From Minisyncoccota bacterium (lineage in GTDB: Bacteria; Patescibacteriota; Minisyncoccia; Phycocordibacterales; UBA5272): DNA of 64,000 bases. The notes under the pieces are model-generated. The model ran no database searches and was not told the DNA's origin. It worked only from the letters and a program-made list of their open reading frames with translations. Positions within the stretch are counted from its first letter, which is position 1. Each line of letters begins with the position of its first letter. This document shows positions 1 to 64,000 of the stretch, piece after piece. The translations under genes and the position numbers were made by a program. Where the stretch lies: NCBI GenBank assembly GCA_041651055.1, contig JBAZJW010000001.1, positions 373,325-437,324 of the forward strand. Reading direction: 5' to 3'.

Positions 1-2057
1 GTTTTGTGTTGTGAGAATCACGCTATCATCACCCTTCACGAACAATGCAGAGAGAAGCTCATCACCATCTTCGAGGCGAATAGCGATCAAACCATTTCGA
101 CGCACATCCTTAAAGCTCTCGGCTGATGACTTCTTAATCGTACCGTTCTTTGTCACCATCATGAGTGATATACCTTCACTTTCTCCACCCTTTGACTGCT
201 TCATATCCTTCGGCATTGGAAGAATACTTGTCACATGTTCACCATCGGTCAATTGAAGGAAGTTCATGATAGATTTTCCACGAGTAGCACGCTTACCTTC
301 TGGAAGGTCATACATCTTGATCTGATACGCCTTTCCTTTATCTGTAAAGAAGAGCATGTCGCTGTGTGTCGAGGTCGTGAGCGACATCGTTACGAAGTCC
401 TCTTCTTTGGTATTCAAATCCACCACCCCTACACCACCACGTTTCTGTGTGCGGAATTCATCTGGGTCAGTACGCTTTACATAACCACCTGAGGTATAAA
501 CGAGCACTTCTTCACGGTCTGGAATCAAATCTTCTGGGTTGAATTCCTTCGCTTTATGTTTCACGATTTTGGTACGACGAGCGTCACCGTATTTTTCTTT
601 GATATCCGTAAGTTCATCTTTAATGATGCTCATCATTTTCTTAACTGACGCAAGAATTATTTGAAGCTCTGCGATAAGCGCTTGTACTGCTTTCAAATCA
701 TCTTCGATTTTCTTTCGTTCAAGACCAGCGAGACGCTGCAACTTCATTTCAAGAATAGCTGTCGCCTGAATATCTGAAAACTTAAACTTCTTCACAAGGG
801 CAGAATGTGCCTCTGGTGTATCTTTCGACGCACGAATAGTCTTGATGATTTCATCGATGTGATCAAGTGCTTTCTTGAGACCAAGCAAGATGTGTTCCTT
901 TTCAAGTGCACGCTTCAAATCAAATTCCGTACGACGACGCACCACTTCTTTACGGTGTCCAATGAATGCTTCGAGTGCGCCTTTGAGTGCGAGTGTCTGA
1001 GGAACACCGTCGACAAGAGCTACCACGTTGTAATGGAATGTACTTTCGAGTTCTGTATGTTTATATAAATAGTTTAAAATCTTCTGTGGTTGTGCACCAG
1101 ATTTCAAATCGATAACAACACGAATGTCTTTTGTCGATTCGTCGCGAAGTCCTTTAATGCCTTCGATTTTCTTTTCACGTACAAGGTCTGCAATATTTTC
1201 AATCAAATTACTTTTAAGAACACGATATGGAATAGATGTGATAATAATTTGGAATTGTCCACTCTTTGTTTCAAAAATTTCCGCTTCACCACGCACCACC
1301 ACACCTCCACGACCTGTCGCATACGCCGCACGAATATCTGATTGACCAAACGCCACACCTCCTAGTGGAAAATCAGGACCCTTCACGAATTCACAGAGAT
1401 CCTCTGTCGTCGCCGTCGGATTATCAATCAAATGCACCGTTGCATCAAGAACTTCAGTGAGGTTATGTGGAGGAATGTTTGTCGCCATACCCACCGCGAT
1501 ACCAAGCGTTCCATTGAGAAGCAAGTTAGGAACAGCCGTTGGAAGCACGTGAGGTTCTTTTTTTGTACTGTCATAGTTAGGAACCATGAGCACCGTATCT
1601 TTTTCAATATCACGAAGCATTTCCATAGACAGCTTAGCCATCTTCGCTTCGGTATAACGCATAGCAGCTGCACCGTCACCGTCAATTGATCCGAAGTTAC
1701 CTTGTCCCATTACGAGTGGATATCGATACGAAAAGTCTTGTGCGGTTTTTGTCATAGCATCATACACAGAAGCATCACCATGAGGGTGATAGTTACCGAG
1801 CACTTCTCCGACAACGGTCGCGGACTTTCGGAACTTGGCCCCTGGTGTGAGGCCCATATTATTCATCGCAAAAAGAATACGACGGTGCACTGGCTTGAGA
1901 CCATCACGTGCGTCTGGAAGTGCACGAGATGTAATAACCGACATCGCATAATCCAAATACGCAGTACGCATTTCTTCTGCGATATTGACCTGCTGATGAG
2001 CACTGTGAGCTCGTGGTTCTACGGGGGATTCTGAAGAAGAAATAGTCTTTTTTGCCA
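1..2057 (-). CDS. gyrA: DNA gyrase subunit A, N-terminal ~685 aa. Start at 2057; the C-terminus runs off the window edge.
   Basis: Reverse-complement translation from ATG at 2055-2057 gives [62 protein letters not shown]...GNYHPHGD...AAMRYTEA, the type IIA topoisomerase A-subunit signature. Not in the ORF track because no stop lies inside the window. Confidence 0.85.
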
Positions 2058-2234
2058 TAAGAATCAGGTGATAATAATCATTTTAGTATAGCATAAAAGG
2101 GACCGAAAGACCATATGCTTCTACAAAAATATTCAATAAAACAATACTCGATAATTAATGAAATACATGAGAATTATGCATCGTTTAAATATTAAATATT
2201 GTTTTATTGAATATTCTTAATTATGGACGTTCTC

Positions 2235-2573
2235 CTATTTTATGTACGTCTCTTTTCCTTCCAAAAGTGAACCGCTTGATTTACCAATAGAATGGAATTG
2301 GTCGTACGCTTCATTCCAAAAACTGGACAAGGCCTCACCTGGAGATTCCATGTTTGAAGGAGTGCTCGTACTTTGTACAACGAGTGCTGAATCATCCCTG
2401 ACATACCTATCATGCCAAAATCCGTAATCCGTATACAAAATAATCCCCGCTATCAGCACAGTGATACTTCCCGAAAAAATAAATGCATACACATGTTGCA
2501 TGTGTTTCGGCTGTCGCCGCAAAAAATCTATATAATATGCAAGACTTGTATATCGTTTAAGATGACGCTTCAT
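2235..2573 (-). CDS. hypothetical small membrane protein
   Basis: 112-aa ORF with one hydrophobic segment (FIFSGSITVLIAGIILY). No recognisable family. Confidence 0.3.
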   Translation of the reverse strand: MKRHLKRYTSLAYYIDFLRRQPKHMQHVYAFIFSGSITVLIAGIILYTDYGFWHDRYVRDDSALVVQSTSTPSNMESPGEALSSFWNEAYDQFHSIGKSSGSLLEGKETYIK

Positions 2574-2586
2574 GTATCGTTATTCG

Positions 2587-2952
2587 TTAGGACGTTCTTC
2601 GTTCTTCGTTAAATTTCTTAATAAATGCACTCAACATTTTCATAACATCTTCGAGTTTTAATGCAATCATATTAAAATCTTCATCAGCTATATACCCTAA
2701 TTTATGAGCCAACAAAAGTTGTGTTTCTACTTCTGCACCAGACCCATGTGAAATTTTTAAAAACTGAAGAAACTCCTTTTGCCCCCTTTTGCTTCCTTCA
2801 GAAATATTAGAGGGTATAGAAACTGCAGCCCTGCGAATCTGAGATGTTAAACCATATAATTCTTCTTTAGGAAAAGACTTAGTTGACTGATATATATCAA
2901 AACAAACATCAAAAGACTTTTTCCATACATCAAGATCTTTATACGAACTCAT
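2587..2952 (-). CDS. four-helix-bundle protein of the 23S rRNA intervening-sequence protein family
   Basis: 121 aa. DVWKKS...IPSNISEG...EFLQFLKISHGSGAEVETQLLLA matches the TIGR02436 / S23-ribosomal-like family. The gene is bracketed by inverted CGTTCTTCGTTAGG repeats, and its last 8 codons are encoded by the repeat. Confidence 0.7.
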   Translation of the reverse strand: MSSYKDLDVWKKSFDVCFDIYQSTKSFPKEELYGLTSQIRRAAVSIPSNISEGSKRGQKEFLQFLKISHGSGAEVETQLLLAHKLGYIADEDFNMIALKLEDVMKMLSAFIKKFNEERRTS

Positions 2953-3135
2953 GATAGCGTTAGTATATCCCCCTAACGAAGAACGACCTAACGAAGAACG
3001 GATTATCTACATTCCTCTAGTTCAAAAAATTGTTTTAGCTACGAGAAGCGACAATTTTTTGAAAGAAGGCGTACGCATAGTACGACGACTGCCAAAAATG
3101 CAGTCGCGACAAAGCAGATGAAGCAATTTTTTGAA

Positions 3136-3771
3136 CTAGAGTTCGTGGAAGAGAACAATTTCACCAAGCTTCCCATCAATATCCTTCTTCTTAATCGTAA
3201 GCTTCTCCACTGGTTCCACTTTTTCGGACCCCGCTTCTTTCAAAAAGACTGGAAGTGATTGTTCATCATAGTCCATCGGAATAATAAGCTTCGGTTCGAG
3301 TGCGACAGCGAGCTTCTGCGCGTCGTACGCATTAAGAAGGAATCCATCATGTCCAACTGGAACAAAAAGAAGATCTGTCTCATCGATGATTTCTTTGTGC
3401 TCGGAAGCGAGTGCTTGTGAGAGCGCTCCTAAGAACGTAATACGAATACCGTCTAAGGTAAGTACATAACTTGTATTCTGATATTCCTTTTCTTTTTTGC
3501 CGTCCATCAACTTGGTAGTCGTACCGAATCCTTTAATGAAAATATCCTTCACTTCATACTCTCCTGCACCACGAATAACGAAAGGAACTTTTTCTCCATG
3601 CTCTGTCTGTTCAGCGCCGTTGTAATCTGGGTGGTTCGTCGTAATGAGCGTAATATCCGCTCCATATTTGGCAACTTTCCCCTTCCCTTCTTTTGATACT
3701 GGGTTTATAGCCACGACCAAATCCCCGACTGTTAATTTGAAATGCTCTCGTCCGAAATAAGTGATAATCAT
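3136..3771 (-). CDS. MBL-fold metallo-hydrolase
   Basis: ITYFGREHFKL...PVSKEGK...HPDYNGAE...HDGF pattern typical of beta-lactamase-fold Zn hydrolases. The ORF track begins at 3813, but the likely start is MIITYFG at 3771. Confidence 0.55.
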   Translation of the reverse strand: MIITYFGREHFKLTVGDLVVAINPVSKEGKGKVAKYGADITLITTNHPDYNGAEQTEHGEKVPFVIRGAGEYEVKDIFIKGFGTTTKLMDGKKEKEYQNTSYVLTLDGIRITFLGALSQALASEHKEIIDETDLLFVPVGHDGFLLNAYDAQKLAVALEPKLIIPMDYDEQSLPVFLKEAGSEKVEPVEKLTIKKKDIDGKLGEIVLFHEL

Positions 3772-3791
3772 AGATCGCAGTCTACCAAAAT

Positions 3792-3826
3792 TAGTCAAAA
3801 GAAAAAAGCCCACTTGCGCGGGCTTT
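3792..3826 (-). terminator. intrinsic terminator for the 3852..4181 gene
   Basis: On the minus strand, AAAGCCCGCGCAAGTGGGCTTT hairpin followed by TTTTTTCTTTT. Confidence 0.7.
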
Positions 3827-3851
3827 ATTGAACACTGACGAGGTGCAGGTG

Positions 3852-4181
3852 TCAGTGTTTCGCAAAGCAGGATGTCACCTGCTTTGTAACCCGATAGGTC
3901 TCGCGACCATATCGGCCTCTCCGATCAACGGACAGTTTGACAGCCTTCCCTGTCGTTGCAACGCATTCCTGGTTGTTAGCGTGGTAGAAACGGACACCCT
4001 TGATGGTTGCATAGTTTGACTCGCAACCGTCTGAGGTGAAACCGTTAACCACACCACCCTTTTCCTCCACCCACAAACAAGCGTTAGTGAAGTGAAGATT
4101 TGCCGGAGCTTGGAAGTACCAGGCATTAGCACTCGATGCCGCAACAACGAGAACCATCACAAGTGAATTTTTCAGCTTCAT
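3852..4181 (-). CDS. secreted cysteine-rich small protein. Signal peptide MKLKNSLVMVLVVAASSANA; mature part ~88 aa with 4 Cys.
   Basis: Likely start at MKLKNS (4179-4181). Hydrophobic h-region ending in ANA-W. Lies in a ~55% GC island. No family recognised. Confidence 0.5.
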   Translation of the reverse strand: MKLKNSLVMVLVVAASSANAWYFQAPANLHFTNACLWVEEKGGVVNGFTSDGCESNYATIKGVRFYHANNQECVATTGKAVKLSVDRRGRYGRETYRVTKQVTSCFAKH

Positions 4182-4192
4182 GATAGCCCCCA

Positions 4193-4528
4193 TTAGCGAC
4201 GAGGTGTCGCAATGACCTCGTAGAAGCTCCCCGTCTCCGTCTTGCAACGAAAGACCTTGAAGAGCGACGCGTCGAGAGTGTTCACAACCTCAGTCACAGT
4301 GGAAGTGTATTTCCCACCACCGAGGTACAACGTATCTCCGACGGTGACACCAGGGAAATCGTTGATTTGTGCCGTGAGAACCCCCAAGCTATGCGCTTGG
4401 GTACTCGGATGGTAGGTCCGAGAGATCACGGCCGTCATACCTTTGGCGTGACGGTGTACTGGGTTTTTAACGATGCCCCTCGCATCGGGCAACACTTCCA
4501 GTGTTGCCATACGGTTACCGAAGACCAT
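4193..4528 (-). CDS. hypothetical protein in the GC-rich island
   Basis: 111-aa ORF with an AGGAG Shine-Dalgarno 7 nt upstream. Co-directional with, and 11 nt upstream of, the secreted protein gene. Confidence 0.45.
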   Translation of the reverse strand: MVFGNRMATLEVLPDARGIVKNPVHRHAKGMTAVISRTYHPSTQAHSLGVLTAQINDFPGVTVGDTLYLGGGKYTSTVTEVVNTLDASLFKVFRCKTETGSFYEVIATPRR

Positions 4529-4774
4529 TTTGGTGCTCCTAGTTGGTTATGGACCCAAGAAATTTGGGACCAAAAATAATATATCACAAATAAACTGAAA
4601 AGTCAAGTTTAAGATAGCATTGTTGGTCAAAAATACCTGGCGTACATTACGCCGGCGGCTTTTTTATTTGTATATCCATCTCTCAATAACTTGACATTTA
4701 CACTTTATATGATAGTGTAATAAACGAACATTACACGGGCGTGTGATGAATATATTGAAAAAAGGAAAAAGGAA

Positions 4775-5035
4775 ATGACAAAAACAACAGCATGGGAAAC
4801 CTTCACCTGGGCGATCGTGAGCGTCGCGATAGCCTACCTAGCTCTAGCTCTGGGAAGCACGATCACCCCAGACAAGGAACCTGTCCTCAAACTGATTGCA
4901 GGCCTCCTCGGATTGGCGGCCAGCGGAGCCGTCTGCTCCTACATCGTCAAGATGTTCGCCAGTGCCATTCGTGGTACACAGAAAAAGGAGCGCTCGAAAG
5001 ACGACCCCTCGATGCATGGCTGGGGGCCATATTGA
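4775..5035 (+). CDS. small membrane protein, 2 predicted TM helices
   Basis: 86 aa; WAIVSVAIAYLALALG and LIAGLLGLAASGAVCSYIV hydrophobic segments. GC-rich. Confidence 0.45.
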   Translation: MTKTTAWETFTWAIVSVAIAYLALALGSTITPDKEPVLKLIAGLLGLAASGAVCSYIVKMFASAIRGTQKKERSKDDPSMHGWGPY

Positions 5036-5061
5036 AACCAAAACCAACAAAGGAGACCGCC

Positions 5062-5262
5062 ATGAAGGCGTTCAAAGCTATTTTCCAGATCGGAATTAAC
5101 GGACTTTTTGTCTTTCTCTTCTACAAATGGGTGATAGAGCCTTTATGGCAATTCTCGCCACGGCTGACCGTTCTTTTTGCGCTTGCAACACTCTTCGTAT
5201 TCTTGCTTGCAACGAAAGAAGACGAAAGTCCTCACAACGACAACGCGCGGGCCGGACAGTAA
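5062..5262 (+). CDS. small membrane protein, 2 predicted TM helices
   Basis: 66 aa starting MKAFKAIFQIGINGLFVFLFY. Preceded by AACAAAGGAGACCGCC-ATG. Confidence 0.45.
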   Translation: MKAFKAIFQIGINGLFVFLFYKWVIEPLWQFSPRLTVLFALATLFVFLLATKEDESPHNDNARAGQ

Positions 5263-5295
5263 GCCTTTGTGCTTCGCCCCCCTATTAACCGCCTA

Positions 5296-5326
5296 GCGCA
5301 TCACGCCGGCGGTTTTCTTATTTTTG
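5296..5326 (+). terminator. putative terminator: short GC hairpin plus T-run
   Basis: CACGCCGGCGG followed by TTTTCTTATTTTTGT. A near-identical module lies at 4648-4676. Confidence 0.4.
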
Positions 5327-5566
5327 TATTACTTTGTATTCATACTGTTATTCAAATTGAATATTGAATATTTGATTCATTAAATATTTTTGACCCCTAA
5401 CCCCTAACTGTTGACTCCTAACTGTATTTAAAGTAGTATTACTCCCATCTATTAATAGATAATCGTTCTGGCGTAATCCCCGACTTGTGTGTAGTAAACA
5501 ACAAGACGGAGCCCAGACCGCAAGGTTAGCCGCCTTTCGTGGGCGGCCATTTTTTTACCCAACTAT

Positions 5567-6649
5567 ATGACAACAAGTACAGAACAAGTAGTGGCACCGT
5601 TTGCTGTAGGTGCAGTATTCTTTAAGGAAGAAGATATTGTAGAAGGTATCGTCGTTGCTATTGAAAAGGCAGCGCTCTACGTCGACCTCGGTACATCAGG
5701 AACAGGTATCATTTATGGTATCGAATTCATGAATGCGCGAGACGTTATCAAGCGTATTAGTATCGGAGATACTATTTCAGCGAAGATTGTTCTTCGTGAA
5801 AATCCTGAAGGCTACGTAGAACTTTCTCTCAAGGAAGCTCGTCAGGCTCTTATGTGGAATGACGCAGAACAGGCCATCAAAGAGAAGCGTGTTATGGATC
5901 TCGTTGTTAAGGATGCAAACAAGGGTGGACTTATTATCGAATGGCAAGGTATGGCAGGATTCCTTCCAGCGTCACAGCTTAAGGAAGAAAACTATCCTCG
6001 TATCGAAGATGGCGATAAGGACAAAATCCTACGCGAACTTAAGAAGCTTATCGGTAAGCGTGTATCAGTAAGTATTATTTCTGCAATTCCAAAGGAAGGT
6101 AAACTTATCTTCTCAGAAAAAGATGGAGGATCATCAAAGGAAACCAAGGAAGTTGCTATGGGCAATTACCTCGTTGGTGATGAAGTAGAAGGTACAGTAA
6201 CTGGTGTCGTCGAATTCGGTATCTTCGTTAAATTAGAAGACGGTGTCGAAGGTCTCGTTCACAAGAGTGAAATTGACTGGGGGCTTGTTGAAGACACTAA
6301 GGCTCACGCTCGTGTCGGAGAAAAAGTTCGTGCCAAGATCATCGAAGTGAAGGATGGAAAGATTTCACTTTCACTCAAAGCTCTCAAGGAAAATCCTTGG
6401 AAGGAAGCTGCAAAGAAGTACAAGAAAGGAGATGAGGTCGCTGGTGTTGTGATTAAGTTCAACAAGCACGGAGCACTCGTATCTATTGAAGAAGGTGTAG
6501 CAGGACTTGTACATGTATCTGATTTCGGAGACGAAGCAGCACTACGTGCAACACTTTCACTTGGAAAGAGTTACAAGTTTTCAATCACCCTCTTTGATGC
6601 AAATGAAGAGAGAATGACGCTTACATACGGAGAAGTGAAGAAGGCGTAA
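5567..6649 (+). CDS. rpsA: 30S ribosomal protein S1-like, four S1 domains
   Basis: 360 aa with repeated S1-fold segments (GxV.G.V....fG.FV....g.eGLvH.Se). Short S1 as seen in reduced genomes. Confidence 0.7.
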   Translation: MTTSTEQVVAPFAVGAVFFKEEDIVEGIVVAIEKAALYVDLGTSGTGIIYGIEFMNARDVIKRISIGDTISAKIVLRENPEGYVELSLKEARQALMWNDAEQAIKEKRVMDLVVKDANKGGLIIEWQGMAGFLPASQLKEENYPRIEDGDKDKILRELKKLIGKRVSVSIISAIPKEGKLIFSEKDGGSSKETKEVAMGNYLVGDEVEGTVTGVVEFGIFVKLEDGVEGLVHKSEIDWGLVEDTKAHARVGEKVRAKIIEVKDGKISLSLKALKENPWKEAAKKYKKGDEVAGVVIKFNKHGALVSIEEGVAGLVHVSDFGDEAALRATLSLGKSYKFSITLFDANEERMTLTYGEVKKA

Positions 6650-6704
6650 AGATAGAAGCTCGAAGCTTAAGACTGGAAGCTGGAAGAGAAACACAACACA
6701 GAAA

Positions 6705-6738
6705 AAGCGGCGCCTACGGCGCCGCTCTTCCTTTTTAC
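6705..6738 (+). terminator. intrinsic terminator downstream of rpsA
   Basis: AGCGGCGCC-TACG-GCGCCGCT hairpin followed by CTTCCTTTTTAC. Flanked by inverted GGAAGCTGGAAG / CTTCCAGCTTCC arms. Confidence 0.6.
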
Positions 6739-6756
6739 TTCCAGCTTCCCTCTTCC

Positions 6757-6846
6757 AGCTGTTAGCTGTTAGCTGTTAGCTGTTAGCTGTTAGCTGTTAG
6801 CTGTTAGCTGTTAGCTGTTAGCTGTTAGCTGTTAGCTGTTAGCTGT
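6757..6846. repeat. tandem 9-mer repeat (AGCTGTTAG), ~10 copies
   Basis: Direct reading. It overlaps the last 5 codons and the stop codon of pth. Confidence 0.95.
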
Positions 6847-7376
6847 CCATTATATCTCTCCATCGCTTTCTGATATCCATCACTCGCGATAGTTTGCAGT
6901 GCACCTAATACACGAGAAGCAATTTCACGAAGTGATGTCTCCTCATCATCCCTAATCTTTCCCATGACATAATCCTGCACATCAGAACCTGATGGTGCGA
7001 GCACGACTTTACCATCGACATCATGTGGAGCAATACCGATACGAATACGAATAAAATCTTTTTTACCAAGAGACTCAATAATGTTTTTTACACCATTATG
7101 TCCACCATCTCCTCTATCAAATGAAATTCTAAATGTTCCAAACGCTAGATCTTTGTCATCATAAATAACAACAAGCTCGCGACCTTCGTGATAGCGTAAG
7201 TATTCACTCACCGCTTTGCCGCTTTCATTCATAAATGTTTCTGGTACGAATATTTCGTAGTCACTCATATGAGCAATGTCGCTTTCTATAGTCGCAAGCA
7301 TCACACGCGCAGCATTGTGACGTGTGCGCGCATACTTTTCACCAGGGTTGCCGAGCGGAACGAGTGTATAAATCAT
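6825..7376 (-). CDS. pth: peptidyl-tRNA hydrolase
   Basis: MIYTLVPLGNPGEKYARTRHNAARVMLA...HNGVKNII matches the Pth family N-terminal and catalytic-His motifs. Confidence 0.85.
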   Translation of the reverse strand: MIYTLVPLGNPGEKYARTRHNAARVMLATIESDIAHMSDYEIFVPETFMNESGKAVSEYLRYHEGRELVVIYDDKDLAFGTFRISFDRGDGGHNGVKNIIESLGKKDFIRIRIGIAPHDVDGKVVLAPSGSDVQDYVMGKIRDDEETSLREIASRVLGALQTIASDGYQKAMERYNGQLTANS

Positions 7377-7471
7377 ACTCGCAGTCTAGCATTAGCTAGA
7401 CTGCGAGTAAATTTTTAATTTTTAGTTCTTAATTTTTAATGAAACACGTAATGCAGGTATCGGTATTTACC

Positions 7472-7500
7472 TAAAAACTAAAAACTGGAAACTAAAAACT
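7472..7500 (+). promoter_or_regulatory. A-rich AAAACT box, copy 1
   Basis: TAAAAACTAAAAACTGGAAACTAAAAACT. It sits 32 nt before a TATACT -10 (7533-7538) and the lepB ATG (7548). Confidence 0.5.
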
Positions 7501-7523
7501 ATTCATGTGTTGCATAGCAACAC

Positions 7524-8276
7524 ATGAATCTATATACTGACCCCATAATGATTTCTTCTCTTGAACAAACACTGCTCGGTTCGCTCTCTGATGTTCTACA
7601 GAATCCTGTGTCGATGGTTATCTTTGGACTTCTTTCACTACTCATTATCGCTCTTATTTTTGCGAGCGTTTTTCCAACATGGAGACAAGGTCTCGTTGCC
7701 ATTAAAGTGCTCGAAAAAGAAGAAAAACCATCGTCACTCCTTCTTTGGATTATAGGAATAATTATTCTCGTAAAATGTATTCAAGGGTTTCTCATTCAAC
7801 CATTCATTGTCGATGGAGGATCCATGCTTCCAACGTATCATGATAAAGAGTTCCTCCTCGTCGATAAATTTTCATACATTTTTGGAGAACCAAAACGTGG
7901 AGAAGTTATGATTTTCAAACTCTACGAAAGCGACACCAATCCGTATCAAGGGAAACATCTCATCAAACGCGTCATTGGATTACCTGGTGAACGAATCGTT
8001 GTACAAAGTGGTGTGACCACCATTTACAACAAAGAGAACCCTAACGGATTTATTCTTGAAGAACCATACGTATCATACAAAGATTTACAAAAAGATACAG
8101 ATATTACCTTAGATGATCACCATTATTTTATGATGGGAGACAATCGCGCACAGAGTTATGACAGTAGATCGTGGGGAGCGCTCGATGCGAAAGATATCAA
8201 AGGTCAAGTGTTGTTCCGTGTGTATCCGTTCTCTACGGCTGCGTACGAGCCAGGAAGGTTTCTTTATACAAAATAG
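7524..8276 (+). CDS. lepB: signal peptidase I
   Basis: GGSMLPT...KRVIGLPGE...GDNR motifs of the S26 family. The functional start may be ATG 7548 (MISSLEQ...). Confidence 0.8.
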   Translation: MNLYTDPIMISSLEQTLLGSLSDVLQNPVSMVIFGLLSLLIIALIFASVFPTWRQGLVAIKVLEKEEKPSSLLLWIIGIIILVKCIQGFLIQPFIVDGGSMLPTYHDKEFLLVDKFSYIFGEPKRGEVMIFKLYESDTNPYQGKHLIKRVIGLPGERIVVQSGVTTIYNKENPNGFILEEPYVSYKDLQKDTDITLDDHHYFMMGDNRAQSYDSRSWGALDAKDIKGQVLFRVYPFSTAAYEPGRFLYTK

Positions 8277-8304
8277 TATTCGTAATTAATAACCGCCACA
8301 CTGT

Positions 8305-9639
8305 ATGAATGATGAAGTAAAAAAAGAAATAGCAAAAAGTGAGACGAAAGAAATAAAAAAAGAAACGCCTGTTTCTTTGAAAGGAATGGATGATCTTTTC
8401 GATGAAGACTACTACGCCTTCCAAGGTCTCTTTGAAAAGGCCCAAGAGGTCGCGGTGTACTATGGGTTCAAACCAATAGAAACCCCTCTTCTTGAGCAAG
8501 AAGAGGTCTTCGTTTCAGCTATCGGCGAAGGAACAGATATCATCGATAAAGAAATGTACACCTTCAAGACAAAAGGAGGTGAGCGTCTTGCTATTCGTCC
8601 AGAATATACCGCCGCTGTTATGCGCGCATACCTCGAGCACGGCATGCAAAATCTTTCACAGCCGATTCTCCTCTATTCATACGGACAAACCTTTCGCCAC
8701 GACAAGCCACAGCGCGGAAGATGGCGTCAGTTCAGACAATTCAACTTGGAAATTTTGGGTACAACAAAATCAATCGCTGATGCGCTGATTATTCGTACGC
8801 TCATGACTATTCTCGAAGAGTATGGATTCAAAGATCTCGTTATTGATATCAATTCAATGGGAGACAAAGAAACCCGTCCAGCGTTTATCAAAGAGCTCAC
8901 CAATTACTACAAGAAGCATCTCGAGACATTGTGTAAGGACTGTAATGAACGCATCAAAAATAATCCTCTTCGTCTACTCGACTGCAAGCAGCCACAGTGT
9001 CAGCCATTCAAAGAAAATGCACCATCATCGATTTCGTATCTTTCCAACGATGCTCGTAGTCACTTCAAGGAAGTGCTTCAGTACCTCGAAGAAATGGGTA
9101 TTCCGTATCGCGTAAATAATTCTCTTGTTCGTGGACAGAGCTATTACACACGCACAGTCTTTGAAGTTATCAAAGTTGACGTTGGTGAAGATGGAAAAGA
9201 AAAAGAAATCACTATCACAGGAGGAGGAAGATATGACAATCTCGCAAAGATGATGGGAAGCAAAAAGGATGTCCCTGCTGTCGGAACAGGTCTCAGTATG
9301 GAGCGTATTCGTATGTTCCCAGAATGTAAAGCCATCGCGCCGCGCATCATGAAGCCACCGAAAGTATATTTCATTCAGCTTGGGTTCGAAGCGAAGCTAA
9401 AGAGTCTCTGCATTATGGAAGTACTCCGCAAAGCTCGTATTCCAGTACACCAGTCGATCTCAAAAGACTCACTTGGTGCACAGTTAGCTAGTGCTGAAAA
9501 AATGGAAGTGCCTTACTGTATTATTTTCGGACAAAAAGAAGCAATGGATAATACGGTGATTGTGCGCAACATGTCAGTGCACTCACAAGATACCGTGAAG
9601 ATTGATGCTTTGAGTGATTATATTAAACACTTGAAATAG
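8305..9639 (+). CDS. hisS: histidine--tRNA ligase
   Basis: RPEYTAAVMRAY (motif 2 region) and GGGRYDNL (motif 3) of class II HisRS. The K/E-rich N-terminal 27 aa may not be translated; an alternative start is at 8386. Confidence 0.85.
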   Translation: MNDEVKKEIAKSETKEIKKETPVSLKGMDDLFDEDYYAFQGLFEKAQEVAVYYGFKPIETPLLEQEEVFVSAIGEGTDIIDKEMYTFKTKGGERLAIRPEYTAAVMRAYLEHGMQNLSQPILLYSYGQTFRHDKPQRGRWRQFRQFNLEILGTTKSIADALIIRTLMTILEEYGFKDLVIDINSMGDKETRPAFIKELTNYYKKHLETLCKDCNERIKNNPLRLLDCKQPQCQPFKENAPSSISYLSNDARSHFKEVLQYLEEMGIPYRVNNSLVRGQSYYTRTVFEVIKVDVGEDGKEKEITITGGGRYDNLAKMMGSKKDVPAVGTGLSMERIRMFPECKAIAPRIMKPPKVYFIQLGFEAKLKSLCIMEVLRKARIPVHQSISKDSLGAQLASAEKMEVPYCIIFGQKEAMDNTVIVRNMSVHSQDTVKIDALSDYIKHLK

Positions 9640-9666
9640 TCGGTGGTCTATGGCTAATAGACAAAT

Positions 9667-9703
9667 ACGAGCGGCGCCGAAGGCGCCGCTCGTATTTACT
9701 TTA
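9667..9703 (+). terminator. intrinsic terminator after hisS
   Basis: ACGAGCGGCGCC-GAAG-GCGCCGCTCGT hairpin followed by ATTTACTTTAT. Confidence 0.55.
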
Positions 9704-9750
9704 TACCCAAAGGTGATAGTATCTCAGTAAACCAACCAAAGGAGACCATC

Positions 9751-10251
9751 ATGGCCACCCCGCTCATTCAATACGTCGCGCAACCCAACGCTCGCGCTCA
9801 GAAACCAGAAGACACATGTCCCGCGTGTGGAAATCCACACGAAGAAGGAGAACCCCTCGTACCGTATCCAGTCACAGAAAAAGAAGCGGAACTCGTACTC
9901 CCAATTTTCCGGAATATAGGAGCAAAACTTCGTGTGGTTTTTGTTCCAGAACAAATTCCGAAATACCTCGCACGAGGTGTCAAAATCGAAAACGGCGCCG
10001 CTGTTTTTTCTGGGGATTTTCAAATGTTCGAAAACTCCAAGCCGTGTTTCAAGCTTTGGGCAAGTACAGAGGTCGAGGTCTTCAAAGAATTCAGATATGT
10101 GAGTGTTGATCTTGACTGGGACCCTGCAGACATTCTTTCCGTTGGATGGGCTTTTAATCCGAAAGACATCTACTGGAATTCCAAATGGACCGCTGAGGAT
10201 TTCCTTCGTGTCCACGGTCATAGAAACGGCCATCGCCAAAACAGTCAATGA
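9751..10251 (+). CDS. hypothetical protein, GC-rich orphan
   Basis: 166 aa. Strong SD ACCAACCAAAGGAGACCATC-ATG. ~52% GC versus ~40% for neighbours. The overlapping minus-strand ORF 9724..10296 is judged spurious. Confidence 0.5.
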   Translation: MATPLIQYVAQPNARAQKPEDTCPACGNPHEEGEPLVPYPVTEKEAELVLPIFRNIGAKLRVVFVPEQIPKYLARGVKIENGAAVFSGDFQMFENSKPCFKLWASTEVEVFKEFRYVSVDLDWDPADILSVGWAFNPKDIYWNSKWTAEDFLRVHGHRNGHRQNSQ

Positions 10252-10373
10252 ACCAACTGCACAACAACAGCAAGTCCACTCCGCAATCGCCCACACAAGT
10301 GGGCTTTTCTTTTGTCTTACCGTCTTCTAGCTTCTTGCTTCTGGCTTTTTTCTGTGCTAGAATTGTCAAACAT

Positions 10374-10622
10374 ATGTCAAACGTAAACGTAGAAGTAAAA
10401 AAGAACCCGAGCGAAAACGCTCTTTCTCTTGTTCGTCGCTTTCAGAAGCGTGTTCAGGAATCAGGCATCCTTCCTCGTGTTCGTGGAATCCGTTACAGTG
10501 ATCGTCCACTCTCAGAATTAAAAACAAAACGTGCCAAGCTAAAGAAATTAAAGAATCTTGCAAAGTACGAACAGGACAAGAAAATGGGTAAGGTTGTGGA
10601 ACGAAAGAAAGGCCGCAGATAG
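10374..10622 (+). CDS. rpsU: 30S ribosomal protein S21
   Basis: MSNVNVEVKKNPSENALSLVRRFQKRVQESGILPRVRGIRYSDRPLSELKTKRAKLKKL matches the S21 family pattern (ALRRFKR...G.L.E.RRR..YEKP...RKR). Confidence 0.7.
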   Translation: MSNVNVEVKKNPSENALSLVRRFQKRVQESGILPRVRGIRYSDRPLSELKTKRAKLKKLKNLAKYEQDKKMGKVVERKKGRR

Positions 10623-10726
10623 AAATTAGCCAATAGGGTGTAGGGTATAGTAAAATGCATAATACCGAACGTGTTATGCATTTTGCATTTCACTATTGGC
10701 TATACCCTAGTGGCTAACAACTAAAA

Positions 10727-11125
10727 ATGTCTATACTAGAAAAAAATAACTTAACAGTAATTCGTAAGAACGGAAAAATTCCCGCTCTTCCTTTTTTAGA
10801 TCTCAAAGAAAAAATTCTTGGGAAAAGCTACGACCTTACGATTGTTTTTTGTTCACCAGAAGAATCTCGTGAACGAAACAAAACGTATCGAGACAAAGAC
10901 TACCCGACGAATATTCTTTCATTCCCCCTTTCAGATACAGAAGGAGAAATATACATATCGCTCATAACAGCGAGACGTGATGCTCACACATTCGAAATGT
11001 CATACCAAAAATTCCTACATCTCCTTATCATCCACGGCATGCTTCATTTGAAAGGACACGATCATGGTAGTACAATGGAAGAGCTAGAAGATTCGTATGT
11101 ACGCAAATTCTTCGCGATAAACTAA
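10727..11125 (+). CDS. ybeY: rRNA maturation endoribonuclease YbeY
   Basis: HGMLHLKGHDH metal-binding motif (H..LHL.G.DH). Confidence 0.85.
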   Translation: MSILEKNNLTVIRKNGKIPALPFLDLKEKILGKSYDLTIVFCSPEESRERNKTYRDKDYPTNILSFPLSDTEGEIYISLITARRDAHTFEMSYQKFLHLLIIHGMLHLKGHDHGSTMEELEDSYVRKFFAIN

Positions 11126-11152
11126 TACTCTGTGGCACGAACTATACAAGAC

Positions 11153-12298
11153 ATGATTGTGGGTATCGATATCGGAAGCGGAAGCTTGCGTGCAATTGGT
11201 GCGATTCAACAAGAAGGCGTCAGGTTCCCTGTCGTTGTCGCTACTTACAAAAAAAGTATTGAGGGTATTGACCGCGGCACCATCACGGACAGTGCAGAAG
11301 TTACTCATGCTATCATCGATGCCGTTACGACACTCGAAGAAGAGTCTGGTCGCAACACCCTTCACACACTCATCTCTCTCGGAGCGGCGGGTCTTTCATC
11401 ACACCATGCAAATGGTCACGCCCAAGTGTCTCGCGGCGACGCATCAGTGACTGATTTAGATATTGAAAATGCAATTAAAGATGCCAACCGTGGGGTACCA
11501 GACATTCGCAACAAAGCCGTCATACATACGATTCCCATGAAGTACAAGTTAGACGGTGTCGATGTTCCTGGAAATATTATCGGTGTACGCGGTAATAAAC
11601 TTGAAGTACGAACCCTCTTCGTAACCTATCCACTACAATGCATGACCGTGCTCAAAAAAGCCCTCGCTGATGCCGGTGTACGCATCACAGACATCGTTGC
11701 TGGCCCTGTTGCTGAAAGCATTCCCCTTCTTACCAAGAAGCAGAAGGTCGCAGGTGTCGCCCTCATCAATATAGGTGCTGGTGTCACTTCTATTCTCGTG
11801 TATGAAAATAATATTCCCCTCCTTGTCTCCACTATTCCTGTTGGAGGCGATGACATTACCAAAGACATTGCCCTTGGGTTAAAAGTCACACTCGAAGAAG
11901 CTGAAGAAATAAAATGTAGACGAGCACAAACACATTTCGAGCGTCGTGTAGAAGAAATTATCGAAGCACGTCTAGAAGATTTGTGTGTAAAAATAAATAA
12001 AGAACTCTCGCGCATCGGTAGACAAGAACTACTTCCTGCTGGCATCGTCGTGTGTGGTTCTGCCTCACTTGTCTCTCGACTTGAATACGTCTTTCGTAAC
12101 GAACTCAAACTACCAATCAAACTCACCACCAATGAGCTTGTACGGCTAACCAACGATGCGCTTCGCGACAGTGGATGGGCACGTGTTTATGGTCTCACAT
12201 TCCTCGCACCGAACGACAGTGAAAATGATGTTATTCGTGAACTTTTCGCATCGTTCATCACGCGTATCAAAAAAATGGTTACTCAGTTTTTGCCATAG
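11153..12298 (+). CDS. ftsA: cell division protein FtsA
   Basis: MIVGIDIGSGSLRA actin-like ATPase N-terminus; located directly upstream of ftsZ. The ORF track starts at GTG 11132. Confidence 0.8.
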   Translation: MIVGIDIGSGSLRAIGAIQQEGVRFPVVVATYKKSIEGIDRGTITDSAEVTHAIIDAVTTLEEESGRNTLHTLISLGAAGLSSHHANGHAQVSRGDASVTDLDIENAIKDANRGVPDIRNKAVIHTIPMKYKLDGVDVPGNIIGVRGNKLEVRTLFVTYPLQCMTVLKKALADAGVRITDIVAGPVAESIPLLTKKQKVAGVALINIGAGVTSILVYENNIPLLVSTIPVGGDDITKDIALGLKVTLEEAEEIKCRRAQTHFERRVEEIIEARLEDLCVKINKELSRIGRQELLPAGIVVCGSASLVSRLEYVFRNELKLPIKLTTNELVRLTNDALRDSGWARVYGLTFLAPNDSENDVIRELFASFITRIKKMVTQFLP

Positions 12299-12427
12299 GG
12301 CCCAGTTAGGGGTTAACCGTTAGGAGTTAGGGGTACACATAAAAGCCTTATTTTGTTTACTGTTTTCTTACTCCTAACCCCTAACCGCCAACCCCTAACG
12401 GGGTTGGCAACAACACAAATTTTTTCT

Positions 12428-12457
12428 TTGCACAAGCCCTCACTGGTTTGCTATAGT
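12428..12457 (+). promoter_or_regulatory. putative sigma70-type promoter for ftsZ
   Basis: TTGCAC (12428-12433), an 18-nt spacer, then TATAGT (12452-12457), 27 nt before the ATG. Confidence 0.4.
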
Positions 12458-12483
12458 TTTAGTATTAATCAACACATATTCCT

Positions 12484-13752
12484 ATGGCAAAAGTAAATCC
12501 AGAAATTGAAAGCTTCGCTCGTATTAAGGTCATCGGTATCGGTGGTTCTGGTAAAGGTGCACTCAATCATATGATCAATTCAAAACTCCAAGGAGTTGAA
12601 TTCATCGCGATGAACACAGACACACAAGATCTTCATCACTCTCTCGCTGAGAAGAAAATTCATATCGGTAAAAATCTCACCAAAGGACTTGGAGCAGGAA
12701 TGGACCCGGAAATTGGAAAACGTTCTGCTGAAGAAACTCGTGAGGAAGTCCAAGATGTTATTAAAGGGGCAGATATGGTATTCATTGCAAGCGGTATGGG
12801 TGGTGGAACGGGAACAGGCGCCGCGCCTGTGATCGCATCTATTGCAAAGAACGAAGGCATTCTTACTATCGGTGTCGTGACCAAACCATTCTTCTTTGAA
12901 GGAGCGTCCCGTATGAAGCTTGCAGAACGCGGTCTTGAAGAACTCGAGAAGGAAGTGGATGCACTTATTGTTATTCCAAACGATCGACTTCTTTCTGTCA
13001 TTGATAAAAACACATCTGTGAAGCAGGCTTTTGAAATGTGTGATGAAGTTTTGAAACAAGCAGTTGAAGGTATTTCTGATATTATTCGTACAGCCGGAAC
13101 AATCAACCTCGACTTTGCTGATATTAAGAGAATTTTGAAAGACTCAGGAACGGCTCTTATGGGTGTAGGGCGAGGCATGGGTGAAAATCGCGCACGTGAA
13201 GCAGCTACGGCAGCTGTAAATTCCCCTCTTCTTGATGTTTCTATTCATGGAGCAAAGGGTGTACTCTTTGCTATCTACGGAGCAGAAGATCTTGGAATGC
13301 TCGAAGTACAAGAAGCTGCGAAGATTATTACAGAATCAGTTGATAAGGATGCAAAGATTATTTTTGGTATCGCAACAGATCCAACTCTTAAAAAGGATGA
13401 GATCAAGGTGACTGTTATTGCAACAGGATTTCCAAGTGGATTTTCTACACGCGGACATTCTTCCCCTTCATCTCCTGTTATTGAAACACGACGAGAGACA
13501 GAAGCCCTTCACCCAGAACCACGTATCGAAAAGACAGAAACAATTCGTGAGGCAGTAAAGGAAGCCCGTGAATCACATGTCGCACCGACAGATAGACGTA
13601 TTGATCTTGAAATAGGAAATGAAGAAACAAAAGAAGACGAAGATGCGAAGAAACCAAAAGTAGAAGCAAAGAAAACAGTATTTAAATTTGATGACGATGA
13701 AGAGGATGATGAATGGGAAGCATTGCCACCATTCCTCAGGCGAAAGAAGTAA
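12484..13752 (+). CDS. ftsZ: cell division GTPase FtsZ
   Basis: GGGTGTGAAPVIA tubulin signature. Long E/K-rich C-terminal linker. Confidence 0.9.
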   Translation: MAKVNPEIESFARIKVIGIGGSGKGALNHMINSKLQGVEFIAMNTDTQDLHHSLAEKKIHIGKNLTKGLGAGMDPEIGKRSAEETREEVQDVIKGADMVFIASGMGGGTGTGAAPVIASIAKNEGILTIGVVTKPFFFEGASRMKLAERGLEELEKEVDALIVIPNDRLLSVIDKNTSVKQAFEMCDEVLKQAVEGISDIIRTAGTINLDFADIKRILKDSGTALMGVGRGMGENRAREAATAAVNSPLLDVSIHGAKGVLFAIYGAEDLGMLEVQEAAKIITESVDKDAKIIFGIATDPTLKKDEIKVTVIATGFPSGFSTRGHSSPSSPVIETRRETEALHPEPRIEKTETIREAVKEARESHVAPTDRRIDLEIGNEETKEDEDAKKPKVEAKKTVFKFDDDEEDDEWEALPPFLRRKK

Positions 13753-13885
13753 AACAAATAAAATTACTTCATCTGCTTCGTTGCACAAGATTTTTGTTCC
13801 CGCGAAGTACTATTCGTACATCTTGGTCACAAAAATCTTGTGCGCCTTGCATCTAAAGCAATTTTCTTAGTTTTGGTAATTAAAA

Positions 13886-13914
13886 AACCGAGTCGTACGA
13901 CTCGGTTTTTTTAT
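13886..13914 (+). terminator. intrinsic terminator after ftsZ
   Basis: AACCGAGTCGTACGACTCGGTT perfect hairpin followed by TTTTTTTATT. Confidence 0.8.
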
Positions 13915-13989
13915 TACTTCTTTCGGCATCATCAGGTGAATTGATAATTTAAAATTTTTAATTTTTATTAAACACTACCAAAAACGATG

Positions 13990-13998
13990 TGATATAAT
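13990..13998 (+). promoter_or_regulatory. extended -10 element TGATATAAT
   Basis: TGnTATAAT lying 8 nt upstream of ATG 14007, implying a leaderless or near-leaderless transcript. Confidence 0.5.
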
Positions 13999-14006
13999 TG
14001 ACTTCT

Positions 14007-14966
14007 ATGCCCACCACATCCACTCTCTCCTCTTCCCTCTCACCTCTTGCCTACGATTTAATAATCGTAGGAGGTGGTCCCGCTGGTACTGCTGCGGCCG
14101 TCTATGCTGCTCGTAAGCAATTACGCTCGCTTCTCATTGTAAAAGAATGGGGAGGTCAATCAACGGTCTCAGATGATATTCAAAACTGGATTGGCACACC
14201 ACACATTTCTGGTGCGAATCTCGCAGCATCATTCAAGTCTCATATCGATGAATACAGAGGTGATATTCTTTCTGTTGCTGAAGGTTCTGGTGTCACCGCT
14301 ATTACAGGCACAGACGGCGACTTCACCGTCACTCTAGAAAACGGAAACGAACACAAAGGAAAGACCGTGATCATTGCCACAGGATCATCTCGTAGGAAAT
14401 TAGACATACCTGGTGCAGATATTTTCGAAAACAAAGGCATCACCTATTGTGCTTCATGCGATGGGCCACTTTTTTCTGGCATGGATGTAGTTGTTGTTGG
14501 TGGAGGAAATGCAGGCTTTGAATCTGCAGCTCAACTTCTCGCTTACTGTAAATCCGTCACACTTCTTTCACGAAGTGAGCCTCGGGCAGACGCCATTACC
14601 GTTGCAAAATTAAAGCAGCGTGAAAACTTTACCCTCGTTACCAATGCCGTTCCCAAGAATGTGCAGGGTTCAGTCTTTGTAGAATCTATTACCTACACCA
14701 AGTCAGAAACAAACGAAGACGTCACACTCCCTGTAGCTGCTGTCTTTGTCGAAATAGGACAACTTCCAGCCACAGACTTCGCGAAAGCTATTGTGAATCG
14801 TGATGCGACGAATCACATCATCATCAATCCACGTACACAAGAAACCTCTACTGTTGGCATCTGGTCAGCCGGTGACTGTACGGACGTGCTCTATCATCAA
14901 AACAATATCGCAGCTGGAGATGCTGTGCGAGCCTTAGAAGATATCTACCTCCATATTCACGCCTAA
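14007..14966 (+). CDS. trxB: thioredoxin-disulfide reductase-like FAD/NAD(P)-dependent oxidoreductase
   Basis: YDLIIVGGGPAGTAAAVYAAR FAD-binding Rossmann fold, CASC redox-active disulfide, VVVVGGGNAGFESA NADPH site. The ORF track starts at TTG 13998. Confidence 0.7.
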   Translation: MPTTSTLSSSLSPLAYDLIIVGGGPAGTAAAVYAARKQLRSLLIVKEWGGQSTVSDDIQNWIGTPHISGANLAASFKSHIDEYRGDILSVAEGSGVTAITGTDGDFTVTLENGNEHKGKTVIIATGSSRRKLDIPGADIFENKGITYCASCDGPLFSGMDVVVVGGGNAGFESAAQLLAYCKSVTLLSRSEPRADAITVAKLKQRENFTLVTNAVPKNVQGSVFVESITYTKSETNEDVTLPVAAVFVEIGQLPATDFAKAIVNRDATNHIIINPRTQETSTVGIWSAGDCTDVLYHQNNIAAGDAVRALEDIYLHIHA

Positions 14967-15023
14967 GTCGTTAGTCGTTAGTCGTTAGTCGTTAGTCGTT
15001 AGTCGTTAGTCGTTAGTCGTTAG
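14967..15023. repeat. tandem 8-mer repeat (GTCGTTAG), ~7 copies
   Basis: Direct reading. It begins immediately after the trxB stop codon. Confidence 0.95.
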
Positions 15024-15100
15024 GTAAATTGTAATGCGGGATAATTTGCTTTGCAAATTATCCCGCATTACCTAACGAAGAACACCCTAACGTCCTAACT
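15021..15100 (+). repeat. 80-bp hairpin module, copy 1
   Basis: Perfect stem GTAATGCGGGATAATTTG-CTTTG-CAAATTATCCCGCATTAC, followed by CCTAACGAAGAAC-ACCCTAACGTCCTAACT. Confidence 0.9.
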
Positions 15101-15141
15101 GCAAAATGGTCAACGGCTGTCCATTTTGCTATGCTTGAAGG

Positions 15142-16884
15142 ATGCAAAAATATCTCTCTCTTATTGTTCGTCTCTGGAAAATGCTTAAACCTTTCCACAA
15201 AGACTTCTACTTACAGCTCTTCTCAACAATTATTCAACAAGGAATAACCGTATACGTTATTTACCTGACAGCAAAAGTTCTCGACAATCTCATTCATAAA
15301 AATTTTGAGGTAGCTCTTACTTTAGTGGGTATTACCACTACAATTTCTCTTGCGAAAGTCATCATTGCTTACTTCACCGAAATACATGCCCAGAACAATC
15401 TAGACTTTGCAATACAACAACACCTTCAAGAATATTCATTTAAGAAAATATTCAAATTAAACATTTCTCAATACACAGAAGATCACTCAGCAGTTAAACA
15501 GCAAGTTATAGACCGCGGTGAAGCAGCGATAGACACTATCATCTCTACGCTCATACTAAACCTTCTCCCGACAATAACCCAAGTGCTCTTTGCTATTATT
15601 GCTATTTCATTTTACTCAAAAATAGTTGGTATATGGACCTTTACCTCGCTTCTTATTGTGGTTTTGTGGAGTAACTACTTTGCGAAATATCATAGACCAT
15701 TCATAAAACAAGATATTGAAAATGGTGACAGACAAAAGAGAGTGCGAACAGAATCATTCCAACATCTAAGCCTCATTCGAACCCTTGGTGCCGAAGACTT
15801 CTATCTTGAAAAGTACCTCAACAGTAGACAAAAGGTTATGGACTACAAAAAGTTTGTGTGGAACATTGCCATAAAACATGGCCACAGAAGGTATGGATTC
15901 TTCACGGCATCCAGATCCTTTAGCACCGTCATTATTATTTACTTGGCATACATGGGGACAATAACCGTCGGATCAATCTACGCTGTTTGGGCGTATATCA
16001 GCGAAGCCAATAGTCAGATATTTAGTATTATTCAAGCAATACGACAAATGCCGCTTCGCTTTAGTGAGCTCGAAAAGTACCTAGACATTGTCGACAAAGA
16101 AGCTCTCTTTGACGAGCACGGAAAGAAAACAAAACTTGTTGGTGATATTGTTTTAAACAAGCTCACCTTCAAGTATCCACAGGGAAATATCGAGCTCTTC
16201 AATAATCTTTCTCTCACCATCCCCTACGGTAAAAAAGTTGCTTTCGTAGGTTCATCTGGTTCTGGAAAGTCCACCATTGTTAAATTGCTTCTTCGTATAT
16301 ATACCTACGATGAAGGCTCTATCACTATCGGTGGAGTGGAACTAAAAAACATAGAGGGTAAATATCTTCGAGAGAGTATTGGGTATGTTGAGCAGCACGT
16401 AGATCTCTTCGATGAAACCATACGAGAAAATATTTTAGTCGGTATAAAAAATAAAGACAAAAAAAGTGCAGAGAGAAGGTTGGGTGAAGTTGCAGAACAA
16501 TCTCGCATTTCTGAATTCTACCATCGCCTCGGTAAAGAAAAGTTCGACACGTACATCGGTGAACGTGGTGTGAAATTATCAGGTGGCGAACGTCAGCGTA
16601 TCGGTATCGCACGCGCAATTATCAAGAATCCAGACATCCTCATCTTCGACGAAGCAACGGCATCACTGGACGCAGAGAATGAAGCAAAGGTAATGGAAGC
16701 TATCAACGACGTCTCTCATGGAAAAACATCCATCATTATTGCCCATAGACTCTCTACCGTACGAGATGCTGATAAAATCATCGTCATGGATAAAGGGCAC
16801 GTTGTTGGTGAAGGAACTCACGATGAGTTGATGCAATCGTGTGACATATACCAAAATCTCGTCGCACACCAGTTATCAAGTTAA
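15142..16884 (+). CDS. ABC transporter, fused permease/ATP-binding protein (exporter type)
   Basis: Six N-terminal TM helices, then Walker A GSSGSGKST, ABC signature LSGGERQRIGIARA and Walker B ILIFDEATASLD. Confidence 0.8.
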   Translation: MQKYLSLIVRLWKMLKPFHKDFYLQLFSTIIQQGITVYVIYLTAKVLDNLIHKNFEVALTLVGITTTISLAKVIIAYFTEIHAQNNLDFAIQQHLQEYSFKKIFKLNISQYTEDHSAVKQQVIDRGEAAIDTIISTLILNLLPTITQVLFAIIAISFYSKIVGIWTFTSLLIVVLWSNYFAKYHRPFIKQDIENGDRQKRVRTESFQHLSLIRTLGAEDFYLEKYLNSRQKVMDYKKFVWNIAIKHGHRRYGFFTASRSFSTVIIIYLAYMGTITVGSIYAVWAYISEANSQIFSIIQAIRQMPLRFSELEKYLDIVDKEALFDEHGKKTKLVGDIVLNKLTFKYPQGNIELFNNLSLTIPYGKKVAFVGSSGSGKSTIVKLLLRIYTYDEGSITIGGVELKNIEGKYLRESIGYVEQHVDLFDETIRENILVGIKNKDKKSAERRLGEVAEQSRISEFYHRLGKEKFDTYIGERGVKLSGGERQRIGIARAIIKNPDILIFDEATASLDAENEAKVMEAINDVSHGKTSIIIAHRLSTVRDADKIIVMDKGHVVGEGTHDELMQSCDIYQNLVAHQLSS

Positions 16885-16888
16885 ATGT

Positions 16889-16976
16889 TAGTCGTTAGGT
16901 AAACTGTAATGCGGGATAATTTGCTTTGCAAATTATCCCGCATTACCTAACGAAGAACGCCCTAACGTCCTAACTT
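16889..16976 (+). repeat. 80-bp hairpin module, copy 2
   Basis: Near-identical to 15021-15100 and in the same orientation, so the two copies flank the ABC gene as direct repeats. Confidence 0.9.
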
Positions 16977-17306
16977 CCCCTTCGGTAACTTCGCAACCGT
17001 TAGCGCCACATCCAACCATACCTCTCTCTTTGTTCTGTCTTCGTATATTTCTGATGGTACAAGGAAATAATATAAATGCGCATCTTTCCCTTCCTTTGTG
17101 TAGGTAAACTGTTTACTTCCTCGATCTAGATACCATGATGCCAATTCTTTTGATCCCTTGAAATACACTTCGTCGTTTTCGACGAGAGCAAAGGCCTTCC
17201 CTTCATAGTACAAAATATGCGCGCCCATCATGGCGCGAAAGGTAATCGGTTCAGATTCACCGAATATGTCATATACGATATATTCGAGAAAAGGTGTCGT
17301 CTTCAT
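16962..17306 (-). CDS. TfoX N-terminal domain-like protein
   Basis: RAMMGAHILYYEGKAFALVENDEVYFKG resembles the TfoX_N pattern (FGGYGLY.DG..FALI.D..LYLK). Confidence 0.4.
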   Translation of the reverse strand: MKTTPFLEYIVYDIFGESEPITFRAMMGAHILYYEGKAFALVENDEVYFKGSKELASWYLDRGSKQFTYTKEGKDAHLYYFLVPSEIYEDRTKREVWLDVALTVAKLPKGKLGR

Positions 17307-17386
17307 AACGACCAGTCTATAAAGTTAAAAGCAAAAAGTCCATAAAGGGATAAGGGCGGCCACTTCGTGGCCGCCCGTGTTCTCTT

Positions 17387-17413
17387 AAAACTAAAAACTG
17401 GAAACTAAAAACT
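17387..17413 (+). promoter_or_regulatory. A-rich AAAACT box, copy 2
   Basis: AAAACTAAAAACTGGAAACTAAAAACT, 23 nt upstream of TGCTATACT (17437-17445), which lies 7 nt before ATG 17453. Confidence 0.5.
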
Positions 17414-17452
17414 ATTTCATAGACTTTCCACTCTGCTGCTATACTATCTGGT

Positions 17453-18715
17453 ATGAACAATTTAATTGCGCGTTTCAAGAAAGCCATTGGCCCAGGAGTT
17501 ATTACCGGTATCGCAGACGATGATCCGTCCGGCATCGCTACCTACGCTCAGACAGGTGCTATGTTTGGATTTTCTCAACTCTGGCTCGCGCTTTTCTCGT
17601 ACCCTTTTATGGTCGCCATTCAAGAAATGTGTGGACGCATTGGTATGGTCACAGGTAAAGGTCTCGCCGGAGTTATCAAAAAATATTACAGCCGAAAGAT
17701 ACTCTTTGGAGCAGTTGCCGTGCTTGCCATTACAAACATCATCAATATCGGCGCTGACCTGGGTGCCATGGCCTCTGCCACACAACTCATCCTCCCTGTA
17801 ACTTTTGTTCAGGCGCTTTTTGTTCTTACCGCCATCACTATCTTCACTGAAGTATTCATTCCCTATCCGACATATGTTGGTATTCTCAAATATTTAGCAC
17901 TCACAGTGTTTGCGTATGTCATTGCAGCTTTTGCGGTTCATCAAGATTGGCCAAAAATATTTCATCTCACTATTATTCCTCACATTACATGGACAAAGGA
18001 ATATATTTTAAACGTGACAGCGATGCTCGGTACAACCATTTCACCATACCTTTTCTTTTGGCAGGCAGATGAAGAAGTGGAAGAAGAACTTATTAGCAAT
18101 AAGCTTCGCACTATGGGTAAAGGTACTCCCAAGATTCAATCTGAAGACTTGCAACAAATGCGTACAGATACTGCTACAGGCATGCTTATTTCTAATGTCG
18201 TCACCTTTTTCATTATCATCACTACTGCGAGCACTCTCGGTGCACATGGACTCACTACTGTCACCTCTGCGGCCCAAGTAGCTGAATCACTTCGTCCTTT
18301 TGCTGGAGACTTCGCATCGCTACTCTTCACCCTCGGTATTGTCGGCACAGGATTACTCGCGGTGCCCGTACTCGCAGGATCTGCAGCATATGCTATTTCG
18401 GAAATGTTCGGATGGAAAGAAGGGCTTGGCAAAAAGTTCTCTCAAGCAAAGGCGTTTTATGCGGTGATTATTATCTCTACACTCGTCGGACTCCTCGTAA
18501 ACATCTCGTCCATTTCACCAATGGTCATGCTCTACTACGCGGCAATATTAAACGGCCTTCTCGCCCCACCACTTATGATTCTCATTCTCTTGATTGGAAA
18601 TAATAAAAAGATTCTTGGTGATAAAGTAAACGGAAGACTAGGAAACATTCTTGGTATCATCATCACGACTGTTATGTCACTCCTTACACTCTACTTCCTC
18701 TACGGATTATTCTAG
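17453..18715 (+). CDS. NRAMP-family divalent metal cation transporter
   Basis: DDDPSGIATYAQTGAMFGFSQLW resembles the NRAMP DPGN...QAGA motif region; about 11 TM segments. Confidence 0.65.
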   Translation: MNNLIARFKKAIGPGVITGIADDDPSGIATYAQTGAMFGFSQLWLALFSYPFMVAIQEMCGRIGMVTGKGLAGVIKKYYSRKILFGAVAVLAITNIINIGADLGAMASATQLILPVTFVQALFVLTAITIFTEVFIPYPTYVGILKYLALTVFAYVIAAFAVHQDWPKIFHLTIIPHITWTKEYILNVTAMLGTTISPYLFFWQADEEVEEELISNKLRTMGKGTPKIQSEDLQQMRTDTATGMLISNVVTFFIIITTASTLGAHGLTTVTSAAQVAESLRPFAGDFASLLFTLGIVGTGLLAVPVLAGSAAYAISEMFGWKEGLGKKFSQAKAFYAVIIISTLVGLLVNISSISPMVMLYYAAILNGLLAPPLMILILLIGNNKKILGDKVNGRLGNILGIIITTVMSLLTLYFLYGLF

Positions 18716-18770
18716 GGTTTACCCTAAAGTATCGCTATGGTTTCTTTAGATTTTTCGTGTATATTTTTCT

Positions 18771-18798
18771 AAAAACTAAAAACTGGAAACTAAAAACT
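18771..18798 (+). promoter_or_regulatory. A-rich AAAACT box, copy 3
   Basis: Same 27-mer. It lies 39 nt upstream of TGATATACT (18838-18846), which is 6 nt before ATG 18853. Confidence 0.5.
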
Positions 18799-18852
18799 TT
18801 CATGGACGTTCTCCACTTTCACACCATATACCACATGTGATATACTTTTCAT

Positions 18853-20367
18853 ATGCCTCCAAATGACCAAGAAAAGATAGGACTTTTCATCAAGAAACTC
18901 CGTGAAGAAAAAGGAATGACCCAAGGTGAGCTTGCCAAAGCTCTCAAGACTTCCCAGCCCGCAGTGGCCCGTATTGAGTCTGGAAACCAAAATTTGACCA
19001 TAGAGCACATCGAAAAGATAAGCGAGGTACTTGGGCAACAAATCGTAACATTAAACGATACTATTGATTTTAAGGTTCATGGTGGCCGAAAATTATCCGG
19101 CTCTATCACCACCAACACCTCCAAAAATGGCGCAGTTAACATGATGGTCGCTGCCCTTGTAAACTCGGGCACTACCGTACTCCGCGACATTCCCCATATC
19201 GAAGAAGTGTACCGCTACAAAGAGCTTCTCGAGAGTTTGGGTGTGAAGATACGCTGGACACACGATGACACAGCACTTTCTATTACACCACCAAAGAAAC
19301 TTCTGTTTTCAAAAATGAACAAAGACGTCGCTACACGCATCCGGTCATTTACCTTTGCTGGTGCATTCATTCACTTCAGTGATCAGTTCACCCTCCCTCA
19401 TTCCGGTGGATGTAAAATGGGAGAACGCACCGTCGCGTCACATAAGTACGCGCTCGACTATCTCGGCGTTTCAATAGACACCAAAGAAAATCATTACGCT
19501 ATTTCCTACAAAAAATTACATACTGGAACTATTCCTTTATACGAATCATCAGATACAGGTGCCATCACTGCACTCCTCGCGGCATCTCGTATCGAAGGTA
19601 CGACGACAATTATGTTTGCTCCGCCGAACTACCAAGTGCAAGATGTGTGTTTCTTACTTGAACATTTTGGTGTAAAGATCGAAGGTATCGGAAGTACAAC
19701 GCTTATCGTACATGGCAAGAAAGACATTAATGTCGATGTCGAACATTACAATAGTGAAGACCCTATCGAAAGTATGTTTTTCTTGGCTGCCGGAATTGTT
19801 ACAGGATCGAAACTCACCATCACACGTTGTCCGATTGAATTCCTTACTCTTGAAATAGAAAAATTAAAGCGCATGGGATTGAAATATTCTCTTTCAAAGA
19901 AGTACCTCGCGAAGAATGAAAGAACATCTCTCGTTGATATTACTATTTCACCTTCGAAGTTAACCGCACCGACAGACAAAATCCACGCGCAACCTTTCCC
20001 TGGAATCAACAATGATAATCTCCCCTTCTTCGTACCAATTGCATGTTTTGCAGAAGGTCAAACTCTCATCCATGATTGGACATGGGAAAATCGCGCCATC
20101 TATTTTACAGAATTGAATCGCCTCGGCGCTGATATCAAATTACTCGACCCACACCGAGCCCTTGTGACGAGTGTGAAGAAATTACGCGGTGCACAAATCG
20201 TCTCCCCTCCTGCGCTTCGTCCGACCGCTATTATTTTGATCGCTATGCTTGCCGCTGAAGGCACATCATTACTTCGCAATGTGTACTCCATCAAGCGCGG
20301 CTACGCAGACATTGCTGAACGATTAAATTCTATCGGCGCGAAGATTGAAGTGTTAAGAGGAGTGTAA
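18853..20367 (+). CDS. murA: UDP-N-acetylglucosamine 1-carboxyvinyltransferase with an N-terminal XRE-type HTH domain (fusion)
   Basis: Residues 1-60: LRKLREEKGMTQGELAKALKTSQPAVARIESGNQNLTIEHIEKISEVLG (HTH_XRE). From residue 75: KVHGGRKLSGSITTNTSKNGAVNMMVAALV...HSGGCKMGERTV (MurA/EPSP-synthase fold with the active-site Cys). Confidence 0.75.
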   Translation: MPPNDQEKIGLFIKKLREEKGMTQGELAKALKTSQPAVARIESGNQNLTIEHIEKISEVLGQQIVTLNDTIDFKVHGGRKLSGSITTNTSKNGAVNMMVAALVNSGTTVLRDIPHIEEVYRYKELLESLGVKIRWTHDDTALSITPPKKLLFSKMNKDVATRIRSFTFAGAFIHFSDQFTLPHSGGCKMGERTVASHKYALDYLGVSIDTKENHYAISYKKLHTGTIPLYESSDTGAITALLAASRIEGTTTIMFAPPNYQVQDVCFLLEHFGVKIEGIGSTTLIVHGKKDINVDVEHYNSEDPIESMFFLAAGIVTGSKLTITRCPIEFLTLEIEKLKRMGLKYSLSKKYLAKNERTSLVDITISPSKLTAPTDKIHAQPFPGINNDNLPFFVPIACFAEGQTLIHDWTWENRAIYFTELNRLGADIKLLDPHRALVTSVKKLRGAQIVSPPALRPTAIILIAMLAAEGTSLLRNVYSIKRGYADIAERLNSIGAKIEVLRGV

Positions 20368-20446
20368 GAGATAGCTTAGAGTCAACAGTTTATAGTTGAT
20401 AGAAAATACAATTACAAGGTGAGGTCTTGTATTAAAAAAGACAGAA

Positions 20447-20512
20447 CTGTCATAGACGGGATTAGAACTCAGGTGGGTGGAAAATAATTTACCTCACCTC
20501 TATTTACATAGT
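20447..20512. repeat. 65-bp dispersed repeat, copy A
   Basis: CTGTCATAGACGGGATTAGAACTCAGGTGGGTGGAAAATAATTTACCTCACCTCTATTTACAT is about 80% identical to 25391-25455. Confidence 0.8.
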
Positions 20513-20516
20513 AGCT

Positions 20517-21056
20517 TTATATTAATTTTAATAATAAAGGAAATTCTTTATAGGGTTGGTTATATGTAGTAGACCCCATATGTCCTTCACCTTTGAGTAC
20601 TATCAGTTCGCCTCCAAGTTTTTCTTTCATAATCTTTCCTTGTACATCATCACAACCCCAAGGGTCATTGTCTGAATTTATGAAAATAAATTCTTCGGAA
20701 CGTTGTTTAATCTTCCCCCAATCAAGTTCTGGTTTATTTTCTGAAGTTGTACTTTCTCTTAGAGACTCTGCATACCCAGAAACCAAAATAGCTTTTTTAA
20801 TTTTAATCTCAAGATTTTCAAGGATGCTTAAAATTAATTGTGAACCAGCTGAGTGCCCGATAATAATAGTTTCTTCATTAAATTTTTCTTGCCCCAAGAC
20901 GAAAGGAATCCATTCTTGTAAATTGGGAATATCTTCATTTGGAAGCTGGGGGAGCCAAACTTCGTAACCTTTTTCTTCTAACTTTTCTTTTATGTAAGGA
21001 AACCAAAAATCTGTATTTTTTGTTCCTGTCCCATGAAGTATGGTAGCGTTTTTCAT
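20517..21056 (-). CDS. alpha/beta serine hydrolase of the RBBP9/YdeN-like family
   Basis: GHSAG nucleophile elbow; ~180 aa in the size and pattern of PF06821. Confidence 0.55.
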   Translation of the reverse strand: MKNATILHGTGTKNTDFWFPYIKEKLEEKGYEVWLPQLPNEDIPNLQEWIPFVLGQEKFNEETIIIGHSAGSQLILSILENLEIKIKKAILVSGYAESLRESTTSENKPELDWGKIKQRSEEFIFINSDNDPWGCDDVQGKIMKEKLGGELIVLKGEGHMGSTTYNQPYKEFPLLLKLI

Positions 21057-21100
21057 TGTCTTATAGTATATCAGTTCCAGTCTTCCTTGTACTTCTCTTT

Positions 21101-21544
21101 CTATTCCAGAGTTTGGCGCGCTGAGGCCAACAAAATCATAGGTTTTGCGATTGGAGAAATTTCTACATCGTCCAATGCATCGAGACTAACAAATTCTGCT
21201 CCGAGAGAATCCTCTCCATCGGGAATAACTTTAATATCATCCGAAGAAAGGGATACTATAAAATACGTACCGAAATGACGAAAAGGTTTACCCATATAAT
21301 TCTCTGTTGTGTATTCATTCTCAGATAAAAATGTCTGTGTAGAAATTTCACACCCAACTTCCTCAATGAATTCTCTTGTAAGCCCTTCTTCCATTGTTTC
21401 CCCTGCTTCCATTCTTCCACCTGGTAAATCGTACATTCCTTTGTATGGTCCACGAGATTTCTTTATCAACAATACTGCATTATCTTTGATGTAAATTCCG
21501 TACACTCCTTTATGCGAATACTCGGGGGTAGTTTCTTGGTTCAT
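21101..21544 (-). CDS. NUDIX hydrolase
   Basis: Canonical Nudix box GGRMEAGETMEEGLTREFIEEVG. Confidence 0.75.
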   Translation of the reverse strand: MNQETTPEYSHKGVYGIYIKDNAVLLIKKSRGPYKGMYDLPGGRMEAGETMEEGLTREFIEEVGCEISTQTFLSENEYTTENYMGKPFRHFGTYFIVSLSSDDIKVIPDGEDSLGAEFVSLDALDDVEISPIAKPMILLASARQTLE

Positions 21545-21565
21545 AGGAACAGTATAGAAGAAATA

Positions 21566-21594
21566 CTTTTTAGTTTCCAGTTTTTAGTTTTCAG
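21566..21594 (-). promoter_or_regulatory. A-rich AAAACT box, copy 4 (minus orientation)
   Basis: Reverse complement of the 27-mer. On the minus strand it is followed after 10 nt by TATACT, then 5 nt, then the NUDIX ATG. A partial extra copy lies at 21631-21647. Confidence 0.5.
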
Positions 21595-21636
21595 AAGATA
21601 CAAATACAAGGCGAGGCCTTGTATTAAAAATAGTTT

Positions 21637-22374
21637 TTAGTTTTTAGAATCAAGCAGAATGGTAGACGAAGGATTGAATCCTTTAACGACGAGCCAGATA
21701 CCGAGTGAAAATTCAAAGAGTGCTACGAGTAATGCAAATAATCCTGTGATTGGTGCATGTTGTCCGACGACGCCGAATAATATCGCAAGATACCCCACGA
21801 TAAGCACAGGTCCTCCGATGATTCCAATCAAAGAAAGGCCGCGAGGCACGAGGCGTGATTGATACAAAAGGACACCCAACAAAATGTCATTTATTGCTGG
21901 TAAGAAACTTTGACCAAGAAGGAAGATGCGATCATATAATATGGCGAGTGTGTGACCAGTAACGAGAGCCGCTGCTCCCGCACCCTCTTGTCGCAAAGCA
22001 ACAATCGACAAAAGAAAAGCTACACCGACAAACATAGTGCTTGCTTCTAGAATTCTGGATGCAACGAGACCTAATGCGAGTGTTTCATTCTGCTTTTTGA
22101 GCAATGGGAATAATACAATAGCCGTACCGATACCAGCGAGAGCCACGATGATTTCCGAAATACCTCCGATGATCATTGCTGTATCGGGGCCAACGCCGAG
22201 AATATAGCCAGCACTTTTTACTTGTCCATAGAGTGCAAGTGTTGGTATCGAAACAAAAGTGAGTAGATATAGCAAGCCTGCCGTTAATGATATTTTTCTT
22301 GAGGGTGATAAAACTTTCTTATATACCCCTTCCGTTCCAACAGTCTTCTCATTTCCAATTATTTTTTGTTCCAT
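21637..22374 (-). CDS. multi-pass membrane protein, possibly DUF4386-like
   Basis: 245 aa with about 7 hydrophobic helices. Family assignment is tentative. Confidence 0.4.
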   Translation of the reverse strand: MEQKIIGNEKTVGTEGVYKKVLSPSRKISLTAGLLYLLTFVSIPTLALYGQVKSAGYILGVGPDTAMIIGGISEIIVALAGIGTAIVLFPLLKKQNETLALGLVASRILEASTMFVGVAFLLSIVALRQEGAGAAALVTGHTLAILYDRIFLLGQSFLPAINDILLGVLLYQSRLVPRGLSLIGIIGGPVLIVGYLAILFGVVGQHAPITGLFALLVALFEFSLGIWLVVKGFNPSSTILLDSKN

Positions 22375-22436
22375 ATATCAATGGTAACACAGTTCAAATG
22401 AATATGCTGATATGGGATATTTGATATAATCATTGT

Positions 22437-22688
22437 ATGATAAAGAAAAACATCAGTAACGGTGTGGCACATAAAGTGCCGACGGACCTACGAAGCATCA
22501 TCACTTCTATCTCAGATGTACATGAAGTGTGGGAAGATATCACTCCTCTCGCGCGCAATGAATGGATATGTTGGATTGAGTCTGCTAAAAAAGTAGAGAC
22601 CAGAGCTCGCAGAATAAAGACACTCGGTGAGAACCTGAGGGCCGGAAAACGGAGACCTTGTTGCTGGGCGGGGTGCATGCATCGGTAA
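22437..22688 (+). CDS. YdeI/OmpD-associated family protein
   Basis: PLARNEWICWIESAKKVETRARRI...GKRRPCCWAGCMHR matches the OmdA-domain C-terminal motif. Confidence 0.55.
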   Translation: MIKKNISNGVAHKVPTDLRSIITSISDVHEVWEDITPLARNEWICWIESAKKVETRARRIKTLGENLRAGKRRPCCWAGCMHR

Positions 22689-22910
22689 TTTGATCCATTG
22701 CGTACAATACACAGCAGGAGGAGTCGGTCACCACTAGGGTATTTTTGTTTTGCACTTCGTGTTCACAAAAATACTCCTAGTCCTGACCACGGGAAAAACC
22801 GACAAAATTATTTAATAGAGGAGTCGGTCACAAAATCAGCTCCTTTGTCGCAGATGATTTTCCGACCCGTATTCGACTCCTCTCGAAAGCCAAGCAGTTG
22901 GCTTTCTTAT

Positions 22911-22970
22911 CGCCCACTCATATACAAAAAGAAACATCGTATGATGTTTCTTTTTGTATATGAGTGGGCG
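22911..22970. terminator. 60-bp perfect palindrome; terminator hairpin immediately 3' of tRNA-Val
   Basis: CGCCCACTCATATACAAAAAGAAACATC-GTAT-GATGTTTCTTTTTGTATATGAGTGGGCG. One arm includes the tRNA acceptor 3' strand, and T-runs flank both sides. Confidence 0.6.
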
Positions 22971-23037
22971 ATAGAGGAGTCGAACCTCTGACATCCACAA
23001 CGTCAATGTGGCGCTCTACCAACTGAGCTAACCGCCC
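22965..23037 (-). tRNA. tRNA-Val (anticodon GAC)
   Basis: Reverse complement GGGCGGTTAGCTCAGTTGGTAGAGCGCCACATTGACGTTGTGGATGTCAGAGGTTCGACTCCTCTATCGCCCA folds as a cloverleaf with anticodon loop TTGACGT. Confidence 0.85.
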
Positions 23038-23118
23038 TTATTAATATCTCTACTACCTGCAGGTCTTGTACACGTTTTGATATATCTACCAACTGTATCG
23101 AAAGTTTACTAACTTTCG

Positions 23119-23202
23119 GCATCTTCGCGCAATTACACGTCTCGTGTCCTTCGTCTGGTGACTACGGACATCTTCGGTGCTCTTCGCACCTCGAGCTAAC
23201 CG
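23119..23202. repeat. 84-bp exact repeat, copy 1 (partner at 53875-53958)
   Basis: CATCTTCGCGCAATTACACGTCTCGTGTCCTTCGTCTGGTGACTACGGACATCTTCGGTGCTCTTCGCACCTCGAGCTAACCGC is identical at both loci. It ends in a tRNA 5'-end fragment (GCGGTTAGCTCGAG on the minus strand). Confidence 0.95.
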
Positions 23203-23341
23203 CCCCTCCATCATCTCTAACTGTCCTAATACACTAAACTATACCATACAAAAGGAGAGGTCCAAAAGTTGAAAGAAACGACTTTTTGTGGTAGTATATT
23301 TTTTACTTGGCCACCATCTTTTCTGATATGGACAAGAAGAC

Positions 23342-23413
23342 GGCCCCATCGTCTATCGGTTAGGACACCGGCTTTTCATGCCGGTAAGCGGAGTTCGACT
23401 CTCCGTGGGGTCA
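23342..23413 (+). tRNA. tRNA-Glu (anticodon TTC)
   Basis: GGCCCCATCGTCTATCGGTTAGGACACCGGCTTTTCATGCCGGTAAGCGGAGTTCGACTCTCCGTGGGGTCA; anticodon loop TTTTCAT; T-loop TTCGACT. Confidence 0.85.
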
Positions 23414-23695
23414 TGGTACAAAAATGAGCTAAGCAGAAATGCTTGGCCATTTTTGTTCATGACCCCAAGAAAGACAACTGCTTGTCTTTCGACGGAGAGT
23501 CGAAAGGGCACAGTTCAAGGAGCGAAGAGCACCGAAGATGTCCGTAGCCAGCAGGCGTAGGGCAAAAATAGATAGAGCAAGCGAAACCACGAGCGGCGGC
23601 CGGCGAACTTTTTGAGCGGCGGCGAGAAAAGATTTGTCGGAGACTCTCCGTGGGGTCACAATAAGCAAAGTTCATGGTAAAATAAGGTTATATAC

Positions 23696-24388
23696 ATGAT
23701 TAGTTTTTTAGTCACACATCCGTATTTTACGTCCACTTTAATTCTTATTCCTTTTTGGGTAACACTATTCATCACAAGAAAAGAATCCCGTGCAGAAATG
23801 CTTACAATGGGAAAATATTTAGGTCTTTGCGGGTTTATACTTTCTAGCACTTCTTTGAGAGACTACTGGCACCCAGCATTTATCTTTGGGCCATTTCATA
23901 TGGAAGAAATTCTATACGGTTTTTTGTTTGGTGGTGTTTGTGTTGAAGTAGCAAAGATTTTTTTTAAAGAAAAATATAGACACCACCCCAGACGTTTATC
24001 TTTTTTATTTTTTACTATTATTATTTCTTACGTTATGCTGAAAGTTGGTATAACCTACTTGCAGATAAACTCTATCTATATATATTGTATAGTTTTAGTT
24101 TTTATGGGACTTGCCTGCTACACGCTCGACAGAAAAATCTTACCTCTGCAGTTAACATCAGGACTGCTGGCATTGATTCTAACTTTCACAGTTTTTAAGA
24201 TAGCTCTTTTAGTAAGTCCTAATTTTATACATGACACATGGAAACTAGAAAATATTTCTGGAGTACTCTTTTCTGGGATCCCTTTAGAAGAATACATCTT
24301 TGCTTTTCTACTGGGCTTTGGGGGTTCTAGTTACTATGAAACTTATGAGGGGATTGATGTTACTTCTACAAAACTAAGATTCACTTAA
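23696..24388 (+). CDS. lycopene-cyclase-domain-like membrane protein
   Basis: Two repeats carry the PxEE motif (GPFHMEEILYGFLFG and GIPLEEYIFAFLLGF) on a ~7-TM scaffold. Tentative. Confidence 0.35.
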   Translation: MISFLVTHPYFTSTLILIPFWVTLFITRKESRAEMLTMGKYLGLCGFILSSTSLRDYWHPAFIFGPFHMEEILYGFLFGGVCVEVAKIFFKEKYRHHPRRLSFLFFTIIISYVMLKVGITYLQINSIYIYCIVLVFMGLACYTLDRKILPLQLTSGLLALILTFTVFKIALLVSPNFIHDTWKLENISGVLFSGIPLEEYIFAFLLGFGGSSYYETYEGIDVTSTKLRFT

Positions 24389-24485
24389 GTTTATACAGAA
24401 TGCCGTAAAGCCTCTTAAATCTCCAACAATAGCTTTCCAATTTTGGATACATACACATCCCCCTTTGTGCTACCATATCCATATC

Positions 24486-25367
24486 ATGAAAAAAGGTTGG
24501 ATTATCTATAATGGAAACTTGGCGAATCGGCCAGTATTCACTTCTCATGTGAAGTGGTTTATCGATACCGCCAAAGAGCACAATATTCTTCTCGAAGCAA
24601 AGAAGAACACGGATATTTTGTACACGTTATCTAATGACGTAACGACAAATAGTTTCAAAGAATACAAACCGGACTTCGTCATCTTTTTCGATAAAGATGT
24701 CAGACTCGCACAGTCTCTGGAAAATCTAGGAGTAAAAGTCTTCAACACAAGTCGTGCTATAGAAATATGCGACGATAAAACACTCATGCATATTGTCTTA
24801 GCAAAAAATAACATACGAACACCTCGCACCATACTCTGCCCAAAAGCTTTTCGCACATTCACCGAATCAGAGCTTGGATTTTTGAAGGATGTCGCATCAC
24901 AACTCTCCCTCCCTCTCGTGATCAAAGAAGCTTTTGGCTCTGCAGGCAATGAAGTGTATTTGATACACACCAAAGAAGAACTTATACGAAAAACAATAGA
25001 CCTCTCCCCTTCGCCCATATTATTCCAAGAGTACATACAGGAAAGTAAGGGCAAAGACATCAGAGTGTATATCGTAGGAGGAGAATTCGTCGGTGCGGTT
25101 ATGAGAAGCAATACGAATGACTGGAGGGCGAACGCTCCGAGTGGGTGTACCATGACCTCATATACACCAAGTGAAGAAGAAATACTCCTCGCACAAAAAG
25201 CGTGCAAAGCTATCGGGTTGGACTTCGCCGGCGTTGATATTCTTTTCGGGAAAGACGGACCTATTGTGTGTGAAGTAAACAGTAATGCTCACATGCAACG
25301 ATTTTATGAATTCACCGGCATCGATGTGGTCAGAAAAATTGTTGAATATGTGCTTCTTAAAGTCTAG
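24486..25367 (+). CDS. RimK-family ATP-grasp ligase
   Basis: DIRVYIVGGEFVGAVMRSNTNDWRANAPSGCTMTSY...GVDILFGKDGPIVCEVN resembles RimK (DIRVLVVGGEVVAAMKR...DFRSN...G). The ORF track starts at TTG 24465. Confidence 0.65.
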   Translation: MKKGWIIYNGNLANRPVFTSHVKWFIDTAKEHNILLEAKKNTDILYTLSNDVTTNSFKEYKPDFVIFFDKDVRLAQSLENLGVKVFNTSRAIEICDDKTLMHIVLAKNNIRTPRTILCPKAFRTFTESELGFLKDVASQLSLPLVIKEAFGSAGNEVYLIHTKEELIRKTIDLSPSPILFQEYIQESKGKDIRVYIVGGEFVGAVMRSNTNDWRANAPSGCTMTSYTPSEEEILLAQKACKAIGLDFAGVDILFGKDGPIVCEVNSNAHMQRFYEFTGIDVVRKIVEYVLLKV

Positions 25368-25390
25368 AAAACTTACGAAAGATGTGTGTA

Positions 25391-25455
25391 CTGTCGTAGA
25401 CGGGATCAGAACTCAGATGATGAGGAAATAATTTACCCTACTCTTGTTTACATTG
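25391..25455. repeat. 65-bp dispersed repeat, copy B
   Basis: CTGTCGTAGACGGGATCAGAACTCAGATGATGAGGAAATAATTTACCCTACTCTTGTTTACAT. Confidence 0.8.
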
Positions 25456-26011
25456 TATCTTTAATAAATACTTTCATCATCAATATAAATAAAATATGGA
25501 GTATTACTGGCACGACTAAGCTTGTGGTGATATAAAAACTTAGTCCTAAAAAAATACCAGCCAAAAAAGTCATAGCGACTAATTTCCAATTCCAATTTCT
25601 TAGACTGAGACCTTTAGCTCCATTCAGGATGTGGGCAACTCCAAAAATTAGTGAAGATATGACTATGATGGAAATAGTGCTTTGAAAAAACAAGGACAAG
25701 TGTGTCTGGATAATACCCCTAAAAAGAATTTCCTCTGGAACTGCAATCAGTAAACTTGCATACAAAATAATTATAGGTAACCTAGATAAGTTTCTTTTAT
25801 TAAAACCAACTGTTCCAAACTTCAAAAGATAGTTGGCAACAAAGAATACAATTAGTGACACAGCCAACAAAAGAAACAGTACGATTAAGTCCTTAGCATT
25901 AAAAGCAAAGAGTGTTCGTGGTAATTCAGTAAAAAAGAAAAAATATATACAGAAAAGTAAATAGAAAGAAACTATGATTGCATGGTATTTGGACTTAAGT
26001 AGAGCCTTCAT
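25448..26011 (-). CDS. CPBP-family intramembrane glutamic endopeptidase (CAAX protease / Abi)
   Basis: VPEEILFRG...FGVAHILNG, motifs 1 and 3 of the CPBP family; several TM helices. Confidence 0.65.
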   Translation of the reverse strand: MKALLKSKYHAIIVSFYLLFCIYFFFFTELPRTLFAFNAKDLIVLFLLLAVSLIVFFVANYLLKFGTVGFNKRNLSRLPIIILYASLLIAVPEEILFRGIIQTHLSLFFQSTISIIVISSLIFGVAHILNGAKGLSLRNWNWKLVAMTFLAGIFLGLSFYITTSLVVPVILHILFILMMKVFIKDTM

Positions 26012-26135
26012 TTTGAAATAAAGTATACCAGTTCCAATCCTCTTTGTTTTTCTAAACGGTATACGAGAGTAGGCCGTATTCCTTTATAGACTTTCAACTT
26101 TATGAACTTTTCACTCCTCTTGGTATACTCTCTCT

Positions 26136-26390
26136 ATGATTGAACCAGAATTACAAGCACACCTAGAAAGCATCGAAAAAGAAATTATCGCCTTTCGAAA
26201 TGAATCCAACGGACTCGCTAGCACATTTACGCGTGGCGTTGTTCATGGTGCAGGATACGTCATCGGCGTTGTCCTCATCATTATCGTCATCGGATGGATT
26301 TTGAATATTGTCGGCGTTATTCCTGCCCTTAATACACAAGTATCAGAATTCCGTGCAGCACTCGATCGTATTGGTGGCCCAGTGAAATAG
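26136..26390 (+). CDS. small single-TM protein flanked by direct repeats
   Basis: 84 aa; hydrophobic core GAGYVIGVVLIIIVIGWILNIVGVIPAL. GACTTTATRGACTTT-type direct repeats lie at 26083-26125 and 26418-26456. Confidence 0.35.
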   Translation: MIEPELQAHLESIEKEIIAFRNESNGLASTFTRGVVHGAGYVIGVVLIIIVIGWILNIVGVIPALNTQVSEFRAALDRIGGPVK

Positions 26391-26456
26391 TAAATATTTA
26401 TTTGTATTTATTGTATTTCCTTTATGGACTTTCGACTTTATAGACTTTTAACTAGT

Positions 26457-26903
26457 CTAGTTATGGTGGTACTTCTCTCCTTTTAGAATAGTAAAGGCTC
26501 TGTAGAGTTGCTCCACGAGAATCACTCGCACAAGCATATGAGGAAAAACAAGGTTGGATAATTTCCATGTGTAATTCGCACGTTCCATGATCATGTCTGA
26601 TACACCGTAGGCCCCACCAATAATAAATAGCATTCGTCTCACAGAATCCACCATGCGATTTTCCACCAACTCTGCCAAGGCTTCACTTTTTATATCCCTC
26701 CCTTTTTCGTCAAGCAGCACCACATAATCTTCTTTCTTAAGGAGTGACATTATTTTTTCCCCTTCTTTTTCCTTCGTACTATCGTGTGGGATATATATCC
26801 ATTCAATGGGCACATATCGTAAAATACGCATTTCAAAATGCTTAATTATTTCCTGCGACAGGTCATCTTTTTCTTTTCCCACGCTCATTATGGCGAGTTT
26901 CAT
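26457..26903 (-). CDS. rlmH: 23S rRNA (pseudouridine1915-N3)-methyltransferase RlmH
   Basis: SPOUT-fold C-terminus IIGGAYGVSD...WKLSNLVFPHMLVRVILVEQLYRAFTI. Confidence 0.8.
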   Translation of the reverse strand: MKLAIMSVGKEKDDLSQEIIKHFEMRILRYVPIEWIYIPHDSTKEKEGEKIMSLLKKEDYVVLLDEKGRDIKSEALAELVENRMVDSVRRMLFIIGGAYGVSDMIMERANYTWKLSNLVFPHMLVRVILVEQLYRAFTILKGEKYHHN

Positions 26904-26945
26904 TATGCTATACTCTACGACATATAGACGAACTAGGCAACCCCT

Positions 26946-27962
26946 ATGACACGACGAATCACCCTTTCATTCACCTTTTACACGATGATCATAAGCACTA
27001 TGATTATTCTTATTTTGTTCATAGGAATGAGTTTTGCTGGATACAAACTGTACAAAAAAGTACTCGCTACCGAGGCAGCGCAAAAAGCAATTCTCGAAAC
27101 ACAAGATAAAGAACGCCTCGCCCAAGAACAAAAAGCTGAAAGCCTTTTACAGACACAACAGCAAGCCCTTGATCAAGCAAAGGCAGAACTTGTACAAACC
27201 AAAACAGAAGCAGCCAAGACAAGCGCTCAAATAAAAACACTCAGTAAGACATTGGATGAACAAGTAAAAGCTCCAAAAGATATTATCATCTCATCGTCTG
27301 ATCTCTCATCCTATGTGACAGGCGTCGTACAAGTAATCTGTGCGAACCCAACAGGTATATCAAGTGGTAGTGGTACTTTGTGGACATTTAAAGAAGTACC
27401 ACATGCTGTCGTCACGAATTATCATGTAGTGAAGGATGCGACCAAGTGTGCTATTTCTATCACCAACAGTGCGAACGCTACGACAGGACTCTTCGCTGTA
27501 AAAGGCTCAATACTGACATTTAATAAAAATACCGATGAAGCTATTCTTGAAATAGGGGCATCTATCTCACCGACGAGCGTGCCACTTGATAATTACAATT
27601 ACGCACTCTCCAAGCTTCGTCAGTGCACCACAAATATGGCCGTCGGCTCCCCTACCGTTATCATAGGTTACCCCGCATATGCAAAGAGAGATTCAACTAT
27701 CACAGTGGACTCTATCGGTACGGTTAATGTAATTTATCGTACGACAACCAACGGGATTATTTCTGGATACGATACATCACAAAAAGGAGAGCCGAACTAT
27801 TTCGTCTCTGCAAAAATAGATAACGGAAACTCAGGCGGTATGGCTATTGCTAAAGATTCTTCTGGCCTCTGTATCTTGGGTCTTCCAACATGGCTCACGG
27901 TGGGTAATTACGAAACGCAAGGTCTCGTTCAAAATATAAAAAATATACTTCCCGCAAATTAA
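26946..27962 (+). CDS. membrane-anchored trypsin-like (S1) serine peptidase
   Basis: N-terminal TM helix, Q/A-rich coiled segment, then TNYHVV (catalytic His), D.AIL, GNSGG (catalytic Ser). Confidence 0.65.
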   Translation: MTRRITLSFTFYTMIISTMIILILFIGMSFAGYKLYKKVLATEAAQKAILETQDKERLAQEQKAESLLQTQQQALDQAKAELVQTKTEAAKTSAQIKTLSKTLDEQVKAPKDIIISSSDLSSYVTGVVQVICANPTGISSGSGTLWTFKEVPHAVVTNYHVVKDATKCAISITNSANATTGLFAVKGSILTFNKNTDEAILEIGASISPTSVPLDNYNYALSKLRQCTTNMAVGSPTVIIGYPAYAKRDSTITVDSIGTVNVIYRTTTNGIISGYDTSQKGEPNYFVSAKIDNGNSGGMAIAKDSSGLCILGLPTWLTVGNYETQGLVQNIKNILPAN

Positions 27963-27988
27963 AATATAGATTCTGGTATACTGCTCTT

Positions 27989-29170
27989 ATGATTTTACTC
28001 GCCATTGAAACAAGTTGCGATGAGACCGCTGTGTCCATTGTAAAACGAGTACGAGGTAATCGTCTCCGTTTTGAAGTACTGTCACACAAAGTACTATCTC
28101 AAACAGATCTCCACGCAGAATACGGAGGAGTTTTTCCCATGCTCGCAAAACGTGAACATGCGAAAGCGCTCACCCAGCTCATAGCGGAATGTCTCGAAGA
28201 GGCAGACCTTCTTGTTGAACGTGCGAATACCTATCACATTCCAAACACCGAACGTAAAAAATTAGAAACACTTTTTGAACGTGAACCGGATATGCTTGCA
28301 GCTATGAAGATTCTTTTTGAAGGAATACAAAAACCAGCAATCGACGCGATAGCGGTCACCCAAGGACCAGGACTTGAGCCAGCGCTATGGGTGGGCATCA
28401 ATGGTGCTCTTGCACTCCATATGGTGTGGGATGTCCCATTGTATCCAATAAATCACATGGAAGGCCATATTATGGCCAGCACGTTATCTCACAAGGACGG
28501 TGTGTACGAAATGCCAGAAATCGCCTATCCGGCCTGTGCGCTTCTCATTTCTGGAGGACATACAGAGCTCGTACGTATTGCTAAACTTCGTTCATATAAA
28601 GTGATAGGAAAAACACGTGATGATGCTGTTGGTGAAGCGTTTGATAAAGCAGCTCGCATGCTTGGACTACCTTACCCTGGAGGCCCAGAAATATCTCGCC
28701 TTGCCGAACATGCTCGTAATGAAAGTCTTGTCGTTGATGAAGACCTTCGACTACCTAGGCCCATGCTACACAGTGGCGACCTAGCCTTTTCATTTAGTGG
28801 ACTGAAAACTGCGGTACTTGTGCGTGTAAATAAGAGGCAACCCCTTAATGATGCGACGAAGAAAATGCTCGCACTTGAATTTGAAAATGCAGTAACCGAT
28901 GTGCTTGTTACAAAAGTAAAACAAGCTATGTATGAATTGCGTGCCGAGACACTTATTGTCGGTGGTGGGGTGAGTGCGAATACACACATACGAGAAGCAC
29001 TGCTGTCGCTTTCTGAAAGCGAAAATTTTACACTCTTTGTTCCAGAAAAATCCCTATCGACAGACAACGGCCTTATGATCGCAGCAACAGGGTTACTTCA
29101 CGTCGCCGTAGATGTCGAATCAAAAGTAAAGCTGAAAGCGAACGGAGCGTGGTCAATAGAGAACAGTTAG
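27989..29170 (+). CDS. tsaD: tRNA N6-adenosine threonylcarbamoyltransferase TsaD (Kae1/YgjD)
   Basis: ILLAIETSCDETAVSIV N-terminus, HMEGHIMAS metal site, GGGVSAN. About 40 aa of insertions relative to the typical length. Confidence 0.85.
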   Translation: MILLAIETSCDETAVSIVKRVRGNRLRFEVLSHKVLSQTDLHAEYGGVFPMLAKREHAKALTQLIAECLEEADLLVERANTYHIPNTERKKLETLFEREPDMLAAMKILFEGIQKPAIDAIAVTQGPGLEPALWVGINGALALHMVWDVPLYPINHMEGHIMASTLSHKDGVYEMPEIAYPACALLISGGHTELVRIAKLRSYKVIGKTRDDAVGEAFDKAARMLGLPYPGGPEISRLAEHARNESLVVDEDLRLPRPMLHSGDLAFSFSGLKTAVLVRVNKRQPLNDATKKMLALEFENAVTDVLVTKVKQAMYELRAETLIVGGGVSANTHIREALLSLSESENFTLFVPEKSLSTDNGLMIAATGLLHVAVDVESKVKLKANGAWSIENS

Positions 29171-29174
29171 GGGA

Positions 29175-29204
29175 AGTTTTTAGTTTCCAGTTTTTAGTTT
29201 TTAG
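29175..29204 (-). promoter_or_regulatory. A-rich AAAACT box, copy 5 (minus orientation, no downstream -10 found)
   Basis: Reverse complement of the 27-mer, directly after the tsaD stop and facing back into tsaD. No TATACT follows on the minus strand. Confidence 0.4.
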
Positions 29205-29222
29205 AAAAATACACAGACTAAT

Positions 29223-29270
29223 AACAAGGGGTACCCTTGTAGTCCAAATTTACAAGGGTACCCCTTGTTA
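29223..29270. terminator. bidirectional hairpin between convergent genes
   Basis: AACAAGGGGTACCCTTGTA-N9-TACAAGGGTACCCCTTGTT, a 19-bp perfect inverted repeat. Confidence 0.5.
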
Positions 29271-29742
29271 TATGATACAGAGACGAAAGAAAAGCGATAT
29301 CTTACGATATCGCTTTTCTTCTGCCTCGCACCCAATTGTGGTGAGCGTGGCATGCTCCAAAGATAAATGCCTTATGTGAGCGCGGTCGCCCACCGCAATT
29401 GCTTGCGAGGGGGTTCCACAGGATCCAGTTTACAATTTTTAGTTTCAAGTTACAAGTAAGCTAGTCCATAAAGTCCTTAAGGTTTGTAAAGTCTACAAAG
29501 TAATACAAATACTTTAAGCGCCATTTCAGGTCTAAAATTGTACCGAATACGAGGCGGTGAATATTTTTTCGACTAAGACGTACAAGAGTACGTTGCATGG
29601 AGAAAAAAATATTCACCAACAAAGTAGGCGGTATGATTTTAGACCTGAAACGTAAATGGCCATCTTTCGATGACCATTTGCGCAGGCATTCATTTATCTT
29701 GTAAGCACACCGTTTACGCGGCTCACGTATATGAGTGTACTA

Positions 29743-31962
29743 CTACTTTTTACCTGGAGCAAGTAGTTGCTTGATATACGCATCTACCTGAGCACTGTAT
29801 TCTGGATTCGTACGCTTCACTTCTGCAAGAAGCTCGAGAGCAAGAGGTATCTGTCCTGTTGTTACGACGGCGTTTAAGATGTCGCCATCAAACGGTACAG
29901 TAAGTCCACTTTCTTTAATGTGCGCACGAGCATCTTTGAATGAACCCGCATATACAGCTGTTAGGACATACCACTTTTGTGCATCAGGATAGATTGGCTG
30001 AAGATCATACACTTCACGTGCGAGTGCGTACGCTTCCGTATACTTACGTTGCATCAAGTACGAACGAATAAGATCAAAAGATATGAGCTGTTTTTTCGGA
30101 GCAATTACGTGCGCCATTCCGATGACCTGTTCTCCAGAAATCGCATCTCCAATACCGTTGTAAAACATTCCATAAATAGTAAGCATGCGCACATCTTCTT
30201 TGTGTGCAGAAAGTGATGCTGTCACATCATCACGAACGGCTTTGATGAAATTATTAATCGCCTGAGTACCTGCTTGCTTGTCAGCAGCTGGTGTTTCTGC
30301 TGGAATATTCACCTGAGAAAGACGCACACCCATTTGAAGAAACTGTTCGCGTGATTCTTCGCTACCAAGTGTATGGAGAGCGATGGCACTTGTGAACGCC
30401 TCCTGCTGTATTTTTATCGCATCCGCAAACGGCATCTTTTGCACAAGCTGACCAACGCTCATCCCTTGAATGAGAAGTGTATTCACAAGGTATGGACGAT
30501 AGTTAACGAAGTATAGTGTCACGAGGAGAACGACACCAACAATTGGCATCCAGATATAATTCATCTGTTCTTCTGTTACAATCCCTTTACTGTGATGCGC
30601 CACCTGTCCACCTTTTGTTCTCATCACGATGTATGCAAGTAATGCGAAGAAAAGAATGTAACTTGTTAAGTTATCAAACACGAAAATGTTGTGAACAAAG
30701 TATCCAACAAGCGCACCTGTAAGGATTGCTTTTTCACGAGTAGGCATATCGTGTTTCTTACTTCTCCACATAAGCGAAAGTGCTACGACGTACAGCGACA
30801 AGTATGAGAGTAGGCCAAGGATTCCAGCTGCAACAAGCCAGTCGAAGAACACGTCATGAGAACGGTCATACCATGGCTCGAGATTCCACATCTTTTCAGG
30901 CATAAACTTTCGAGCATAAATATAACTAAAATTATCTTGTCCGTATCCGAGTATTGGTCGTTCAAGAAACGCTTCATAACTAATCGTCCAAATAGAAAGA
31001 CGACTCATGCTTGTAAGTTCTGTTGGTGAAATACTTGCGAGACGAGCAAGTGTCGGTGTTGATTGTACAAATGAACTATTCTTAAATGTTACGAGTGATC
31101 CCACGAGAATAACAACAGCAACAAGCACTCCGGCAAAAACTTTTCGTGCATGCCCTTTTTCTCGCCATGCAATAAGCCCAATCGTTACCATTACACCTGC
31201 GACGAGTCCGATCATCGTCCCTCTCGTACCAGAGTAAAAGAGTGCAATCAAGTTAAGTGCGATAAGTACCGGATATCCCCATGCACGTTTTGCATTCGGT
31301 GTCTGTGACCAGAGTAGTGCTGCAATAAATGCGAACATGAGACAATAAATAGCAAAGTATGCGGAGTTTCCAATCGTTGCATCGAGTCGGTTTTCACTTT
31401 GGTGAATCGGGAATCGTGCAGAGAACCATGCTCCAAGTTCTGGGAGTTTTTGTGCAAAGATGTATCCTTTCGCTCCGAACATTTGTCCGTAACCATAAAT
31501 AAGCACGAGAAGGTTTGAGGCAAAGAATACCTTAAACATTTTCTGCCAGTCCTTAAGTGTTGGGAGCATTGCCGTAAGTACAAAGAAATATGCAAAGAAG
31601 TGAATGTGGCCAACGAATCCTTCCATGCGTTCATAATTACTCCACATACTTCTTTCTCGATCGACACCGAAAATATCCGCAAGCAAAAGTACAACCATGA
31701 AAATCGCATACGCAATAGTCAGTGGTGACTTCTTGAGATTCGGACGGTAGGACACATCACGCAGTGCGAGCAGTGCCCATCCAGCAAATGCAATTTCTAC
31801 AAGAACTCTAAAAACGAGATTCTTGCCAGAAATAAATGGGAAGTAAAGTCCCGATGTTCCCCAGTTGAGAAAATCAAAAGTTCCTCCGTCGGCTACATAG
31901 AGCGCCAAAAATGGAATAAGTGCAAGCGAAACCCAAACTATTTTTTTAATAATACTTTGCAT
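29743..31962 (-). CDS. O-antigen-ligase-like polytopic membrane protein with a C-terminal TPR/soluble domain
   Basis: 739 aa with more than 12 TM helices, including a Wzy_C-like segment (YSGTRGTMIGLVAGVMV), then a ~250-aa hydrophilic tail with TPR-like repeats. Confidence 0.5.
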   Translation of the reverse strand: MQSIIKKIVWVSLALIPFLALYVADGGTFDFLNWGTSGLYFPFISGKNLVFRVLVEIAFAGWALLALRDVSYRPNLKKSPLTIAYAIFMVVLLLADIFGVDRERSMWSNYERMEGFVGHIHFFAYFFVLTAMLPTLKDWQKMFKVFFASNLLVLIYGYGQMFGAKGYIFAQKLPELGAWFSARFPIHQSENRLDATIGNSAYFAIYCLMFAFIAALLWSQTPNAKRAWGYPVLIALNLIALFYSGTRGTMIGLVAGVMVTIGLIAWREKGHARKVFAGVLVAVVILVGSLVTFKNSSFVQSTPTLARLASISPTELTSMSRLSIWTISYEAFLERPILGYGQDNFSYIYARKFMPEKMWNLEPWYDRSHDVFFDWLVAAGILGLLSYLSLYVVALSLMWRSKKHDMPTREKAILTGALVGYFVHNIFVFDNLTSYILFFALLAYIVMRTKGGQVAHHSKGIVTEEQMNYIWMPIVGVVLLVTLYFVNYRPYLVNTLLIQGMSVGQLVQKMPFADAIKIQQEAFTSAIALHTLGSEESREQFLQMGVRLSQVNIPAETPAADKQAGTQAINNFIKAVRDDVTASLSAHKEDVRMLTIYGMFYNGIGDAISGEQVIGMAHVIAPKKQLISFDLIRSYLMQRKYTEAYALAREVYDLQPIYPDAQKWYVLTAVYAGSFKDARAHIKESGLTVPFDGDILNAVVTTGQIPLALELLAEVKRTNPEYSAQVDAYIKQLLAPGKK

Positions 31963-32069
31963 ACGTAATAACTATTTTTAATAAAGATTACCTTTTAGTG
32001 TAACATATATAGCTCGTTGCAAGCAGTACGTAAAAGACCAAAAAGAGCCTGTAATGGTATACTGAAACC

Positions 32070-32111
32070 TAGCAAGGCGAGGCCTTGTAGCTACAAGGCC
32101 TCGCCTTGCTA
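32070..32111. promoter_or_regulatory. 42-bp perfect palindrome in a divergent intergenic region
   Basis: CTAGCAAGGCGAGGCCTTGTAG|CTACAAGGCCTCGCCTTGCTAG, ending 11 nt upstream of the GT32 ATG. Confidence 0.5.
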
Positions 32112-32121
32112 GACTACCATC

Positions 32122-32820
32122 ATGATTCCCAAAATAATCCATTACTGTTGGTTTGGTGACAATCCTAAAAATGAGGAGATTCTTGACTGTATCGAAAGTT
32201 GGAAAAAAACCTGCCCAGATTTTGAAATAAAAGAATGGAACGAACTCAACTTCCCTCTTGAGCAATTTCCTTTCGCTAGCCGCATGTACAATGAAAAAAA
32301 ATGGGCCTTCGTTGTGGACTACGTACGTCTCGATATTCTGTATCGTGAAGGCGGCTTCTACCTTGATACCGATATGTTACTCTTGCAGTCTCTCTCACCC
32401 CTCACTGAGCACACCTGCGCGCTCGGTGAAGAATCTGTCGGAGTGATCAGTGCAGGAATGATAGGGGCAGAAGCAAAGAACCCTTTTATTGCTGCGTGTA
32501 AGAAATTTTATGATGAAGATCCGAAAGGTCTCGTCACTATTCCCCGCGTACTTTCAACGGTATACGAAACATACACCGACAAAGAATCTCTCACTGTCTA
32601 TCCACCGAAAACATTTTATCCATTTAACAGCGAGCACATCAAAGAATTTCATGGGCAAAAACTCGGACCAGATGTTGTCGGTGTACATTTATGGCACTAC
32701 TCATGGGGAAGCCCACTGAATAAGTTTTTCAAAAAAATTGGCATCTATAGTTTTGGTAAAAGAGTCACAGAAATTCTTGGTATTAAACCTTTGCTTAAAA
32801 AGCTCTTCGGTTTTATCTAA
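32122..32820 (+). CDS. glycosyltransferase, GT32-like (DXD sugar-binding region)
   Basis: IPKIIHYCWFG...W.....P.FE..EW N-terminal signature of PF04488; LDTDM DXD motif. Confidence 0.65.
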   Translation: MIPKIIHYCWFGDNPKNEEILDCIESWKKTCPDFEIKEWNELNFPLEQFPFASRMYNEKKWAFVVDYVRLDILYREGGFYLDTDMLLLQSLSPLTEHTCALGEESVGVISAGMIGAEAKNPFIAACKKFYDEDPKGLVTIPRVLSTVYETYTDKESLTVYPPKTFYPFNSEHIKEFHGQKLGPDVVGVHLWHYSWGSPLNKFFKKIGIYSFGKRVTEILGIKPLLKKLFGFI

Positions 32821-32825
32821 TACCC

Positions 32826-33596
32826 ATGCGATTCTCCATCATCACCCCCACCTACAAACGTGCAGATCTTTTGACTCGTGCAGTCGAGTCTCTTCTTCGT
32901 CAAACCTACACTGATTGGGAAATGATTATTGTGAACGACTCCCCTACTGATATGTCGTACACAGCGTTTGCTTCATCTATTAATGACGCCCGCATTCATT
33001 ATCACGTCAATGAAATAAATAGCGGTGTGAACTTCAGTCGCAATCGCGCGCTTGATAATATCACCATAGACTCTGATTGGATTATTTTCTTAGACGATGA
33101 TGACTACCTCGCACCAGACGCACTAGAAACATTCTATGATCTCATTCTTTCAAAACAAGAAGCAAAGTGGCTCGTGACCAACCGTGCAAAAAAAGATGGC
33201 ACACCGCTTACACTCTTCCCTAAAGACGATAACTGGTACTCATACGCATGGCAGTACCTCATTCTCAAACGCTGTAAAGGCGATGCAACACACTGCATCG
33301 ACACCAAGACGGTCAATGCCATCAGATTCTCAAAGCATGTAAAACAGGCTGAGGAATGGTTCTTTTTCTATCAACTCGGACTCCACCAGAAGTTTTTCTA
33401 CCATTCACACAACAGTACCATCACTGATGGTTATGATGCGAAGGCCGGCCTCAATTTCCGCAAGCGCACTCGTGGCGAACAGTTCGAAACACTTTCCATT
33501 CTCGGCTACGAAGGCCTCGCTCTTGGCATTCTCTACCATCCATCCTTCCTCGTCTACCTCACCCTTCGTCTTATTCGTATTGCATTAAAGCCGTAA
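32826..33596 (+). CDS. glycosyltransferase family 2
   Basis: FSIITPTYKRADLLTRAVESLLRQTY...DDDD. Confidence 0.7.
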   Translation: MRFSIITPTYKRADLLTRAVESLLRQTYTDWEMIIVNDSPTDMSYTAFASSINDARIHYHVNEINSGVNFSRNRALDNITIDSDWIIFLDDDDYLAPDALETFYDLILSKQEAKWLVTNRAKKDGTPLTLFPKDDNWYSYAWQYLILKRCKGDATHCIDTKTVNAIRFSKHVKQAEEWFFFYQLGLHQKFFYHSHNSTITDGYDAKAGLNFRKRTRGEQFETLSILGYEGLALGILYHPSFLVYLTLRLIRIALKP

Positions 33597-33705
33597 ATAA
33601 TTACGGAAGTTGCGCCTCTACAAGGAAACCACAGATCTCCTAAAACTCTATTTCTGAAAAGAAATAAGCTATACTCTTCTAGAATAATAAACAACATAAC
33701 GCACC

Positions 33706-34530
33706 ATGAACCAAGAGCCTCTCAAAGTTAGAATCAAGCTTCTTTTAAAGAAAATATTGCCTGTAATTATTTTTAGTTTAATTCTAAAAATATGGCGATC
33801 TACACTTTCAAAGATATCTAGTTCTGGTGATACGAAAATTGTTGAAACATATACAAAAGAATTTTTAGCAATTCATGGATACAGTGTTGTTGGTGGGCCA
33901 TTTAAAGGTATGAAATACATACATGAAGCTGCTGGCAGTGGATATCTCATAAAACTCATCGGGGTCTACGAAGAAGTGCTTCACCCAATAATTAATTTGG
34001 CTGTATCTAGGGAATACACTACGATGATCGACATAGGGTGTGCTGAGGGGTATTACTTAGTCGGTATTGGAATGAAAAGCAAAAAGACAAAACTGGTAGG
34101 GTATGATATAGACAAGAAAGCCTTAGATCTTACAAAAGAACTCTATACTCTTAACAGGCTTACAAACGAACTCCTTCTTCTAGAAGACTGTACTCCCAAG
34201 GACTTAAACAGTCGCATCGACGATAAGACGTTTTTGATATGTGATGCGGAGGGTTTTGAAGAAGAGATACTCAACCCTACGAGTTCCCCTGCCCTTCTTG
34301 AGGTTCAAACACTACTCATCGAGCTTCATGAATTCGTTGTCCCTAATGTTAAAAAGGTACTCATACATCGTTTTGAGAAAACCCACAGCATTGAAACCGT
34401 TGTATTTAAAAATGGCAACCCTAATAATTATCCATTTCTAAAAAAGATTACCAATAAAACAGACCTCTATACCCTCCTCCGTGAACGAGGTGAGCAAGAA
34501 CAAGAGTGGCTAATCTTAGAAAAGAGATAA
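33706..34530 (+). CDS. class I SAM-dependent methyltransferase
   Basis: MIDIGCAEGYYLVGIG (motif I) ... VGYDID (motif II). Confidence 0.5.
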   Translation: MNQEPLKVRIKLLLKKILPVIIFSLILKIWRSTLSKISSSGDTKIVETYTKEFLAIHGYSVVGGPFKGMKYIHEAAGSGYLIKLIGVYEEVLHPIINLAVSREYTTMIDIGCAEGYYLVGIGMKSKKTKLVGYDIDKKALDLTKELYTLNRLTNELLLLEDCTPKDLNSRIDDKTFLICDAEGFEEEILNPTSSPALLEVQTLLIELHEFVVPNVKKVLIHRFEKTHSIETVVFKNGNPNNYPFLKKITNKTDLYTLLRERGEQEQEWLILEKR

Positions 34531-34620
34531 TTCTGAATATACTAAAAGTTGTGTTAAAATTAAGACCACATTAGTGAAATAAAGACAATTTTGTACTCCC
34601 TTGCCTAAACAAAAACTACT

Positions 34621-35421
34621 ATGAAAAACAATCTCGTCATCGGTTCTGATGGTTTTATTGGAAAGCCTTTTTGTGATTTTTTAGAAAAAAAAGGTGAAGC
34701 AGTAACTCGTTTTGATATAAAGCGTGGAGCAGAAGAAGATGCTCGAATATCCATATTACCCCTTGAAGACATTGACTGTGTTTATTTTCTTGCGTGGGAT
34801 GTTGGTGGTGCAAAATATTTATACAAAGAAGATGCCCAGCTCGGTCAATTAGACTGGAATCTGAAACTTCTTTCCAACGTAATGACACAACTAGAAAAGA
34901 GTAAAAAACCTTTTCTTTTTATCTCGAGTCAACTTGCAGAAGAGCATGATACGGTTTATGGTGTAACAAAAAGATTAGGTGAAGTTTGGACCAGAATTAT
35001 TGGTGGCACGTTCATTAGGCAGTGGAATGTATACGGGCCAATGGAAGAAGAAAGTCTTCGAAGTCACGTGGTTGCCGATTTTGTCCACCAAGCATTAACT
35101 ACAAAAGAAATAAAAATGATGACGACAGGTGAAGAAAAGAGGCAGTTTATATATATTGACGATGTTTGTGAGGCTTGGTACAAAGCCCTAAATGAAAAGC
35201 ATAAAGGAATACATGATGTCACAAGTTTTGAGTGGGTAAAAATTATAGATATTGCAAATATTATAGGCAAGTTAACAGGTGCAAAAGTAATACCAGGAGA
35301 AAAAGTTGGATCCACGCCAATAACACCGATAAAAGGCAAGATTCCGGGATGGTCCCCTAAGGTAGAACTAGAGGAGGGTCTGAGGAGAACTATTGAGTTA
35401 TACAAAAAAATAAATGAATAA
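34621..35421 (+). CDS. NAD-dependent epimerase/dehydratase (SDR)
   Basis: LVIGSDGFIG Rossmann motif; YGVTK catalytic YxxxK. Confidence 0.7.
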   Translation: MKNNLVIGSDGFIGKPFCDFLEKKGEAVTRFDIKRGAEEDARISILPLEDIDCVYFLAWDVGGAKYLYKEDAQLGQLDWNLKLLSNVMTQLEKSKKPFLFISSQLAEEHDTVYGVTKRLGEVWTRIIGGTFIRQWNVYGPMEEESLRSHVVADFVHQALTTKEIKMMTTGEEKRQFIYIDDVCEAWYKALNEKHKGIHDVTSFEWVKIIDIANIIGKLTGAKVIPGEKVGSTPITPIKGKIPGWSPKVELEEGLRRTIELYKKINE

Positions 35422-36223
35422 AGTAATATCAATTATCACTCCAACTTTTAACAGTGAGAAGGCTCTCGAAAAATGTCTTCTCAGTGTTAAAAAACAGACA
35501 TACCAAAACATTGAACATATTGTTGTGGATGGTCTTTCGACAGATGGCACTGTGGAAATTTTAAAAAGATATGAAGGCACCTATAATTTAAAATGGATAT
35601 CAGAAAAAGACTCTGGAGTTGCCGATGCGATGAACAAAGGTTTTAACCTTGCGACCGGGGAAGTTTTTACATGGATTGATTCTGACAACTATTACTTAGA
35701 GGGTACTTTTATCGCAGAAGTGATGGCGGCTTACAACAATGACCAAGACGTTAACATGGTCTTAACAAACTGCCTATCTCAGTATGAAACCTCTGAAAAA
35801 AGAACTCTTGTAAATCCACAAAAAGTAACGTATGCCAAACTCTTAGCGGAAGGCAGTATGTTTACCCCAGAGTGTGTTTATTTTAGCAAAGATCTATTTT
35901 TTAATGCTGGAGGATTTAACCTTAAGAACAAGCTTCTTGCGGACTATGAGTTATGGCTAAACATATTCAAACAGAACCCGAAGTACGTAAAGTTACCAAT
36001 ACTTTCTACGGTGTATGTTTCAAATGAAGATTCATTACTTCACAGAAAACCCATTCTTGCCTACAAAGAAATGCTTAGAATAGGAAAAGAATATCACAGA
36101 GAAAGATTGCCTCAGATAATAATCTGGATAAACTACTATATATTTTTAACAAAATACCCATTTCTAAAATTTATCAAACGCCACAAGATTTTAAAAGATT
36201 TTTTTGTAAAGTATTTCCGGTAA
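35414..36223 (+). CDS. glycosyltransferase family 2
   Basis: ISIITPTFNSEKALEKCLLSVKKQTY...VVDGLSTDGT. Confidence 0.7.
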   Translation: MNKVISIITPTFNSEKALEKCLLSVKKQTYQNIEHIVVDGLSTDGTVEILKRYEGTYNLKWISEKDSGVADAMNKGFNLATGEVFTWIDSDNYYLEGTFIAEVMAAYNNDQDVNMVLTNCLSQYETSEKRTLVNPQKVTYAKLLAEGSMFTPECVYFSKDLFFNAGGFNLKNKLLADYELWLNIFKQNPKYVKLPILSTVYVSNEDSLLHRKPILAYKEMLRIGKEYHRERLPQIIIWINYYIFLTKYPFLKFIKRHKILKDFFVKYFR

Positions 36224-36334
36224 AAGCAGAAAAACTATTAAAGAGAAGTTTTTTGGGTACTGATTAAGGTTGACATTAATCAGAATACATGCCATAGTTT
36301 TATTCGTAAGTTCAATAAAGAAAGGAGAGCAACT

Positions 36335-36820
36335 ATGTGCTTCAAGGGCTTGGTTACAGGTAGACTTCCTCGCGAGGTATATATCTCAGGTCTCGAAAAT
36401 TTCATCATCTCCACAGTCGACTTCGTTCTCAGAAGAGGTCTCCAGTTCTTTCTGATTAAACGAAAAGGTGGGGCTTTCTCTGGCGAATGGTTCGTCGCTG
36501 GCGGCCGCCAAAACCGTGGAGAGGAAGAATTGACGGCTCTCCACCGCATCGCCAAGCGTGAGCTTGGTGTAAACGAAAAAGATGTCGTCACCGTCAGATT
36601 CTCTCATTGCCAGGATGTATGTAATCCTGCCAGCAAAAATGATGAAGGATCTCTTCCTGAATGGCATTCGAAGTGGCACTTCTACGTGGTCGAAGTGACC
36701 CCTGATTTCAAGCTGAAGCTTGATGAAACCTCTAGCGAGGGGCAATGGTTCACAGAACTTCCAGTCGAAGGGGTCCCGGAGCCCGTCATTCGCGCTCTAA
36801 GAAAATCAGGAATGATTTAA
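36335..36820 (+). CDS. gmm: GDP-mannose mannosyl hydrolase-like Nudix enzyme
   Basis: VDFVLRRG.LQFFLIKRKGGAFSGEWFVAGGR...EELTALHRIAKRELG aligns with E. coli Gmm/WcaH (LDFIVEN..GEFLLGKR...GYWFVPGGR...ETLEAAFERLTMAELG). ~52% GC. Confidence 0.55.
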   Translation: MCFKGLVTGRLPREVYISGLENFIISTVDFVLRRGLQFFLIKRKGGAFSGEWFVAGGRQNRGEEELTALHRIAKRELGVNEKDVVTVRFSHCQDVCNPASKNDEGSLPEWHSKWHFYVVEVTPDFKLKLDETSSEGQWFTELPVEGVPEPVIRALRKSGMI

Positions 36821-36850
36821 CAGGAACAAGGTCCACCTCAGTGGACCTTT

Positions 36851-37642
36851 TTATATAAGATACTGAATTGATTTTCCTGTAAAGATAACTTCTACCGCCA
36901 TGCCTGGATCTATACCCTGATACCCTTTTTTCGTATATTCAAAAATCAAATACTTACCGACGGGACCCATTGCCACAAGCAAGACCACATCCTTTACTAT
37001 TGCGTGTTCTAATTCCCTGTCTAGCTGTTTAGTGATTTCATCATACGAAGCAATAGCGTCAGATTCTGGTGTTTCTATGTAGACAATATTCTTCCACGGA
37101 AGGCTGCCATTACTTTTCAAGCGCTCAGTTGTTTCTCGTCTCGTTATACAAATAATTTTCTTATCTTGTATAACAGGGGCAATTACGTTCTCAAAATACG
37201 TATCATAATAAAAGTTATGGGCATCCATGTAACCTATTTTCTTAGGAAACATAAGAAAGAACATTACCTTAAGAGGTAACCACACGTTGAACTTTCCAAT
37301 CTTTTTTAATTCCTCATTTGAAAAATTAATAAACTGTGGGACAGATAATACATAGTTACTTTCTTGTTTGTACGATGTAACTATTTCCTTGATCATCGTC
37401 TTCAATCTCGGATTAAATGTATGATAGTGATTGTTTAAATCTAGTAGTAGGTTTATTTCCCCATCACCAAGACGGATAATAGATTTACCCTCCTGTGCTA
37501 ATTTAATAATTTCTTCTTTTGTATAAAAATGTTCACTGAAAGAAAAGCCCTTTAGAAAATACGTACACACATACACAATCACATAGAGGGGGTGTTTAAA
37601 TACATACCTTGATAAGAAATTAAAAATTCTTGTAACTGACAT
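36851..37642 (-). CDS. GT-D type glycosyltransferase (DUF1792)
   Basis: SIIRLGDGE matches the DUF1792 hallmark S.IR.GDGE. Confidence 0.55.
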   Translation of the reverse strand: MSVTRIFNFLSRYVFKHPLYVIVYVCTYFLKGFSFSEHFYTKEEIIKLAQEGKSIIRLGDGEINLLLDLNNHYHTFNPRLKTMIKEIVTSYKQESNYVLSVPQFINFSNEELKKIGKFNVWLPLKVMFFLMFPKKIGYMDAHNFYYDTYFENVIAPVIQDKKIICITRRETTERLKSNGSLPWKNIVYIETPESDAIASYDEITKQLDRELEHAIVKDVVLLVAMGPVGKYLIFEYTKKGYQGIDPGMAVEVIFTGKSIQYLI

Positions 37643-37652
37643 GGCGGAAGAC

Positions 37653-39416
37653 TTAGCTTCGTTTTGAAATTAAATAATTACCTAACGCTACATGTGGAAG
37701 ACCTGAATGTTCGAAAGTACGAAGTGCGTCTTCTGGCGTTTCTACGTTTGGTTCACCGTGCAAGTTAAAGCTGGTATTAAGAATACCACCTGAACCCGTT
37801 AATGTCTCATAGTGAGTGATGAGTGCATGATAGTCAGGGTTTACATCCTTCTTAACCATTTGTGGACGAGAGGTAAGATCGTATGGATGAAGTGCCGCAA
37901 TAAGTTCTGTATGTGCTAATTCTTTTGTCGGAAAAGTGATAGCCATAAATGGCGCATACTCATCTTTTTTCAAAACAAGGTAATCATGTCGTCGTTCATA
38001 GAGCATTGACGTAGCAAACGGCATCCAAAAGTCACGACCCTTTATCATTTCATTGATAAGCTTCACATTATCACGCGACGACGGATTCGCAAGAATAGAG
38101 CGGTTACCGAGGGCACGTGCACCCCATTCTGATCTTCCTTTCAATCGTCCGACGACACTGTTATTTGCAAGCAATTCTGCTACTTTTTTCTCCACAGTTA
38201 TTTCACTTTTTGGATCAAAATATTCTACGTCACAATGTTTACAAAACTCGTATTCATCTATTACCTTTTTTATTTCTTCATCAGAATATTCTGACCCAAG
38301 GTAGAGATTATTTATTTTCTTTAAACCTGACAAATCGTGATCATGTAACTTCGCATATCCATGCACCACGTCTCCAATGGCGATTGATTCATCTCCACCT
38401 GATGGCATAACAACGAGGGATCTCACTTCTTTCATCTCGGAAAGATATTGATTTGCCTTCACATTCATAAACACACCACCACCAACAACAATATCAAAAC
38501 AACCGTACTTCTTAATTGAAGCTCTAGCTAAATCTTTTATGATTTCTTCAGTTAACTTTTGTATTCCGTATGCAAGAGAATCGAAGCGGTGCTGATGATA
38601 ATCATGAGCGATAAGATATGGGGTCGCACGACGCATATCTATCGTTGCAACGAGCTGCATCGTATCTTCATCAAACCAGATTAACTCTTTCAACTTCTCA
38701 TATACTTTTTCACCGGAGGATTTTTTTGCATATGGTGCGAGACCCATCACTTTAAATTCATGCTCATTACGAGACATGCCCAGCAAATCTACAAATGACG
38801 CATACAGTAGCCCGAGAGAATTCTCACGTGCAAATCGATGCAGAACTTTAATATCTCCATTTTCAAAAAGATTGATTGATCCACAAAATGTATCCCCTTC
38901 ACCATCTAAAATAAGAATAAGCCGACGAGTGCGTACATCGTCAAGAAGCGGAATAGATGCCCAAGCATGAGAATCGTGATGTGCCATATTTACTATTTCA
39001 GCCCCAGGAAATTCATGAGCCAAAAACTTCTGAACAACTCCAGCAGGATTCTTAAGAGAGAGTCTCCAAGAATTAAGAGTTTCGTTTATCGTATATAATA
39101 AACCACTCAGTGGAATACGATCAATAACGGCTCGCATGAACCACACATTTTGTGTTGGTCGATTTCTATACTCGATAACATCTTGCTTTGTATTCGTTAT
39201 ATGAAGACCCAAGTCCATCCCATCAATAAAAACAAGCCTGAAATTCTCAATGCCATATTTCTTAATAAGGTATGCCAGTGCTTCATGTGGAAATCCTATG
39301 TACTTTTTTACACGAGTAATACGCTCTTCCATCATTGCTTCCACAATTTCACCATCCTTCATCAAAACGACTGTTGCGTCGTGACCAAAATTAACCCCAA
39401 GGAGATATTCACTCAT
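37653..39416 (-). CDS. carbamoyltransferase (NodU/CmcH family)
   Basis: YLLGVNFGHDATVVLMKDGEIVEAMMEERITRVK N-terminal Kae1/YgjD-like domain plus a C-terminal carbamoyltransferase domain. Confidence 0.8.
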   Translation of the reverse strand: MSEYLLGVNFGHDATVVLMKDGEIVEAMMEERITRVKKYIGFPHEALAYLIKKYGIENFRLVFIDGMDLGLHITNTKQDVIEYRNRPTQNVWFMRAVIDRIPLSGLLYTINETLNSWRLSLKNPAGVVQKFLAHEFPGAEIVNMAHHDSHAWASIPLLDDVRTRRLILILDGEGDTFCGSINLFENGDIKVLHRFARENSLGLLYASFVDLLGMSRNEHEFKVMGLAPYAKKSSGEKVYEKLKELIWFDEDTMQLVATIDMRRATPYLIAHDYHQHRFDSLAYGIQKLTEEIIKDLARASIKKYGCFDIVVGGGVFMNVKANQYLSEMKEVRSLVVMPSGGDESIAIGDVVHGYAKLHDHDLSGLKKINNLYLGSEYSDEEIKKVIDEYEFCKHCDVEYFDPKSEITVEKKVAELLANNSVVGRLKGRSEWGARALGNRSILANPSSRDNVKLINEMIKGRDFWMPFATSMLYERRHDYLVLKKDEYAPFMAITFPTKELAHTELIAALHPYDLTSRPQMVKKDVNPDYHALITHYETLTGSGGILNTSFNLHGEPNVETPEDALRTFEHSGLPHVALGNYLISKRS

Positions 39417-39494
39417 AATTATTCAATTATACCATACGCATGTTGGTCTGTATGAATTAAAGGTTTGAACAAAACCACACAGAGAAGCAGCCTT

Positions 39495-40286
39495 TTACCT
39501 TACAACTTTTGCCCAATCTTCCTCTGATTTTCCCGTACCCGTCTCAAAATCAACAGTGTTCTGTTTAACAATAAGAGGCACATACCCGTACAAATTAAAG
39601 TTAGTCTTAAATCGCGCCACGTTCGGTACCTGATCTGCCGTAAGACGAAGTGGTTGTGTAAATGGAAGAAGTTTCTTTGCTCCTTCAAGGGTCAAAATAT
39701 ACGCTCCAGCGTTGTACAATGGACGATAAAATCTTTTTCCAGAAGCATACCAGCTTATTTTCCTAGCAAAAAAGCTCCTGACTTCTTCGAAAATGGAAAG
39801 CGCAATTATGTACGGCGCTTTTATTATTGCATACAAAAAGAATAATGGTTTCTTTTGTATTGTTATGATAGTCGCAATAAACCAGTGATACAAAAAAGTA
39901 ATTCCGTCATAGCGATAATCAAACGACAGCCAATCCCATTTTTTATTCTTAGTATTAATTTCTTTTTCTATGATCAAAATAAAATCCGCGGGTAGCATAA
40001 TATCATCTTCCAGAATAACAGCGTATGGAATTTTTTCTTGTACAATTCTCTCATACACTAACGCATGAGCCACTGCACACCCCTTCTCACCAAAGTAGAG
40101 GGGTTTACCATGCTCCTCTATAGCACGCACAGCGTCATACCTTTCCACAACACGTGCGTCATCTCCATAAATACCATCAACAAATTCGTACTTCGCACCA
40201 AGTGCTTGTAGCTGCTTTTCGACAGCTTCTTTTTTCTTTACATCTATCGGCAAGTTGATGACAAAAATGGGAAATGATTGAATCAT
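39495..40286 (-). CDS. glycosyltransferase family 25 (LPS-type)
   Basis: FPIFVINLPIDVKKKEAVEKQL...YEFVDG matches the GT25 N-terminal pattern. Confidence 0.65.
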   Translation of the reverse strand: MIQSFPIFVINLPIDVKKKEAVEKQLQALGAKYEFVDGIYGDDARVVERYDAVRAIEEHGKPLYFGEKGCAVAHALVYERIVQEKIPYAVILEDDIMLPADFILIIEKEINTKNKKWDWLSFDYRYDGITFLYHWFIATIITIQKKPLFFLYAIIKAPYIIALSIFEEVRSFFARKISWYASGKRFYRPLYNAGAYILTLEGAKKLLPFTQPLRLTADQVPNVARFKTNFNLYGYVPLIVKQNTVDFETGTGKSEEDWAKVVR

Positions 40287-40292
40287 ATATCT

Positions 40293-41579
40293 CTATTTCT
40301 TATTAAGATTAAAGTAAAACAGCAGGGCGGAAAACGTATACGCAATGACTGTCGCAGATGCCGTCCCAACAATACCATATATAGGAGTTAACATATAAAT
40401 TAAAACTACATTTACGATTAAAGAACTGCCAAAAATCATAACCTGATGATGGTATTTATCTTTAACCCCATAAACGTTAATAAAAAAAGATATTAAAAAC
40501 ATAGCGGGTATAGAAAGAGAATAGACACGCAAAACTGGGACAGACTCAATAAATTTACTACCGTACAAAATTTTAACAGCTAACGGTGCGAATATTAAGA
40601 AAATAAAAAATATGAAAAATCCAATTCCTACATAATAAAACATTATTTTTTTTAAATTACTTTTTGACTCATCATTATCTTTAGTGGAAATATAAGCTAT
40701 ACGCGAAACCAGCGCGTTAGACAAAACACCAGCTAAAAAATTTGGAACATCCGAAATTCTAACTGCGGCAGAATAAATACCCAAAGTGTAAGCATTCGAC
40801 ACTGTCGCAAGAATTAATTGGTCAATACGAAGTAATAATTGCCAAAATATCAAAGAGGCAATACTTAAACGAATAGAATACAAAAAAATAAAAGAACTAA
40901 TAAGAGAAGGTAACCTAAAAGAATAAAAAACTTTTCTCCACTCTGACGATTTCAAAAAATACGTGCTAAAAATAAGACCGGCTAAAATTAAATCAAACGC
41001 TGAAATAACAATAAACCAAATTAGAGGAGCTTTGAGAAGCACAAAAGACACTTTCAAAATAAGCATGATGCCTGCATTAAGCATTTGTACAATTGAAACC
41101 AATTTTGCACGATTATTTACAATCGCATAAATTGAAAAAGTATTTAAGGACTGTAAAGAAATTGTGACAAGGATTATACTAACAAAAGTTGCAACGTCTT
41201 TTGGCAATACATACCATGCAGAAATAAGACCCATCAAAGACAATACTATATAAATATTAAACTTGTGCCCAAGGTATACTTTAAAATCTTCATGTTGGTG
41301 CTGACTTCTTACTAATTTCCAACCAAAGTAAAAATCCATTCCACTGATCACTGTCAAAAAAGCCCCAACATAATTTATAACGAAACTATAAAGACCTAAA
41401 TTTGTAGGGCCGAGATACCGGGAAACAATAATTACACTAATAAAGCTGGCTCCTTGTATAAAAACTTGAGCCAAAGTATACCAAGACAACTCCTTAAAAA
41501 GGGGCCTTAATAAAAGATTTTTAACACTAGAAACTAGTTTTGTATACATAATTACCTTCTTATACGCACATTGTAGCAT
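40293..41579 (-). CDS. oligosaccharide flippase (Wzx / MOP superfamily)
   Basis: 428 aa with about 12 TM helices; polysaccharide-biosynthesis-protein-like pattern. Confidence 0.6.
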   Translation of the reverse strand: MLQCAYKKVIMYTKLVSSVKNLLLRPLFKELSWYTLAQVFIQGASFISVIIVSRYLGPTNLGLYSFVINYVGAFLTVISGMDFYFGWKLVRSQHQHEDFKVYLGHKFNIYIVLSLMGLISAWYVLPKDVATFVSIILVTISLQSLNTFSIYAIVNNRAKLVSIVQMLNAGIMLILKVSFVLLKAPLIWFIVISAFDLILAGLIFSTYFLKSSEWRKVFYSFRLPSLISSFIFLYSIRLSIASLIFWQLLLRIDQLILATVSNAYTLGIYSAAVRISDVPNFLAGVLSNALVSRIAYISTKDNDESKSNLKKIMFYYVGIGFFIFFIFLIFAPLAVKILYGSKFIESVPVLRVYSLSIPAMFLISFFINVYGVKDKYHHQVMIFGSSLIVNVVLIYMLTPIYGIVGTASATVIAYTFSALLFYFNLNKK

Positions 41580-41617
41580 TTAGACTTGAATAAGGACTAT
41601 CTTTACAAATACCCTTC

Positions 41618-42430
41618 TTAAATTAAAGATTTTAATAAACCTCTTATTTTTTTACCCAAAATAACTAAAAAGAAAAACCCTCTCTTCCAGAGCTGAATAT
41701 GATTACTCAAAACTAAACTCTTAAGAAAGAAAAGGTTGCTACCAATAGCCAAAGATTCTGTACCATGTTTTCTGAGTCCTGTTACATTATTCAAATGCTG
41801 TCTGTAATCTTGTAAATATTCATCTATAAAAAATGGTTTAGCTGGCCAAATCGCTAACTGAATCCAAGAATCATGACTCGGTGTGTGTGGAGGGGCTGGC
41901 CAAATATTTTTTAAAAGGGAAGCTCTAAATGATGTAGCACATCCTAATATGCATGAACCCCATGTATAATACGAAAGCCTTCTTCTTTCCTTGTCATAAT
42001 AATTACTACCTATAAAATCTTTTAAGCACCCTATTGGTTTATTTTCTTCATTAGTAACCACCACTTTATTGTATACCCACTGGATTGATTTATCCTTATA
42101 TTTATCCATATGAAGTTGTATTTTATTTGAATACCAAACATCGTCGCAATCGCATAAAAAAATGATCTCACCGTTACAACGAGATATGGCTTCTGTAAAA
42201 TTCGAAAGAACTCCACGTTCTCGAAGGCTAGCAGACCAACGAATTCTTTTATCCTTACCCGCATATTCTGATAAAATATTTTGAGTATTATCCGTACTAC
42301 CATCATCACTAATAACAACTTCAATATTTGAATAAGTCTGAGAAAGCAGTGAATCTAACTGATCACGTATAAACCGTTCACTGTTGTAAACAGTCATAGC
42401 AACTGAAACAAGTGGATTTTTAATGCTCAT
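41618..42430 (-). CDS. glycosyltransferase family 2
   Basis: VSVAMTVYNSERFIRDQLDSLLSQTY...VVISDDGSTDNT. Confidence 0.7.
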   Translation of the reverse strand: MSIKNPLVSVAMTVYNSERFIRDQLDSLLSQTYSNIEVVISDDGSTDNTQNILSEYAGKDKRIRWSASLRERGVLSNFTEAISRCNGEIIFLCDCDDVWYSNKIQLHMDKYKDKSIQWVYNKVVVTNEENKPIGCLKDFIGSNYYDKERRRLSYYTWGSCILGCATSFRASLLKNIWPAPPHTPSHDSWIQLAIWPAKPFFIDEYLQDYRQHLNNVTGLRKHGTESLAIGSNLFFLKSLVLSNHIQLWKRGFFFLVILGKKIRGLLKSLI

Positions 42431-42469
42431 ATTTTATGATTTATAGACATGAACTCATACGTTCATATG

Positions 42470-43480
42470 TTACTGACGACACATTGTTACACAGATAATA
42501 TTAGATTTTCTCAAACATAACGATGAGTTAGAAAAAAGAATATTCAGGAATTCACGAACTTTCTTTATCATATGAAGTATCATTTTCAAAAAGACATACA
42601 TATGAAATTTTTCTGTTAAAATTCGTAATTTTGATTTTACATAACGAGGATATAAAACATCTCCATTTTTTGTAAAAAAACTTGTTCGCACAGAAAGATT
42701 TGGTATCTCTGGTTTTAATAAAGTACCAAAAAAAATATTATAAAAACCAAATGAGAAGAAAGAAGCTTTCAAGCCCAACATCTCAGCAAAGGAACTAATA
42801 CCTTTTTCAGAAAACCATGTCAAATGAACAGGAGGTAGATCTGTTCCCCATAATGTTTTATCGGGATGCCATGAACGGTTCGGAGTAGTAAGAATTAATA
42901 TACCTTCTGGACTAAGCAAAGTCATGGCATGTTCAATATATTTCTTAGGGTCATGAACATGTTCTATTAACTCAAGCATACAGATTGCATCATAACCACC
43001 CCCTATTCCTTTAAAACTAAAAAAATTTTCGCATACAAAATAATCACCGTACCTGCTGGTGGCTTTCTCTATAGCATTACTGGAAATATCTAAACCTGTG
43101 GCTTTATATCCTCCTTTAACTAAGGCATATGTCATGTAACCAAGACCACAACCAACATCTAAAATGTTACCGTTTTTCGTTATGTTTTTATCAATACTTT
43201 TTACAACGCTGTAATACATCTCCTCTTTAAACTTCAAAAACCTAAGAGGGTTACTTGAATAAAGAATTTCTTCAGCATATTCGTTATACCTCATATACCC
43301 TGGCGTATCTTTTTCTGAATAAATAAGATTATACACAGAACTCTCTTCTGTGTGTGGCGAAGACCATTTTGTGCCACAGGAAAAGCAAGAACATATAAAA
43401 TAAAAAGCCCCTTGAACATATCCTTCTATTTGAGATTCTTTTAAGATATTTTGACTGCCGCACGCTATACAAGTTTCCAT
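42470..43480 (-). CDS. class I SAM methyltransferase with an N-terminal Zn-ribbon
   Basis: CIACGS...CSCFSCG ribbon; ILDVGCGLGYMTYAL motif I. Paralog of 44564..45568. Confidence 0.65.
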   Translation of the reverse strand: METCIACGSQNILKESQIEGYVQGAFYFICSCFSCGTKWSSPHTEESSVYNLIYSEKDTPGYMRYNEYAEEILYSSNPLRFLKFKEEMYYSVVKSIDKNITKNGNILDVGCGLGYMTYALVKGGYKATGLDISSNAIEKATSRYGDYFVCENFFSFKGIGGGYDAICMLELIEHVHDPKKYIEHAMTLLSPEGILILTTPNRSWHPDKTLWGTDLPPVHLTWFSEKGISSFAEMLGLKASFFSFGFYNIFFGTLLKPEIPNLSVRTSFFTKNGDVLYPRYVKSKLRILTEKFHMYVFLKMILHMIKKVREFLNILFSNSSLCLRKSNIICVTMCRQ

Positions 43481-43626
43481 AATTAACCAACAGTATAAAA
43501 CAATAATTCATTTATCGCTATTATCGTCACATTTCTTTTCATTATTATATTAATACGAAAGTAGTTTTACCCATTCATAACATTATGGCATTAGTCTAAT
43601 TGAATATATGGTAAAATTAAAGCACA

Positions 43627-44574
43627 ATGAAAAACATAGCTCTCGTAACAGTAACCTACAACGCCGGTAAAAACCTCCCATTTTTCCTCCCCTCTCTCGT
43701 GCAAAATAAAGAGATAATCTCTCATGTTTACTTTGTCGATAACAATTCTAAGGACACTACACTCTCGACACTTGAGACGTTTAAAAAACTAGAAGAAGAA
43801 AGTTTTGATGTACATATTATTTCCAATAGAAAAAATTACGGGTACACACATGCGGTAAACAGTGGTATTCAAAAAGCTCTTGATGATGGATTTAAATATA
43901 TCTGTGTAACCAACAACGACATTGCTTTTGAACATGGATTCTTTGCCAAAATGCTAAGCGAGTTCACAGAAAACACCATAGACGCTCTCGGTGTACCAGC
44001 AAGTATCAATGAACACGACCTTGGTCTCGGCTATAGTTTGGACAGCACAACGTATGCGCCGAAAAAAGATCAACCAATAAAAAGAAAAGATATACAGAGA
44101 GAAATTCTCAAAAACCCCCTACCTTCAATCGACTTCCCTCATGGTGGCACCATTCTTTTCAGCAGATACTTTTTTGAAAATATCGGCCTCTATGATCACC
44201 ATTTATTCTTCGGTGGCGATGAACTAGATTTTTTGTATCGTGTCACCGCATACAATGCTGCACATGATACAAAAATAAAATGCGCCGTCTCGCTTACTTC
44301 TTTTTTAAAACTAGACAATCTCTCTCATCATAATAATGGTAATAAATTCATAAAAGCCAGAGGCATGCTACAAGGAAATGCTCGTGTACATTTGAAACAC
44401 ACATCCACACCATTTCAATCAAAACTTTATAGAGAGCAGCATTCGCTCATTCAATCATTAGCAAAAGGAAGCCTCATGAGATACATTGCACTTTATCTCT
44501 TTGCACTTCGTGGACTCTGTATAGAAATATATAGGTACTATCGAGATTCTATGGTACAAAAAATTACTTCGTAA
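43627..44574 (+). CDS. glycosyltransferase family 2
   Basis: IALVTVTYNAGKNL...YFVDNNSKD. Confidence 0.6.
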   Translation: MKNIALVTVTYNAGKNLPFFLPSLVQNKEIISHVYFVDNNSKDTTLSTLETFKKLEEESFDVHIISNRKNYGYTHAVNSGIQKALDDGFKYICVTNNDIAFEHGFFAKMLSEFTENTIDALGVPASINEHDLGLGYSLDSTTYAPKKDQPIKRKDIQREILKNPLPSIDFPHGGTILFSRYFFENIGLYDHHLFFGGDELDFLYRVTAYNAAHDTKIKCAVSLTSFLKLDNLSHHNNGNKFIKARGMLQGNARVHLKHTSTPFQSKLYREQHSLIQSLAKGSLMRYIALYLFALRGLCIEIYRYYRDSMVQKITS

Positions 44575-45568
44575 TTACAATACACATCGAGGAAGATCGT
44601 GAAGAAGGTGTCTTGTGTTTCAATCGAAGCTTTATGTACGCTAACAGCGAATGTAATCTTACACCGAGTAATTTCGATTTCCAACTATACACGACTTGCT
44701 TGGGATCAACGTCTCCACTCGCGAGCAGACGTGGCAAACTTGCCTGTATCTGCTCCATGGAAGAGTCTGCGCCATAGTCGAAGAACTTTGTTGTGTATGG
44801 AGTAAAATCAATAAACTCACATTTCTTACCAAAACTCTTTGCGACAGTAGAGAGACTTTCTTCGGCAAACCACCATAAGTGAACGGGCGGCACATCACTC
44901 TGCCACACGGTTCCTTGTTTAGATTTATTTTTATTTGGTGTCGTCATTATCAACGTACCTCCGTCTTTAAGCAGAGAAAGTGCGGCTTCTATAAAAGCTT
45001 TAGGATCTTCTACGTGCTCTATCAATTCTGTCATGATTACACAATCAAATAATTCTTTTTTATTCTTAGCCACCACAAACAAATCCCCTGCTTCATAAAA
45101 GTTTCCATATCGTTCTGTTGCCTTTGCCACAGCTTCTTTAGAAAGATCTAAGCCTGTCGTCGCATACCCCGCTTTATTCAAGCTGTAGGTTAAATACCCC
45201 AAACCACTTCCTATTTCCAAAACAGAAATATCTTTTTTATTTGGAAAGCTTTTTTGTAATGCTTCTCGTACTGCCCAGTAGGTATTCTCTAAATTAGCTA
45301 AAACATCAAGTGGGTTCTTCACTTTTTTTACAAGCTCCGCAAACCGGTGATACCTCATGTATCCTGGAATAATCTCGACTTGTCGATAAATGTGATTATA
45401 TATTCTTTCGTCTGATTTTGCAGGATCCACAAAACTCGCCTTACAATTTACACATTCATAAATATCAAACTTTGAATTTTCAATATAGCCAAGCATTCCT
45501 ATATACGTACGTTTTACTTCACCGTCACACAAAGAGCATTTTTTAGTATGCATAATAGTATTATTCAT
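44564..45568 (-). CDS. class I SAM methyltransferase with an N-terminal Zn-ribbon (paralog)
   Basis: CSLCDG...CVNCKA ribbon; VLEIGSGLGYLTYSL motif I. The domain order is shared with 42470..43480. Confidence 0.65.
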   Translation of the reverse strand: MNNTIMHTKKCSLCDGEVKRTYIGMLGYIENSKFDIYECVNCKASFVDPAKSDERIYNHIYRQVEIIPGYMRYHRFAELVKKVKNPLDVLANLENTYWAVREALQKSFPNKKDISVLEIGSGLGYLTYSLNKAGYATTGLDLSKEAVAKATERYGNFYEAGDLFVVAKNKKELFDCVIMTELIEHVEDPKAFIEAALSLLKDGGTLIMTTPNKNKSKQGTVWQSDVPPVHLWWFAEESLSTVAKSFGKKCEFIDFTPYTTKFFDYGADSSMEQIQASLPRLLASGDVDPKQVVYSWKSKLLGVRLHSLLAYIKLRLKHKTPSSRSSSMCIVITK

Positions 45569-45601
45569 GGGAATGATTATACCAATATTTTTTGGTCTAC
45601 A

Positions 45602-46948
45602 CTATCTCCCAAACAACCCCTTAAACCATGCGACGATTCGGGTGTCTTTTTGTGTGTGGACAACTCGTGTGACAGATGTAGTGCTGGCGACGATAGTGGA
45701 TGTCGCAGCAGATGCGTGGGGCACTGTTTTCACTATAACCTTTTGATATACACGAGCAGGTGCTTGTATGAGAATGCTTTTTATCGGCATGGTCGTAGCA
45801 ATCGTCGTAGTCGCAGCACCCAACACCAACCCTTCATCTTTAATGTATTTCGTCACTTCTTCTTGATTCGGAAAAAGAATTTGAACAACCGTGCCAGACG
45901 AAATAGTACTACTTGCGAATCCCATCGCTACACCAGAAAAATGTGTTACACCACCGGCAGCGAGTAATGTGTTTTTTGGAAAAGGAAAAGCAGAACCATT
46001 TATCAAAAGTTTCCATTGAGAAAAATCTAAGTCGTACGGGTTCGGATTCGTAATATCTACATACGTGCCATATTTGCCAGAAGCAATAGCACTGATGGCA
46101 ATATCTGGAGGCACGACACGCACCGTCATACGACCTGTACCAGCCACGTATCCATTCGTACCTTCCACTTGCGCGACGTACCTGCCGGCATACGCATACC
46201 GATACTTTGTCGACGTGCCGACGGCTTGTCCCCCATCACCAAAGGCCCATGTGCATGTGAGTCCATCAATAGTTTTGCCAGCGCGCGTCATACCATACGT
46301 ACTGAATTCTGTTTCAGCACCAGCGACGACGGTTTTTTCAAACGGCATATACAAAATAATATCAGGCGATGGTGGAGACATTTGTGCGACGGTCACTTGA
46401 TGCTCTGTCGTTGTGGTCGCTGTCGTATCTGTCGGAGTCGTTGTGTCGACGACAGCTGGCGCACTATTTTCTGATCCCGGTGTCGGCGTCGTTTGAATAA
46501 AGCTTCCGTTCACACGTGATAAAGTCATACCCTCTTTTGCTGCCGTATAGGACGAAAGAATGTCTAAGGAGACACCGTTTAGTTTTATTTCAATCGATGT
46601 AACACCAGTGTTCACTAAACTTATAGAACTTTTAAAAAGTGAACCATTGTATAGTGGGTAGTCCTGCAAAAATTTCGTCACCCCACTTACGGTCGAAGCA
46701 ATAATCGCATACTCTCCCGCATTAAGCGTCGTACCCCCTGAAAGGGGTGTAGTCACGATTGCTGCACCTCCTTTTATGGAAATAGTAAGCGCAGAAATAT
46801 CCACCGGTACTGTCGTATCGTTATACAATTCCACCCACTCTCTCCCTCCATCATCTCCTGTCGGATTAGACATAATCTCACTTATCAAAAGCGCATGTGT
46901 ACTCATGGTGCCGCTCATAAAAAGTGAAAGGATGAGGAGTTTTTTCAT
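45602..46948 (-). CDS. secreted lamin-tail-domain (LTD) protein
   Basis: Signal peptide MKKLLILSLFMSGTMSTHA. Two LTD-like segments (LISEIMSNPTGDDGGREWVELYN...ISALTI and YVDITNPNPYDLDFSQWKLL) and a T-rich linker. Confidence 0.6.
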   Translation of the reverse strand: MKKLLILSLFMSGTMSTHALLISEIMSNPTGDDGGREWVELYNDTTVPVDISALTISIKGGAAIVTTPLSGGTTLNAGEYAIIASTVSGVTKFLQDYPLYNGSLFKSSISLVNTGVTSIEIKLNGVSLDILSSYTAAKEGMTLSRVNGSFIQTTPTPGSENSAPAVVDTTTPTDTTATTTTEHQVTVAQMSPPSPDIILYMPFEKTVVAGAETEFSTYGMTRAGKTIDGLTCTWAFGDGGQAVGTSTKYRYAYAGRYVAQVEGTNGYVAGTGRMTVRVVPPDIAISAIASGKYGTYVDITNPNPYDLDFSQWKLLINGSAFPFPKNTLLAAGGVTHFSGVAMGFASSTISSGTVVQILFPNQEEVTKYIKDEGLVLGAATTTIATTMPIKSILIQAPARVYQKVIVKTVPHASAATSTIVASTTSVTRVVHTQKDTRIVAWFKGLFGR

Positions 46949-46952
46949 AGTG

Positions 46953-48788
46953 TTATGACTCCTCTTCTATAAGTTTACGCAAAACTTCTTCGGCTATTTC
47001 TTTTTGCACACGCTTATTTTCTTCTACCACCGTTTCTTTCTTTGTATCATGCGTGCGATCTGTATTTTCTGTTATCTGTCGACTGTCAGCTGATGACTGT
47101 CTATTCTCTTCCATTGCTTTTGCTAGAGCTTCTTTGAGTGATAGCGCCGGCTTTTCATCAAAGGTTTTTGGATATTCTATGCGAGAACGTTCTTCAGGTA
47201 CACCTTTTGTTGGTTGGGTACGCACTTGCTCTTGTGGCACACGCCTCTCTTCCGTATGCTGACGAGGTCTATCTTCTTGATGGCCACCTCTTTGGCTATT
47301 TGCGTGTGAAGGAGTGTCTCTTCGTGGATCCTGACTTCTTTCTCCTTGTACGCTCCCTTTTCCATTATCTAATGGCCTACTTTCTGGTTGTCTTCGTGGT
47401 GCAGGTGCATCGTGTCGGATTTCGCGCACTTTCATATCTCGCTCATCTCGTGGTTTTCCTTCGTCTCTTTTTGTTTCAGCTTTTTCTATTGGTTTGTAGA
47501 AGGCATTAATTTCTTCTTCAACTTCAGCGATTGGTTTACCATAGCTTTTACGCGAATAGGCAATAACCTCATCACTAAATGAGCGTGCAGGCTTTTGTAT
47601 TGGACCAAGAGTGTGTGCTGAGAACGGCTTCGAGCCTTGCCCATCAATCATCAAGCGAAGATAAATTTGAAACGCGGAGAGGTTCACAATGTCGTCCAAA
47701 ATGAAATATGGCGCAAATTCTTTTTCAAAAATTTCTGCATCAGTCGCACCAACACGAAATACAATCATGGTACCTACGTTTCCAAAGACGGCCGCCTTTA
47801 CCTCGTCTGTCATTTGTTCGACATACTGATGTGCAACGGTGAGAGCAAGATTGTACTTACGCGCTTCCGAAAGAATGTTTGCAAAAGATTCATTGGCAAA
47901 GTTTTGGAATTCATCTACGTACACATAAAATGGTGGTAACTTTTCTAGTTCGTATGGACCGACATCGGCACGAGACATGGCTGCAAGGTATATTTTTGTA
48001 ATCAAGAGTGAACCGATCAAATTCGCATTTCCTTCTCCAACTTTTCCTTTAGAAAGGTTCACGATAATAATCTTTTTTGTATCCATCGCATCACGCAAAT
48101 CAATAGATGTTTTTTGTTGTCCGACAATATTTCTAATCAGTGGATTGCCGACGAATTGTCCAACTTTGTTCTGGATGGCAGGTGCAGCTTCTGCTGCGAA
48201 CTTCTCTGTATAGGACGCATATTCTTTTTCCCAAAAATCTTTCACCGTCGGATCTGTCACATTCGAAACAATAAACTTACGATACTCTTTATCTACCAAC
48301 ATTCTATTCACACCGAGCAGACTTTGATTATCATTTTCAAGAAGAGCGAGGATAATGTTCGTCAAAATATATTCCATACGCGCACTCCATGCATCAACCC
48401 AAATCTTTTTGAAAGCCGCCATGATACCGTTTGCCACCAAGTGACGCTTTTCTTTTTCTACTTTTTCAAGAACGTTCAATCCTATAGGACTATCGACATC
48501 AAACGGAGCAAAGTAGATAACATCTTTTACACGAGATTCTGGTATGTGGTCGAGCAACTTTTCAGCAAGTGATCCGTGTGGGTCAATAACACAAACACCT
48601 TCACCGTTGTTGATATCTTGAATAATGAGATTCTCGAGAAGGGTTGATTTTCCCATACCTGTCTTTCCAATGACATAAGTGTGGCGAGTGCGATCGTTTT
48701 CTTTGATGCCGAAAGTAAGCTGTTTATTTCTGTAATCAACCTTACCGATGTAGGTTACTTTTTCTTTATGCGGCTCTTGATCTGACAT
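46953..48788 (-). CDS. VirD4/TraG/TraD-like P-loop ATPase (TraM-recognition/TrwB family) with a ~170-aa disordered R/E/Q-rich C-tail
   Basis: Walker A VIGKTGMGKST, DEFQNF Walker B region, HQYVEQ motif. Tail from residue ~440 is low complexity. Confidence 0.55.
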   Translation of the reverse strand: MSDQEPHKEKVTYIGKVDYRNKQLTFGIKENDRTRHTYVIGKTGMGKSTLLENLIIQDINNGEGVCVIDPHGSLAEKLLDHIPESRVKDVIYFAPFDVDSPIGLNVLEKVEKEKRHLVANGIMAAFKKIWVDAWSARMEYILTNIILALLENDNQSLLGVNRMLVDKEYRKFIVSNVTDPTVKDFWEKEYASYTEKFAAEAAPAIQNKVGQFVGNPLIRNIVGQQKTSIDLRDAMDTKKIIIVNLSKGKVGEGNANLIGSLLITKIYLAAMSRADVGPYELEKLPPFYVYVDEFQNFANESFANILSEARKYNLALTVAHQYVEQMTDEVKAAVFGNVGTMIVFRVGATDAEIFEKEFAPYFILDDIVNLSAFQIYLRLMIDGQGSKPFSAHTLGPIQKPARSFSDEVIAYSRKSYGKPIAEVEEEINAFYKPIEKAETKRDEGKPRDERDMKVREIRHDAPAPRRQPESRPLDNGKGSVQGERSQDPRRDTPSHANSQRGGHQEDRPRQHTEERRVPQEQVRTQPTKGVPEERSRIEYPKTFDEKPALSLKEALAKAMEENRQSSADSRQITENTDRTHDTKKETVVEENKRVQKEIAEEVLRKLIEEES

Positions 48789-48875
48789 GAAAATAGTATA
48801 CCAAGAATAGGTTTTAGGTGATAGGTTTTAGGCTGTAGATAGGGGTAGGAATATTCAATGAAACAATATTCAACA

Positions 48876-50093
48876 CTAGTTAGTGTGCAGTGCTGCCGGA
48901 GTGTAATGATTTGCAGGATCCCATAGCATCCATGAATCTATTCCAAGCCTCTCCCCTGCTGTTATCTGTGCTCGAACCATTTCTGCTGTATAGGTCGCCC
49001 CCATATCAAAGTCCTGATACCATGGTCGATACTTCGCACGAATAGTCGATGTCGCCTGCCCTGTACTACTTGCCACTTCATCTGCTATCTCTATTCCTTT
49101 TTTCATTGAATACGAAATGATTGGCCCAGGATTTGCTGCAGGGTTTTGATATCCCGCAGTGCCTGCATAAAAATGTGAAGGATAAATCATCGGGGCGACG
49201 TAATCAAATGTTTCAAGTGCTGTATGCATATCTTGACCGAGCACAGCGATGTCTACCTTGGTCACCATGATGATGCCGAACAAGTCTCCGGACACAGGTA
49301 TGCCGTCTTTACGAAGTGAGTCAGTGATGTAGTGATAAAACTCAGACACGATGCCAGGCTTATCAACTTTTGCCCTCTCCCCACTAATTGGAAATGTCAT
49401 ATCTGAAAGCGCTCCATCTGTAGGGAAGCGGATATAATCCAGATTCACCTCATCGAATCCACGAGCGTAAGAATCTTTTGAAATATTTTCCAAGTATCTC
49501 CACATTTTTTTTGAACCAGTATCTACCCATGGAATACCCTTATGATCTTTCCATATATCCCCTGTCTTCTTGGAACGAACAGCTTCTTCTGGATATCTCT
49601 TTACATACAAAGGATCCTGGAATGCTGCGATGCGTGCAATAACATAAATATTTTTTGCATGAAGTTCATCTAAAAATGCATCAAGGTCACGTATTCTTCC
49701 ATCCCACGAAACAAGCCCTGTATTATCTTTGACGTCAATAACCACTGAGTTGATTTCAGTATCGTCGATAAGTTTTACAAGTTTTGTTCGCACAGAAGGT
49801 GAGCCCGCCACCCAGCTCGACATATATATTGCCTTCACATGCTCTGGAGTTTTGATATGCGTAACGACACGCACAGCTTCTGTGGTTGTAGGTGCCGACA
49901 CTGTTTCATCTTTTACATTTGTTTGTGCAAATGCTTTAGCCATTGAGGATGTAGATGTCGCCAGATCTCCTCCATGTTTACTATACGCAACAGTTCCTAA
50001 CCCCTTTGAAAAAGGAAGATACTGATAACCACTATCTAATATCCAGAAAAAGGCTAATAATCCCGCCACGAGTCCTGCTGTTACTATCTTCAT
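48876..50093 (-). CDS. putative glycoside hydrolase of the DUF4015/GH-like TIM-barrel family
   Basis: N-terminal signal anchor; GFDEVNLDYIRFP motif typical of DUF4015 proteins. Confidence 0.5.
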   Translation of the reverse strand: MKIVTAGLVAGLLAFFWILDSGYQYLPFSKGLGTVAYSKHGGDLATSTSSMAKAFAQTNVKDETVSAPTTTEAVRVVTHIKTPEHVKAIYMSSWVAGSPSVRTKLVKLIDDTEINSVVIDVKDNTGLVSWDGRIRDLDAFLDELHAKNIYVIARIAAFQDPLYVKRYPEEAVRSKKTGDIWKDHKGIPWVDTGSKKMWRYLENISKDSYARGFDEVNLDYIRFPTDGALSDMTFPISGERAKVDKPGIVSEFYHYITDSLRKDGIPVSGDLFGIIMVTKVDIAVLGQDMHTALETFDYVAPMIYPSHFYAGTAGYQNPAANPGPIISYSMKKGIEIADEVASSTGQATSTIRAKYRPWYQDFDMGATYTAEMVRAQITAGERLGIDSWMLWDPANHYTPAALHTN

Positions 50094-50311
50094 GCCGATA
50101 CCGTTGTGTGCATTACAGGAGTGCTTTCGGTTTCTTGGTGTTCTGGATGGTCTCCGTGATGAATAACTTTCTTACGTAAATCAAGAGTGCTAATGAAAAG
50201 AAGAACGCCTGCGACAATAAAAGCAACATCTTTGAAAAGTCCTGGTATAAAAATCCATGGAGAGAGAACAAGGAGGATGGCGACTGCGCGTTTGATTCCG
50301 AGAGGTGACAT
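50090..50311 (-). CDS. small membrane protein, 2 TM helices
   Basis: 73 aa. Its stop overlaps the start of the downstream GH-like gene. On the minus strand the sequence runs TATACT, 10 nt, then ATG. Confidence 0.4.
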   Translation of the reverse strand: MSPLGIKRAVAILLVLSPWIFIPGLFKDVAFIVAGVLLFISTLDLRKKVIHHGDHPEHQETESTPVMHTTVSA

Positions 50312-50334
50312 AGTGAGACCAGTATACCTTAACT

Positions 50335-50364
50335 AGTTTTTAGTTTCCAGTTTTTAGTTTTCAG
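50335..50364 (-). promoter_or_regulatory. A-rich AAAACT box, copy 6 (minus orientation)
   Basis: Reverse complement of the 27-mer, 5 nt upstream of TATACT, which lies 10 nt before ATG 50311. Confidence 0.5.
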
Positions 50365-50559
50365 AGAATGCGAAAAGCGAAATCGGCAGATTTCGCTTTT
50401 AGTTTCCGCATTTCCTAACGAAGAACGACCAACGATTAACGAGTAACGAGAGCCTTCTATAATAGTCAGGAATATTCAATAACTTAATATCTAATATTCA
50501 AATCAAATGCATTGCATTTCTTTGAATATTGGTTATTAAAACATTGAATATTGTTGTTA

Positions 50560-51243
50560 TTATTTTCCAGAAATAATAACAACAAACTCCCCTCGTATAT
50601 GATCCTTGTTGGCCTCGAAGTAAGCTTTCACTTCTTTCGCGCTGCCGCGGACCACTTCCTCATGCATCTTGGTCAATTCTCGTGCAATAACAATGAGACG
50701 AGTGTCCTCGAGAATGGTTGCGAGCGATTCCAAATTCTTTTCGATGCGATGCACAGACTCATAGTACACAGAGGCCATGTCGCTTTCGGCAATTGTCTTG
50801 AAAAGTGTTTCTCTCCCCTTCTTATGTGGAAAGAATCCGTAGAATGTAAATGTGGCCGACGAAATACCAGAAGCAGATAGTGCGGTCGTAAGTGCTGCCG
50901 CACCAGGAAGTGCCACCACGGTCACGTCCGGTAATTCTTTTCGCACTCTATCGACGAGCAATACTCCAGGATCGGAAATGGTCGGAGTACCTGCATCTGA
51001 TACGAGAGCTATCTGCTTTCCTTCTTCGAGCAACTGCAATGTCTTCTCAATATTTTTGATCCCTGTGTTGGCATAAAAAATACTTGTCTTGGTCGTGATG
51101 TCGTATTCTTTGAAAAGTCGCTGCGTGACAGATGTATCCTCACACAATACTAAATCTACTTCTTTCAAAATACGAATAGCACGAAGTGTCATATCTTCGA
51201 GATTTCCAATTGGTGTCGGTACGACGTAGAGGGTTCCGTTCAT
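50560..51243 (-). CDS. rsmI: 16S rRNA (cytidine1402-2'-O)-methyltransferase RsmI
   Basis: LYVVPTPIGNLEDMTLRAIRILKEVDLVLCEDT, the tetrapyrrole-methylase-fold RsmI signature. Confidence 0.85.
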   Translation of the reverse strand: MNGTLYVVPTPIGNLEDMTLRAIRILKEVDLVLCEDTSVTQRLFKEYDITTKTSIFYANTGIKNIEKTLQLLEEGKQIALVSDAGTPTISDPGVLLVDRVRKELPDVTVVALPGAAALTTALSASGISSATFTFYGFFPHKKGRETLFKTIAESDMASVYYESVHRIEKNLESLATILEDTRLIVIARELTKMHEEVVRGSAKEVKAYFEANKDHIRGEFVVIISGK

Positions 51244-51334
51244 ATAAACCTGATACTACCACAAAAAAGAAAAACCGCGACAGCAAAAGCTGCGCGGCGG
51301 TAAAGGCGGTAAAAACCGCGAATGTCCTGGTCGA

Positions 51335-51625
51335 TTATTCGAACGAGTCGAACTGGTCGAGTGGGAACCAAAACACATGTTCCGGATGAAGGAATGGCAA
51401 AATGCCGAAATTCACAACGATGGCGTCCTGCAGTGTGCAAACCCCACAGACGACCAACCCTTCACGAAGAGGCAGCAGGGTTTTCCCGTTCGCCTCAACG
51501 ATCACAGAAGATACTGTGTGTGCCTTGAAAAAGACAACAGGTCTTCGCATTTCCGGTAAACGAAGAACATCGCCGACTTGAACACCTTGTTGGGTGGTGC
51601 TCGCCCCACTTCTCGATAGTTCCAT
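51335..51625 (-). CDS. hypothetical protein, GC-rich
   Basis: 96-aa ORF at ~50% GC. No family recognised. Confidence 0.35.
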   Translation of the reverse strand: MELSRSGASTTQQGVQVGDVLRLPEMRRPVVFFKAHTVSSVIVEANGKTLLPLREGLVVCGVCTLQDAIVVNFGILPFLHPEHVFWFPLDQFDSFE

Positions 51626-51752
51626 GATGGACTCTCCTTTTCTGGCGCCATTGTACTAGTGAATAAAGCCTAGGTCAATTATATGGTGTTTGAATATAAA
51701 AAAGCCGCCAGGATTCTGGCAGCAGAAAAGGATCACCTTCTAAGAGACATCT

Positions 51753-52163
51753 TCATCTCGCCGCACGGCATTTACCCCGGCGAGGAGAGATACGGTGACC
51801 GTATCTATTCATGACATGTTCCGGCAGGATAAGTCCTTGCCTGTTCCACTCACAAACAACGAGCCATTTTTTTATCCCTCTTTCTGTTATCACAGAGAGG
51901 AGAGAATACCGGAGCCCATTCGGCCCATACAAAAAAGTCAGGCCTTGCTTCGGTACCTGGAGGTTGACCTGCCTTCCCGTTCCCGCATAAGAGCAGTGAA
52001 CCGGAAACAAGTCTTCTTTGTCGGCGCAACGAGCGATCGTCACAATCTTCGGCCCTTCGCAAAGCTTTGCAGTTGCAAAGGCTTCAAACAAGATAATTTT
52101 AAAGGTCCCGTTTTCGGACATGCCGTGTATTGATGGCACATGTTTCAGTTCATCCATACCCAT
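51753..52163 (-). CDS. hypothetical protein, GC-rich
   Basis: 136-aa ORF at ~50% GC. No family recognised. Confidence 0.35.
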   Translation of the reverse strand: MGMDELKHVPSIHGMSENGTFKIILFEAFATAKLCEGPKIVTIARCADKEDLFPVHCSYAGTGRQVNLQVPKQGLTFLYGPNGLRYSLLSVITERGIKKWLVVCEWNRQGLILPEHVMNRYGHRISPRRGKCRAAR

Positions 52164-52330
52164 TTTTTACTCCTTTTCTTCTGGAAAACAAAATTCGCAC
52201 TAGAAGTATTTCAGGTGCGACACTTTCTAATAATAACACGAAAAGACACTTTTTGCAAGCCCTCTCTTTTTGTCCAGATCTTGCCTAGATTTCATAGTTT
52301 TTTCTTACATAGGGCCACCCTATGTAAGAA

Positions 52331-53356
52331 CTACCCGATAAAGTTCACTTCCCTTTCCAGATGAATATCCGTTGCTTCGGAAACTTTTTCGGTAATTAAT
52401 GTAGCAAAAGCGTCAAGTTCCTCATACGTCGCATCGCCATAATTTACGATTACAAGCGGCTGTGCTGGCCATGTGCCGACATTTCCCACTGTCACCCCTT
52501 TCATCTGTGTCACGTGCTCTATAAGCCATGCTGAGGGCACCTTGTATCCGCCCTCTACATCGTGAATAGGCATATCACACCACTTCGCACGCATAGCATA
52601 TGCTTGAGACCTCGTTACAATAGGATTCTTAAAAAATGACCCCGCATTCGGATAGGTTTTGTAATCTGGAAGCTTCTCGGCACGTGTACGGAGAACAAGA
52701 TCTCGCACGTCGTTCGGTGTCAGGTCTTGTTTTAAAGTAAGTGTATCGAGTGGCTTGTAGGTAAGTTTTGGATTCTTGGTTTTGGAAAGTTTCATCGTTG
52801 CCTCTGTGATGATGTATCTCCCTTTTTCACGCTTGAATAGTGAATCGCGATATCCGAACTGACACGCATCATTTGAAAAAGAAACGAATTCCATGGTTGT
52901 GATGTCATATGCGCGGAGTGATACGAATACATCTTTAAGCTCCACTCCATACGCGCCGATATTTTGTACAGGAGAAGCACCGACTGTCCCTGGTACACCA
53001 GAAAGATTTTCTATTCCCCACAAATTAGCATCTACGGAAAACTTCACCACATCATCCCACTTCTCCCCTGCTCCGACAGTGAGAAGCACCTCGTCGGCTT
53101 CTGTTTTTTCTGTTGACTGCTGATTGCTGACTGTTGACTGTTTTTTAATTTCCATTTTTACAATCAACAGGTCCGGAAGTATATTTTTAAAAACAGTGTT
53201 CGTTCCTTCACCGAGAACATGAACGCGTAGATTGTTGGCCTTCGCATAATCACACGCTTCACCGAGAGAAACCTCCGAGGTCACGGTCACCATATCTGCC
53301 TCTCCACCAATGTGAAGCGATGTGTAATCTTTAAGAGAGACGTGCTGTATATTCAT
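52331..53356 (-). CDS. murB: UDP-N-acetylenolpyruvoylglucosamine reductase
   Basis: LKDYTSLHIGGEADMVT...VLGEGTNTVF FAD-binding PCMH N-terminus; C-terminal MurB domain. About 20 aa Q/S/T-rich insertion. Confidence 0.8.
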   Translation of the reverse strand: MNIQHVSLKDYTSLHIGGEADMVTVTSEVSLGEACDYAKANNLRVHVLGEGTNTVFKNILPDLLIVKMEIKKQSTVSNQQSTEKTEADEVLLTVGAGEKWDDVVKFSVDANLWGIENLSGVPGTVGASPVQNIGAYGVELKDVFVSLRAYDITTMEFVSFSNDACQFGYRDSLFKREKGRYIITEATMKLSKTKNPKLTYKPLDTLTLKQDLTPNDVRDLVLRTRAEKLPDYKTYPNAGSFFKNPIVTRSQAYAMRAKWCDMPIHDVEGGYKVPSAWLIEHVTQMKGVTVGNVGTWPAQPLVIVNYGDATYEELDAFATLITEKVSEATDIHLEREVNFIG

Positions 53357-53376
53357 ATCTCCATGATATCAAAACA

Positions 53377-53404
53377 AATACACTTCGTATACGAAGTGTA
53401 TTTG
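53377..53404. promoter_or_regulatory. 28-bp perfect palindrome 21 nt upstream of the murB start
   Basis: AAATACACTTCGTATACGAAGTGTATTT. Confidence 0.5.
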
Positions 53405-53607
53405 TTGGTGGTGCGCGGTCCTGGATTCTCCGACAAGTTTCGTCTCGTCGCCACTCAACGAACTCGCCGGCCGCCGCTCGTGGTTTTTCTTGCTAGAAAA
53501 ACATCACTGCGCCCTTTCGAATCCAGACGAAACATGTGCAGACATGTTTCTGACCGCGCACTAAAAAGAAAAACCCCTCCTCTGTCGAGGGGGATTTTTC
53601 TTTTTAG

Positions 53608-53680
53608 TGCGCGGTCCTGGATTCGAACCAGGGACCGCTCGAGTATCAGTCGAGTGCTCTACCAGCTGAGCTAACCGCGC
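53608..53680 (-). tRNA. tRNA-Ile (anticodon GAT)
   Basis: Reverse complement GCGCGGTTAGCTCAGCTGGTAGAGCACTCGACTGATACTCGAGCGGTCCCTGGTTCGAATCCAGGACCGCGCA; anticodon loop CTGATAC. A terminator hairpin (CCCCTC..GAGGGGG plus T-run) follows at 53560-53607. Confidence 0.85.
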
Positions 53681-53874
53681 TTTTTTATATTACTACCTAC
53701 CGACTTTGTGCACGTTTTAACAATCTACCACCTGTGTCAAAAGTTTGCTAACTTTTGACATCTTCGCGGCCGAGCCATCTCGAGCTAACCGCGCATATTT
53801 TATTTAACTACCCACACACTTCATACACGTTTGAACAATCTACCAGCTTGCGTCTTGTTCTTGCTGAACCAAGA

Positions 53875-53958
53875 CATCTTCGCGCAATTACACGTCTCGT
53901 GTCCTTCGTCTGGTGACTACGGACATCTTCGGTGCTCTTCGCACCTCGAGCTAACCGC
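53875..53958. repeat. 84-bp exact repeat, copy 2 (partner at 23119-23202)
   Basis: Identical sequence, in the same relative position upstream of a minus-strand tRNA. Confidence 0.95.
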
Positions 53959-54107
53959 ACTCTCCCAGATAAAACATAACTTTCAACGCACGTGTCACAA
54001 AATACTACCATAAAAATGACGAAGTAGAAAGCCCTTGGGCACGACTTGATTAATATGATATTTTGTTGTAGAAATAGACCACAGTTCATTCAACTAAGGA
54101 GACCACT

Positions 54108-54524
54108 ATGGCAACGGGATTCCAAAAATCAACGACCAAAACAAAGAGGGCTGCAACCGCAATAACACAGCAAAGCAATCAAACAATGGAGCACCACATT
54201 TGGTGCATACATACGGAGGACGATATAACCCAAAACGAAATCACTGTCTATTTCTCAAACAAAGGAGAGTCCGGCTTTAGCAAGACAAGAATTTTCTACA
54301 ACTGCAAAGAGCTTCATGTGTTCATGGTTTCATTTGCATTTGTCATGCACTTAAACAAAAATGAAGCTCAGAGGCCATACAAATTCACAGCCTATCATAA
54401 AGAAAGCAAAGGGAGACCTTGGGCGTTATGGAAAGGCGGAGAGAAGACAGTGCCGAAACAACTCAGAAAGGTTACACACCTCATCTTCGGCAAAGGTTCT
54501 CCTCTCAAAACAAAAAATGGATAG
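54108..54524 (+). CDS. hypothetical protein
   Basis: 138 aa. Strong SD CTAAGGAGACCACT-ATG. Sits between the 16S and tRNA-Ile genes on the opposite strand. Confidence 0.45.
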   Translation: MATGFQKSTTKTKRAATAITQQSNQTMEHHIWCIHTEDDITQNEITVYFSNKGESGFSKTRIFYNCKELHVFMVSFAFVMHLNKNEAQRPYKFTAYHKESKGRPWALWKGGEKTVPKQLRKVTHLIFGKGSPLKTKNG

Positions 54525-54799
54525 GCAAGAACGGAGAAAGCCGGATCGCAATGACGCGTCCGGCTTTTATATTAGTTTACACTAATACATATCGCAAGTA
54601 TTCAAACTATGAGGGTTCATAATTAAGATACTTCTGATATCTATTAAGGAAAACATCTTTCTACACAAAGACAAGGGTAGGCCACGTTTTTTGTAGTGAT
54701 TGTTTTATACATTACTAACATTGTGCTTTCTATTGATCTTTCTTTTGTCACACTCTAGCGCTTGCGCGACTTTTGTTACATTTCGTAGTAACACGAACT

Positions 54800-56633
<1,834 letters not shown>

Positions 56634-56944
56634 ATTTAATAGAGTGTGACAAAAGAAAAAACAAAAAAATGCACAATGTTTATGTAATGTATTGTGAAGC
56701 GTCACTTCAGTTCTTTTTTATGTTTAGAATTTCTAAAACAAAAAAGGAGCTGAACAGCTTCTATTAAAATTTCAAATGACTACAATTACTGCTCACTGCT
56801 TATGAGTAAGAAGTAGGACTATTCTATACTGTGCAGCACGTAAAGTCAAGCTTCTAATCAACAACACAAGCCATAACAGACAAACTTTTACAATATCCAC
56901 AGATATGCTTGCCATTTAAGGCTATTTTGATTAAACTCGTAGCA

Positions 56945-57622
56945 ATGAATCCCCATCCGATTCCTATCATAGCTATCGATGGGACAACTGCCTCTGGGAA
57001 AGGAACCATCGCTTACAAGCTTGCTCAACATTTTGGATTCAATTACTTAAATTCAGGAGCACTCTACAGACTCGTTGCATATGAAGCAATGACACAAGGA
57101 GTGGCACTTGATGATAAAGAAGGTCTTATTGAAATAGCAAAACATATCGACCCACATTTTCATAACAAAGAAGTTATTATTAATGGTGACGATGTGTGGC
57201 CAATCATAGGAACACAAACCTATGGAAACCCTGCGAGCATTGTGAGTCGTATCCCTGAAGTCAGAGATGCTATTTTCGGTAGGCAGCGCGACATGATACA
57301 GCCCCCAGGTCTTGTGGCTGAAGGACGAGATATGTGCACAAACGTATTTCAAGATGCTGGTATAAAAATTTACTTCGATGCAGATGCAAAAATTCGCGCA
57401 GAAAGACGATATAAAGACGAACAGGAAAGTAAAAGCGGAAAAACCTTTGAACAAATACTTGAAGAAGTGCACTCGCGAGACGAACGAGACAAAAACAAAC
57501 CTGTTGGAAGGCTATACCCTGACCCAGAAGCTCTTATTCTCGACTCTACACGCATGACACGAGAAGAAGTACTGGAAGCATGTATCGGGTGGTGTGAAGA
57601 GAAAGGTTTGGTTAAGTCTTAA
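56945..57622 (+). CDS. cmk: cytidylate kinase
   Basis: IIAIDGTTASGKGTIAYKLAQHFGFNYLNSGALYR P-loop plus CMP-binding signature. The ORF track starts at TTG 56909. Confidence 0.85.
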   Translation: MNPHPIPIIAIDGTTASGKGTIAYKLAQHFGFNYLNSGALYRLVAYEAMTQGVALDDKEGLIEIAKHIDPHFHNKEVIINGDDVWPIIGTQTYGNPASIVSRIPEVRDAIFGRQRDMIQPPGLVAEGRDMCTNVFQDAGIKIYFDADAKIRAERRYKDEQESKSGKTFEQILEEVHSRDERDKNKPVGRLYPDPEALILDSTRMTREEVLEACIGWCEEKGLVKS

Positions 57623-57680
57623 AAATAAAAACACAAAGAGCGGCCACGAAGTGGCCGCTCTTTGTGTTTTTACCTATAAA

Positions 57681-58136
57681 TTATTTACCTTTTGTTTGAT
57701 AAAAACGCACACTCATAATCATGAGTACACTGAGAAACCCGAATAGTACAAACGACATGAACGGGAAGGTTACGAAGCCATATTCAACGAACGATGGCTT
57801 GGCACAATCAACAGCAAACGGTGCCGTAGAGCATGGTTTGTAAATGTTGTAGCCCAATTGAAGTATGTGGTGATACCCTGCCAAAACAAGTCCTAAAACC
57901 GAAAGCAAAAGCGTATACGGAATAACAGCTCTATCCTTTCGCAACCATGCATAGCCAAACAAGAACATTTGAGGGTACAAGAATATTCTTTGATACCAGC
58001 ACAGTTCACACGGAGCGTAATGAAATACTTCAGAGTATACAAGAGAAAGAACAACACCGAGTAGCGATAATGCGAAACCAAGAGGAAGAATGTTTTTTGC
58101 GACGCATGAGAAATAGTTGTTTTCTTTTTTGTTCAT
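57681..58136 (-). CDS. dsbB: disulfide bond formation protein B (DsbB/BdbC family)
   Basis: TM1 followed by PCELCWYQRIFLYP (redox-active CxxC). The ORF track extends to 58316, but a start at MNKKENNYF fits BdbC topology. Confidence 0.55.
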   Translation of the reverse strand: MNKKENNYFSCVAKNILPLGFALSLLGVVLSLVYSEVFHYAPCELCWYQRIFLYPQMFLFGYAWLRKDRAVIPYTLLLSVLGLVLAGYHHILQLGYNIYKPCSTAPFAVDCAKPSFVEYGFVTFPFMSFVLFGFLSVLMIMSVRFYQTKGK

Positions 58137-58340
58137 AATCGCGTAGATAACAAACAAAAATAAACCTGCGACAAATACAGCCCCGGCAACTGTAACACCC
58201 GATAGAAAATGAGTAGCAGCCAAATCAAACGCGGTATGTTCTTGCATATGGGGTAAGTATATAGCAAACAGCGGGAAGCTGGAAGCCAAAAGATAGAGGC
58301 TGAAAACTTGGAACACAAAAACACACTGAAAGATTATGTA

Positions 58341-58868
58341 CTAAACAGCAAGAGATTCTTTTATGAATGTAATTTCTGGAGCAATGTGTTTACCGAGAAG
58401 AAGCACTTCTGCCACAAATTTATCACCAGATAACATTTTCTCAAAAAGAATTTTATCTGCGGGCATCATTTCTTCATATGGCATATCCTGTGGTGCGAAA
58501 AATAGAGGAGGACCCATTTCCCTTCCCTCCACCATATCGCCAGACCATGTATGTAAGAAGAAAAAAGATACTGTCATAAAAGGAGAGGTCGTTTCTTCTT
58601 TTTGTATATAAAAGTATGCACGAAATGCAAGATCCAAATCTTCTTTCTTTGCATTCACTCCGGACTCATCGTGCAACTCACGGATAGCAGTGTCAAAAAT
58701 ATCTCCGTCGATATCTTCCTTCTTCCCTCCATAGCCGTTGTAAAGTCCGAGACTGTATTCTATTTCTCCACTTTCGTGATGTATGGCCTGCTTTTTACGA
58801 GCCAGACACACCTGCCCAGACTCGTTTACGAGAAGCACGACGGTAGCTTCTGTTTTTGGGCGTTCCAT
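58341..58868 (-). CDS. NUDIX-like hydrolase
   Basis: GGKKEDIDGDIFDTAIRELHDESGV, a degenerate Nudix box. Confidence 0.55.
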   Translation of the reverse strand: MERPKTEATVVLLVNESGQVCLARKKQAIHHESGEIEYSLGLYNGYGGKKEDIDGDIFDTAIRELHDESGVNAKKEDLDLAFRAYFYIQKEETTSPFMTVSFFFLHTWSGDMVEGREMGPPLFFAPQDMPYEEMMPADKILFEKMLSGDKFVAEVLLLGKHIAPEITFIKESLAV

Positions 58869-58889
58869 GTCTTGTAGTGTACTCTATTG

Positions 58890-59111
58890 TTAAAAAATAT
58901 CCTTATCCAATCTTGACTGGCGAACAATAGATAAAAAAGTTCCTACTGGTATCTCTCTTTTGTTCATCGGAACAATAACCACATATGATAATGACACATT
59001 GCAAAACTTTCCATGGCTCCCCTTTTGGGAAACAAAAATAAACCCATGATTCTCAAGAGTTTTTATGATTTCTTTAGATGATTTTAGCCTAGGCATACAA
59101 AGAAGTTTCAA
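58890..59111 (-). CDS. hicA: type II toxin-antitoxin system HicA-family toxin
   Basis: SKEIIKTLENHGFIFVSQKGSHGKF matches the HicA/YcfA-like motif. Confidence 0.65.
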   Translation of the reverse strand: MKLLCMPRLKSSKEIIKTLENHGFIFVSQKGSHGKFCNVSLSYVVIVPMNKREIPVGTFLSIVRQSRLDKDIF

Positions 59112-59307
59112 AAATAGCCGGAGTCCCTATTTTTGTTATCTTCTTAAGAGCGCTTATATCTTCAAAATAAAGCTCTAACGCTTCTTGTAAATTATTCTCT
59201 GCAGTTTTTTTAGTAGAACCAAAAGAAGAAACATCTACGTTTAGACACTGTGCAACGTAGTGCTTTCCTTCTTTCCAAACGACATTTCTTAAACTGATTT
59301 TTTTCAT
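59089..59307 (-). CDS. hicB: HicB-family antitoxin (UPF0150)
   Basis: KEGKHYVAQCLNVDVSSFGSTKKTAENNLQEALELYFE. Overlaps hicA by 23 nt. The start is probably MKKISL. Confidence 0.6.
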   Translation of the reverse strand: MKKISLRNVVWKEGKHYVAQCLNVDVSSFGSTKKTAENNLQEALELYFEDISALKKITKIGTPAIFETSLYA

Positions 59308-59561
59308 AATGTTATTATACAATAATAACCAACAGCCCACAAAAGCGCGACCCTTCGGGTCGCGCTTTTGTATTGTATCTGTATTCTAAAAAGTCAGAAA
59401 TTGTTTTAGCTACAAGGCACAGAAAATTTTTACGACTAAGGCGTACACCTAGTACGACGCATGTCTAGGAGCGAAGAGCGACGAAGAGTTCTGGGGCTAG
59501 CAAGCAAAAGAACACGAAAAATTTTCTGTAACGCAGTAGATGAAATAATTTATGACTTTTT

Positions 59562-60434
59562 TTACTTTTTACTGTTCCAGACGGTTAGTAGTGGTGAAGC
59601 CACAAAGATTGAAGAATATGTTCCCACAATCATTCCCACAATGAGTGTTAAAGTAAACCACTTCGTCATTTCAGGACCAAAGAAGAAGAGAGCGAGAAGC
59701 GCAAGAACCACAGTCACCGATGTGTTAATCGACCGTGTGAAAGTCTGCCTCAAACTCATTCCCACAATCTCTTCGAAGGAAGATTTCTTACTGCCATTCT
59801 TTAAGTTCTCACGAATTCTATCGAACACCACAATTTTATCCGAAATAGAAATACCGATAATAGTAAGGAGCGCAATAATAAACAATGTATCTATCTCTGC
59901 TCCATACTTGTGCGAGAGAAGTACATACACCCCTGTCGGCACCGTGATGTCATGAAGCAGTGTCACCATAGCAATCACTCCATATTTCCACGATGAAACC
60001 GGCTCTGACACTTCACGGAACGAGAATGCGATGAAAGCGAGAATTGCCAAGACTACGACAATAAGTGCAATGATGGCTTTCTTTGTCATTTCAGCACCAA
60101 GTGTTGGGCCGACAGTGTTTACCTGTGTGAACTGGAATGGAGTCCTATTGTTCACATTTCCAAGTGAAGAAATAATAGGACTGATGGCTTCGTATGTCTT
60201 TGCAGATACGAAACGATATGTTGTGTCTCCTGTTTTGTAGAGAGTGATGCCGTCTGCTTCAAATGATGAAGAAGAAAGTGCAGGAACTTCTTTCTCATAC
60301 GTAATATCAACAACAGATCCTCCTGTAAAATCGATGCCACGTTTTATTCCATATGAAGACATAAGGAATAAAGAACCGATAACAAGGGCGATTGAGAGAC
60401 CGATGAAGAATGTTTTATATTTAAGGATGTACAT
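59562..60434 (-). CDS. secF: protein translocase subunit SecF
   Basis: GIDFTGGSVVDITYEKE SecF N-terminus; 6 TM helices. Confidence 0.8.
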   Translation of the reverse strand: MYILKYKTFFIGLSIALVIGSLFLMSSYGIKRGIDFTGGSVVDITYEKEVPALSSSSFEADGITLYKTGDTTYRFVSAKTYEAISPIISSLGNVNNRTPFQFTQVNTVGPTLGAEMTKKAIIALIVVVLAILAFIAFSFREVSEPVSSWKYGVIAMVTLLHDITVPTGVYVLLSHKYGAEIDTLFIIALLTIIGISISDKIVVFDRIRENLKNGSKKSSFEEIVGMSLRQTFTRSINTSVTVVLALLALFFFGPEMTKWFTLTLIVGMIVGTYSSIFVASPLLTVWNSKK

Positions 60435-60488
60435 AATGTTAGGAGTTAAGGGTTAGGAGCTGTGAGCAAATACATGCAATACACACGA

Positions 60489-61778
60489 TTACTTTGTGTG
60501 AAATCCTGAACTAAAGAAGAACTTCATCAATCGACTTGTTGATTTATTTGCTATCGCTCGCATAAATACGCGAGTAACTAACTGTGCTGAGATAAGTGAC
60601 ACGACAGCACCCAAGAAGAACGTAAAGGCGAAACCTTTCACAACGGATGTTCCCATCCAGAAAAGAATTACCGATACGATAATCGCCGCAATGTGTGAGT
60701 CACGAATAGACGTCCACGCTCGTGCGAAGCCTGCCTCCACCGCATCAATAAGTCCTTTACCATTTCGTATTTCTTCTTTCATACGTTCGAAAGTGAGAAC
60801 GTTCGCGTCCACTGCGAGCCCTACCGAAATAATAAATCCTGCGATACCTGCTGAGGTAAGCGTAACGGGAATCACCTTAAAGAGCGCAAGCATAATCGCA
60901 GAGTAGGTTACAAGACCGAGTGACGCCATTACACCTGGCAATCTATACCATACAATCATGAAGATAATAACGAGAAGGAATCCGATAACCGCAGCCTTCA
61001 CACCAGCGTCCACTGCAGACGTACCAAGTGTCGGACCGACAATAGTCGTACCTGAAAGTGTGATCGGAAGTGGAAGAGCTCCAGCATTCAATCGTCCGAC
61101 CAAGGTGCGAGCCTCTTCTACGGTAAAGCTTCCAGAGATGACGGCTTTACCTCCCGTAATTTCTTCATTAACGGTTGGAGCTGAAATTGGCATACCGTCC
61201 AAGAAGATGGCTACCTGCTTACCGATATTTGCTTTTGTAATTGCTGCAAAAAGATTACTTCCTTCATTGTTGAACTGAAGAGAAACTTGTGGCTTGTTCG
61301 TTGTCTGATCAAAAACAAGTGTTGCCTTATCCAAGTAACGACCAGTAAGTGGTGATGGTTCGAAACTTTGAATGAATTCTAAAGTCGAAGTCCCTGTTGT
61401 AGCTGCACCCTTCTTTGGTGTACGGAATTCAAGCACTGGAGTCTCTCCGATCATCTTGGAAGCCTGTGCGACGTCAGTCACGCCAGGAAGTTCTACGATT
61501 AGACGCCATTCACTTGAAAGTCGCGAATACTGCGTAGTCACCGTCGGTTCACGCACACCGAAGAGATTCACACGACGTTCCACCACGTCACGAAGTGATG
61601 AAACACTTTCTGTGACATCAGTACCCTCCGGTAATGTTCCTGTTTCTATTTTATAGGTAAGAGCAGAACCTCCTGCGAGATCAAGCCCTAAAACGAAATC
61701 CTTTCCTCCTTTTACTAAAAAATATCCAATCGCAACCGTTGCCAAAATAACCCATACTGCCTTGATTTTTTGCTTCAT
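60489..61778 (-). CDS. secD: protein translocase subunit SecD
   Basis: LGLDLAGGSALTYK periplasmic-domain motif; C-terminal 6-TM SecDF core. Confidence 0.8.
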   Translation of the reverse strand: MKQKIKAVWVILATVAIGYFLVKGGKDFVLGLDLAGGSALTYKIETGTLPEGTDVTESVSSLRDVVERRVNLFGVREPTVTTQYSRLSSEWRLIVELPGVTDVAQASKMIGETPVLEFRTPKKGAATTGTSTLEFIQSFEPSPLTGRYLDKATLVFDQTTNKPQVSLQFNNEGSNLFAAITKANIGKQVAIFLDGMPISAPTVNEEITGGKAVISGSFTVEEARTLVGRLNAGALPLPITLSGTTIVGPTLGTSAVDAGVKAAVIGFLLVIIFMIVWYRLPGVMASLGLVTYSAIMLALFKVIPVTLTSAGIAGFIISVGLAVDANVLTFERMKEEIRNGKGLIDAVEAGFARAWTSIRDSHIAAIIVSVILFWMGTSVVKGFAFTFFLGAVVSLISAQLVTRVFMRAIANKSTSRLMKFFFSSGFHTK

Positions 61779-61843
61779 ATGGGATGTATTCTAGCACAAA
61801 AACTACCGCAAAAAAATAGACCAAATACTATACCGCATATCTA

Positions 61844-63475
61844 CTATTCTGGTATATATTTCCCTGGCGACAGAATATTTTGTGGATCAATTGCTTTTTT
61901 TATTCTTTTAAGAAAATTAAAGAAATTTTGAGAGTCACCTTCAAGAAACTTCATCGAATGGTTCCCGGCGCGATACAAGATATATCCATTTTTTATCAGC
62001 ACGGCAACCACGTCGTCATGACACTTTTTCGCTCTTTCACTCTCCTCTTTATTTCTTGCATCAAAACAAATCGTCATAACGGCGCACACAGACCTGTCAG
62101 ATACCATCGATATGGTTTGTAGCAGATCAAAATTATAGGTATTAAAAATAGGCTCGACCAACACAGTAAGGGTGTGAATGTCATCGCCCCTCATTGGCAA
62201 GATGGGAGAAATCCAATAAAAACCGGAACCATACTCGTACAAATCTTTTTTTCCACCTTCACTTCCATGAGAATCTTTCTTTATACGCCATAGCCCTCCT
62301 AACAAACTCGACGGAGGAGTCTTTCCTTTAAGGAGATCAAATGCCATTTTTACCTTTCTGGACAAATGCATGCTGTTTTTAGAAAAACCGAACCTTCTCA
62401 TCACATAAACATATTTCTCAAAAAGAAATAACCGAAACTCATCCATAATCAAAAGATGTCTTACCCCTTCGACATTCTTGAGTTTCTTCATAACTTTTAG
62501 AAGGTCTGCTTTATTTTGCTCTTTTGAACCATAAAATCCAGCAGTACCAGTCCAAAAACCAACACCATGTCTATCTCGCAATTCCCTTCTTTTCTCTTTG
62601 GAAAGATATGACCCTGAAGCCACTTCATCAAAAGGAAAGCGCTGTAGTGTAGAAATAGTACGCAAATCATTACTAATATGAACGACGGATTTTAACGTAC
62701 CGTCTATTTTAAGTGATCGGATATTCTCTATGAATGCGATGATGTCATTTTCTTCCTTTAAGACAAAGAAAAGAACCTTAAAATCTTCTGGTTTAGGAAG
62801 TAGCCATATAGTCATCTTTGTTACAACTCCGAGATTCGACTGCGTAAAAAGTCCATCTATGGACGGACCAACACCCCACTTGTAAACCTCGGAGACTTTA
62901 GAGTTTTCGTAGTGGCCGAACCCTGTATGTAATACCTCTCCAGTGGGAAGAACGACCTCGTAAGCACAACTGTGCGCGTACCTATCACCGTGTGGAGAAT
63001 GACCGAATCCTCTTTCCATTATATTTCCGATAATGCTCGTATCTGGACCTGCACCTGTGGCATCCATCCATACATTTACATGGTTATGTTCAAGATACTC
63101 ATACAGCTGCCCTTGCGTAACACCTGGCTCAATTGTTGCATAACACAATTCTTCATTGACCTCGATAATAGAGTTCATTCTGCTCAGGTCCAGTATGAGA
63201 TTCCCGTCATTCGGAGCGCACGCATCCGAATATCCCCAATTTTTACCTGTACTTATGGTGTGAACTTTTAATCCATGCGCGGAGGCAATTTTCAAAATAC
63301 TTTCTATTTCTTCTCTTGTTCTTGGTTTAACAATGGCACTTGGCACTGTACCTGTAGACAAGGTGCTACGAGAATACATCTCCCTGCTCTTTATATCAAT
63401 AAGGAGAAAAGATTTGCCAACAATATCTTCCAATTCTTTAATTGCCGCATCCAACATAGTGTGCTCGTGTCTCAT
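61844..63475 (-). CDS. FAD-binding oxidoreductase (PCMH-type, FAD-linked oxidase family)
   Basis: VPSAIVKPRTREEIESILKIASAHGLKVHTISTGKNWGYSDA FAD-binding-4 domain. Confidence 0.6.
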   Translation of the reverse strand: MRHEHTMLDAAIKELEDIVGKSFLLIDIKSREMYSRSTLSTGTVPSAIVKPRTREEIESILKIASAHGLKVHTISTGKNWGYSDACAPNDGNLILDLSRMNSIIEVNEELCYATIEPGVTQGQLYEYLEHNHVNVWMDATGAGPDTSIIGNIMERGFGHSPHGDRYAHSCAYEVVLPTGEVLHTGFGHYENSKVSEVYKWGVGPSIDGLFTQSNLGVVTKMTIWLLPKPEDFKVLFFVLKEENDIIAFIENIRSLKIDGTLKSVVHISNDLRTISTLQRFPFDEVASGSYLSKEKRRELRDRHGVGFWTGTAGFYGSKEQNKADLLKVMKKLKNVEGVRHLLIMDEFRLFLFEKYVYVMRRFGFSKNSMHLSRKVKMAFDLLKGKTPPSSLLGGLWRIKKDSHGSEGGKKDLYEYGSGFYWISPILPMRGDDIHTLTVLVEPIFNTYNFDLLQTISMVSDRSVCAVMTICFDARNKEESERAKKCHDDVVAVLIKNGYILYRAGNHSMKFLEGDSQNFFNFLKRIKKAIDPQNILSPGKYIPE

Positions 63476-63591
63476 CGTATAGTAAGTTTACAGGTATTGC
63501 TCCACTCTGCAAACATAAAGTGTATGTCCCTGTATGCATGCACGACTACTGCTATTCATGTAATACTGTGGAGAAGATTACACAAAAAACC

Positions 63592-64000
63592 ATGTCCCAG
63601 AAATTTTGGCAAAATGTATCAACTAATGCGTGGGAAGAAACTCCGTATCCATGGAGACCATGTTACAAAGACCTGGCTATTTTTATGTTTTATGTTCTAA
63701 GAAAAACAACAAAGAAAAAAGATGCTGTCGTGCTTCTCATAGGAGCAACCCGAGAGCTACGTTTTCTATTGTCATTTTTTAAAATAAAATATGACCTTAT
63801 CGATTACAGTGAAAATATGATAGCAGTAACCACTCCCAAACATGATGCCTCCGTGCGTGCGATATATCACCAGGACTGGTTCGAGACAATTCCTTCGCCG
63901 ACAAGGTATGATGTAATTTTAGGAGATCTCATTTTGAACCTCATACATAAAGAGGGTGTTGCCACCTTTTTCTCCATCTATAGAGAGCATATGGCGAAAG
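63592..64000 (+). CDS. hypothetical protein, 5' partial (continues beyond the window)
   Basis: Open frame from ATG 63592 to the window end (MSQKFWQNVSTNAWEETPYPW...). Possibly a methyltransferase. Confidence 0.3.
   Translation, partial: MSQKFWQNVSTNAWEETPYPWRPCYKDLAIFMFYVLRKTTKKKDAVVLLIGATRELRFLLSFFKIKYDLIDYSENMIAVTTPKHDASVRAIYHQDWFETIPSPTRYDVILGDLILNLIHKEGVATFFSIYREHMAK

Follow-up and report, generated by a model that had tools for sequence, protein, structure and literature searches.

The window, by which we mean the whole 64-kb stretch of DNA that was analysed, lies on a 775-kb contig that NCBI assigns to a Candidatus Paceibacterota (Parcubacteria) MAG. AAGGAGACC occurs in it exactly three times when both strands are counted, compared with 0.41 copies expected from dinucleotide shuffles, and none of 100 shuffles of the window contained three or more copies. 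All three copies are on the plus strand, 3–4 nt 5′ of an ATG, and the NCBI annotation uses the same starts (Table 1). Near-identical leaders had been noted in front of 5062, 9751 and 54108, and the quoted sequences are present there as written. The excess of exact 9-mers over expectation and their correct placement in every case argue against three matches by chance.

Leaders 1 and 2 agree at about 18 of 19 nt once a single gap is allowed (AAACCAAC[-/C]AAAGGAGACC), and close variants precede the genes starting at 4528 on the minus strand (AACCAACTAGGAGCACC) and at 36335 (AAAGGAGAGC). The pattern AAC-N-(A)AGGAG-(A/C)(A/G)CC is common to five leaders in the window, and three or four further leaders have plainer motifs of the AAAGGAG or GAGGAG type. 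At each of the three sites, 6 nt separate the 3′ end of GGAG from the ATG, and in six related leaders 6–10 nt do so. The initiation regions of the SD-led genes show little structure and leave the motif largely unpaired. Relatives, sampled over about 805 kb, contain AAGGAGACC four times and never before a start, and orthologous leaders keep the GGAG core only, so the extended leader is specific to this genome. When AGGAG-N-ATG was counted without gene calls, the count was swamped by motif copies within coding sequence and was uninformative.

The terminator hairpin of HisRS (9670–9699) is located 5′ of leader 2. The promoter of leader 3 was read by eye and is orthologous to the TTGACA-17-TAGTAT/TAGGAT promoters of two related species (L126 and L127).

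Table 1. Leaders, genes and rRNA features in the window
Feature	Position	Strand	Description
AAGGAGACC site 1	5050–5058	+	ATG 5062, WC444_02005, 66 aa
AAGGAGACC site 2	9739–9747	+	ATG 9751, WC444_02030, 166 aa
AAGGAGACC site 3	54096–54104	+	ATG 54108, WC444_02265, 138 aa
Leader 1	5036–5064	+	AACCAAAACCAACAAAGGAGACCgccATG; lies within the 26 nt that separate the stop of the 86-aa gene (5035) from the 66-aa gene; lacks its own promoter box
Leader 2	9714–9753	+	Extended −10 TGaTAGTAT (9714–9722), then a leader of about 22 nt, AAACCAACCAAAGGAGACCatcATG
Leader 3	54046–54110	+	TTGATT (54046–54051), 17-nt spacer, TAGAAA (54069–54074), then a leader of about 27 nt ending ...GTTCATTCAActAAGGAGACCactATG
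Related leader, 111-aa gene	4526–4606	−	TTGACT-17-TATATT (4606–4578), 5′ hairpin, then AACCAACTAGGAGCACCaaaATG; ATG 4528
Related leader, NUDIX gene	36318–36337	+	gAAAGGAGAGCaactATG
SD-like leader, 96-aa orphan	51625–51648	−	AAAAGGAGAGTCCatcATG
SD-like leader, 136-aa orphan	52163–52183	−	AAAAGGAGTaaaaaATG
Weaker SD-like leader, LTD/PKD surface protein	46948–46970	−	gAGGAGtcataacactATG
Two-gene unit	4775–5262	+	Small membrane proteins of 86 aa (4775–5035; leader AAGGAAAAAGGAAATG) and 66 aa (5062–5262)
31-nt direct repeat	4645–4675 and 5299–5329 (span 4645–5329)	+	84% identical, terminator-like, brackets the two-gene unit
ORF166 (WC444_02030)	9751–10251	+	Orphan with one syntenic 48% ortholog; between HisRS and bS21
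bS21	~10374–10622		3′ of ORF166
YbeY	10727–11125		3′ of ORF166
tRNA-Ile(GAT)	53607–53680	−	1.2 kb downstream of 16S; no 23S follows
ORF138 (WC444_02265)	54108–54524	+	Antisense in the 16S–tRNA-Ile spacer; own terminator hairpin ~54538–54567; fast-evolving spacer gene family
16S rRNA gene	54893–56640	−	1748 nt; tail after helix 45 GGAU-UAAUUCAAUGUGAAAUUG, no CCUCC
Expected anti-SD position	54876–54902	−	Small hairpin UUCA-AUG-UGAA, kept clade-wide with compensatory changes
16S helix 40 expansion	55255–55471	−	217 nt; CGGUCUCCU, 8–9-nt complement of AGGAGACC(G), stem-buried; unpaired CCCUCC

The three proteins encoded behind AAGGAGACC are mutually unrelated orphans. Homolog searches returned only self-hits and the 48%-identical ortholog of ORF166, and no Pfam, PHROG or NCBIfam family matched any of the three, which agrees with the earlier statement that their functions are unknown and their sequences unrelated. 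The description of these genes as GC-rich holds only in relative terms: their GC contents are 0.47, 0.48 and 0.42, compared with a window mean of about 0.41.

The first protein of the two-gene unit at site 1 (86 aa) is a clean two-helix membrane protein. Gene calls at this site differ, one pipeline giving a 156-aa ORF and two others giving 86 and 66 aa. The 156-aa ORF is out of frame and encodes arginine-rich junk, and the 66-aa reading is correct. The first copy of the terminator-like repeat around the unit has no gene to terminate, so an insertion or duplication is suggested here, and the repeats are a possible boundary of that event.

Leaderless and SD-led genes in this genome

The gene set consisted of long non-overlapping ORFs that were cross-checked with gene calls made independently for two further assemblies of this genome, and the counts for this genome cover about 80 kb of the 775 kb. 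The box TANNNT ended 5–10 nt before the ATG in 30 of 60 genes, whereas the control offset gave 11. A somewhat wider range gave 35 of 71 genes, and overall about half the genes have the box 4–12 nt before the ATG. These counts bear out the earlier remark that several housekeeping genes appear leaderless. Genes that start a few nucleotides after the preceding gene still have a TANNNT box of their own, so the default is leaderless expression with one promoter per gene. The bS21 gene has a near-leaderless promoter, with a TAGAAT box 10 nt before its ATG, and no SD.

A 5-mer SD was present at 6 of 60 genes (10%), compared with one at the control offset. With manual curation and the flanks included, about 9 of 80 genes are SD-led; about 15 kb of extra flank contributed 16 genes, none of them SD-led. 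The SD-led genes, including the three behind AAGGAGACC, have no −10 box near the ATG and do not fit the leaderless pattern. Their promoters are of the sigma-70 type and lie 25–45 nt upstream, or the gene is internal to an operon. In the window these genes tend to be small, and they are orphan or accessory (NUDIX, the LTD/PKD surface protein, small membrane proteins). They are also richer in GC than the other genes (mean 0.486 vs. 0.414, Mann-Whitney p = 0.002), as is their GC3 (0.51 vs. 0.37–0.41). The leader-bearing genes are therefore compositionally distinct, as had been proposed, and the same trend is seen in relatives.

AAGGAG is the textbook SD core and its spacing here is canonical, which would fit an ordinary organism-wide SD, the outcome that the original prediction had set against itself. 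However, only about 10% of genes have the motif and most are leaderless, about half by the box count, and the 16S rRNA has no CCUCC, so the motif is not the standard SD of this organism. We regard an ordinary SD, like a chance origin of the three matches, as extremely improbable.

The 16S rRNA 3′ end and the search for a reader

Since the window contains a 16S rRNA gene, the proposed comparison of the leader with the 16S 3′ end could be made directly. The tail of this 16S rRNA does not contain CCUCC, and none was found within 70 nt. The 16S gene also has an expansion in helix 6 and is followed by a conserved trailer of roughly 155 nt. In a covariance-model alignment the tail reads GGAUUAAUUCAAUG, compared with the consensus GGAUcACCUCCUUu. 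Representative genomes were scanned with a helix-45 pattern that ends before the tail, giving 120 loci, almost all from Parcubacteria-type Patescibacteria and including the cultured Minisyncoccus archaeiphilus. Of these loci, 105 are without CCUCC, twelve carry the canonical CACCTCCTTTCT and the remaining three are ambiguous. The commonest replacement of the tail is a small hairpin, UUCA..UGAA, CUCA..UGAG or UUCC..GGAA, in which 90% of cells are paired in register, compared with 5–58% when the partner is slid, and a compensatory change from U-A to C-G was observed. The predominance of loci without CCUCC and the conserved, compensated replacement hairpin indicate that the loss of the anti-SD is a lineage trait. 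In a previous study, the anti-SD motif was present in only 48% of Parcubacteria, and the absence of uL1 was reported to overlap with its loss (Tsurumaki et al. 2022, RNA 28:1041, PMC9297842). Organisms without an anti-SD generally have no SD, and variant SD/anti-SD pairs are not known (Amin et al. 2018, PMC6107228).

Site 3 reads GGTCTCCTTA in reverse complement, and for this reason an intron or other insertion at the 16S 3′ end, with a CCUCC exon downstream, was first suspected. It was rejected on two grounds: the tail without an anti-SD is a conserved family present in about 105 genomes, and site 3 belongs to a real antisense gene that has its own promoter and terminator and is orthologous in relatives.

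The best duplex of AAAGGAGACC with the 16S rRNA is formed with CGGUCUCCU in the helix 40 expansion, at −14.5 kcal/mol, and the next site reaches −8.8 kcal/mol. Thirty shuffles gave a mean of −10.0 and a best value of −13.1 kcal/mol, and the segment makes nine contiguous pairs with site 1. The leaders could accordingly be imagined to pair with this segment, or with some other rRNA segment, as a species-specific substitute for the anti-SD; the ACC extension of the leaders and the expansion are both genome-specific, and the expansion shows an unpaired CCCUCC. However, CGGUCUCCU is buried in a very stable stem, and rRNA insertions in CPR bacteria are reportedly removed from the mature rRNA. Species with 95–96% identity in 16S rRNA have unrelated AT-rich hairpins without CUCC at this place, yet they keep SD-like leaders; the expansions of L098 and L125–L127 are unrelated hairpins of this AT-rich kind. 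No conserved CUCC exists elsewhere in the 16S body either, as no position has it in more than 21% of the sequences without an anti-SD. The probability of the match by chance is about 0.03–0.05, for one of several partners tried. Since neither CGGUCUCCU nor CCCUCC is conserved in relatives, the match is probably coincidental. Relocation of the anti-SD to helix 40 was rejected, and we consider a cryptic anti-SD of any such kind very unlikely.

The other candidates gave no partner. An anti-SD displaced to a position after the mini-hairpin was hinted at by four loci (L005, L047, L079 and L084), and it was found in 7 of 112 tails, no more than chance. Co-evolution of leader and trailer was also rejected: leaders matched the 16S trailer of their own genome a little better than those of other genomes (5.54 vs. 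5.22 nt, p = 0.02), and the matches had no common position and fell for the most part beyond the SD core. No enrichment was seen for a "neo-SD" that would pair with the new tail, GGAUUAAUUC. Overall, the search of the 16S tail, body, trailer and helix 40 insertion yielded no partner RNA.

SD-like leaders in relatives and orthologs

The relatives comprise the 105 loci without an anti-SD and their 653 ORFs, whose starts were called by a crude ORF finder. Of these 653 genes, 28 are preceded by a strong SD 6-mer at suitable spacing, compared with a mean of 6.8 at five control offsets. When the genes of the window are added (728 ORFs), the 3′ end of GGAG peaks sharply 5–10 nt before the ATG with a maximum at 6–7 nt (47 occurrences, compared with a background of about 1.7 per position), and in the relatives GGAG 6–7 nt before starts is about four-fold over control. 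The SD-led genes of the relatives exceed their neighbours in GC content (by 3.9 points, with a positive difference for 24 of 28; Wilcoxon p = 2e-4), and GC-richer surroundings raise the chance frequency of GGAG. They are also somewhat shorter than other genes, and a leaderless box was present at one of the 28, compared with 201 of 625 other genes. Twelve of the 20 SD-led proteins with 95 aa or more match no Pfam family, the remainder are of the purC/purN/purQ type, ribulose-phosphate epimerase (rpe), NYN, NUDIX, BNR and Gly-zipper proteins, and none is a core information-processing protein. Many of the motifs extend as the canonical GGAGGTGAT. In Minisyncoccus archaeiphilus (L045), an SD-like leader precedes purC.

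The leaders could instead be a shared mRNA operator, in which the 17–20-nt block AACCAAC-N-AAGGAGACC binds one trans-acting regulator, an RNA-binding protein such as a CsrA-like GGA binder or a small RNA, which would control a small regulon of orphan genes together, and the resemblance to an SD is secondary. The similarity of the leaders at 5062, 9751 and 4528 (minus strand) does reach well past the SD core, paired GGA motifs occur in some leaders (for example AAGGAAAAAGGAA before 4775 and AAGGAGAAGGAG in L126), and the extended block is genome-specific, as a regulon signal could be. On the other side, a search for CsrA homologs in about 80 kb of this genome and about 0.8 Mb from relatives, an incomplete sampling, yielded none, no RNA complementary to the leader block was found in the window, and the clade-wide GGAG peak at SD spacing is broader than any single regulon. 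An operator is therefore an unlikely explanation.

Two of the three genes could be traced to other genomes. ORF166 has its ortholog on L121 (48% identity), where the order HisRS, ORF, bS21, YbeY is conserved and bS21 and YbeY are 73% and 76% identical to those of the window. The L121 genome is much richer in GC, and the GC3 of the ORF166 gene tracks its host (0.44 in the window vs. 0.61 in L121), so the gene has long been resident in both lineages. The ortholog has GAGGAG 7 nt before its ATG, behind TTGATT-17-TAGAGT, and the rest of its leader is unalignable. For ORF138, a homologous antisense gene occupies the spacer in L126 and L127 (about 96% 16S identity) and in L044. These three proteins are 33–38% identical to one another and the window copy is weakly related to them (E 2e-4 to 2e-3); identities across the family are 22–38%. 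The promoters are orthologous (TTGACA/TTGATT-17-TAG[T/G/A]A[T/A]), and the motifs before the starts are AAGGAGACC in the window, GGGAG in L127, AAGGAGAAGGAG in L126 and GAGGA in L044.

The base rate of GGAG or GAGG ending 4–8 nt before the ATG is 6.9% in genomes without an anti-SD and 2.7% at control offsets. All four of the orthologous leaders that make up this evidence keep the core (the 16S rRNA of the L121 organism was not seen), which would occur by chance with a probability of about 2e-5 at the 6.9% base rate, so the core looks selected. Neither the ACC extension nor the AACCAAC tract is conserved in these leaders. The leader of the spacer gene overlaps pre-rRNA spacer sequence, which may be constrained for other reasons. 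From synteny and orthology, ORF166 and the spacer gene appear to have been inherited vertically.

This pattern does not fit the original suggestion of a common source, or of a cassette carrying its own ribosome-binding site, as a general explanation: ORF166 is a syntenic resident, and the spacer gene family has been inherited beside 16S in four related species. The three loci share only the leader, and no sampled 16S tail makes AAGGAGACC a perfect SD. Compared with a mobile, integron-like cassette, the loci have no recombination sites in common, flanking repeats are present at site 1 only (the duplicated 31-nt terminators), and no integrase was found among the Pfam matches of the neighbouring genes. 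At site 1, the bracketing of the two-gene unit by the repeat is what an insertion would be expected to leave.

The SD-led genes are found in variable islets that conserved genes flank. Between MurB and TP_methylase, SD-led small ORFs are present in the window, in L044 and in L098, and they are mutually unalignable. Orthology between them was not demonstrable (best E = 0.04), and they are either extremely fast-evolving genes or independent gains.

Such observations raise the question of whether the motifs are relics, that is, ribosome-binding sites of genes acquired from anti-SD-bearing donors (bacteria, mobile elements, phages) that are now functionless and slowly decaying. The elevated GC content here and in relatives, the orphan or accessory nature of the genes, their position in variable islets and the duplicated terminator around the site-1 unit are all consistent with import, and many of the relatives' motifs, being canonical GGAGGTGAT, are complementary to a tail that these genomes do not have. 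If the motifs are relics, they provide a built-in marker of recently acquired Parcubacteria genes. However, ORF166 is an old resident and still has (A/G)AGGAG at the same spacing, and the spacer-family orthologs all keep the core despite their low protein identity. The ACC extension is unlike a canonical donor tail, and no sampled 16S rRNA has ...GUCUCCUU at the tail position; a metagenome scan for a donor with this tail gave 0 matches, its gap range covering the canonical tail position only. In addition, 9–19 nt common to three unrelated genes would be unexpected from independent imports. We consider relics the main rival explanation, less probable but still serious, and it may be partly compatible with the selected element described below, as many of the genes may be foreign in origin and the element kept because it works.

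A proposed selected initiation element and its known counterparts

The explanation we hold with moderate confidence is that the motif is a selected SD-type initiation element on leadered accessory mRNAs, read without an anti-SD. AAAGGAGACC-N3/4-ATG would act as an SD-type element on a minority of leadered mRNAs, placed in a short 5′ UTR or between cistrons, and its purine core would be kept by selection because it promotes or controls initiation on mRNAs that are barred from the leaderless route. Since CCUCC is gone from the 16S rRNA, the core would have to be read without classical SD:anti-SD pairing. The reader might, for example, be a protein of the ribosome or one associated with it, or the core may simply form part of an open loading region rich in A/C and purines. 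Binding of the 30S subunit and initiation through the motif would find indirect support in the positional peak and in the retention of the core among orthologs. The broader proposal that Parcubacteria ribosomes without an anti-SD recognise GGAG at the canonical distance through a reader other than the 16S tail, such as a protein or another rRNA segment, is put forward only tentatively. As to the long leader identity (AACCAAC...GGAGACC), its most likely origin is the spread of a single initiation region by copying between young or fast-evolving genes, or else convergence towards a local optimum.

The SD:anti-SD duplex is the textbook mode of start-site selection, and loss of the anti-SD is usually taken to make SDs irrelevant. 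If the selection is real, either the SD motif works in some way that does not involve the anti-SD, or the anti-SD has an unrecognised replacement in these ribosomes. Both possibilities can be tested directly because Minisyncoccus archaeiphilus, with its SD-like leader before purC, is a cultured organism. If the proposal is true, a second, SD-like and anti-SD-independent initiation route would serve leadered, fast-evolving accessory genes beside the default leaderless translation.

The element resembles a canonical SD (Firmicutes-type AAAGGAGG, 5–9 nt spacing) in its AAAGGAG core, its distance of 6–7 nt to the ATG, the short 5′ UTR or intercistronic gap and the unstructured context. It differs in that the cognate CCUCC is absent from the 16S tail, the motif continues with ACC rather than GTGA, and it is present on about 10% of genes, all accessory or orphan, so it is not the prevalent pre-start signal of the genome.

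In leaderless-dominated bacteria such as Deinococcus and Actinobacteria, most genes have a −10 box 6–7 nt before the ATG, and SDs are found on leadered or internal genes. The genome studied here is similar, with a −10 box near the ATG of many genes and SD-type sites on leadered or internal ones. However, the canonical anti-SD is kept in those bacteria, so their minority SDs have a known reader. In Bacteroidia, the anti-SD is reportedly sequestered and most genes are without an SD, while a few, such as rpsU (bS21), are said to keep a strong SD for regulation. Here too the genome is largely SD-independent with a small, special class of SD-bearing genes, one of which is directly upstream of bS21, and the Bacteroidia are the nearest functional analogy. 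The difference is that the anti-SD of Bacteroidia exists and is unmasked in ribosomes lacking bS21, whereas here the anti-SD is gone and bS21 itself has no SD.

As in the Parcubacteria without an anti-SD (Tsurumaki 2022, PMC9297842), no CCUCCU follows helix 45 here and there is no general SD. Studies of such bacteria concluded that SD helices are not formed and that SDs are absent (PMC9297842; Amin 2018, PMC6107228; Lim et al. 2012), whereas in the present genome a minority of SD-like leaders with canonical spacing persists, apparently under selection. The loss of the anti-SD in this clade has thus already been published, and the minority SD-like class was not found described in the literature searched, which was incomplete. 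For annotation, gene callers that score SDs will treat the leaderless and SD-led classes differently in these genomes.

Replacement of the 16S anti-Shine-Dalgarno tail

The 16S 3' end was compared with 120 loci (L001-L120), nearly all of Parcubacteria type, recovered from representative genomes with a helix-45 pattern. In approximately 105 of these, the anti-Shine-Dalgarno (anti-SD) sequence is replaced by a small hairpin immediately 3' of helix 45. The hairpin occurs as UUCA..UGAA, CUCA..UGAG or UUCC..GGAA, with compensatory changes present, and CACCUCCUUUCU is retained at the tail in 12 of the 120 loci (Uhrbacteria-type and others). Minisyncoccus archaeiphilus (L045, NZ_AP038758.1), the sole cultured member of the clade within the set, also has a 16S without the anti-SD, its tail being CAUUUAUUUAUAUUUUG, and aaaAGGAGGatattATG precedes its SAICAR synthetase gene (purC). 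This organism therefore provides a test case open to experiment.

Conservation of the approximately 155 nt downstream of the annotated 16S end (54738-54892, -) was 95–96% in four relatives (L098, L125-L127), the same as that of the 16S itself. Within this trailer, a hairpin whose loop reads AUCCUUAAA lies at about 54802-54818 (-), and its stem covaries in a further relative, L044. The 16S 5' leader (56640-56688) is complementary to a part of the trailer farther downstream, and this pairing resembles a processing stem. The mature 16S 3' end may lie far past helix 45.

The 16S also carries an expansion in the helix-40 loop and an insertion near model position 80. The helix-40 expansion is hypervariable, ranging from 117 to 219 nt with unrelated AT-rich repeats in species of 95–96% 16S identity, and only the base CCGTAATTTG...AAATTACGG is common to them. 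A tRNA-Ile(GAT) gene lies 1.2 kb downstream of the 16S, without a subsequent 23S. The antisense strand of the intervening spacer encodes a fast-evolving protein family, with 22–38% identity between species of 96% 16S identity.

Coordinates of the 16S-associated features and variable islets
Feature	Window position	Counterparts in relatives	Remarks
16S anti-SD-replacing hairpin	54876-54902 (-)		compared with L001-L120
16S helix-40 loop expansion, 217 nt	55255-55471 (-)		dG -107 kcal/mol, z -10.6
16S insertion, 75 nt, near model position 80	about 56480-56560 (-)
16S-tRNA-Ile spacer	53681-54892	L044, L126, L127 spacers
Direct repeats in the spacer, 42-nt and 17-nt	53692-53848, 53776-53958
31-nt direct repeat, terminator-like, 84% identical	4645-4675 and 5299-5329		flanks the 86-aa + 66-aa membrane-protein unit
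MurB/TP_methylase gap, variable islet	51250-52330	L044 4190-5060; L098 800-1900

Leaderless genes and internal SD sequences

Approximately half of all window genes have their own TANNNT box (often TGnTATACT), even those a few nucleotides past the preceding stop codon, an extreme case of leaderless organization which implies that the mRNAs are largely leaderless and monocistronic. Across the window, the boxes most often end 6–7 nt upstream of ATG. The canonical extended SD, AAAGGAGGTG[A], occurs in two perfect copies within coding regions, in HisRS (8573-8583, +) and in an LTD/PKD protein (46763-46775, -), which exceeds the expectation for a 10-mer. These copies fit a genome that, lacking an anti-SD, does not avoid internal SD-like sequences.

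Both bS21 and YbeY act at the 16S 3' end. Their genes follow HisRS and the orphan ORF166, which has a CPxCG motif at its N-terminus, and this gene order (9751-11125) is kept in a relative's contig (L121). The true start of the 124-aa ORF annotated as bS21 is probably the internal Met at 10374, downstream of a TAGAAT box.

Variable islets and neighboring genes

The 31-nt repeat pair is a possible insertion scar around the membrane-protein unit; its first copy has no same-strand gene upstream. The MurB/TP_methylase gap holds different small SD-led ORFs in the window, L044 and L098, among which no homology was demonstrable (best E=0.04).

A 121-aa protein adjoining gyrA (2587-2952, -) matches the Pfam family 23S_rRNA_IVP (bAvd-like four-helix bundle), which is usually located in 23S rRNA intervening sequences or diversity-generating retroelements. 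Two further loci lie outside the window, in the flanks of its own genome. Immediately upstream of the window start is a low-GC (0.33) AIPR abortive-infection gene (L122 13442-15055). A nitroreductase and YcaO pair with small adjoining ORFs, possibly a RiPP cluster, is found about 3–6 kb past the window end (L124 2015-4240).

Follow-up and report, generated by a model that had tools for sequence, protein, structure and literature searches.

A near-identical 27-nt heptad box between the genes of a Candidatus Paceibacterota genome and its relation to predicted leaderless promoters

An A-rich box of 27 nt recurs in the intergenic DNA of a Candidatus Paceibacterota MAG, a reduced CPR genome with a GC content of 41%. 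An earlier note on a 64-kb stretch of this genome (the whole of the DNA analysed here, hereafter the window) had counted six near-exact copies, most of them upstream of genes, and proposed that they resemble UP elements or the repeated binding site of a regulator. We asked whether the box is indeed a conserved regulatory site, or whether it is repeated DNA of another kind that has come to lie next to promoters.

The box and the period-7 repeats of the window

The 27-mer AAAACTAAAAACTGGAAACTAAAAACT has six matches in the window, five exact and one with a single mismatch, and no matches in 100 dinucleotide-preserving shuffles. All six copies are intergenic (Table 1), which bears out the count of the earlier note, whose coordinates were off by 0-2 nt. 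The box is made of four heptads, [A]AAAACT, AAAAACT, GGAAACT and AAAAACT, and the interrupting GG unit is common to all copies. A half-box of two heptads, AAACTAAAAACT, occurs exactly at 21632-21643(-), where it includes the DUF4386 stop codon, TAA, and accounts for a partial copy previously placed at 21631, and with one mismatch at 29434-29445(-). A variant, ACT(AAAAACT)3, stands 9 nt ahead of the TGgTATACT of a lipoprotein-like gene just beyond the window. When the six copies are aligned, about 10 nt of T-rich, semi-conserved sequence (GTaTtTTTCT) precede the box, and similarity drops sharply on its 3' side. The flanks define two sub-families: the copies at 18772 and 29175 have GTGTAT(AT)TTTTCT upstream in common, and those at 21565 and 50335 are alike in having YTCTG upstream and TA downstream. 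Of three Logan contigs from this strain, two break off at or within a box, as is expected of a repeat.

Table 1. Box copies, adjoining hairpins and heptad arrays in the window
Feature	Position	Strand	Context
Box copy 1, exact	7474..7500	+	divergent pth/lepB gap
Box copy 2, exact	17387..17413	+	divergent TfoX_N/Nramp gap
Box copy 3, exact	18772..18798	+	tandem gap from Nramp to HTH-EPSP synthase (MurA-like), sense to downstream gene
Box copy 4, one mismatch	21565..21591	-	tandem gap, sense to downstream NUDIX147
Box copy 5, exact	29175..29201	-	convergent gap, 4 nt past tsaD stop, antisense to tsaD, no promoter downstream
Box copy 6, exact	50335..50361	-	tandem gap, sense to downstream 73-aa membrane gene
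Degenerate seventh box copy with hairpin (family D10)	20366..20438	-	78% to 21558-21630; convergent murA-like/Ser_hydrolase gap
GC-rich hairpin GGGCGGCCAC-TTC-GTGGCCGCCC, then T-rich linker	17354..17376	+	directly upstream of copy 2; z -4.7
Terminator-like hairpin of DUF4386, then TGTATCTTCT, then copy 4	21603..21625	-	z -2.8
Long perfect hairpin (~21 bp) with T-rich linker	29222..29270	-	upstream of copy 5; z -6.4
(TCGTTxx)5 heptad array with nested hairpin	50372..50450	-	upstream of copy 6; z -5.3
Degenerate mirror array AATTTTT x4.4 (+ strand; A-rich in pth sense)	7410..7440	-	abuts TTTACT-17-TAGACT of pth
(AGCTGTT)12.9, sister family	6757..6846		encodes last 7 residues and stop codon of Pth
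(AGTCGTT)8.3, sister family	14966..15023		TRF

At gathering thresholds, no Rfam family matches the box in the whole window, and a permissive Rfam search around copy 5 (29100-29800) yielded sub-threshold matches only. A full-text literature search for the box sequence returned unrelated oligonucleotides only. A replication-oriented motif, which the order of the copies along the window (+++ then ---) might indicate, was rejected, as GC skew is uniformly negative over the window.

The box is one of many repeats of its period. Tandem-repeat detection yielded 26 TRF rows of period 7 in the window, compared to 1.15 in Markov shuffles, while periods 8-12 are near expectation; every box copy is itself recovered by TRF at period 7, with 3.6-4.4 copies. 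Nearly all period-7 arrays are intergenic or overlap stop codons. Besides the two sister families in Table 1, the window holds GAAGCTG, CCTAACC (paired with an inverted AGTTAGG array), CCTAACGAAGAACGA, TAGGTTT and AATTTTT. Several of the families occur as inverted arrays on either side of a terminator-like hairpin, with GT-rich units to its left and AC-rich units to its right (6650-6824, 12299-12400 and 14967-15100). Families D4, D6, D10 and D13 share modules in mosaic fashion, and several good terminators in the window are free of heptads. In the ENA assembly of this strain (L008 16662-16691), (AGTCGTT)n has exactly four units (28 nt) fewer, owing either to a slippage polymorphism or to a collapse in assembly; the interrupted box is identical in both assemblies. 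At pth, (AGCTGTT)n has overwritten the stop codon (6825-6846) and added GQLTANS relative to the syntenic relatives described below; the protein ends in AMERYNGQLTANS here, compared to AMERYN or AMERFN in the relatives.

Other repeats and insertions were observed in the same window. A 96-nt module of heptads, a perfect 19-bp hairpin and inverted heptads occurs at 15005-15100 and 16880-16975 with 95% identity, flanking an ABC transporter gene, and its end, CGCATT(A/T)CCTAACGAAGAAC, recurs at 50406-50430, so the intergenic modules are mosaic. An 84-nt exact repeat lies in non-coding DNA beside tRNA genes (23120-23203 and 53875-53958), with partly related copies (80%) at 53683-53733 and 53798-53848. 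The 16S rRNA gene, 54893-56640(-), measures 1748 nt compared to a 1533-nt model, which implies an insertion of about 215 nt; insertions in 16S rRNA genes are common in CPR bacteria. A link between the heptads and a heptad-flanked 23S_rRNA_IVP/bAvd gene was considered and rejected, with one weak homologue found among the 3721 ORFs of heptad-bearing loci.

Hairpins are frequent neighbors of the box. A strong hairpin with a T-rich linker is found upstream of four copies (z = -2.8 to -6.4), whereas the other two, at 7474 and 18772, have no convincing hairpin (z -0.8 and +0.1, respectively). The box is unpaired in the four folds with a strong hairpin, and the sequences of these hairpins differ from copy to copy. 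The half-box at 21632-21643(-) is upstream of the DUF4386 hairpin, heptads, hairpin and heptads follow one another at the locus of copy 6, and copy 1 forms a divergent pair with the mirror array on the pth side of its gap. A long stem between the box and complementary heptads was rejected as a general feature, since it holds for the copy at 7474 only. The pth/lepB gap also contains two perfect palindromes: ATTCATGTGTTGC-ATA-GCAACACATGAAT, at 7501-7529 between the box and the lepB -10, whose core TGTTGCATAACA is retained in one relative (L136), and TACTCGCAGTCTAGC-ATTA-GCTAGACTGCGAGTA, at 7376-7409, which abuts the pth ATG. These palindromes may be operators.

Predicted leaderless promoters and the position of the box

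Among the 86 ORFs of at least 100 aa in the window, 15 have TA[TG]A[AC]T ending 6-11 nt before the start codon, where about 0.5 would be expected, indicating that TATACT is a real promoter signal. Across ~79 kb of this genome, 17 of 24 promoters carry the TGn extension (TGnTATACT), and the -35 region of these 24 is weak, its first T alone reaching 67%. The extended -10, TGnTATACT or TATAAT, is found 6-10 nt before the ATG, as at 27966-27991, 26113-26138 and 46948-46975(-). As the -10 lies so near the ATG, TGn is frequent and the -35 is weak, we infer leaderless transcription, and most genes of this genome would have leaderless mRNAs that start from extended -10 promoters.

The earlier note had described five copies as oriented with the downstream gene and upstream of a TATACT-type -10, at 5-39 nt. 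The arrangement holds in all five cases, in front of a hexamer that the ORF-wide count supports, and the distances need correction to 8-42 nt: from the box end to TATACT, they are 32 nt for lepB, 26 for Nramp, 42 for the murA-like gene, and 8 each for NUDIX147 and the 73-aa gene. These spacings show no helical phasing, and the box has no fixed position relative to the core promoter of the kind an operator would have. The copy at 29175, for which no -10 and an antisense course into tsaD had been reported, is indeed of this kind, as is the degenerate copy at 20380, which faces the 3' end of the convergent murA-like gene; neither has a promoter. With respect to orientation, which the earlier note had named as a check, all four informative copies in ~79 kb of this genome, namely those between tandem genes, are in the sense direction.

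At the level of individual promoters, copy 1 ends 9 nt before a -35-like TTGCAT (7510-7515) of lepB, whose TATACT is at 7533-7538. Copy 2 ends 2 nt before TTCATA-18-TGcTATACT (hexamer at 17440-17445) of Nramp, with its ATG at 17453, and copy 3 ends 19 nt before TTCACA-17-TGaTATACT (18841-18846) of the murA-like gene, with its ATG at 18853. The other two promoters, those of NUDIX147 and the 73-aa gene, both lack TGn, and at each the GG unit of the box gives rise to the sequence TGGAAA exactly where a -35 would be placed: in copy 4, TGGAAA (21579-21574) is 17 bp from TATACT (21556-21551; ATG at 21544), and in copy 6, TGGAAA (50349-50344) is 17 bp from TATACT (50326-50321; ATG at 50311). An A5 tract lies just upstream of TGGAAA in both. 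Thus, Nramp, NUDIX147 and the 73-aa gene have the box next to or over their -35 position, and at lepB and the murA-like gene it is set back upstream of that position by 9 and 19 nt, respectively. In all five cases TATACT and a further 6-9 nt separate the box from the ATG, which puts the box upstream of the inferred transcription start. Extended -10 promoters leave the -35 element largely dispensable, so an array over the -35 region may simply be tolerated there.

Readings of GGAAAC as part of a sigma-54, sigma-28 or ECF-type promoter were rejected, because no -10 or -12 partner is present at a constant distance. The EPSP-synthase-family (MurA-like) protein encoded downstream of copy 3, at 18853-20367(+), has 504 aa and an N-terminal XRE-type HTH, a fusion that is kept in three of three relatives.

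Absence from syntenic relatives and similar arrays in unrelated genomes

Conservation of the box in related genomes had been suggested as a check, and three syntenic genomes were available for comparison, with Nramp proteins 79-85% identical (loci L133, L134/L135 and L136/L137). They have in common with the window the gene order pth-lepB-hisS...ftsZ-trxB-Nramp-murA-like...tsaD-Wzy_C, and in all three, lepB, Nramp and the murA-like gene retain their -10 and leaderless ATG. Yet the box is absent: neither it nor a pair of AAAAACT units occurs in L133, L134 or L136, period-7 arrays number 0-1 there, and the box is missing from the orthologous promoters of lepB, Nramp and the murA-like gene in each of them. 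The orthologous spacers are shorter in the relatives in four of five pairs (for example, 77-78 nt between Nramp and the murA-like gene, compared to 137 nt in the window), and the window is longer by about 110 nt, made up of box, linker and hairpin, between tsaD and a conserved terminator. Given the absence of the box from the relatives and these extra nucleotides, the box is a lineage-specific addition and not an ancestral promoter element or operator. It is also not needed for promoter function, because the relatives, with an unchanged -10, run these genes without it. The relatives do conserve a promoter-like site, TTGAAA-CT(T/A)AAAA...-TACACT with a 16-17 nt spacer, that resembles the 3' half of the box, so box-like sequence is compatible with the promoters of this clade.

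This promoter-like site (TTGAAA, a 16-17 nt spacer and TACACT) is internal to a non-coding region, 29283-29742(-), that extends from Wzy_C to the tsaD terminator and merits separate mention. The region spans ~440 nt in the window and ~250-400 nt in the three relatives, with its 5' and 3' parts conserved and its middle variable, and has a long-range closing helix of ~30 bp, a small number of compensatory changes and a terminator. No Rfam family was found for it, and it is a candidate structured RNA or small-RNA gene.

Sequences like the box are not confined to this lineage. The exact 27-mer occurs once each in seven MAGs of unrelated phyla with a GC content of 53-61%. A relaxed pattern, AAACTAAAAACTNNAAACTAAAAACT, was found in at least 119 metagenome contigs (GC 19-66%), with all kinds of interrupting dinucleotides, and in 34 viral contigs, including giant-virus MAGs; in all, more than 150 unrelated contigs carry AAAAACT-type arrays. 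However, composition-matched control heptads are no rarer in viral contigs (AAAAATC 47 and AAAAAGT 48, compared to 34 for AAAAACT), and other period-7 arrays are enriched in the foreign contigs as well, with 245 rows compared to 108 for period 8. The interrupting dinucleotides form genome-specific dialects, with TG/TA, AG, CA, CG or GG before AAACT dispersed at several sites.

The foreign arrays were classified by gap at 126 loci, using a G1-G2 coding filter calibrated on the window: 32 are tandem sense, 31 tandem antisense, 17 convergent and 9 divergent. Arrays in the sense direction lie against start codons, and those in antisense lie against stop codons, starting within ~10 nt of the latter. 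Many foreign contigs have an A-rich array whose end is 0-12 nt from a following start codon, at the Shine-Dalgarno position. A conserved cross-phylum element, as the seven MAGs might indicate, was rejected, since any dinucleotide interrupts the arrays, control heptads are equally frequent and there are many other period-7 arrays. The relaxed matches, the control heptads and the strand balance show instead that the cross-phylum matches are convergence among heptameric simple-sequence repeats. One metagenome contig with a GC content of 50% comes from another heptad-rich genome: within L113 5520-10385 it has seven AAAAACT-type arrays of up to 16 units in the TG/TA dialect, and GTGATTA arrays in the same 5 kb. 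Five of these seven arrays are antisense to the flanking genes and within ~35 nt of a stop codon.

Identity, origin and possible action of the box

Heptameric intergenic repeats have been described in several bacteria, including GGGAATC in Xanthomonas and GGGGA(C/T)T in Nostoc (Rehm et al. 2015, PMC4692102), the heptanucleotide LSSRs (Mrazek et al. 2007, as summarised in a passage of PMC4679880), and TAACTGA direct repeats in marine Beggiatoaceae, cyanobacteria and Bacteroidetes (MacGregor 2015, PMC4679880). The box shares with the Xanthomonas and Nostoc heptamers a 7-nt unit, about four units per array, a strong intergenic bias, many dispersed arrays, sporadic occurrence by lineage, a location near ORF ends and some inverted-repeat pairs. 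The Xanthomonas GGGAATC arrays divide into tandem sense, tandem antisense, convergent and divergent gaps at 30/35/16/8 % (PMC4692102), which is nearly the same as the 32/31/17/9 counted for the foreign AAAAACT-type arrays. The box differs in having an A-rich unit, and therefore cannot form a G-quadruplex, in its reduced CPR host, and in that one imperfect four-unit version is present in near-identical form, five of six copies being sense and just upstream of leaderless promoters. Like TAACTGA, it is a heptamer direct repeat of the 2-6-unit kind, oriented with genes, upstream of functionally unrelated ones and of patchy phylogeny; TAACTGA, however, is located in the 5' UTR, a few nt from the start codon, whereas here the -10 hexamer lies between the box and the leaderless ATG, making an RNA-level role unlikely. 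The STRR heptanucleotide repeats of heterocystous cyanobacteria, which to our knowledge have no reported link to promoters, resemble the situation in the window in that several heptanucleotide families are tandemly amplified in the non-coding DNA of one genome, and differ from it in sequence and phylum. Three such tandemly repetitive heptanucleotides are attributed to Calothrix PCC 7601 in a passage of PMC4692102. None of the LSSR, Xanthomonas, TAACTGA and STRR repeats has an established function. With its head-to-tail 7-nt units, the period-7 excess, an intergenic bias near ORF ends and a sporadic, lineage-specific occurrence, the box is very probably a member of this class of intergenic heptameric simple-sequence repeats, specific to its lineage and present in near-identical copies.

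Two further kinds of element invite comparison. UP elements of sigma-70 promoters, as at rrnB P1, are A/T tracts at about -40 to -60 that are bound by the alpha-CTD. The box resembles them in the A5 tracts directly upstream of the -35 position at three of five promoters and in its gene-strand polarity, but its end varies from about -21 to -55, its register is 7 bp rather than two subsites of ~10 bp, and it is not conserved at orthologous promoters. REP/BIME sequences of enterobacteria, Correia elements of Neisseria and putative mobile promoters are dispersed mosaic intergenic repeats, and like the box they are short near-identical sequences beside terminator hairpins that sometimes donate promoter hexamers. 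Unlike REP/BIME and Correia elements, the box is non-palindromic and has neighboring hairpins of differing sequence. It is a direct repeat, in whose six-copy alignment neither terminal inverted repeats nor target duplications, as found in MITE or REP sequences, are visible, and no transposase or RAYT was seen.

How, then, did the copies arise, and do they act? The shared GG interruption and the flank sub-families indicate that the copies derive from one cassette, and the absence of transposon features makes recombination or template switching the probable route. Heptad repeats have expanded in this Paceibacterota lineage and not in the three sampled syntenic relatives, and one cassette, rather than independent slippage, would have filled several terminator-to-promoter gaps, its copying from one heptad tract to another being due to recombination, gene conversion or template switching. 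Any action of the box would be exerted as DNA, in the upstream part of leaderless promoters of the extended -10 type: the GG unit may supply the -35-like TGGAAA at the two promoters that lack TGn, and the A5 tracts of the box are placed where the alpha-CTD of RNA polymerase could contact them as it does UP elements. Such a promoter effect, modest and -35- or UP-like, is plausible from the sequence, although its chances of being real fall somewhat short of even. For the whole of this reading, a copied heptad cassette acting if at all as upstream promoter DNA, which is the best explanation we have, we see about equal chances of its being right or wrong. Accordingly, of the earlier proposal of an UP element or regulator site, the -35/UP-like positions at Nramp, NUDIX147 and the 73-aa gene stand, while the spacing of 8-42 nt and two promoterless copies do not agree with it; nor does a conserved site of this kind agree with relatives that lack the box, downstream genes of no shared function, many heptad families and a balanced strand distribution in foreign contigs. 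The box is at most a recently added promoter accessory, and not a conserved regulatory site.

Several other explanations were weighed against this copied-cassette reading. That 27 nt are identical in five copies and one base off in the sixth, which decay and slippage would hardly maintain, is difficult to reconcile with neutral simple-sequence DNA, a by-product of heptamer-biased slippage and local copying that has no effect on expression and persists where it is harmless, between a terminator and an extended -10 promoter. The same is true of the exact 17 bp between TGGAAA and TATACT in both promoters without TGn, of the sense orientation of all four tandem-gap copies, and of three arrays that end 8-9 nt from the -10. 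Neutrality nevertheless accommodates a good deal: promoters conserved in relatives without the box, many unrelated heptad families in the same kinds of gap, the length polymorphism of one array, (AGTCGTT)n, the overwriting of stop codons by arrays (as where Pth gained GQLTANS), foreign arrays without orientation bias, control heptads as common as AAAAACT in viral contigs, and published heptameric repeats to which no function is assigned (PMC4692102, PMC4679880). It is the main rival, which we regard as unlikely, though worth serious consideration. It is improbable that hairpin, T-rich linker and heptads form a terminator or insulator module that jointly stops read-through transcription or translation. 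CTAA/TTAG in a 7-nt register does place stops in every frame of either strand, a strong hairpin and T-rich tract precede four of six copies, the copies at 29175 and 20380 lie where convergent genes end, inverted arrays of other families surround hairpins, and foreign antisense arrays begin within ~10 nt of stop codons; but the copies at 7474 and 18772 lack a convincing hairpin, a box behind the T-tract goes untranscribed if termination works, and several good terminators of the window, like those of the relatives, operate without heptads.

An operator for a dedicated regulator, with lepB, Nramp, the murA-like gene, the NUDIX gene and the small membrane gene as its regulon, is very improbable, and a conserved operator is not supported. 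The near-perfect conservation over 27 nt, the location upstream of five promoters and the XRE-type HTH fused to the EPSP synthase (MurA-like) downstream of copy 3 would suit one, whereas the site is missing at the orthologous promoters of relatives that retain the HTH fusion, it lies at varying distances from the core promoter, two copies lack a promoter altogether, a 7-bp direct-repeat register is unsuited to helix-turn-helix dimers, and the downstream genes, which have no common function, carry a box embedded in a general heptad expansion. A role of the box in DNA uptake or other self-recognition, which would make its CPR host naturally competent and would leave the identity of the copies to molecular drive, is in our view extremely improbable; biased uptake and recombination would then have spread the box into tolerated intergenic sites. 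DUS/USS occur at about 1 per kb, in both orientations and also inside genes, and their pairs are located in terminators of Neisseria and Haemophilus; the box, at ~1 per 10 kb and in intergenic DNA only, falls well outside that density. A TfoX_N gene does adjoin copy 2, and natural competence has been demonstrated in Saccharibacteria, according to a passage of PMC10187176. Least credible of all is an RNA-level element, either a 5'-UTR translation enhancer or an S1/Csp binding site, as proposed for the TAACTGA of Beggiatoaceae. Many foreign A-rich arrays end 0-12 nt before a start codon, a placement like that reported for TAACTGA by MacGregor 2015 (PMC4679880), but in this genome TATACT intervenes between box and ATG and the box is upstream of the inferred transcription start.

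What is new here is the CPR host, a near-identical dispersed cassette, and a -35-like contribution at two leaderless promoters. The exact 27-nt matches across unrelated phyla call for caution, as such matches can arise by convergence in simple-sequence space. The architecture of TGnTATACT, 6-10 nt and ATG is useful for the annotation of CPR genomes. A reduced CPR genome of the Paceibacterota can carry a recent, lineage-specific heptanucleotide burst, and if the box acts as a -35, it would be a small natural case of repeat DNA spreading promoter parts.

Follow-up and report, generated by a model that had tools for sequence, protein, structure and literature searches.

What kind of element places two nearly identical hairpins around a single ABC exporter gene? 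In the 64,000-nucleotide stretch of Minisyncoccota DNA analysed here (the window), two modules of this kind lie in the same orientation directly 5′ and directly 3′ of such a gene, an arrangement that a first-pass annotation had pointed out and that the coordinates confirm. Insulating terminators, a recombination substrate and the ends of a cassette had all been suggested. The account that we tentatively favour, with a confidence that stops somewhat short of even, is that the modules are copies of a recently duplicated, ORF-less palindromic element, IVS-like or MITE-like in character, that would act as a transcript-boundary hairpin.

Structure of the twin modules

The locus comprises the following features:

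13998-14966, + strand: trxB-like thioredoxin reductase (Pfam Pyr_redox_2, 1.3e-38), with its TAA stop at 14964-14966 and the heptamer array directly 3′
14966-15023, + strand: perfect tandem heptamer array, (TCGTTAG)x8.3, forming the left arm of copy 1 (TRF period 7, 100% match, score 116)
15012-15100, + strand: module copy 1, with 87 of 89 nt the same as in copy 2 (alignment, blast and fold)
15031-15071, no strand: core perfect palindrome of copy 1, with a 19-bp stem, 8 G-C pairs and a TTT loop
15101-15135, + strand: small second hairpin (GCAAAATGG...CCATTTTGC) followed by a −10-like TATGCT (fold and alignment with relatives)
15142-16884, + strand: ABC exporter of 1743 nt, a fused permease and ATPase (Pfam ABC_tran and ABC_membrane)
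16887-16976, + strand: module copy 2, in the spacer where ABC and tfoX converge (alignment)
16906-16946, no strand: core perfect palindrome of copy 2, 41 bp as in copy 1
16962-17306, − strand: TfoX_N-domain gene, tfoX (Pfam TfoX_N, 6.3e-20)

The repeat that was originally placed at 15021-15100 and 16889-16976, with about 95% identity, is real, but its two copies are longer and more alike than that. Alignment and blast both give a common stretch of 89-90 nt with two mismatches (97.8% identity). Copy 1 consists, in order, of GTTAGTCGTTAGG, a 6-nt bulge, the 19-bp palindrome and CCTAACGAAGAACACCCTAACGTCCTAACT, and copy 2 retains two heptamer units (GTTAG TCGTTAG). The arms of the core stem are GTAATGCGGGATAATTTGC and GCAAATTATCCCGCATTAC in both modules; the stem is as perfect as first described, but it spans 19 bp rather than 18 and is closed by a TTT loop. 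An assembly artefact can be ruled out because two independent assemblies carry both copies.

The first-pass annotation had read each module as a hairpin followed by a separate tail. This division does not hold, as the sequences outside the core also pair with each other (TCGTTAGG with CCTAACGA, and GTTAG with CTAAC further out). With both flanks inverted as well, each module forms a single long compound palindrome or hairpin. The predicted fold of the core has a free energy of −29.5 kcal/mol (z −9.1 against shuffled sequences), and those of the whole modules reach −48.7 and −64.7 kcal/mol (z −8.7 and −10.1). The 18-mer stem arm has four strand matches in the 64 kb, against 0.08 expected, all of them within the two modules.

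The ABC exporter as a resident gene

Orthologues of the ABC exporter number more than 100, at 54-90% identity. The protein has 580 aa here and 567 aa in the ENA annotation, a difference explained by the choice of start codon. The gene order ybeY-ftsA-ftsZ-trxB-ABC-tfoX-Nramp-murA is common to relatives without the module. Among the relatives whose ABC proteins are 80-90% identical, trxB-ABC-tfoX is syntenic and the module is present in none, and homology with their ABC promoter region restarts at the second hairpin (15101-15135), just 5′ of the ABC start. The comparison of orthologous loci that had been proposed thus finds the ABC gene in place in relatives that lack the module. As judged from these alignments, it is a conserved resident gene, a bystander rather than cargo, and not mobile.

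These observations bear directly on a cassette or excision module, in which the direct repeats would either bound a mobile cassette carrying ABC or serve to delete or duplicate the gene. The modules do form 89-nt direct repeats 1875 nt apart, and the letters of GTTAGGT and ACCTAAC agree with the integron consensus sequences R′ and R″. However, the gene is syntenic in relatives without the repeats, no integrase was found in the annotated window, and neither of the two assemblies holds a deletion allele. An attC site carries R″ (RYYYAAC) at its 5′ end and R′ (GTTRRRY) at its 3′ end, whereas GTTAGGT and ACCTAAC occur here in the reverse of that order on both strands, which rules out an integron attC. 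We consider the idea that the modules are cassette ends hardly credible, and its failure is a useful result in itself. Recombination between the modules is possible in principle, given 89-nt direct repeats at this distance, but the assemblies give no sign that a deletion has occurred.

Position and sequence of the modules as possible terminators

In five relatives (L002, L006, L008, L013 and L015), trxB is followed by a canonical terminator with a GC-rich stem and a T-run, and copy 1 occupies exactly this site. Its stem-loop lies 64 nt past the trxB stop codon, and that of copy 2 lies 21 nt past the ABC stop codon. The spacer between ABC and tfoX measures 0-32 nt in relatives (32 nt in L002, with the two genes overlapping in L008), save for L006 with 517 nt. 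Protein and DNA alignments with relatives show that the right arm of copy 2, the last 15 nt of which lie inside the tfoX ORF, encodes the final LGR and the TAG stop of that gene.

A stable stem-loop directly 3′ of a gene (19 bp, −29.5 kcal/mol) is what a terminator requires, and the earlier suggestion of insulating terminators remains plausible by position for copy 1. The sequence fits less well. No T-run lies near the stem, the sequence 3′ of it being CTAACGAAGAAC (+ strand) or AATTTACCTAACGAC (− strand), and a terminator scan of the window did not report the modules. With no T-run on either strand, the modules are not canonical intrinsic terminators. The window otherwise has many canonical terminators with T-runs, those at 13882-13911 and 17354-17376 among them.

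The modules might nevertheless be ordinary terminator hairpins that stop transcription of trxB, ABC and tfoX, unrelated to IVS or mobile elements, one of them having been copied to the next spacer by gene conversion or template switching. This explanation accounts for the placement of copy 1 at the relatives' terminator site, for copy 2 between convergent genes, which is the classic place for a bidirectional terminator, and for the adjacency of the copies, as predicted for a distance-dependent copying error. It is harder to reconcile with the missing T-runs in a window where canonical terminators abound, and a perfect, AT-rich stem of 19 bp is unusual for a terminator. It also leaves unexplained an arm that the modules have in common with an IVP unit and an element at 50.4 kb, described below. 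We regard it as a serious but unlikely contender.

Possible kin of the module arms

Three further features define the putative relatives of the module arm within the window:

2577-3000, − strand: sibling unit containing a 23S_rRNA_IVP (four-helix-bundle) gene at 2587-2952 (Pfam PF05635, 1.3e-38)
15071-15083, + strand: 13-mer arm CCTAACGAAGAAC in copy 1, the reverse complement of the 5′ arm of the IVP unit
50366-50450, − strand: third, diverged family member (23/25 nt identical; sequence and fold)

Exact copies of CCTAACGAAGAAC number five in the 64 kb, comprising those of both modules, two at the IVP gene and one at 50414. If up to two mismatches are allowed, the count rises to 13, where 1.4 would be expected. 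In three genomes the 13-mer is found 5′ of IVP genes; it precedes the IVP gene of the sister species and an 81%-identical IVP gene at another locus, UvrD-IVP-RsmA. In the element at 50.4 kb the outer stem (AATGCG/CGCATT, including the stem base) and the CCTAACGAAGAACG arm recur, but the inner hairpin is another one and a T-run follows it.

The arms of the IVP unit are themselves CGTT-heptamers, with two copies of GTTCTTCGTTAGG on the 5′ side (2972-3000, + strand) and AACGAAGAACGAAGAACGTCCTAACGAATAACGA on the 3′ side (2577-2611). Both the MFE and the centroid structure of this unit predict a terminal stem of 24 bp. Across four genomes, each IVP unit is enclosed by a predicted terminal stem (24, 15, 26 and 27 bp) built from differing GTTAG/CTAAC heptamers, and the orientation of the unit relative to its flanking genes is inverted between two genomes. 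IVS elements of rRNA are likewise bordered by inverted repeats; their stem is cut by RNase III, and mobility has been proposed for them (PMC4990558). Compared with the enclosing stem of an rRNA IVS, some 20 bp or longer, the modules offer 19 bp plus arm helices and the IVP units 15-27 bp.

Heptamer units are found everywhere in these spacers, and the kinship of the modules with the IVP unit, which consists of a 13-25-nt arm and a common architecture, could for that reason represent a shared 'syntax' or a product of slippage instead of common descent. We treat the link between the hairpin arm and the IVP arm as a lead. If it holds genome-wide, it would bear on the origin and mobility of rRNA IVSs and on the question of why heptanucleotide repeats dominate bacterial spacers.

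The heptamer array and the periodicity of spacers

The array upstream of copy 1 had been described as seven copies of an octamer, GTCGTTAG; TRF resolves it instead into 8.3 copies of the heptamer TCGTTAG. The second assembly of the same genome (ENA contig L010) has four units where the window has eight. Copy number is thus polymorphic between the assemblies, and over their 37-kb overlap it is the sole difference in otherwise 100% identical sequence. Phase variation of the ABC gene through this array is unlikely because the array lies upstream of the hairpin, outside both the coding sequence and the promoter spacer.

The period of seven is a general property of these spacers. Thirty of the 49 TRF rows for the window have a period of 7 or 14, autocorrelation peaks at lags of 7, 14 and 21 occur in the intergenic DNA of the window and of relatives, and the 5-mer most enriched in intergenic DNA is GTTAG/CTAAC (8.6-fold). 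The array has the properties of a heptamer SSR: a 7-nt unit repeated in tandem beyond chance length, placed between genes and present in varying numbers of copies. Relatives carry heptamer arrays at orthologous spots with unrelated units, which implies fast turnover. We found no report of intergenic heptanucleotide repeats in Paceibacterota in the literature; TAACTGA heptanucleotide repeats are described from Beggiatoaceae, Cyanobacteria and Bacteroidetes (PMC4679880).

Stop codons in all three frames within 30 nt past the gene are found for 11 of 79 genes, compared to 5.6 ± 2.1 in shuffles, and overall stop density is not elevated. An 'all-frame stop cassette' as a general function was set aside, since this excess is too weak to carry the explanation.

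The changing length of the array and the rapid turnover among relatives are what would be expected if the whole arrangement were a neutral by-product, whereby stalled replication at spacer hairpins causes slippage, yielding arrays, and template switching, yielding copies and palindromes, with the module itself functionless. Consistent with this, heptanucleotides are in many bacteria the most frequent class among long SSRs, which has been put down to polymerase slippage (Mrazek 2007, as cited in PMC4679880). Yet the complementarity of the arms is kept in four IVP units despite their differing sequences, and both core stems are perfect over 19 bp. Moreover, the canonical trxB terminator is missing here, so something else must end the trxB transcript. 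A purely neutral origin therefore seems distinctly improbable to us.

Distribution of the core and the case for mobility

In the 79.5 kb covered, about 10% of a genome whose contig measures 775 kb, only two copies of the core are present, and they are neighbours. Of the two observations that had been named in advance as telling against a special role for the modules, synteny of the locus across relatives was found, whereas these 79.5 kb, with two core copies, show no generic terminator family positioned after genes. Two neighbouring copies also do not display the dispersal that is the hallmark of a mobile family, which counts against the reading that we favour. Searches with the core hairpin pattern GCGGGATAATTTG N3-9 CAAATTATCCCGC returned one match among GTDB species genomes, in a Pyrinomonadaceae MAG, and nothing in JGI metagenomes and viral contigs. 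The Pyrinomonadaceae match is a canonical terminator with another loop, a T-run and no arms, and we judge it to be due to chance because the hairpin fixes only 13 free bases. Viral contigs contained no (TCGTTAG)x4, and blastn of the module against plasmids and phages yielded nothing. Rfam (E≤10) gave only generic hairpins below threshold, namely traJ-II (25 bits against a threshold of 40) and miRNA models.

A classical DNA-level MITE, mobilised by a transposase acting in trans from another part of the genome, would be expected to have terminal inverted repeats. The modules have imperfect ones of 13-14 nt, as GTTAGTCGTTAGG matches the reverse complement of CCTAACGTCCTAAC with one indel. Presence or absence of the module varies among close relatives, and many contigs bearing IVP homologues are very short, as proximity to repeats would lead one to expect. 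Against this, no target-site duplication is visible at either copy (copy 1 is flanked by the array and TGCA, and copy 2 by AAAT and TTCC), and the 79.5 kb contain just the two core copies and one diverged copy. Neither an integrase nor a transposase was detected in the annotated parts of the window (up to 44.6 kb and from 50.5 kb), nor a transposase in two extensions of about 7.8 kb, and the database searches were empty apart from the chance match. Such a MITE is improbable in our estimation.

A different proposal is that the palindromes bind protein, either as an operator pair that brackets the ABC gene and regulates it by looping, or as sequences of the DNA-uptake type beside tfoX. A perfect 41-bp palindrome occurring twice around one gene would suit such a role, a gene of the TfoX family adjoins, and copy 1 has a weak sigma-70-like match directed outwards on the − strand. 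However, the palindrome far exceeds typical operators in length, the same gene is regulated in relatives that lack it, and promoter-like matches are at chance level (10 versus 8.4 expected). A DNA uptake sequence was set aside because, unlike such sequences, the core is not dispersed and does not recur in the remainder of the 79.5 kb. We rate protein-binding palindromes as very improbable. A relation to TIGR arrays was also set aside, as the locus has neither an array of that kind nor a Tas-like gene.

Proposed origin and function

Our preferred reading is that both modules are young copies of a small palindromic element that lies between genes and contains no ORF. Its local family would be defined by CGTT/GTTAG-heptamer arms (TCGTTAG, GCGTTCT and complements). 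The IVP unit would resemble an rRNA IVS living outside rRNA, and the hairpin modules would be miniature IVP units, comparable to a MITE and its parent, or to the ORF-less Salmonella-type IVS and its ORF-bearing counterpart. Copy 1 may have taken the place of the ancestral trxB terminator, while copy 2 may have landed where ABC and tfoX converge, in a spacer that had been almost empty. The arrival of copy 2 would have destroyed the tfoX stop codon and provided a new one three codons later. Counting against this reading, copy 1 is a replacement rather than a clean insertion, neither copy has a visible target-site duplication, PF05635 proteins are not known to move DNA, and IVP, whose unit shares the arm, is not a known transposase.

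In RNA, the 19-bp stem and the arm helices might form a long stem-loop that marks transcript boundaries. By analogy, it might serve as a terminator substitute, as an RNase III-type processing or 3′-end-protecting hairpin, or as both, and in both directions. The GTTAG/CTAAC units would place TAG and TAA stops in several frames on both strands, and (TCGTTAG)n presumably is one arm unit grown by replication slippage, with its copy number still changing.

A broader and more doubtful possibility is that Paceibacterota carry a family of IVS-like selfish elements that have left rRNA genes and colonise the spacers of protein genes, in PF05635-bearing and ORF-less forms with shared inverted repeats of GTTAG/CTAAC heptamers. 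Such elements would replace terminators, rewrite gene ends by adding stops on both strands, provide stems for processing of the RNase III type and undergo inversion in place. The clade-wide 7-nt periodicity of spacers would then be their footprint, and the PF05635 protein would gain a testable role at these arms.

At the least, the locus represents a compact case of spacer remodelling in a tiny CPR (Paceibacterota) genome, apparently comprising a terminator swapped for a palindrome, a tfoX stop destroyed and then re-supplied, and a heptamer array still changing length. Because elements of this type break short-read assemblies and shift gene ends, they affect the annotation of MAGs.

Comparison with known systems

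The modules resemble Rho-independent terminators in that a stable stem-loop lies past the stop codon, at an orthologous terminator site and between convergent genes. They differ from them in the missing U-tract, in the AT-rich stem of 19 bp with 8 G-C pairs, and in an extra arm helix of 8-10 bp beyond an asymmetric bulge of 6-7 nt.

An rRNA IVS is sited in helix 25 or 45 of 23S rRNA. As in the 23S rRNA IVSs of the Coxiella/Leptospira type, with a PF05635 'S23p' gene, and of the ORF-less Salmonella type, terminal inverted repeats close the elements described here into a long stem; PF05635 is an optional cargo gene, and distribution among relatives is sporadic. The Coxiella IVS stem is 28 bp (PMC4990558). 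Unlike rRNA IVSs, the elements here are located in mRNA spacers between protein genes, in a window with a 16S gene and no 23S rRNA gene, and their arms are tandem heptamers with a GTTAG/CTAAC core.

Two further comparisons concern MITE-like palindromes with effects on transcripts. REP/BIME sequences are imperfect palindromes of 20-40 nt, present in hundreds of copies together with a RAYT (Y1 transposase) gene, and the Correia elements of Neisseria are transcribed, cut by RNase III and able to terminate or promote transcription. The modules share with both that they are short palindromic elements in spacers at gene ends, that their presence varies among close relatives, and that ORF ends can be overlapped and remodelled. 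In contrast to both, copy number is very low so far (two, and one diverged, in 79.5 kb), target duplications, whether TA or other, are not visible, and the arms are tandem heptamers. No Y1 transposase or RAYT was identified among the annotated genes, and with the core absent elsewhere in the 79.5 kb the modules do not qualify as REP/BIME.

Finally, the array shares with heptanucleotide SSRs (the LSSR of Mrazek 2007, the TAACTGA repeats of PMC4679880 and the cyanobacterial STRR) perfect tandem 7-nt units in spacers that hold stop codons, adjoin start or stop codons and are suspected to arise by slippage. The heptamers of these spacers are distinguished from them by the use of many differing units rather than one, and by the frequent pairing of these units as inverted arms on either side of a hairpin or an IVP gene.

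Hairpin modules flanking the ABC exporter gene

The ABC exporter gene is bracketed by two same-orientation copies of a hairpin module that carry two mismatches over 89-90 nt, which bears out the repeat reported around this gene in the first-pass annotation. The 18-mer stem arm is likewise confined to the two reported places in the 64-kb window (four strand matches versus 0.08 expected). The stem-loop is perfect as claimed, with a TTT loop and a stem of 19 rather than 18 bp, and the tandem repeat noted upstream is present as a heptamer in 8.3 copies rather than an octamer in seven.

Features at the ABC exporter locus
14966-15023: perfect heptamer array (TCGTTAG)x8.3, from tandem-repeat finding
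15012-15100: module copy 1, stretch common to both copies by alignment
16887-16976: module copy 2, stretch common to both copies by alignment

The folding energy of the 41-nt palindromic core is -29.5 kcal/mol (z -9.1). Beyond the core, the predicted fold gains helices from TCGTTAGG / CCTAACGA in the module flanks and from GTTAG / CTAAC units farther out; for the whole modules the energies are -48.7 kcal/mol (z -8.7) and -64.7 kcal/mol (z -10.1). An E-value search of 14900-17100 against Rfam yielded no family matching the module. We consider it very unlikely that the modules serve as protein-binding palindromes. A T-run 3' of the stem is missing on both strands and the module is not among the predictions of the terminator scan, so the hairpin is not a canonical intrinsic terminator; by its position, an insulating role is plausible.

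Only two copies of the core are present in 79.5 kb, comprising the window together with 12574-20339 of L030 and 1-7778 of L032, both from an ENA contig of the same genome. The core was not found in JGI metagenomes, viral contigs, plasmids or phages, and is absent from GTDB species genomes with the exception of one chance terminator. This distribution argues that the module is young and local, and does not fit the generic family of post-gene terminators that the first-pass annotation had considered.

Orthologues of the ABC protein (more than 100, at 54-90% identity) are present in Paceibacterota/Parcubacteria-type metagenome bins, and the gene order ybeY-ftsA-ftsZ-trxB-ABC-tfoX(-)-Nramp-murA(HTH) is constant in the Pfam-annotated loci. 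The ABC gene is present and syntenic in the following homologous loci, every one of which lacks the module.

Loci with a conserved neighbourhood, by ABC identity
L002-L005: 90%
L006: 83%
L008/L009: 80%

Integrase and transposase genes are lacking from the annotated parts of the window (which exclude 44.6-50.5 kb) and from ~7.8 kb past each end. Given this absence and the synteny in relatives without the module, we reject the proposal that the repeats are the ends of an ABC cassette, and a cassette or excision module is scarcely credible. A MITE mobilized by a transposase is improbable.

In five homologous loci (L002, L006, L008, L013 and L015), a canonical terminator formed by a GC-rich stem and a T-run lies 3' of trxB and is followed by the conserved ABC promoter region ATAAAACAAGACTTACAAAAAATGTAAAGGTCTGCTAT. 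The window lacks this terminator and the upstream half of the promoter region; the heptamer array and module occupy their place, and alignment shows that homology to the relatives' promoter region restarts at ~15101. The ABC-tfoX spacer is 32 nt in L002 and 3 nt in L013, and the two genes overlap in L008; in the window, this spacer holds a module. The TfoX C-terminus reads ...LPKGKLGR* versus the ancestral ...LPKEK*, such that the ancestral stop has been replaced, and the last three codons plus TAG are module CTAAC units read on the opposite strand. A plain duplicated terminator is an unlikely account of the modules.

The ENA contig (559 kb; L010, L030, L032 and L033) matches the window at 100% over an overlap of ~37 kb, and the sole difference is a 28-nt indel in the heptamer array, which has eight units in the window versus four in the contig. 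The copy number of this array is unstable. We infer that a collapse artefact is unlikely, because both arrays are shorter than the assembler k of 141.

Module arms enclose a gene for a 23S rRNA intervening-sequence protein

The 13-mer CCTAACGAAGAAC beside the module stem has five exact occurrences in 64 kb, and 13 matches with at most two mismatches versus 1.4 expected.

Exact sites of CCTAACGAAGAAC
Module copies 1 and 2: one each
2972-2999: two
50414: one

The match at 50.4 kb reaches into the stem base (CCGCATTTCCTAACGAAGAACG, 23/25 identical). The hairpin at this site has the outer stem AATGCG/CGCATT as in the modules, a different inner stem and a T-run at its end. We take this hairpin to be a putative third, diverged member of the family.

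IVP unit in the window
2577-3000: IVP unit, with arms as in the modules enclosing a gene
2587-2952, - strand: 23S_rRNA_IVP four-helix-bundle gene (PF05635, 1.3e-38)

On the coding strand of the unit, two copies of GTTCTTCGTTAGG come first, followed by a TATACT box, then the ORF and finally AACGAAGAACGAAGAACGTCCTAACGAATAACGA; the 3' arm encodes the final residues and stop of the ORF. Pairing of these arms into a terminal stem of 24 bp is predicted in the MFE structure and in the centroid structure alike. This unit occupies the identical locus in the sister species (L034-L043). In a genome with an 81%-identical IVP protein, the unit resides at a different locus, UvrD-IVP-RsmA, where GTTCTTCGTTAGG and TATACT are kept upstream and a different, perfect 15-bp stem (TAGTTAGGAAGTTAG / CTAACTTCCTAACTA) closes the unit. 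In a fourth genome, the UvrD/RsmA spacer also contains the unit, here in inverted orientation to its neighbouring genes and with a closing stem of 27 bp built from GTTAGGATGTTAGG-type units (z -5.2). In L016, from a more distant relative, the IVP gene lies between AGTTTTx and xAAAACT heptamer arms (stem ~26 bp). A predicted arm stem therefore encloses the IVP gene in all four independent cases, with complementarity maintained as the stem sequence varies.

Comparison of L044 with L048 (~1450-1900 in each locus) reveals the IVP gene and arms in the same UvrD/RsmA spacer in opposite orientation to the flanking genes, a pattern that either an inversion between the inverted arms or separate insertions would produce. 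The ftsA-ftsZ spacer of the window (12305-12400) contains inverted arms GTTAGGGGTTAACCGTTAGGAGTTAGG ... CCTAACCCCTAACCGCCAACCCCTAAC around a 40-nt AT-rich spacer. Because these arms are very similar to the 5' arm of the L048 unit, the pair may be an 'empty' IVP unit.

Heptamer periodicity of spacer DNA

Period 7 accounts for 26 of the window's 49 tandem-repeat rows and period 14 for four; in 98.5 kb from relatives, 24/69 have a period of 7, 14 or 21. Intergenic autocorrelation peaks at lags 7, 14 and 21, and the lag-7 value in the window is 0.316 versus ~0.275 at adjacent lags (0.305 without the modules and longest array; 0.322 in relatives). Coding DNA exhibits period 3 alone. The most intergenic-enriched 5-mer is GTTAG/CTAAC (8.6-fold). 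Relatives carry arrays at the same spots, immediately 3' of the trxB stop and shortly ahead of the start codons of trxB, ABC or Nramp, with unrelated units, which indicates that the arrays turn over quickly. That the modules are a neutral by-product is distinctly unlikely in our estimation. Stops in all three frames occur within 30 nt past 11 of 79 genes versus 5.6 +/- 2.1 in shuffles, which is only a weak excess.

In relatives, gene ends, among them that of trxB, are also followed by a heptamer run and then a canonical terminator.

Gene-end runs in relatives
L016, 3837-3870: GTAATTx
L002, 2146-2200: xxxxTAG
L006, 11640-11685: GTTAGAT x6.6, with a complementary TCTAAAx run beyond the hairpin

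The longest perfect array of the window, (AGCTGTT)x12.9 at 6650-6846, extends into the peptidyl-tRNA hydrolase gene (6825-7376, - strand) at the latter's 3' end, where it provides the stop codon; Logan contig L031 terminates within this array. Next to the array, a canonical terminator located between converging genes is enclosed by paired GAAGCTG / CTTCCAG heptamer arms (-60 kcal/mol, z -5.8).

Other elements of the window

A 27-nt element made of four heptamer units, AGTTTTTAGTTTCCAGTTTTTAGTTTT, occurs six times versus zero expected.

Sites of AGTTTTTAGTTTCCAGTTTTTAGTTTT
7474-7500, - strand
17387-17413, - strand
18772-18798, - strand
21565-21591, + strand
29175-29201, + strand
50335-50361, + strand

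For five copies, a start codon in matching orientation lies 20-55 nt downstream, and a TATACT-like box follows the copy; the genes concerned are those for S26 peptidase, Nramp, HTH-MurA and NUDIX, plus a small ORF. The sequence resembles an element tied to promoters, or else a site for a shared regulator. Direct repeats at 23120-23203 and 53875-53958, exact over 84 nt and 98% identical over 91 nt, are located upstream of tRNA-Val and of tRNA-Ile, the latter downstream of the 16S gene, and are probably a promoter or leader common to stable-RNA genes. The RNA genes of the window are three tRNA genes and one 16S rRNA gene with insertions.

16S rRNA gene
54893-56640, - strand: 1748 nt versus a 1533-position model

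Near its 5' end, a 75-nt insert replaces 18 model positions. The 16S gene is followed only by tRNA-Ile, ~1.2 kb away, with no 23S gene downstream in the window.

A 74-nt repeat with 78% identity (ACTGTCRTAGACGGGATYAGAACTCAG...AATAATTTACC...; 20446-20519 and 25390-25463) at the ends of two convergent gene pairs represents another small spacer element family. The motif AAATTGTTTTAGCTAC...(A/G)GGCGTAC...TAGTACG(A/T)CG recurs at three sites (3027-3135, 59398-59530 and ~29560-29640), one of which directly adjoins the IVP unit, and may be a structured RNA or a remnant of another element. The region ~32000-45000 may be a horizontally acquired surface-glycan island, because its GC content is low (0.33-0.39 versus ~0.42), its spacers are short and without heptamer elements, and it is dense in glycosyltransferase, polysaccharide-synthesis, carbamoyltransferase and methyltransferase genes.

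Comparison with known systems

Our tentative reading, to which we give somewhat less than an even chance, combines three proposals. The modules would be ORF-less relatives of the IVP unit. Their RNA might act as a boundary hairpin, either by termination without a U-tract or, by analogy, through being cut or protected like IVS stems. Copying could proceed by template switching between nearby hairpins or by mobility of the element.

Heptanucleotides are the commonest class of long bacterial SSRs, and stop-containing intergenic heptamers (TAACTGA) of unknown function occur in Beggiatoaceae, Cyanobacteria and Bacteroidetes (PMC4679880); our literature search found no report of heptanucleotide spacer repeats in CPR bacteria, the group to which the window belongs. 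The modules are best filed with IVS-like/MITE-like palindromic spacer elements and heptanucleotide SSRs, neither previously described in this lineage. ORF-bearing rRNA IVSs have a 28-bp terminal stem that is cut by RNase III, and their mobility has long been suspected (PMC4990558). The IVP unit resembles them in that a terminal arm stem encloses its gene, although it is located outside rRNA. In the twin modules, the arms of the IVP unit surround the 41-nt palindrome in place of an ORF.

Follow-up and report, generated by a model that had tools for sequence, protein, structure and literature searches.

The window, i.e. the whole 64-kb stretch of DNA analysed here, harbours on its plus strand a complete gene for HTH-MurA, a protein in which a helix-turn-helix (HTH) domain of the XRE type, predicted to bind DNA, is followed by a linker and a MurA-type enolpyruvyl transferase domain. 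The gene and the elements preceding it are the following:

18818 to 18846, plus strand: sigma-70-type promoter TTCACA-17-TATACT with extended -10 TG (promoter scan, 10/12 matches)
18827 to 18844, no strand assigned: operator-like palindrome TATACCACATGTGATATA, the predicted site of the gene's own HTH (consensus match and conservation)
18853 to 20367, plus strand: complete HTH-MurA gene, 504 aa plus stop codon, ATG start, protein P0001 (ORF list)
18865 to 19035, plus strand: predicted XRE/HTH_3 DNA-binding domain, residues 5-61 (Pfam HTH_3, AF2 model, invariant columns)
19036 to 19068, plus strand: flexible linker, residues 62-72 (AF2 pLDDT)
19069 to 20361, plus strand: MurA-type enolpyruvyl transferase domain, residues 73-503 (tblastn with E. 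coli MurA, PDB, AF2)
19411 to 19413, plus strand: codon of the catalytic Cys187 (= E. coli MurA Cys115) within the loop GGCKMGER (alignment to 1UAE-verified MurA)

The recognition helix of the HTH comprises residues 33-47 (TSQPAVARIESGNQN). The single 504-aa frame that an earlier note on this DNA had read as an XRE-type HTH, a linker and a MurA with its catalytic Cys was borne out by the ORF list, Pfam and alignment. Pfam assigned HTH_3 to residues 13-61 of the window protein (E 2.5e-14; 53.5 bits vs a cutoff of 23) and EPSP_synthase (PF00275) to residues 76-491 (E 1.9e-41). The top matches of a PDB search were MurA chains aligning to residues 73-503, and the HTH part alone matched controller and antitoxin-type XRE proteins; no solved chain spanning both parts was found among the PDB matches. 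The structure model proposed in the earlier note was generated with AF2 (mean pLDDT 90.3, pTM 0.82) and presents the HTH as a distinct domain on a flexible linker. The HTH is predicted to form a separate domain of four helices (residues 5-19, 24-30, 35-42 and 50-60; pLDDT 82-91), the linker has a mean pLDDT of 57 at residues 61-70 and values <50 at 66-68, and the two-domain MurA fold is modelled with pLDDT >90 over most of its length and with a flexible Cys loop. In the window HTH, 9 K+R are balanced by 9 D+E, which leaves no net positive charge.

Distribution of the fusion and its Streptomyces representative

The ORF was recovered in identical form and with the same neighbours from a 559-kb contig of ENA and a 4-kb contig of Logan, and a 775-kb contig under the label Candidatus Paceibacterota is also on record as carrying P0001. 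More than 118 further clusters at 90% identity, nearly all of 504 aa, share the Pfam architecture, and a scan of all 50%-identity representatives retrieved fused proteins down to ~30% identity together with a few unfused ones of the same subfamily. Scanning of GTDB genomes with the most conserved peptide of the family, TSQ[SP]A[VI][AN]RIE, yielded at least 596 confirmed HTH-MurA loci. The best 80 of these comprise, on the CPR side, Paceibacterota, Minisyncoccia, MAGs labelled Saccharibacteria, Uhrbacteria and Kerfeldbacteria and, in addition, ~60 cultured species of Streptomyces/Kitasatospora (51-53% identity over residues 8-504). Further members from Liptonbacteria, Taylorbacteria, Colwellbacteria, Doudnabacteria and others came from a second protein search. 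The window gene displays all traits that define the HTH-MurA family, namely the HTH peptide, a linker of ~10 residues, a domain of the MurA clade and the promoter palindrome. The most conserved module of the family is the HTH: when eleven fused proteins (29-82% identity) were aligned, its ~60 residues accounted for 16 of the 38 invariant columns.

A sequencing, assembly or gene-calling artefact that joined a small HTH gene to murA has a negligible probability. The check for frameshifts and assembly errors suggested in the earlier note revealed none, the identical ORF being present in independent assemblies, and the search for the same fusion in related genomes, likewise suggested there, traced a continuous frame from Patescibacteria to Streptomyces with no separating stop codon or frameshift. 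An artefact is further contradicted by the same length and architecture in hundreds of clusters and by the presence of the fusion in complete genomes of cultured Streptomyces. The HTH-MurA fusion is genuine. The possibility that the closest unfused relative (P0121) is a split gene whose HTH is encoded in an ORF of its own was rejected, since the upstream positions are occupied by a tRNA gene and an ORF for a small membrane protein.

The Streptomyces HTH-MurA gene is divergent from an aconitase gene, as judged from synteny at several loci. At one locus in a complete Streptomyces genome (L048) an RHS toxin gene is inserted alongside, and synteny was read from the other loci. The position next to aconitase matches the SCO5998 (murA2) / SCO5999 (acnA) arrangement reported for Streptomyces in PMC12161575 and thereby identifies the fused gene as murA2; the same source describes murA2 as a second MurA copy and a predicted DmdR1 site at the gene. 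Streptomyces murA2 is a footprinted BldM-WhiI sporulation target (PMC4125116), its promoter is SigB-dependent (PMC8346170), and an exploration phenotype was absent upon overexpression (PMC11005364). The available portions of the murA2 literature call the product only a MurA-type transferase and make no mention of an HTH or of autoregulation. Likewise, no publication on the HTH of MurA2 or of any HTH-MurA was found in a literature search that left most subscription journals outside its range. The architecture is unusual for MurA in general, as the earlier note had stated, but it is not rare, belonging to a large family that is already annotated and includes murA2 of Streptomyces; its HTH and operator are apparently undescribed, no description having been found.

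The promoter palindrome and its occurrence elsewhere

The palindrome in front of the window gene deviates at one position from the CPR consensus TATATCAyATrTGATATA, with 0.15 chance matches expected in the window. The -10 box (18841-18846) overlaps its right arm and ends 6 nt before the ATG, so that the HTH-MurA mRNA is probably leaderless. At the CPR loci the consensus is located directly before the start codon, and the other upstream DNA is unrelated between loci. Streptomyces loci carry cATCTCATATcTGAGATA at the same position amid GC-rich (70% GC), otherwise variable DNA, the site of murA2 being CATCTCATATCTGAGATA. A pattern uniting both forms, ATmTCA-N4-TGAkAT, was sought within -90 to +30 of the gene start and detected in 80 of 81 fused loci, 74 of them with a perfect site; the only fused locus devoid of it belongs to Kerfeldbacteria (L022). 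The distance from the end of the palindrome to the ATG is 6-13 nt, and the -10 hexamer is provided by the right arm. None of the three unfused clade members checked (P0121, P0123 and P0124) has such a site upstream. Autoregulation, one of two roles considered for the HTH in the earlier note, gains strong comparative support from this pattern, i.e. a palindrome covering the gene's own -10 box in 80/81 loci and missing where the HTH is missing, which on the level of sequence is suggestive of an operator.

The earlier note had mentioned an AAAACT box in the promoter region of the gene, which was considered as a target of the HTH. This box is a 27-nt heptad array, AAAACTAAAAACTGGAAACTAAAAACT, with six identical copies in the window (7474, 17387, 18772, 21565-21591, 29175 and 50335), usually flanked by a terminator-like hairpin on one side and a TATACT -10 box near an ATG on the other. 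Contigs of this genome itself are the only ones in which it was detected, the other 203 loci being devoid of it, and it is absent from the upstream regions of the orthologous CPR genes compared. As a target of the HTH it was therefore rejected as genome-specific, and it is not likely to be the promoter target, the element conserved in the family being the palindrome at 18827-18844, from which this genome-specific box is distinct.

The palindrome is not unique to the HTH-MurA family. A metagenome scan for the 18-mer alone yielded 80 loci with 84 sites, 16 (by tblastn) to ~20 (by eye) of which are located directly at HTH-MurA genes. At three loci (L118, L127 and L130) an intact HTH-MurA gene is divergent from murB (product confirmed by Pfam), with the palindrome between both genes. 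Apart from the sites at the gene itself, ~1 Mb of flanks contained a single perfect site, ~13 nt upstream of murC (L013; TIGR01082, 410 bits). In the window a single weak extra site with two mismatches was found (17265-17282), and the murB gene of the window (52331-53356) has no palindrome. Sites at murB, murC and mur operons point, in some genomes only, to a small peptidoglycan regulon. The idea of a large regulon bearing the palindrome gained no support, most metagenome copies away from MurA genes being located at toxin-antitoxin operons or in AT-rich low-complexity DNA. The minus-strand block at 36.8-50.1 kb, considered as a dcw cluster with operators, is actually a polysaccharide-synthesis cluster.

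Another group of 18-mer sites adjoins operons for Gp49/HigB-like toxins and XRE antitoxins, and the recognition helices of these antitoxins are near-identical to that of HTH-MurA. Operator binding is established for the class of XRE antitoxins. The pairing of helix and operator thus recurs in a class of established operator binders.

The same observation bears on a different explanation, by which the palindrome is bound by another regulator such as a free XRE protein, or is a mere promoter feature, and the fused HTH has its targets elsewhere. The presence of the 18-mer at toxin-antitoxin operons and at other places speaks for it, since other XRE proteins presumably can bind there. It does not account for the joint occurrence of site and HTH in 80/81 fused and in both degenerate-class loci as opposed to 0/3 unfused relatives, nor for the near-invariance of the recognition helix in proteins whose enzyme halves share as little as 30% identity. 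Conservation of the site in GC-rich Streptomyces DNA moreover excludes an effect of base composition there. We regard this explanation as improbable.

Similarly improbable is a role of the HTH as a protein-protein interaction or localisation module which tethers MurA to the division or elongation machinery rather than binding DNA. RodZ provides a precedent for the use of an XRE-type HTH in protein binding during cell-wall synthesis; the partner of its HTH is MreB and not DNA, and the protein itself resides in the membrane. PMC9804626 contains a discussion of RodZ. The lack of a net positive charge on the window HTH and the presence of ftsA and ftsZ ~5-7 kb upstream in the window would also fit tethering. 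Such a role, however, leaves unexplained a palindrome at the gene's own -10 box that is maintained across two phyla and lost together with the HTH. Moreover, HTH_3 and antitoxin families rank first among the Pfam and NCBIfam matches, the RodZ-type HTH_25 being absent from those of Pfam, and antitoxins with the same recognition helix adjoin the same palindrome. Localisation, the second role considered in the earlier note, received no support from the analysis.

Catalytic residues, gene context and the degenerate subclade

Catalytic residues are given in the numbering of E. coli MurA, the query sequence being 100% identical to 1UAE. The residue expected of a MurA at position 115 is Cys or Asp. 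All nine are kept in the window protein (K22, N23, R91, C115, i.e. Cys187, R120, D305, R331, R371 and R397) and are invariant among 121 close homologues. Among 129 diverse fused proteins, in which eight residues were checked, the set is intact in 116 and degenerate in 13. The window protein narrowly passes the cutoff of the NCBIfam MurA subfamily NF006873 (304.1 vs 297 bits) and remains below that of the MurA equivalog TIGR01072 (284.1 vs 392.7 bits). Several aligned positions on the UDP-GlcNAc side differ throughout the clade (K160E, V163D, G164T, D123A and D369P), and S162 and R331 are kept, in an alignment that is locally uncertain at 27% identity. Since TIGR01072 is not reached and residues on the UDP-GlcNAc side appear changed, the substrate could differ.

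The presence of murB in the window (52331-53356) indicates that the pathway is in use. Together with the invariant catalytic residues, the pairing with murB at related loci makes it likely that the window protein is active as UDP-GlcNAc enolpyruvyl transferase. A second gene of the MurA family was detected neither within the 64-kb window nor in the flanks of ~100 loci of the intact class, and canonical CPR MurA matches share contigs with the degenerate class only. HTH-MurA may be the sole MurA of the small CPR genome from which the window derives, but a second copy at a distance is possible, as the case of Streptomyces demonstrates.

Seven distant fused representatives have lost 2 to 9 of the nine catalytic residues, always including C115, and have kept the HTH. 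Two degenerate genes were located. One (P0130) is divergent, at a distance of 60 bp, from an unfused, catalytically competent MurA gene followed by that of MurB; the genes for Ddl and a Mur ligase come after it on its own strand. The other (P0274) is divergent, at 72 bp, from an operon of the order murD-like / Mur ligase / Mur ligase / MurA / MurB. In both cases (2/2 located degenerate loci) the stretch between the divergent genes contains a perfect palindrome. A rough NJ tree unites the fused proteins, intact as well as degenerate, in one clade that also includes a few nested unfused sequences, and it groups the unfused MurAs adjoining degenerate genes with canonical MurAs. By sequence comparison, this looks like one old fusion, followed by a division of labour in one lineage. 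The catalytically dead subclade beside mur operons looks like a clear natural case of an enzyme in transition to a regulator.

The degenerate subclade also lends weight to a reading of HTH-MurA as essentially a transcription factor, the MurA-like domain of which serves as ligand sensor or acts on another substrate, with a separate canonical MurA for housekeeping, as is MurA1 in Streptomyces. Besides the clearly non-catalytic subclade next to canonical MurA, this reading can draw on the failure to reach TIGR01072, on the differing residues of the UDP-GlcNAc side, on the fused gene being the second MurA in Streptomyces (PMC12161575), and on the extent of the sequence covered, which out of a contig of a recorded 775 kb amounts to 64 kb and its flanks. 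Against it, invariance of nine residues in the window clade and retention of eight in 116/129 proteins argue for selection on catalysis. Fused genes of the intact class pair directly with murB and have no canonical murA alongside, whereas loci of the degenerate class do have one, and contigs that also carry canonical CPR MurA matches are confined to that class. A redundant second MurA is, furthermore, less expected in view of the small genomes in this group. A primary role as transcription factor is considered unlikely.

HTH-MurA as a probable autorepressing enzyme in comparison with known systems

The interpretation favoured here, and held to be fairly probable, is that HTH-MurA is an active UDP-GlcNAc enolpyruvyl transferase which at the same time represses its own gene. 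Two copies of the protein would bind the two half-sites of ATmTCA-N4-TGAkAT via their XRE-type HTH domains. As the palindrome overlaps the -10 box and the start of the presumably leaderless transcript, the bound protein would block RNA polymerase and thereby set the level of the HTH-MurA enzyme itself. In some genomes the same site, fronting divergent murB, murC or whole mur operons, would extend this control to further genes. From the sequence features described above we infer that the protein binds DNA as a dimer, that it represses and does not activate, and that it is catalytically active. A dimer bound to a palindrome is at odds with the usual description of MurA enzymes as monomers.

The most speculative step is a control of DNA binding by ligands of the MurA fold. 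The MurA domain is known to undergo an open-to-closed change on UDP-GlcNAc/PEP and to bind UDP-MurNAc tightly. It is plausible, if speculative, that either of these could alter DNA binding by the HTH and would in this way couple precursor supply to transcription. The wider proposal that the family consists of ligand-responsive enzyme-repressors, which feed the occupancy of the MurA fold (UDP-GlcNAc, PEP, UDP-MurNAc) back on their own gene and in some genomes on murB, murC or mur operons, with one subclade decayed to a sensor-repressor beside canonical MurA, is put forward tentatively, as a possibility with somewhat less than even prospects.

What is known of MurA control concerns mainly the protein, which is subject to feedback through UDP-MurNAc and, in Gram-positive bacteria, to proteolysis. 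If true, the proposal would add a previously undescribed regulatory circuit of cell-wall precursor synthesis, common to Patescibacteria and Streptomyces. Autorepression could explain the role of the second MurA of Streptomyces as well as the tuning of wall synthesis in ultra-small CPR bacteria with few regulators. Since family and operator are present in genetically tractable Streptomyces, where murA2 is regulated during sporulation and stress, the hypothesis is testable at once.

Canonical MurA (E. coli, 1UAE) shares with the window protein the fold and the catalytic residues, at 27% identity over 435 residues, and the flexible Cys loop expected for it also appears in the model of the window protein. 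Unlike HTH-MurA, it possesses no DNA-binding domain; the window protein, in turn, belongs to a separate clade (rough NJ tree) and is changed at the positions K160, V163, G164, D123 and D369. RodZ likewise carries an XRE-type HTH on a protein of cell-wall synthesis, but has neither an enzyme domain nor an operator, whereas HTH-MurA has a conserved candidate operator.

MurA2 of Streptomyces (SCO5998 / sven5810 / vnz_28735) is a member of the same family with the same HTH and MurA architecture, the catalytic residues and the same type of operator (cATCTCATATcTGAGATA, 10-13 nt before the ATG). It differs from the window protein in being a second MurA, placed under developmental and stress control in the sources cited above. 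XRE antitoxins of the HigA type (partners of HigB/Gp49-like toxins) resemble the window HTH in their recognition helix (KTSQSAVARMESGKQN at L128 vs KTSQPAVARIESGNQN in the window), in the promoter of their operons, which carries the same palindrome TATATCAyATrTGATATA, and in family assignment, the top NCBIfam match of the window HTH being the antitoxin family TIGR03070. In contrast to HTH-MurA they are small, stand-alone, toxin-paired proteins that lack an enzyme domain and are unconnected with the cell wall.

To our knowledge, no trigger enzyme has been described for MurA or any other Mur enzyme, nor was such a case found in the literature searched, outside of which most subscription journals lay. 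The trigger enzymes BirA, NadR and PutA differ from HTH-MurA in that their folds, HTH class and pathways are unrelated, and both of their activities are experimentally proven, whereas for HTH-MurA we infer both. They correspond to the mode of action proposed here in that a pathway enzyme equipped with a DNA-binding domain represses its own gene or genes of its pathway, and in that the ligand state of the enzyme is expected to set DNA binding.

The 27-nt heptad array and gene starts

A 27-nt array of four heptads, AAAACTAAAAACTGGAAACTAAAAACT (the AAAACT box of the earlier note), is present with identical sequence at six sites of the window, one of them upstream of the gene for the HTH-MurA fusion (18853-20367, plus strand), and is accompanied by one partial copy:

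7474-7500, plus strand, identical copy
17387-17413, plus strand, identical copy
18772-18798, plus strand, identical copy
21565-21591, minus strand, identical copy
29175-29201, minus strand, identical copy
50335-50361, minus strand, identical copy
21632-21644, minus strand, partial copy

Overall, the array pattern yielded 18 matches in the window versus 1.5 expected. It usually locates 3' of a terminator-like hairpin and 5' of a TATACT -10 box, and the copy at 29175 is adjoined by the stop codon of a convergent gene. The array is confined to contigs of this genome, being absent from all 203 other loci, and could represent a candidate UP-like element, the binding site of another regulator or a small repeat.

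At several genes of the window, the TATACT -10 hexamer is positioned only 6-9 nt 5' of the ATG (upstream of 7524, 17453, 18853 and, on the minus strand, 21544 as well as near 50300) and a Shine-Dalgarno sequence is lacking, which suggests that leaderless mRNAs may be common in this genome. The same close spacing without Shine-Dalgarno sequence was observed in related CPR loci and for Streptomyces murA2.

Further operator-like sites

A perfect version of the palindrome predicted to be bound by the HTH of the fusion protein, ATCTCATATATGATAT, was detected ~13 nt upstream of murC in a related locus (L013:3924-3939). On its divergent side, a 70-aa ORF precedes a homologue of VanX-like D-Ala-D-Ala dipeptidases (weak match, 31.7 bits), and this arrangement of palindrome, murC and ORF/VanX-like homologue is a hint that the respective genome may possess a small peptidoglycan regulon.

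Within the window, a weak second operator-like site with two mismatches, TATGTCATATACGATATA (17265-17282), is located in the 5' end of a TfoX_N-family ORF (16962-17306, minus strand) and upstream of the Nramp gene; it could be a chance product of coding sequence. L003 and L008 contain similar, half-degenerate sites, ATATCATACAATATAT and ATATCATACAAAATAT, at a distance of 1.5-2 kb 5' of the fused gene. In Streptomyces loci L018-L082 (e.g., L048:6119), an operator-like sequence with one mismatch, ACATCAGCCTTGAGAT, lies ~118 nt inside the gene, with a perfect version in L016, L019, L027 and L073. This sequence forms part of the HTH coding region, where it specifies the conserved residues N-I-S-L-E-M, and may represent either a second operator or a mere by-product of protein conservation.

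Other MurA-like proteins and window features

The search of representative sequences also retrieved P0184, a 1204-aa high-GC protein with a MurA-like, catalytically degenerate C-terminal domain (residues 756-1198) and a long N-terminal region resembling SIR2/STAND-type NTPases as judged by eye; this could be a further case in which the MurA fold has been reused as sensor, perhaps in defence. In L083, a locus of the class lacking catalytic residues, the gene for a 529-aa fusion of D-Ala-D-Ala ligase and a Peptidase_C39_2 domain (11467-13056) starts ~10 nt before the HTH-MurA-like gene ends, so that both overlap.

The 16S rRNA match of the window (54893-56640, minus strand) spans 1,748 nt versus 1,533 nt of the model and, therefore, probably contains an insertion of ~200 nt; insertions in CPR rRNA genes have often been reported. 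Downstream, genes for tRNA-Ile and then murB follow on the same strand. The long one-strand block at 36851-50093 (minus strand) comprises genes for glycosyltransferases, methyltransferases, a Polysacc_synt flippase, a carbamoyltransferase, DUF4015, a DUF87/TrwB-like ATPase and an LTD/PKD-domain protein. It is a surface-polysaccharide cluster, and its identity as dcw cluster was rejected.

Toxin-antitoxin operons sharing the palindrome

The CPR form of the palindrome, TATATCAyATrTGATATA, is also used by operons of Gp49/HigB-like toxins and XRE-antitoxins in metagenome loci (L111, L112, L115, L138, L141, L157, L128 and others), where it often overlaps the start codon of the toxin (MIY...). Sharing of the identical palindrome suggests that the MurA-fused HTH may have been recruited from, or have common ancestry with, the Gp49/HigB-type XRE-antitoxin class.
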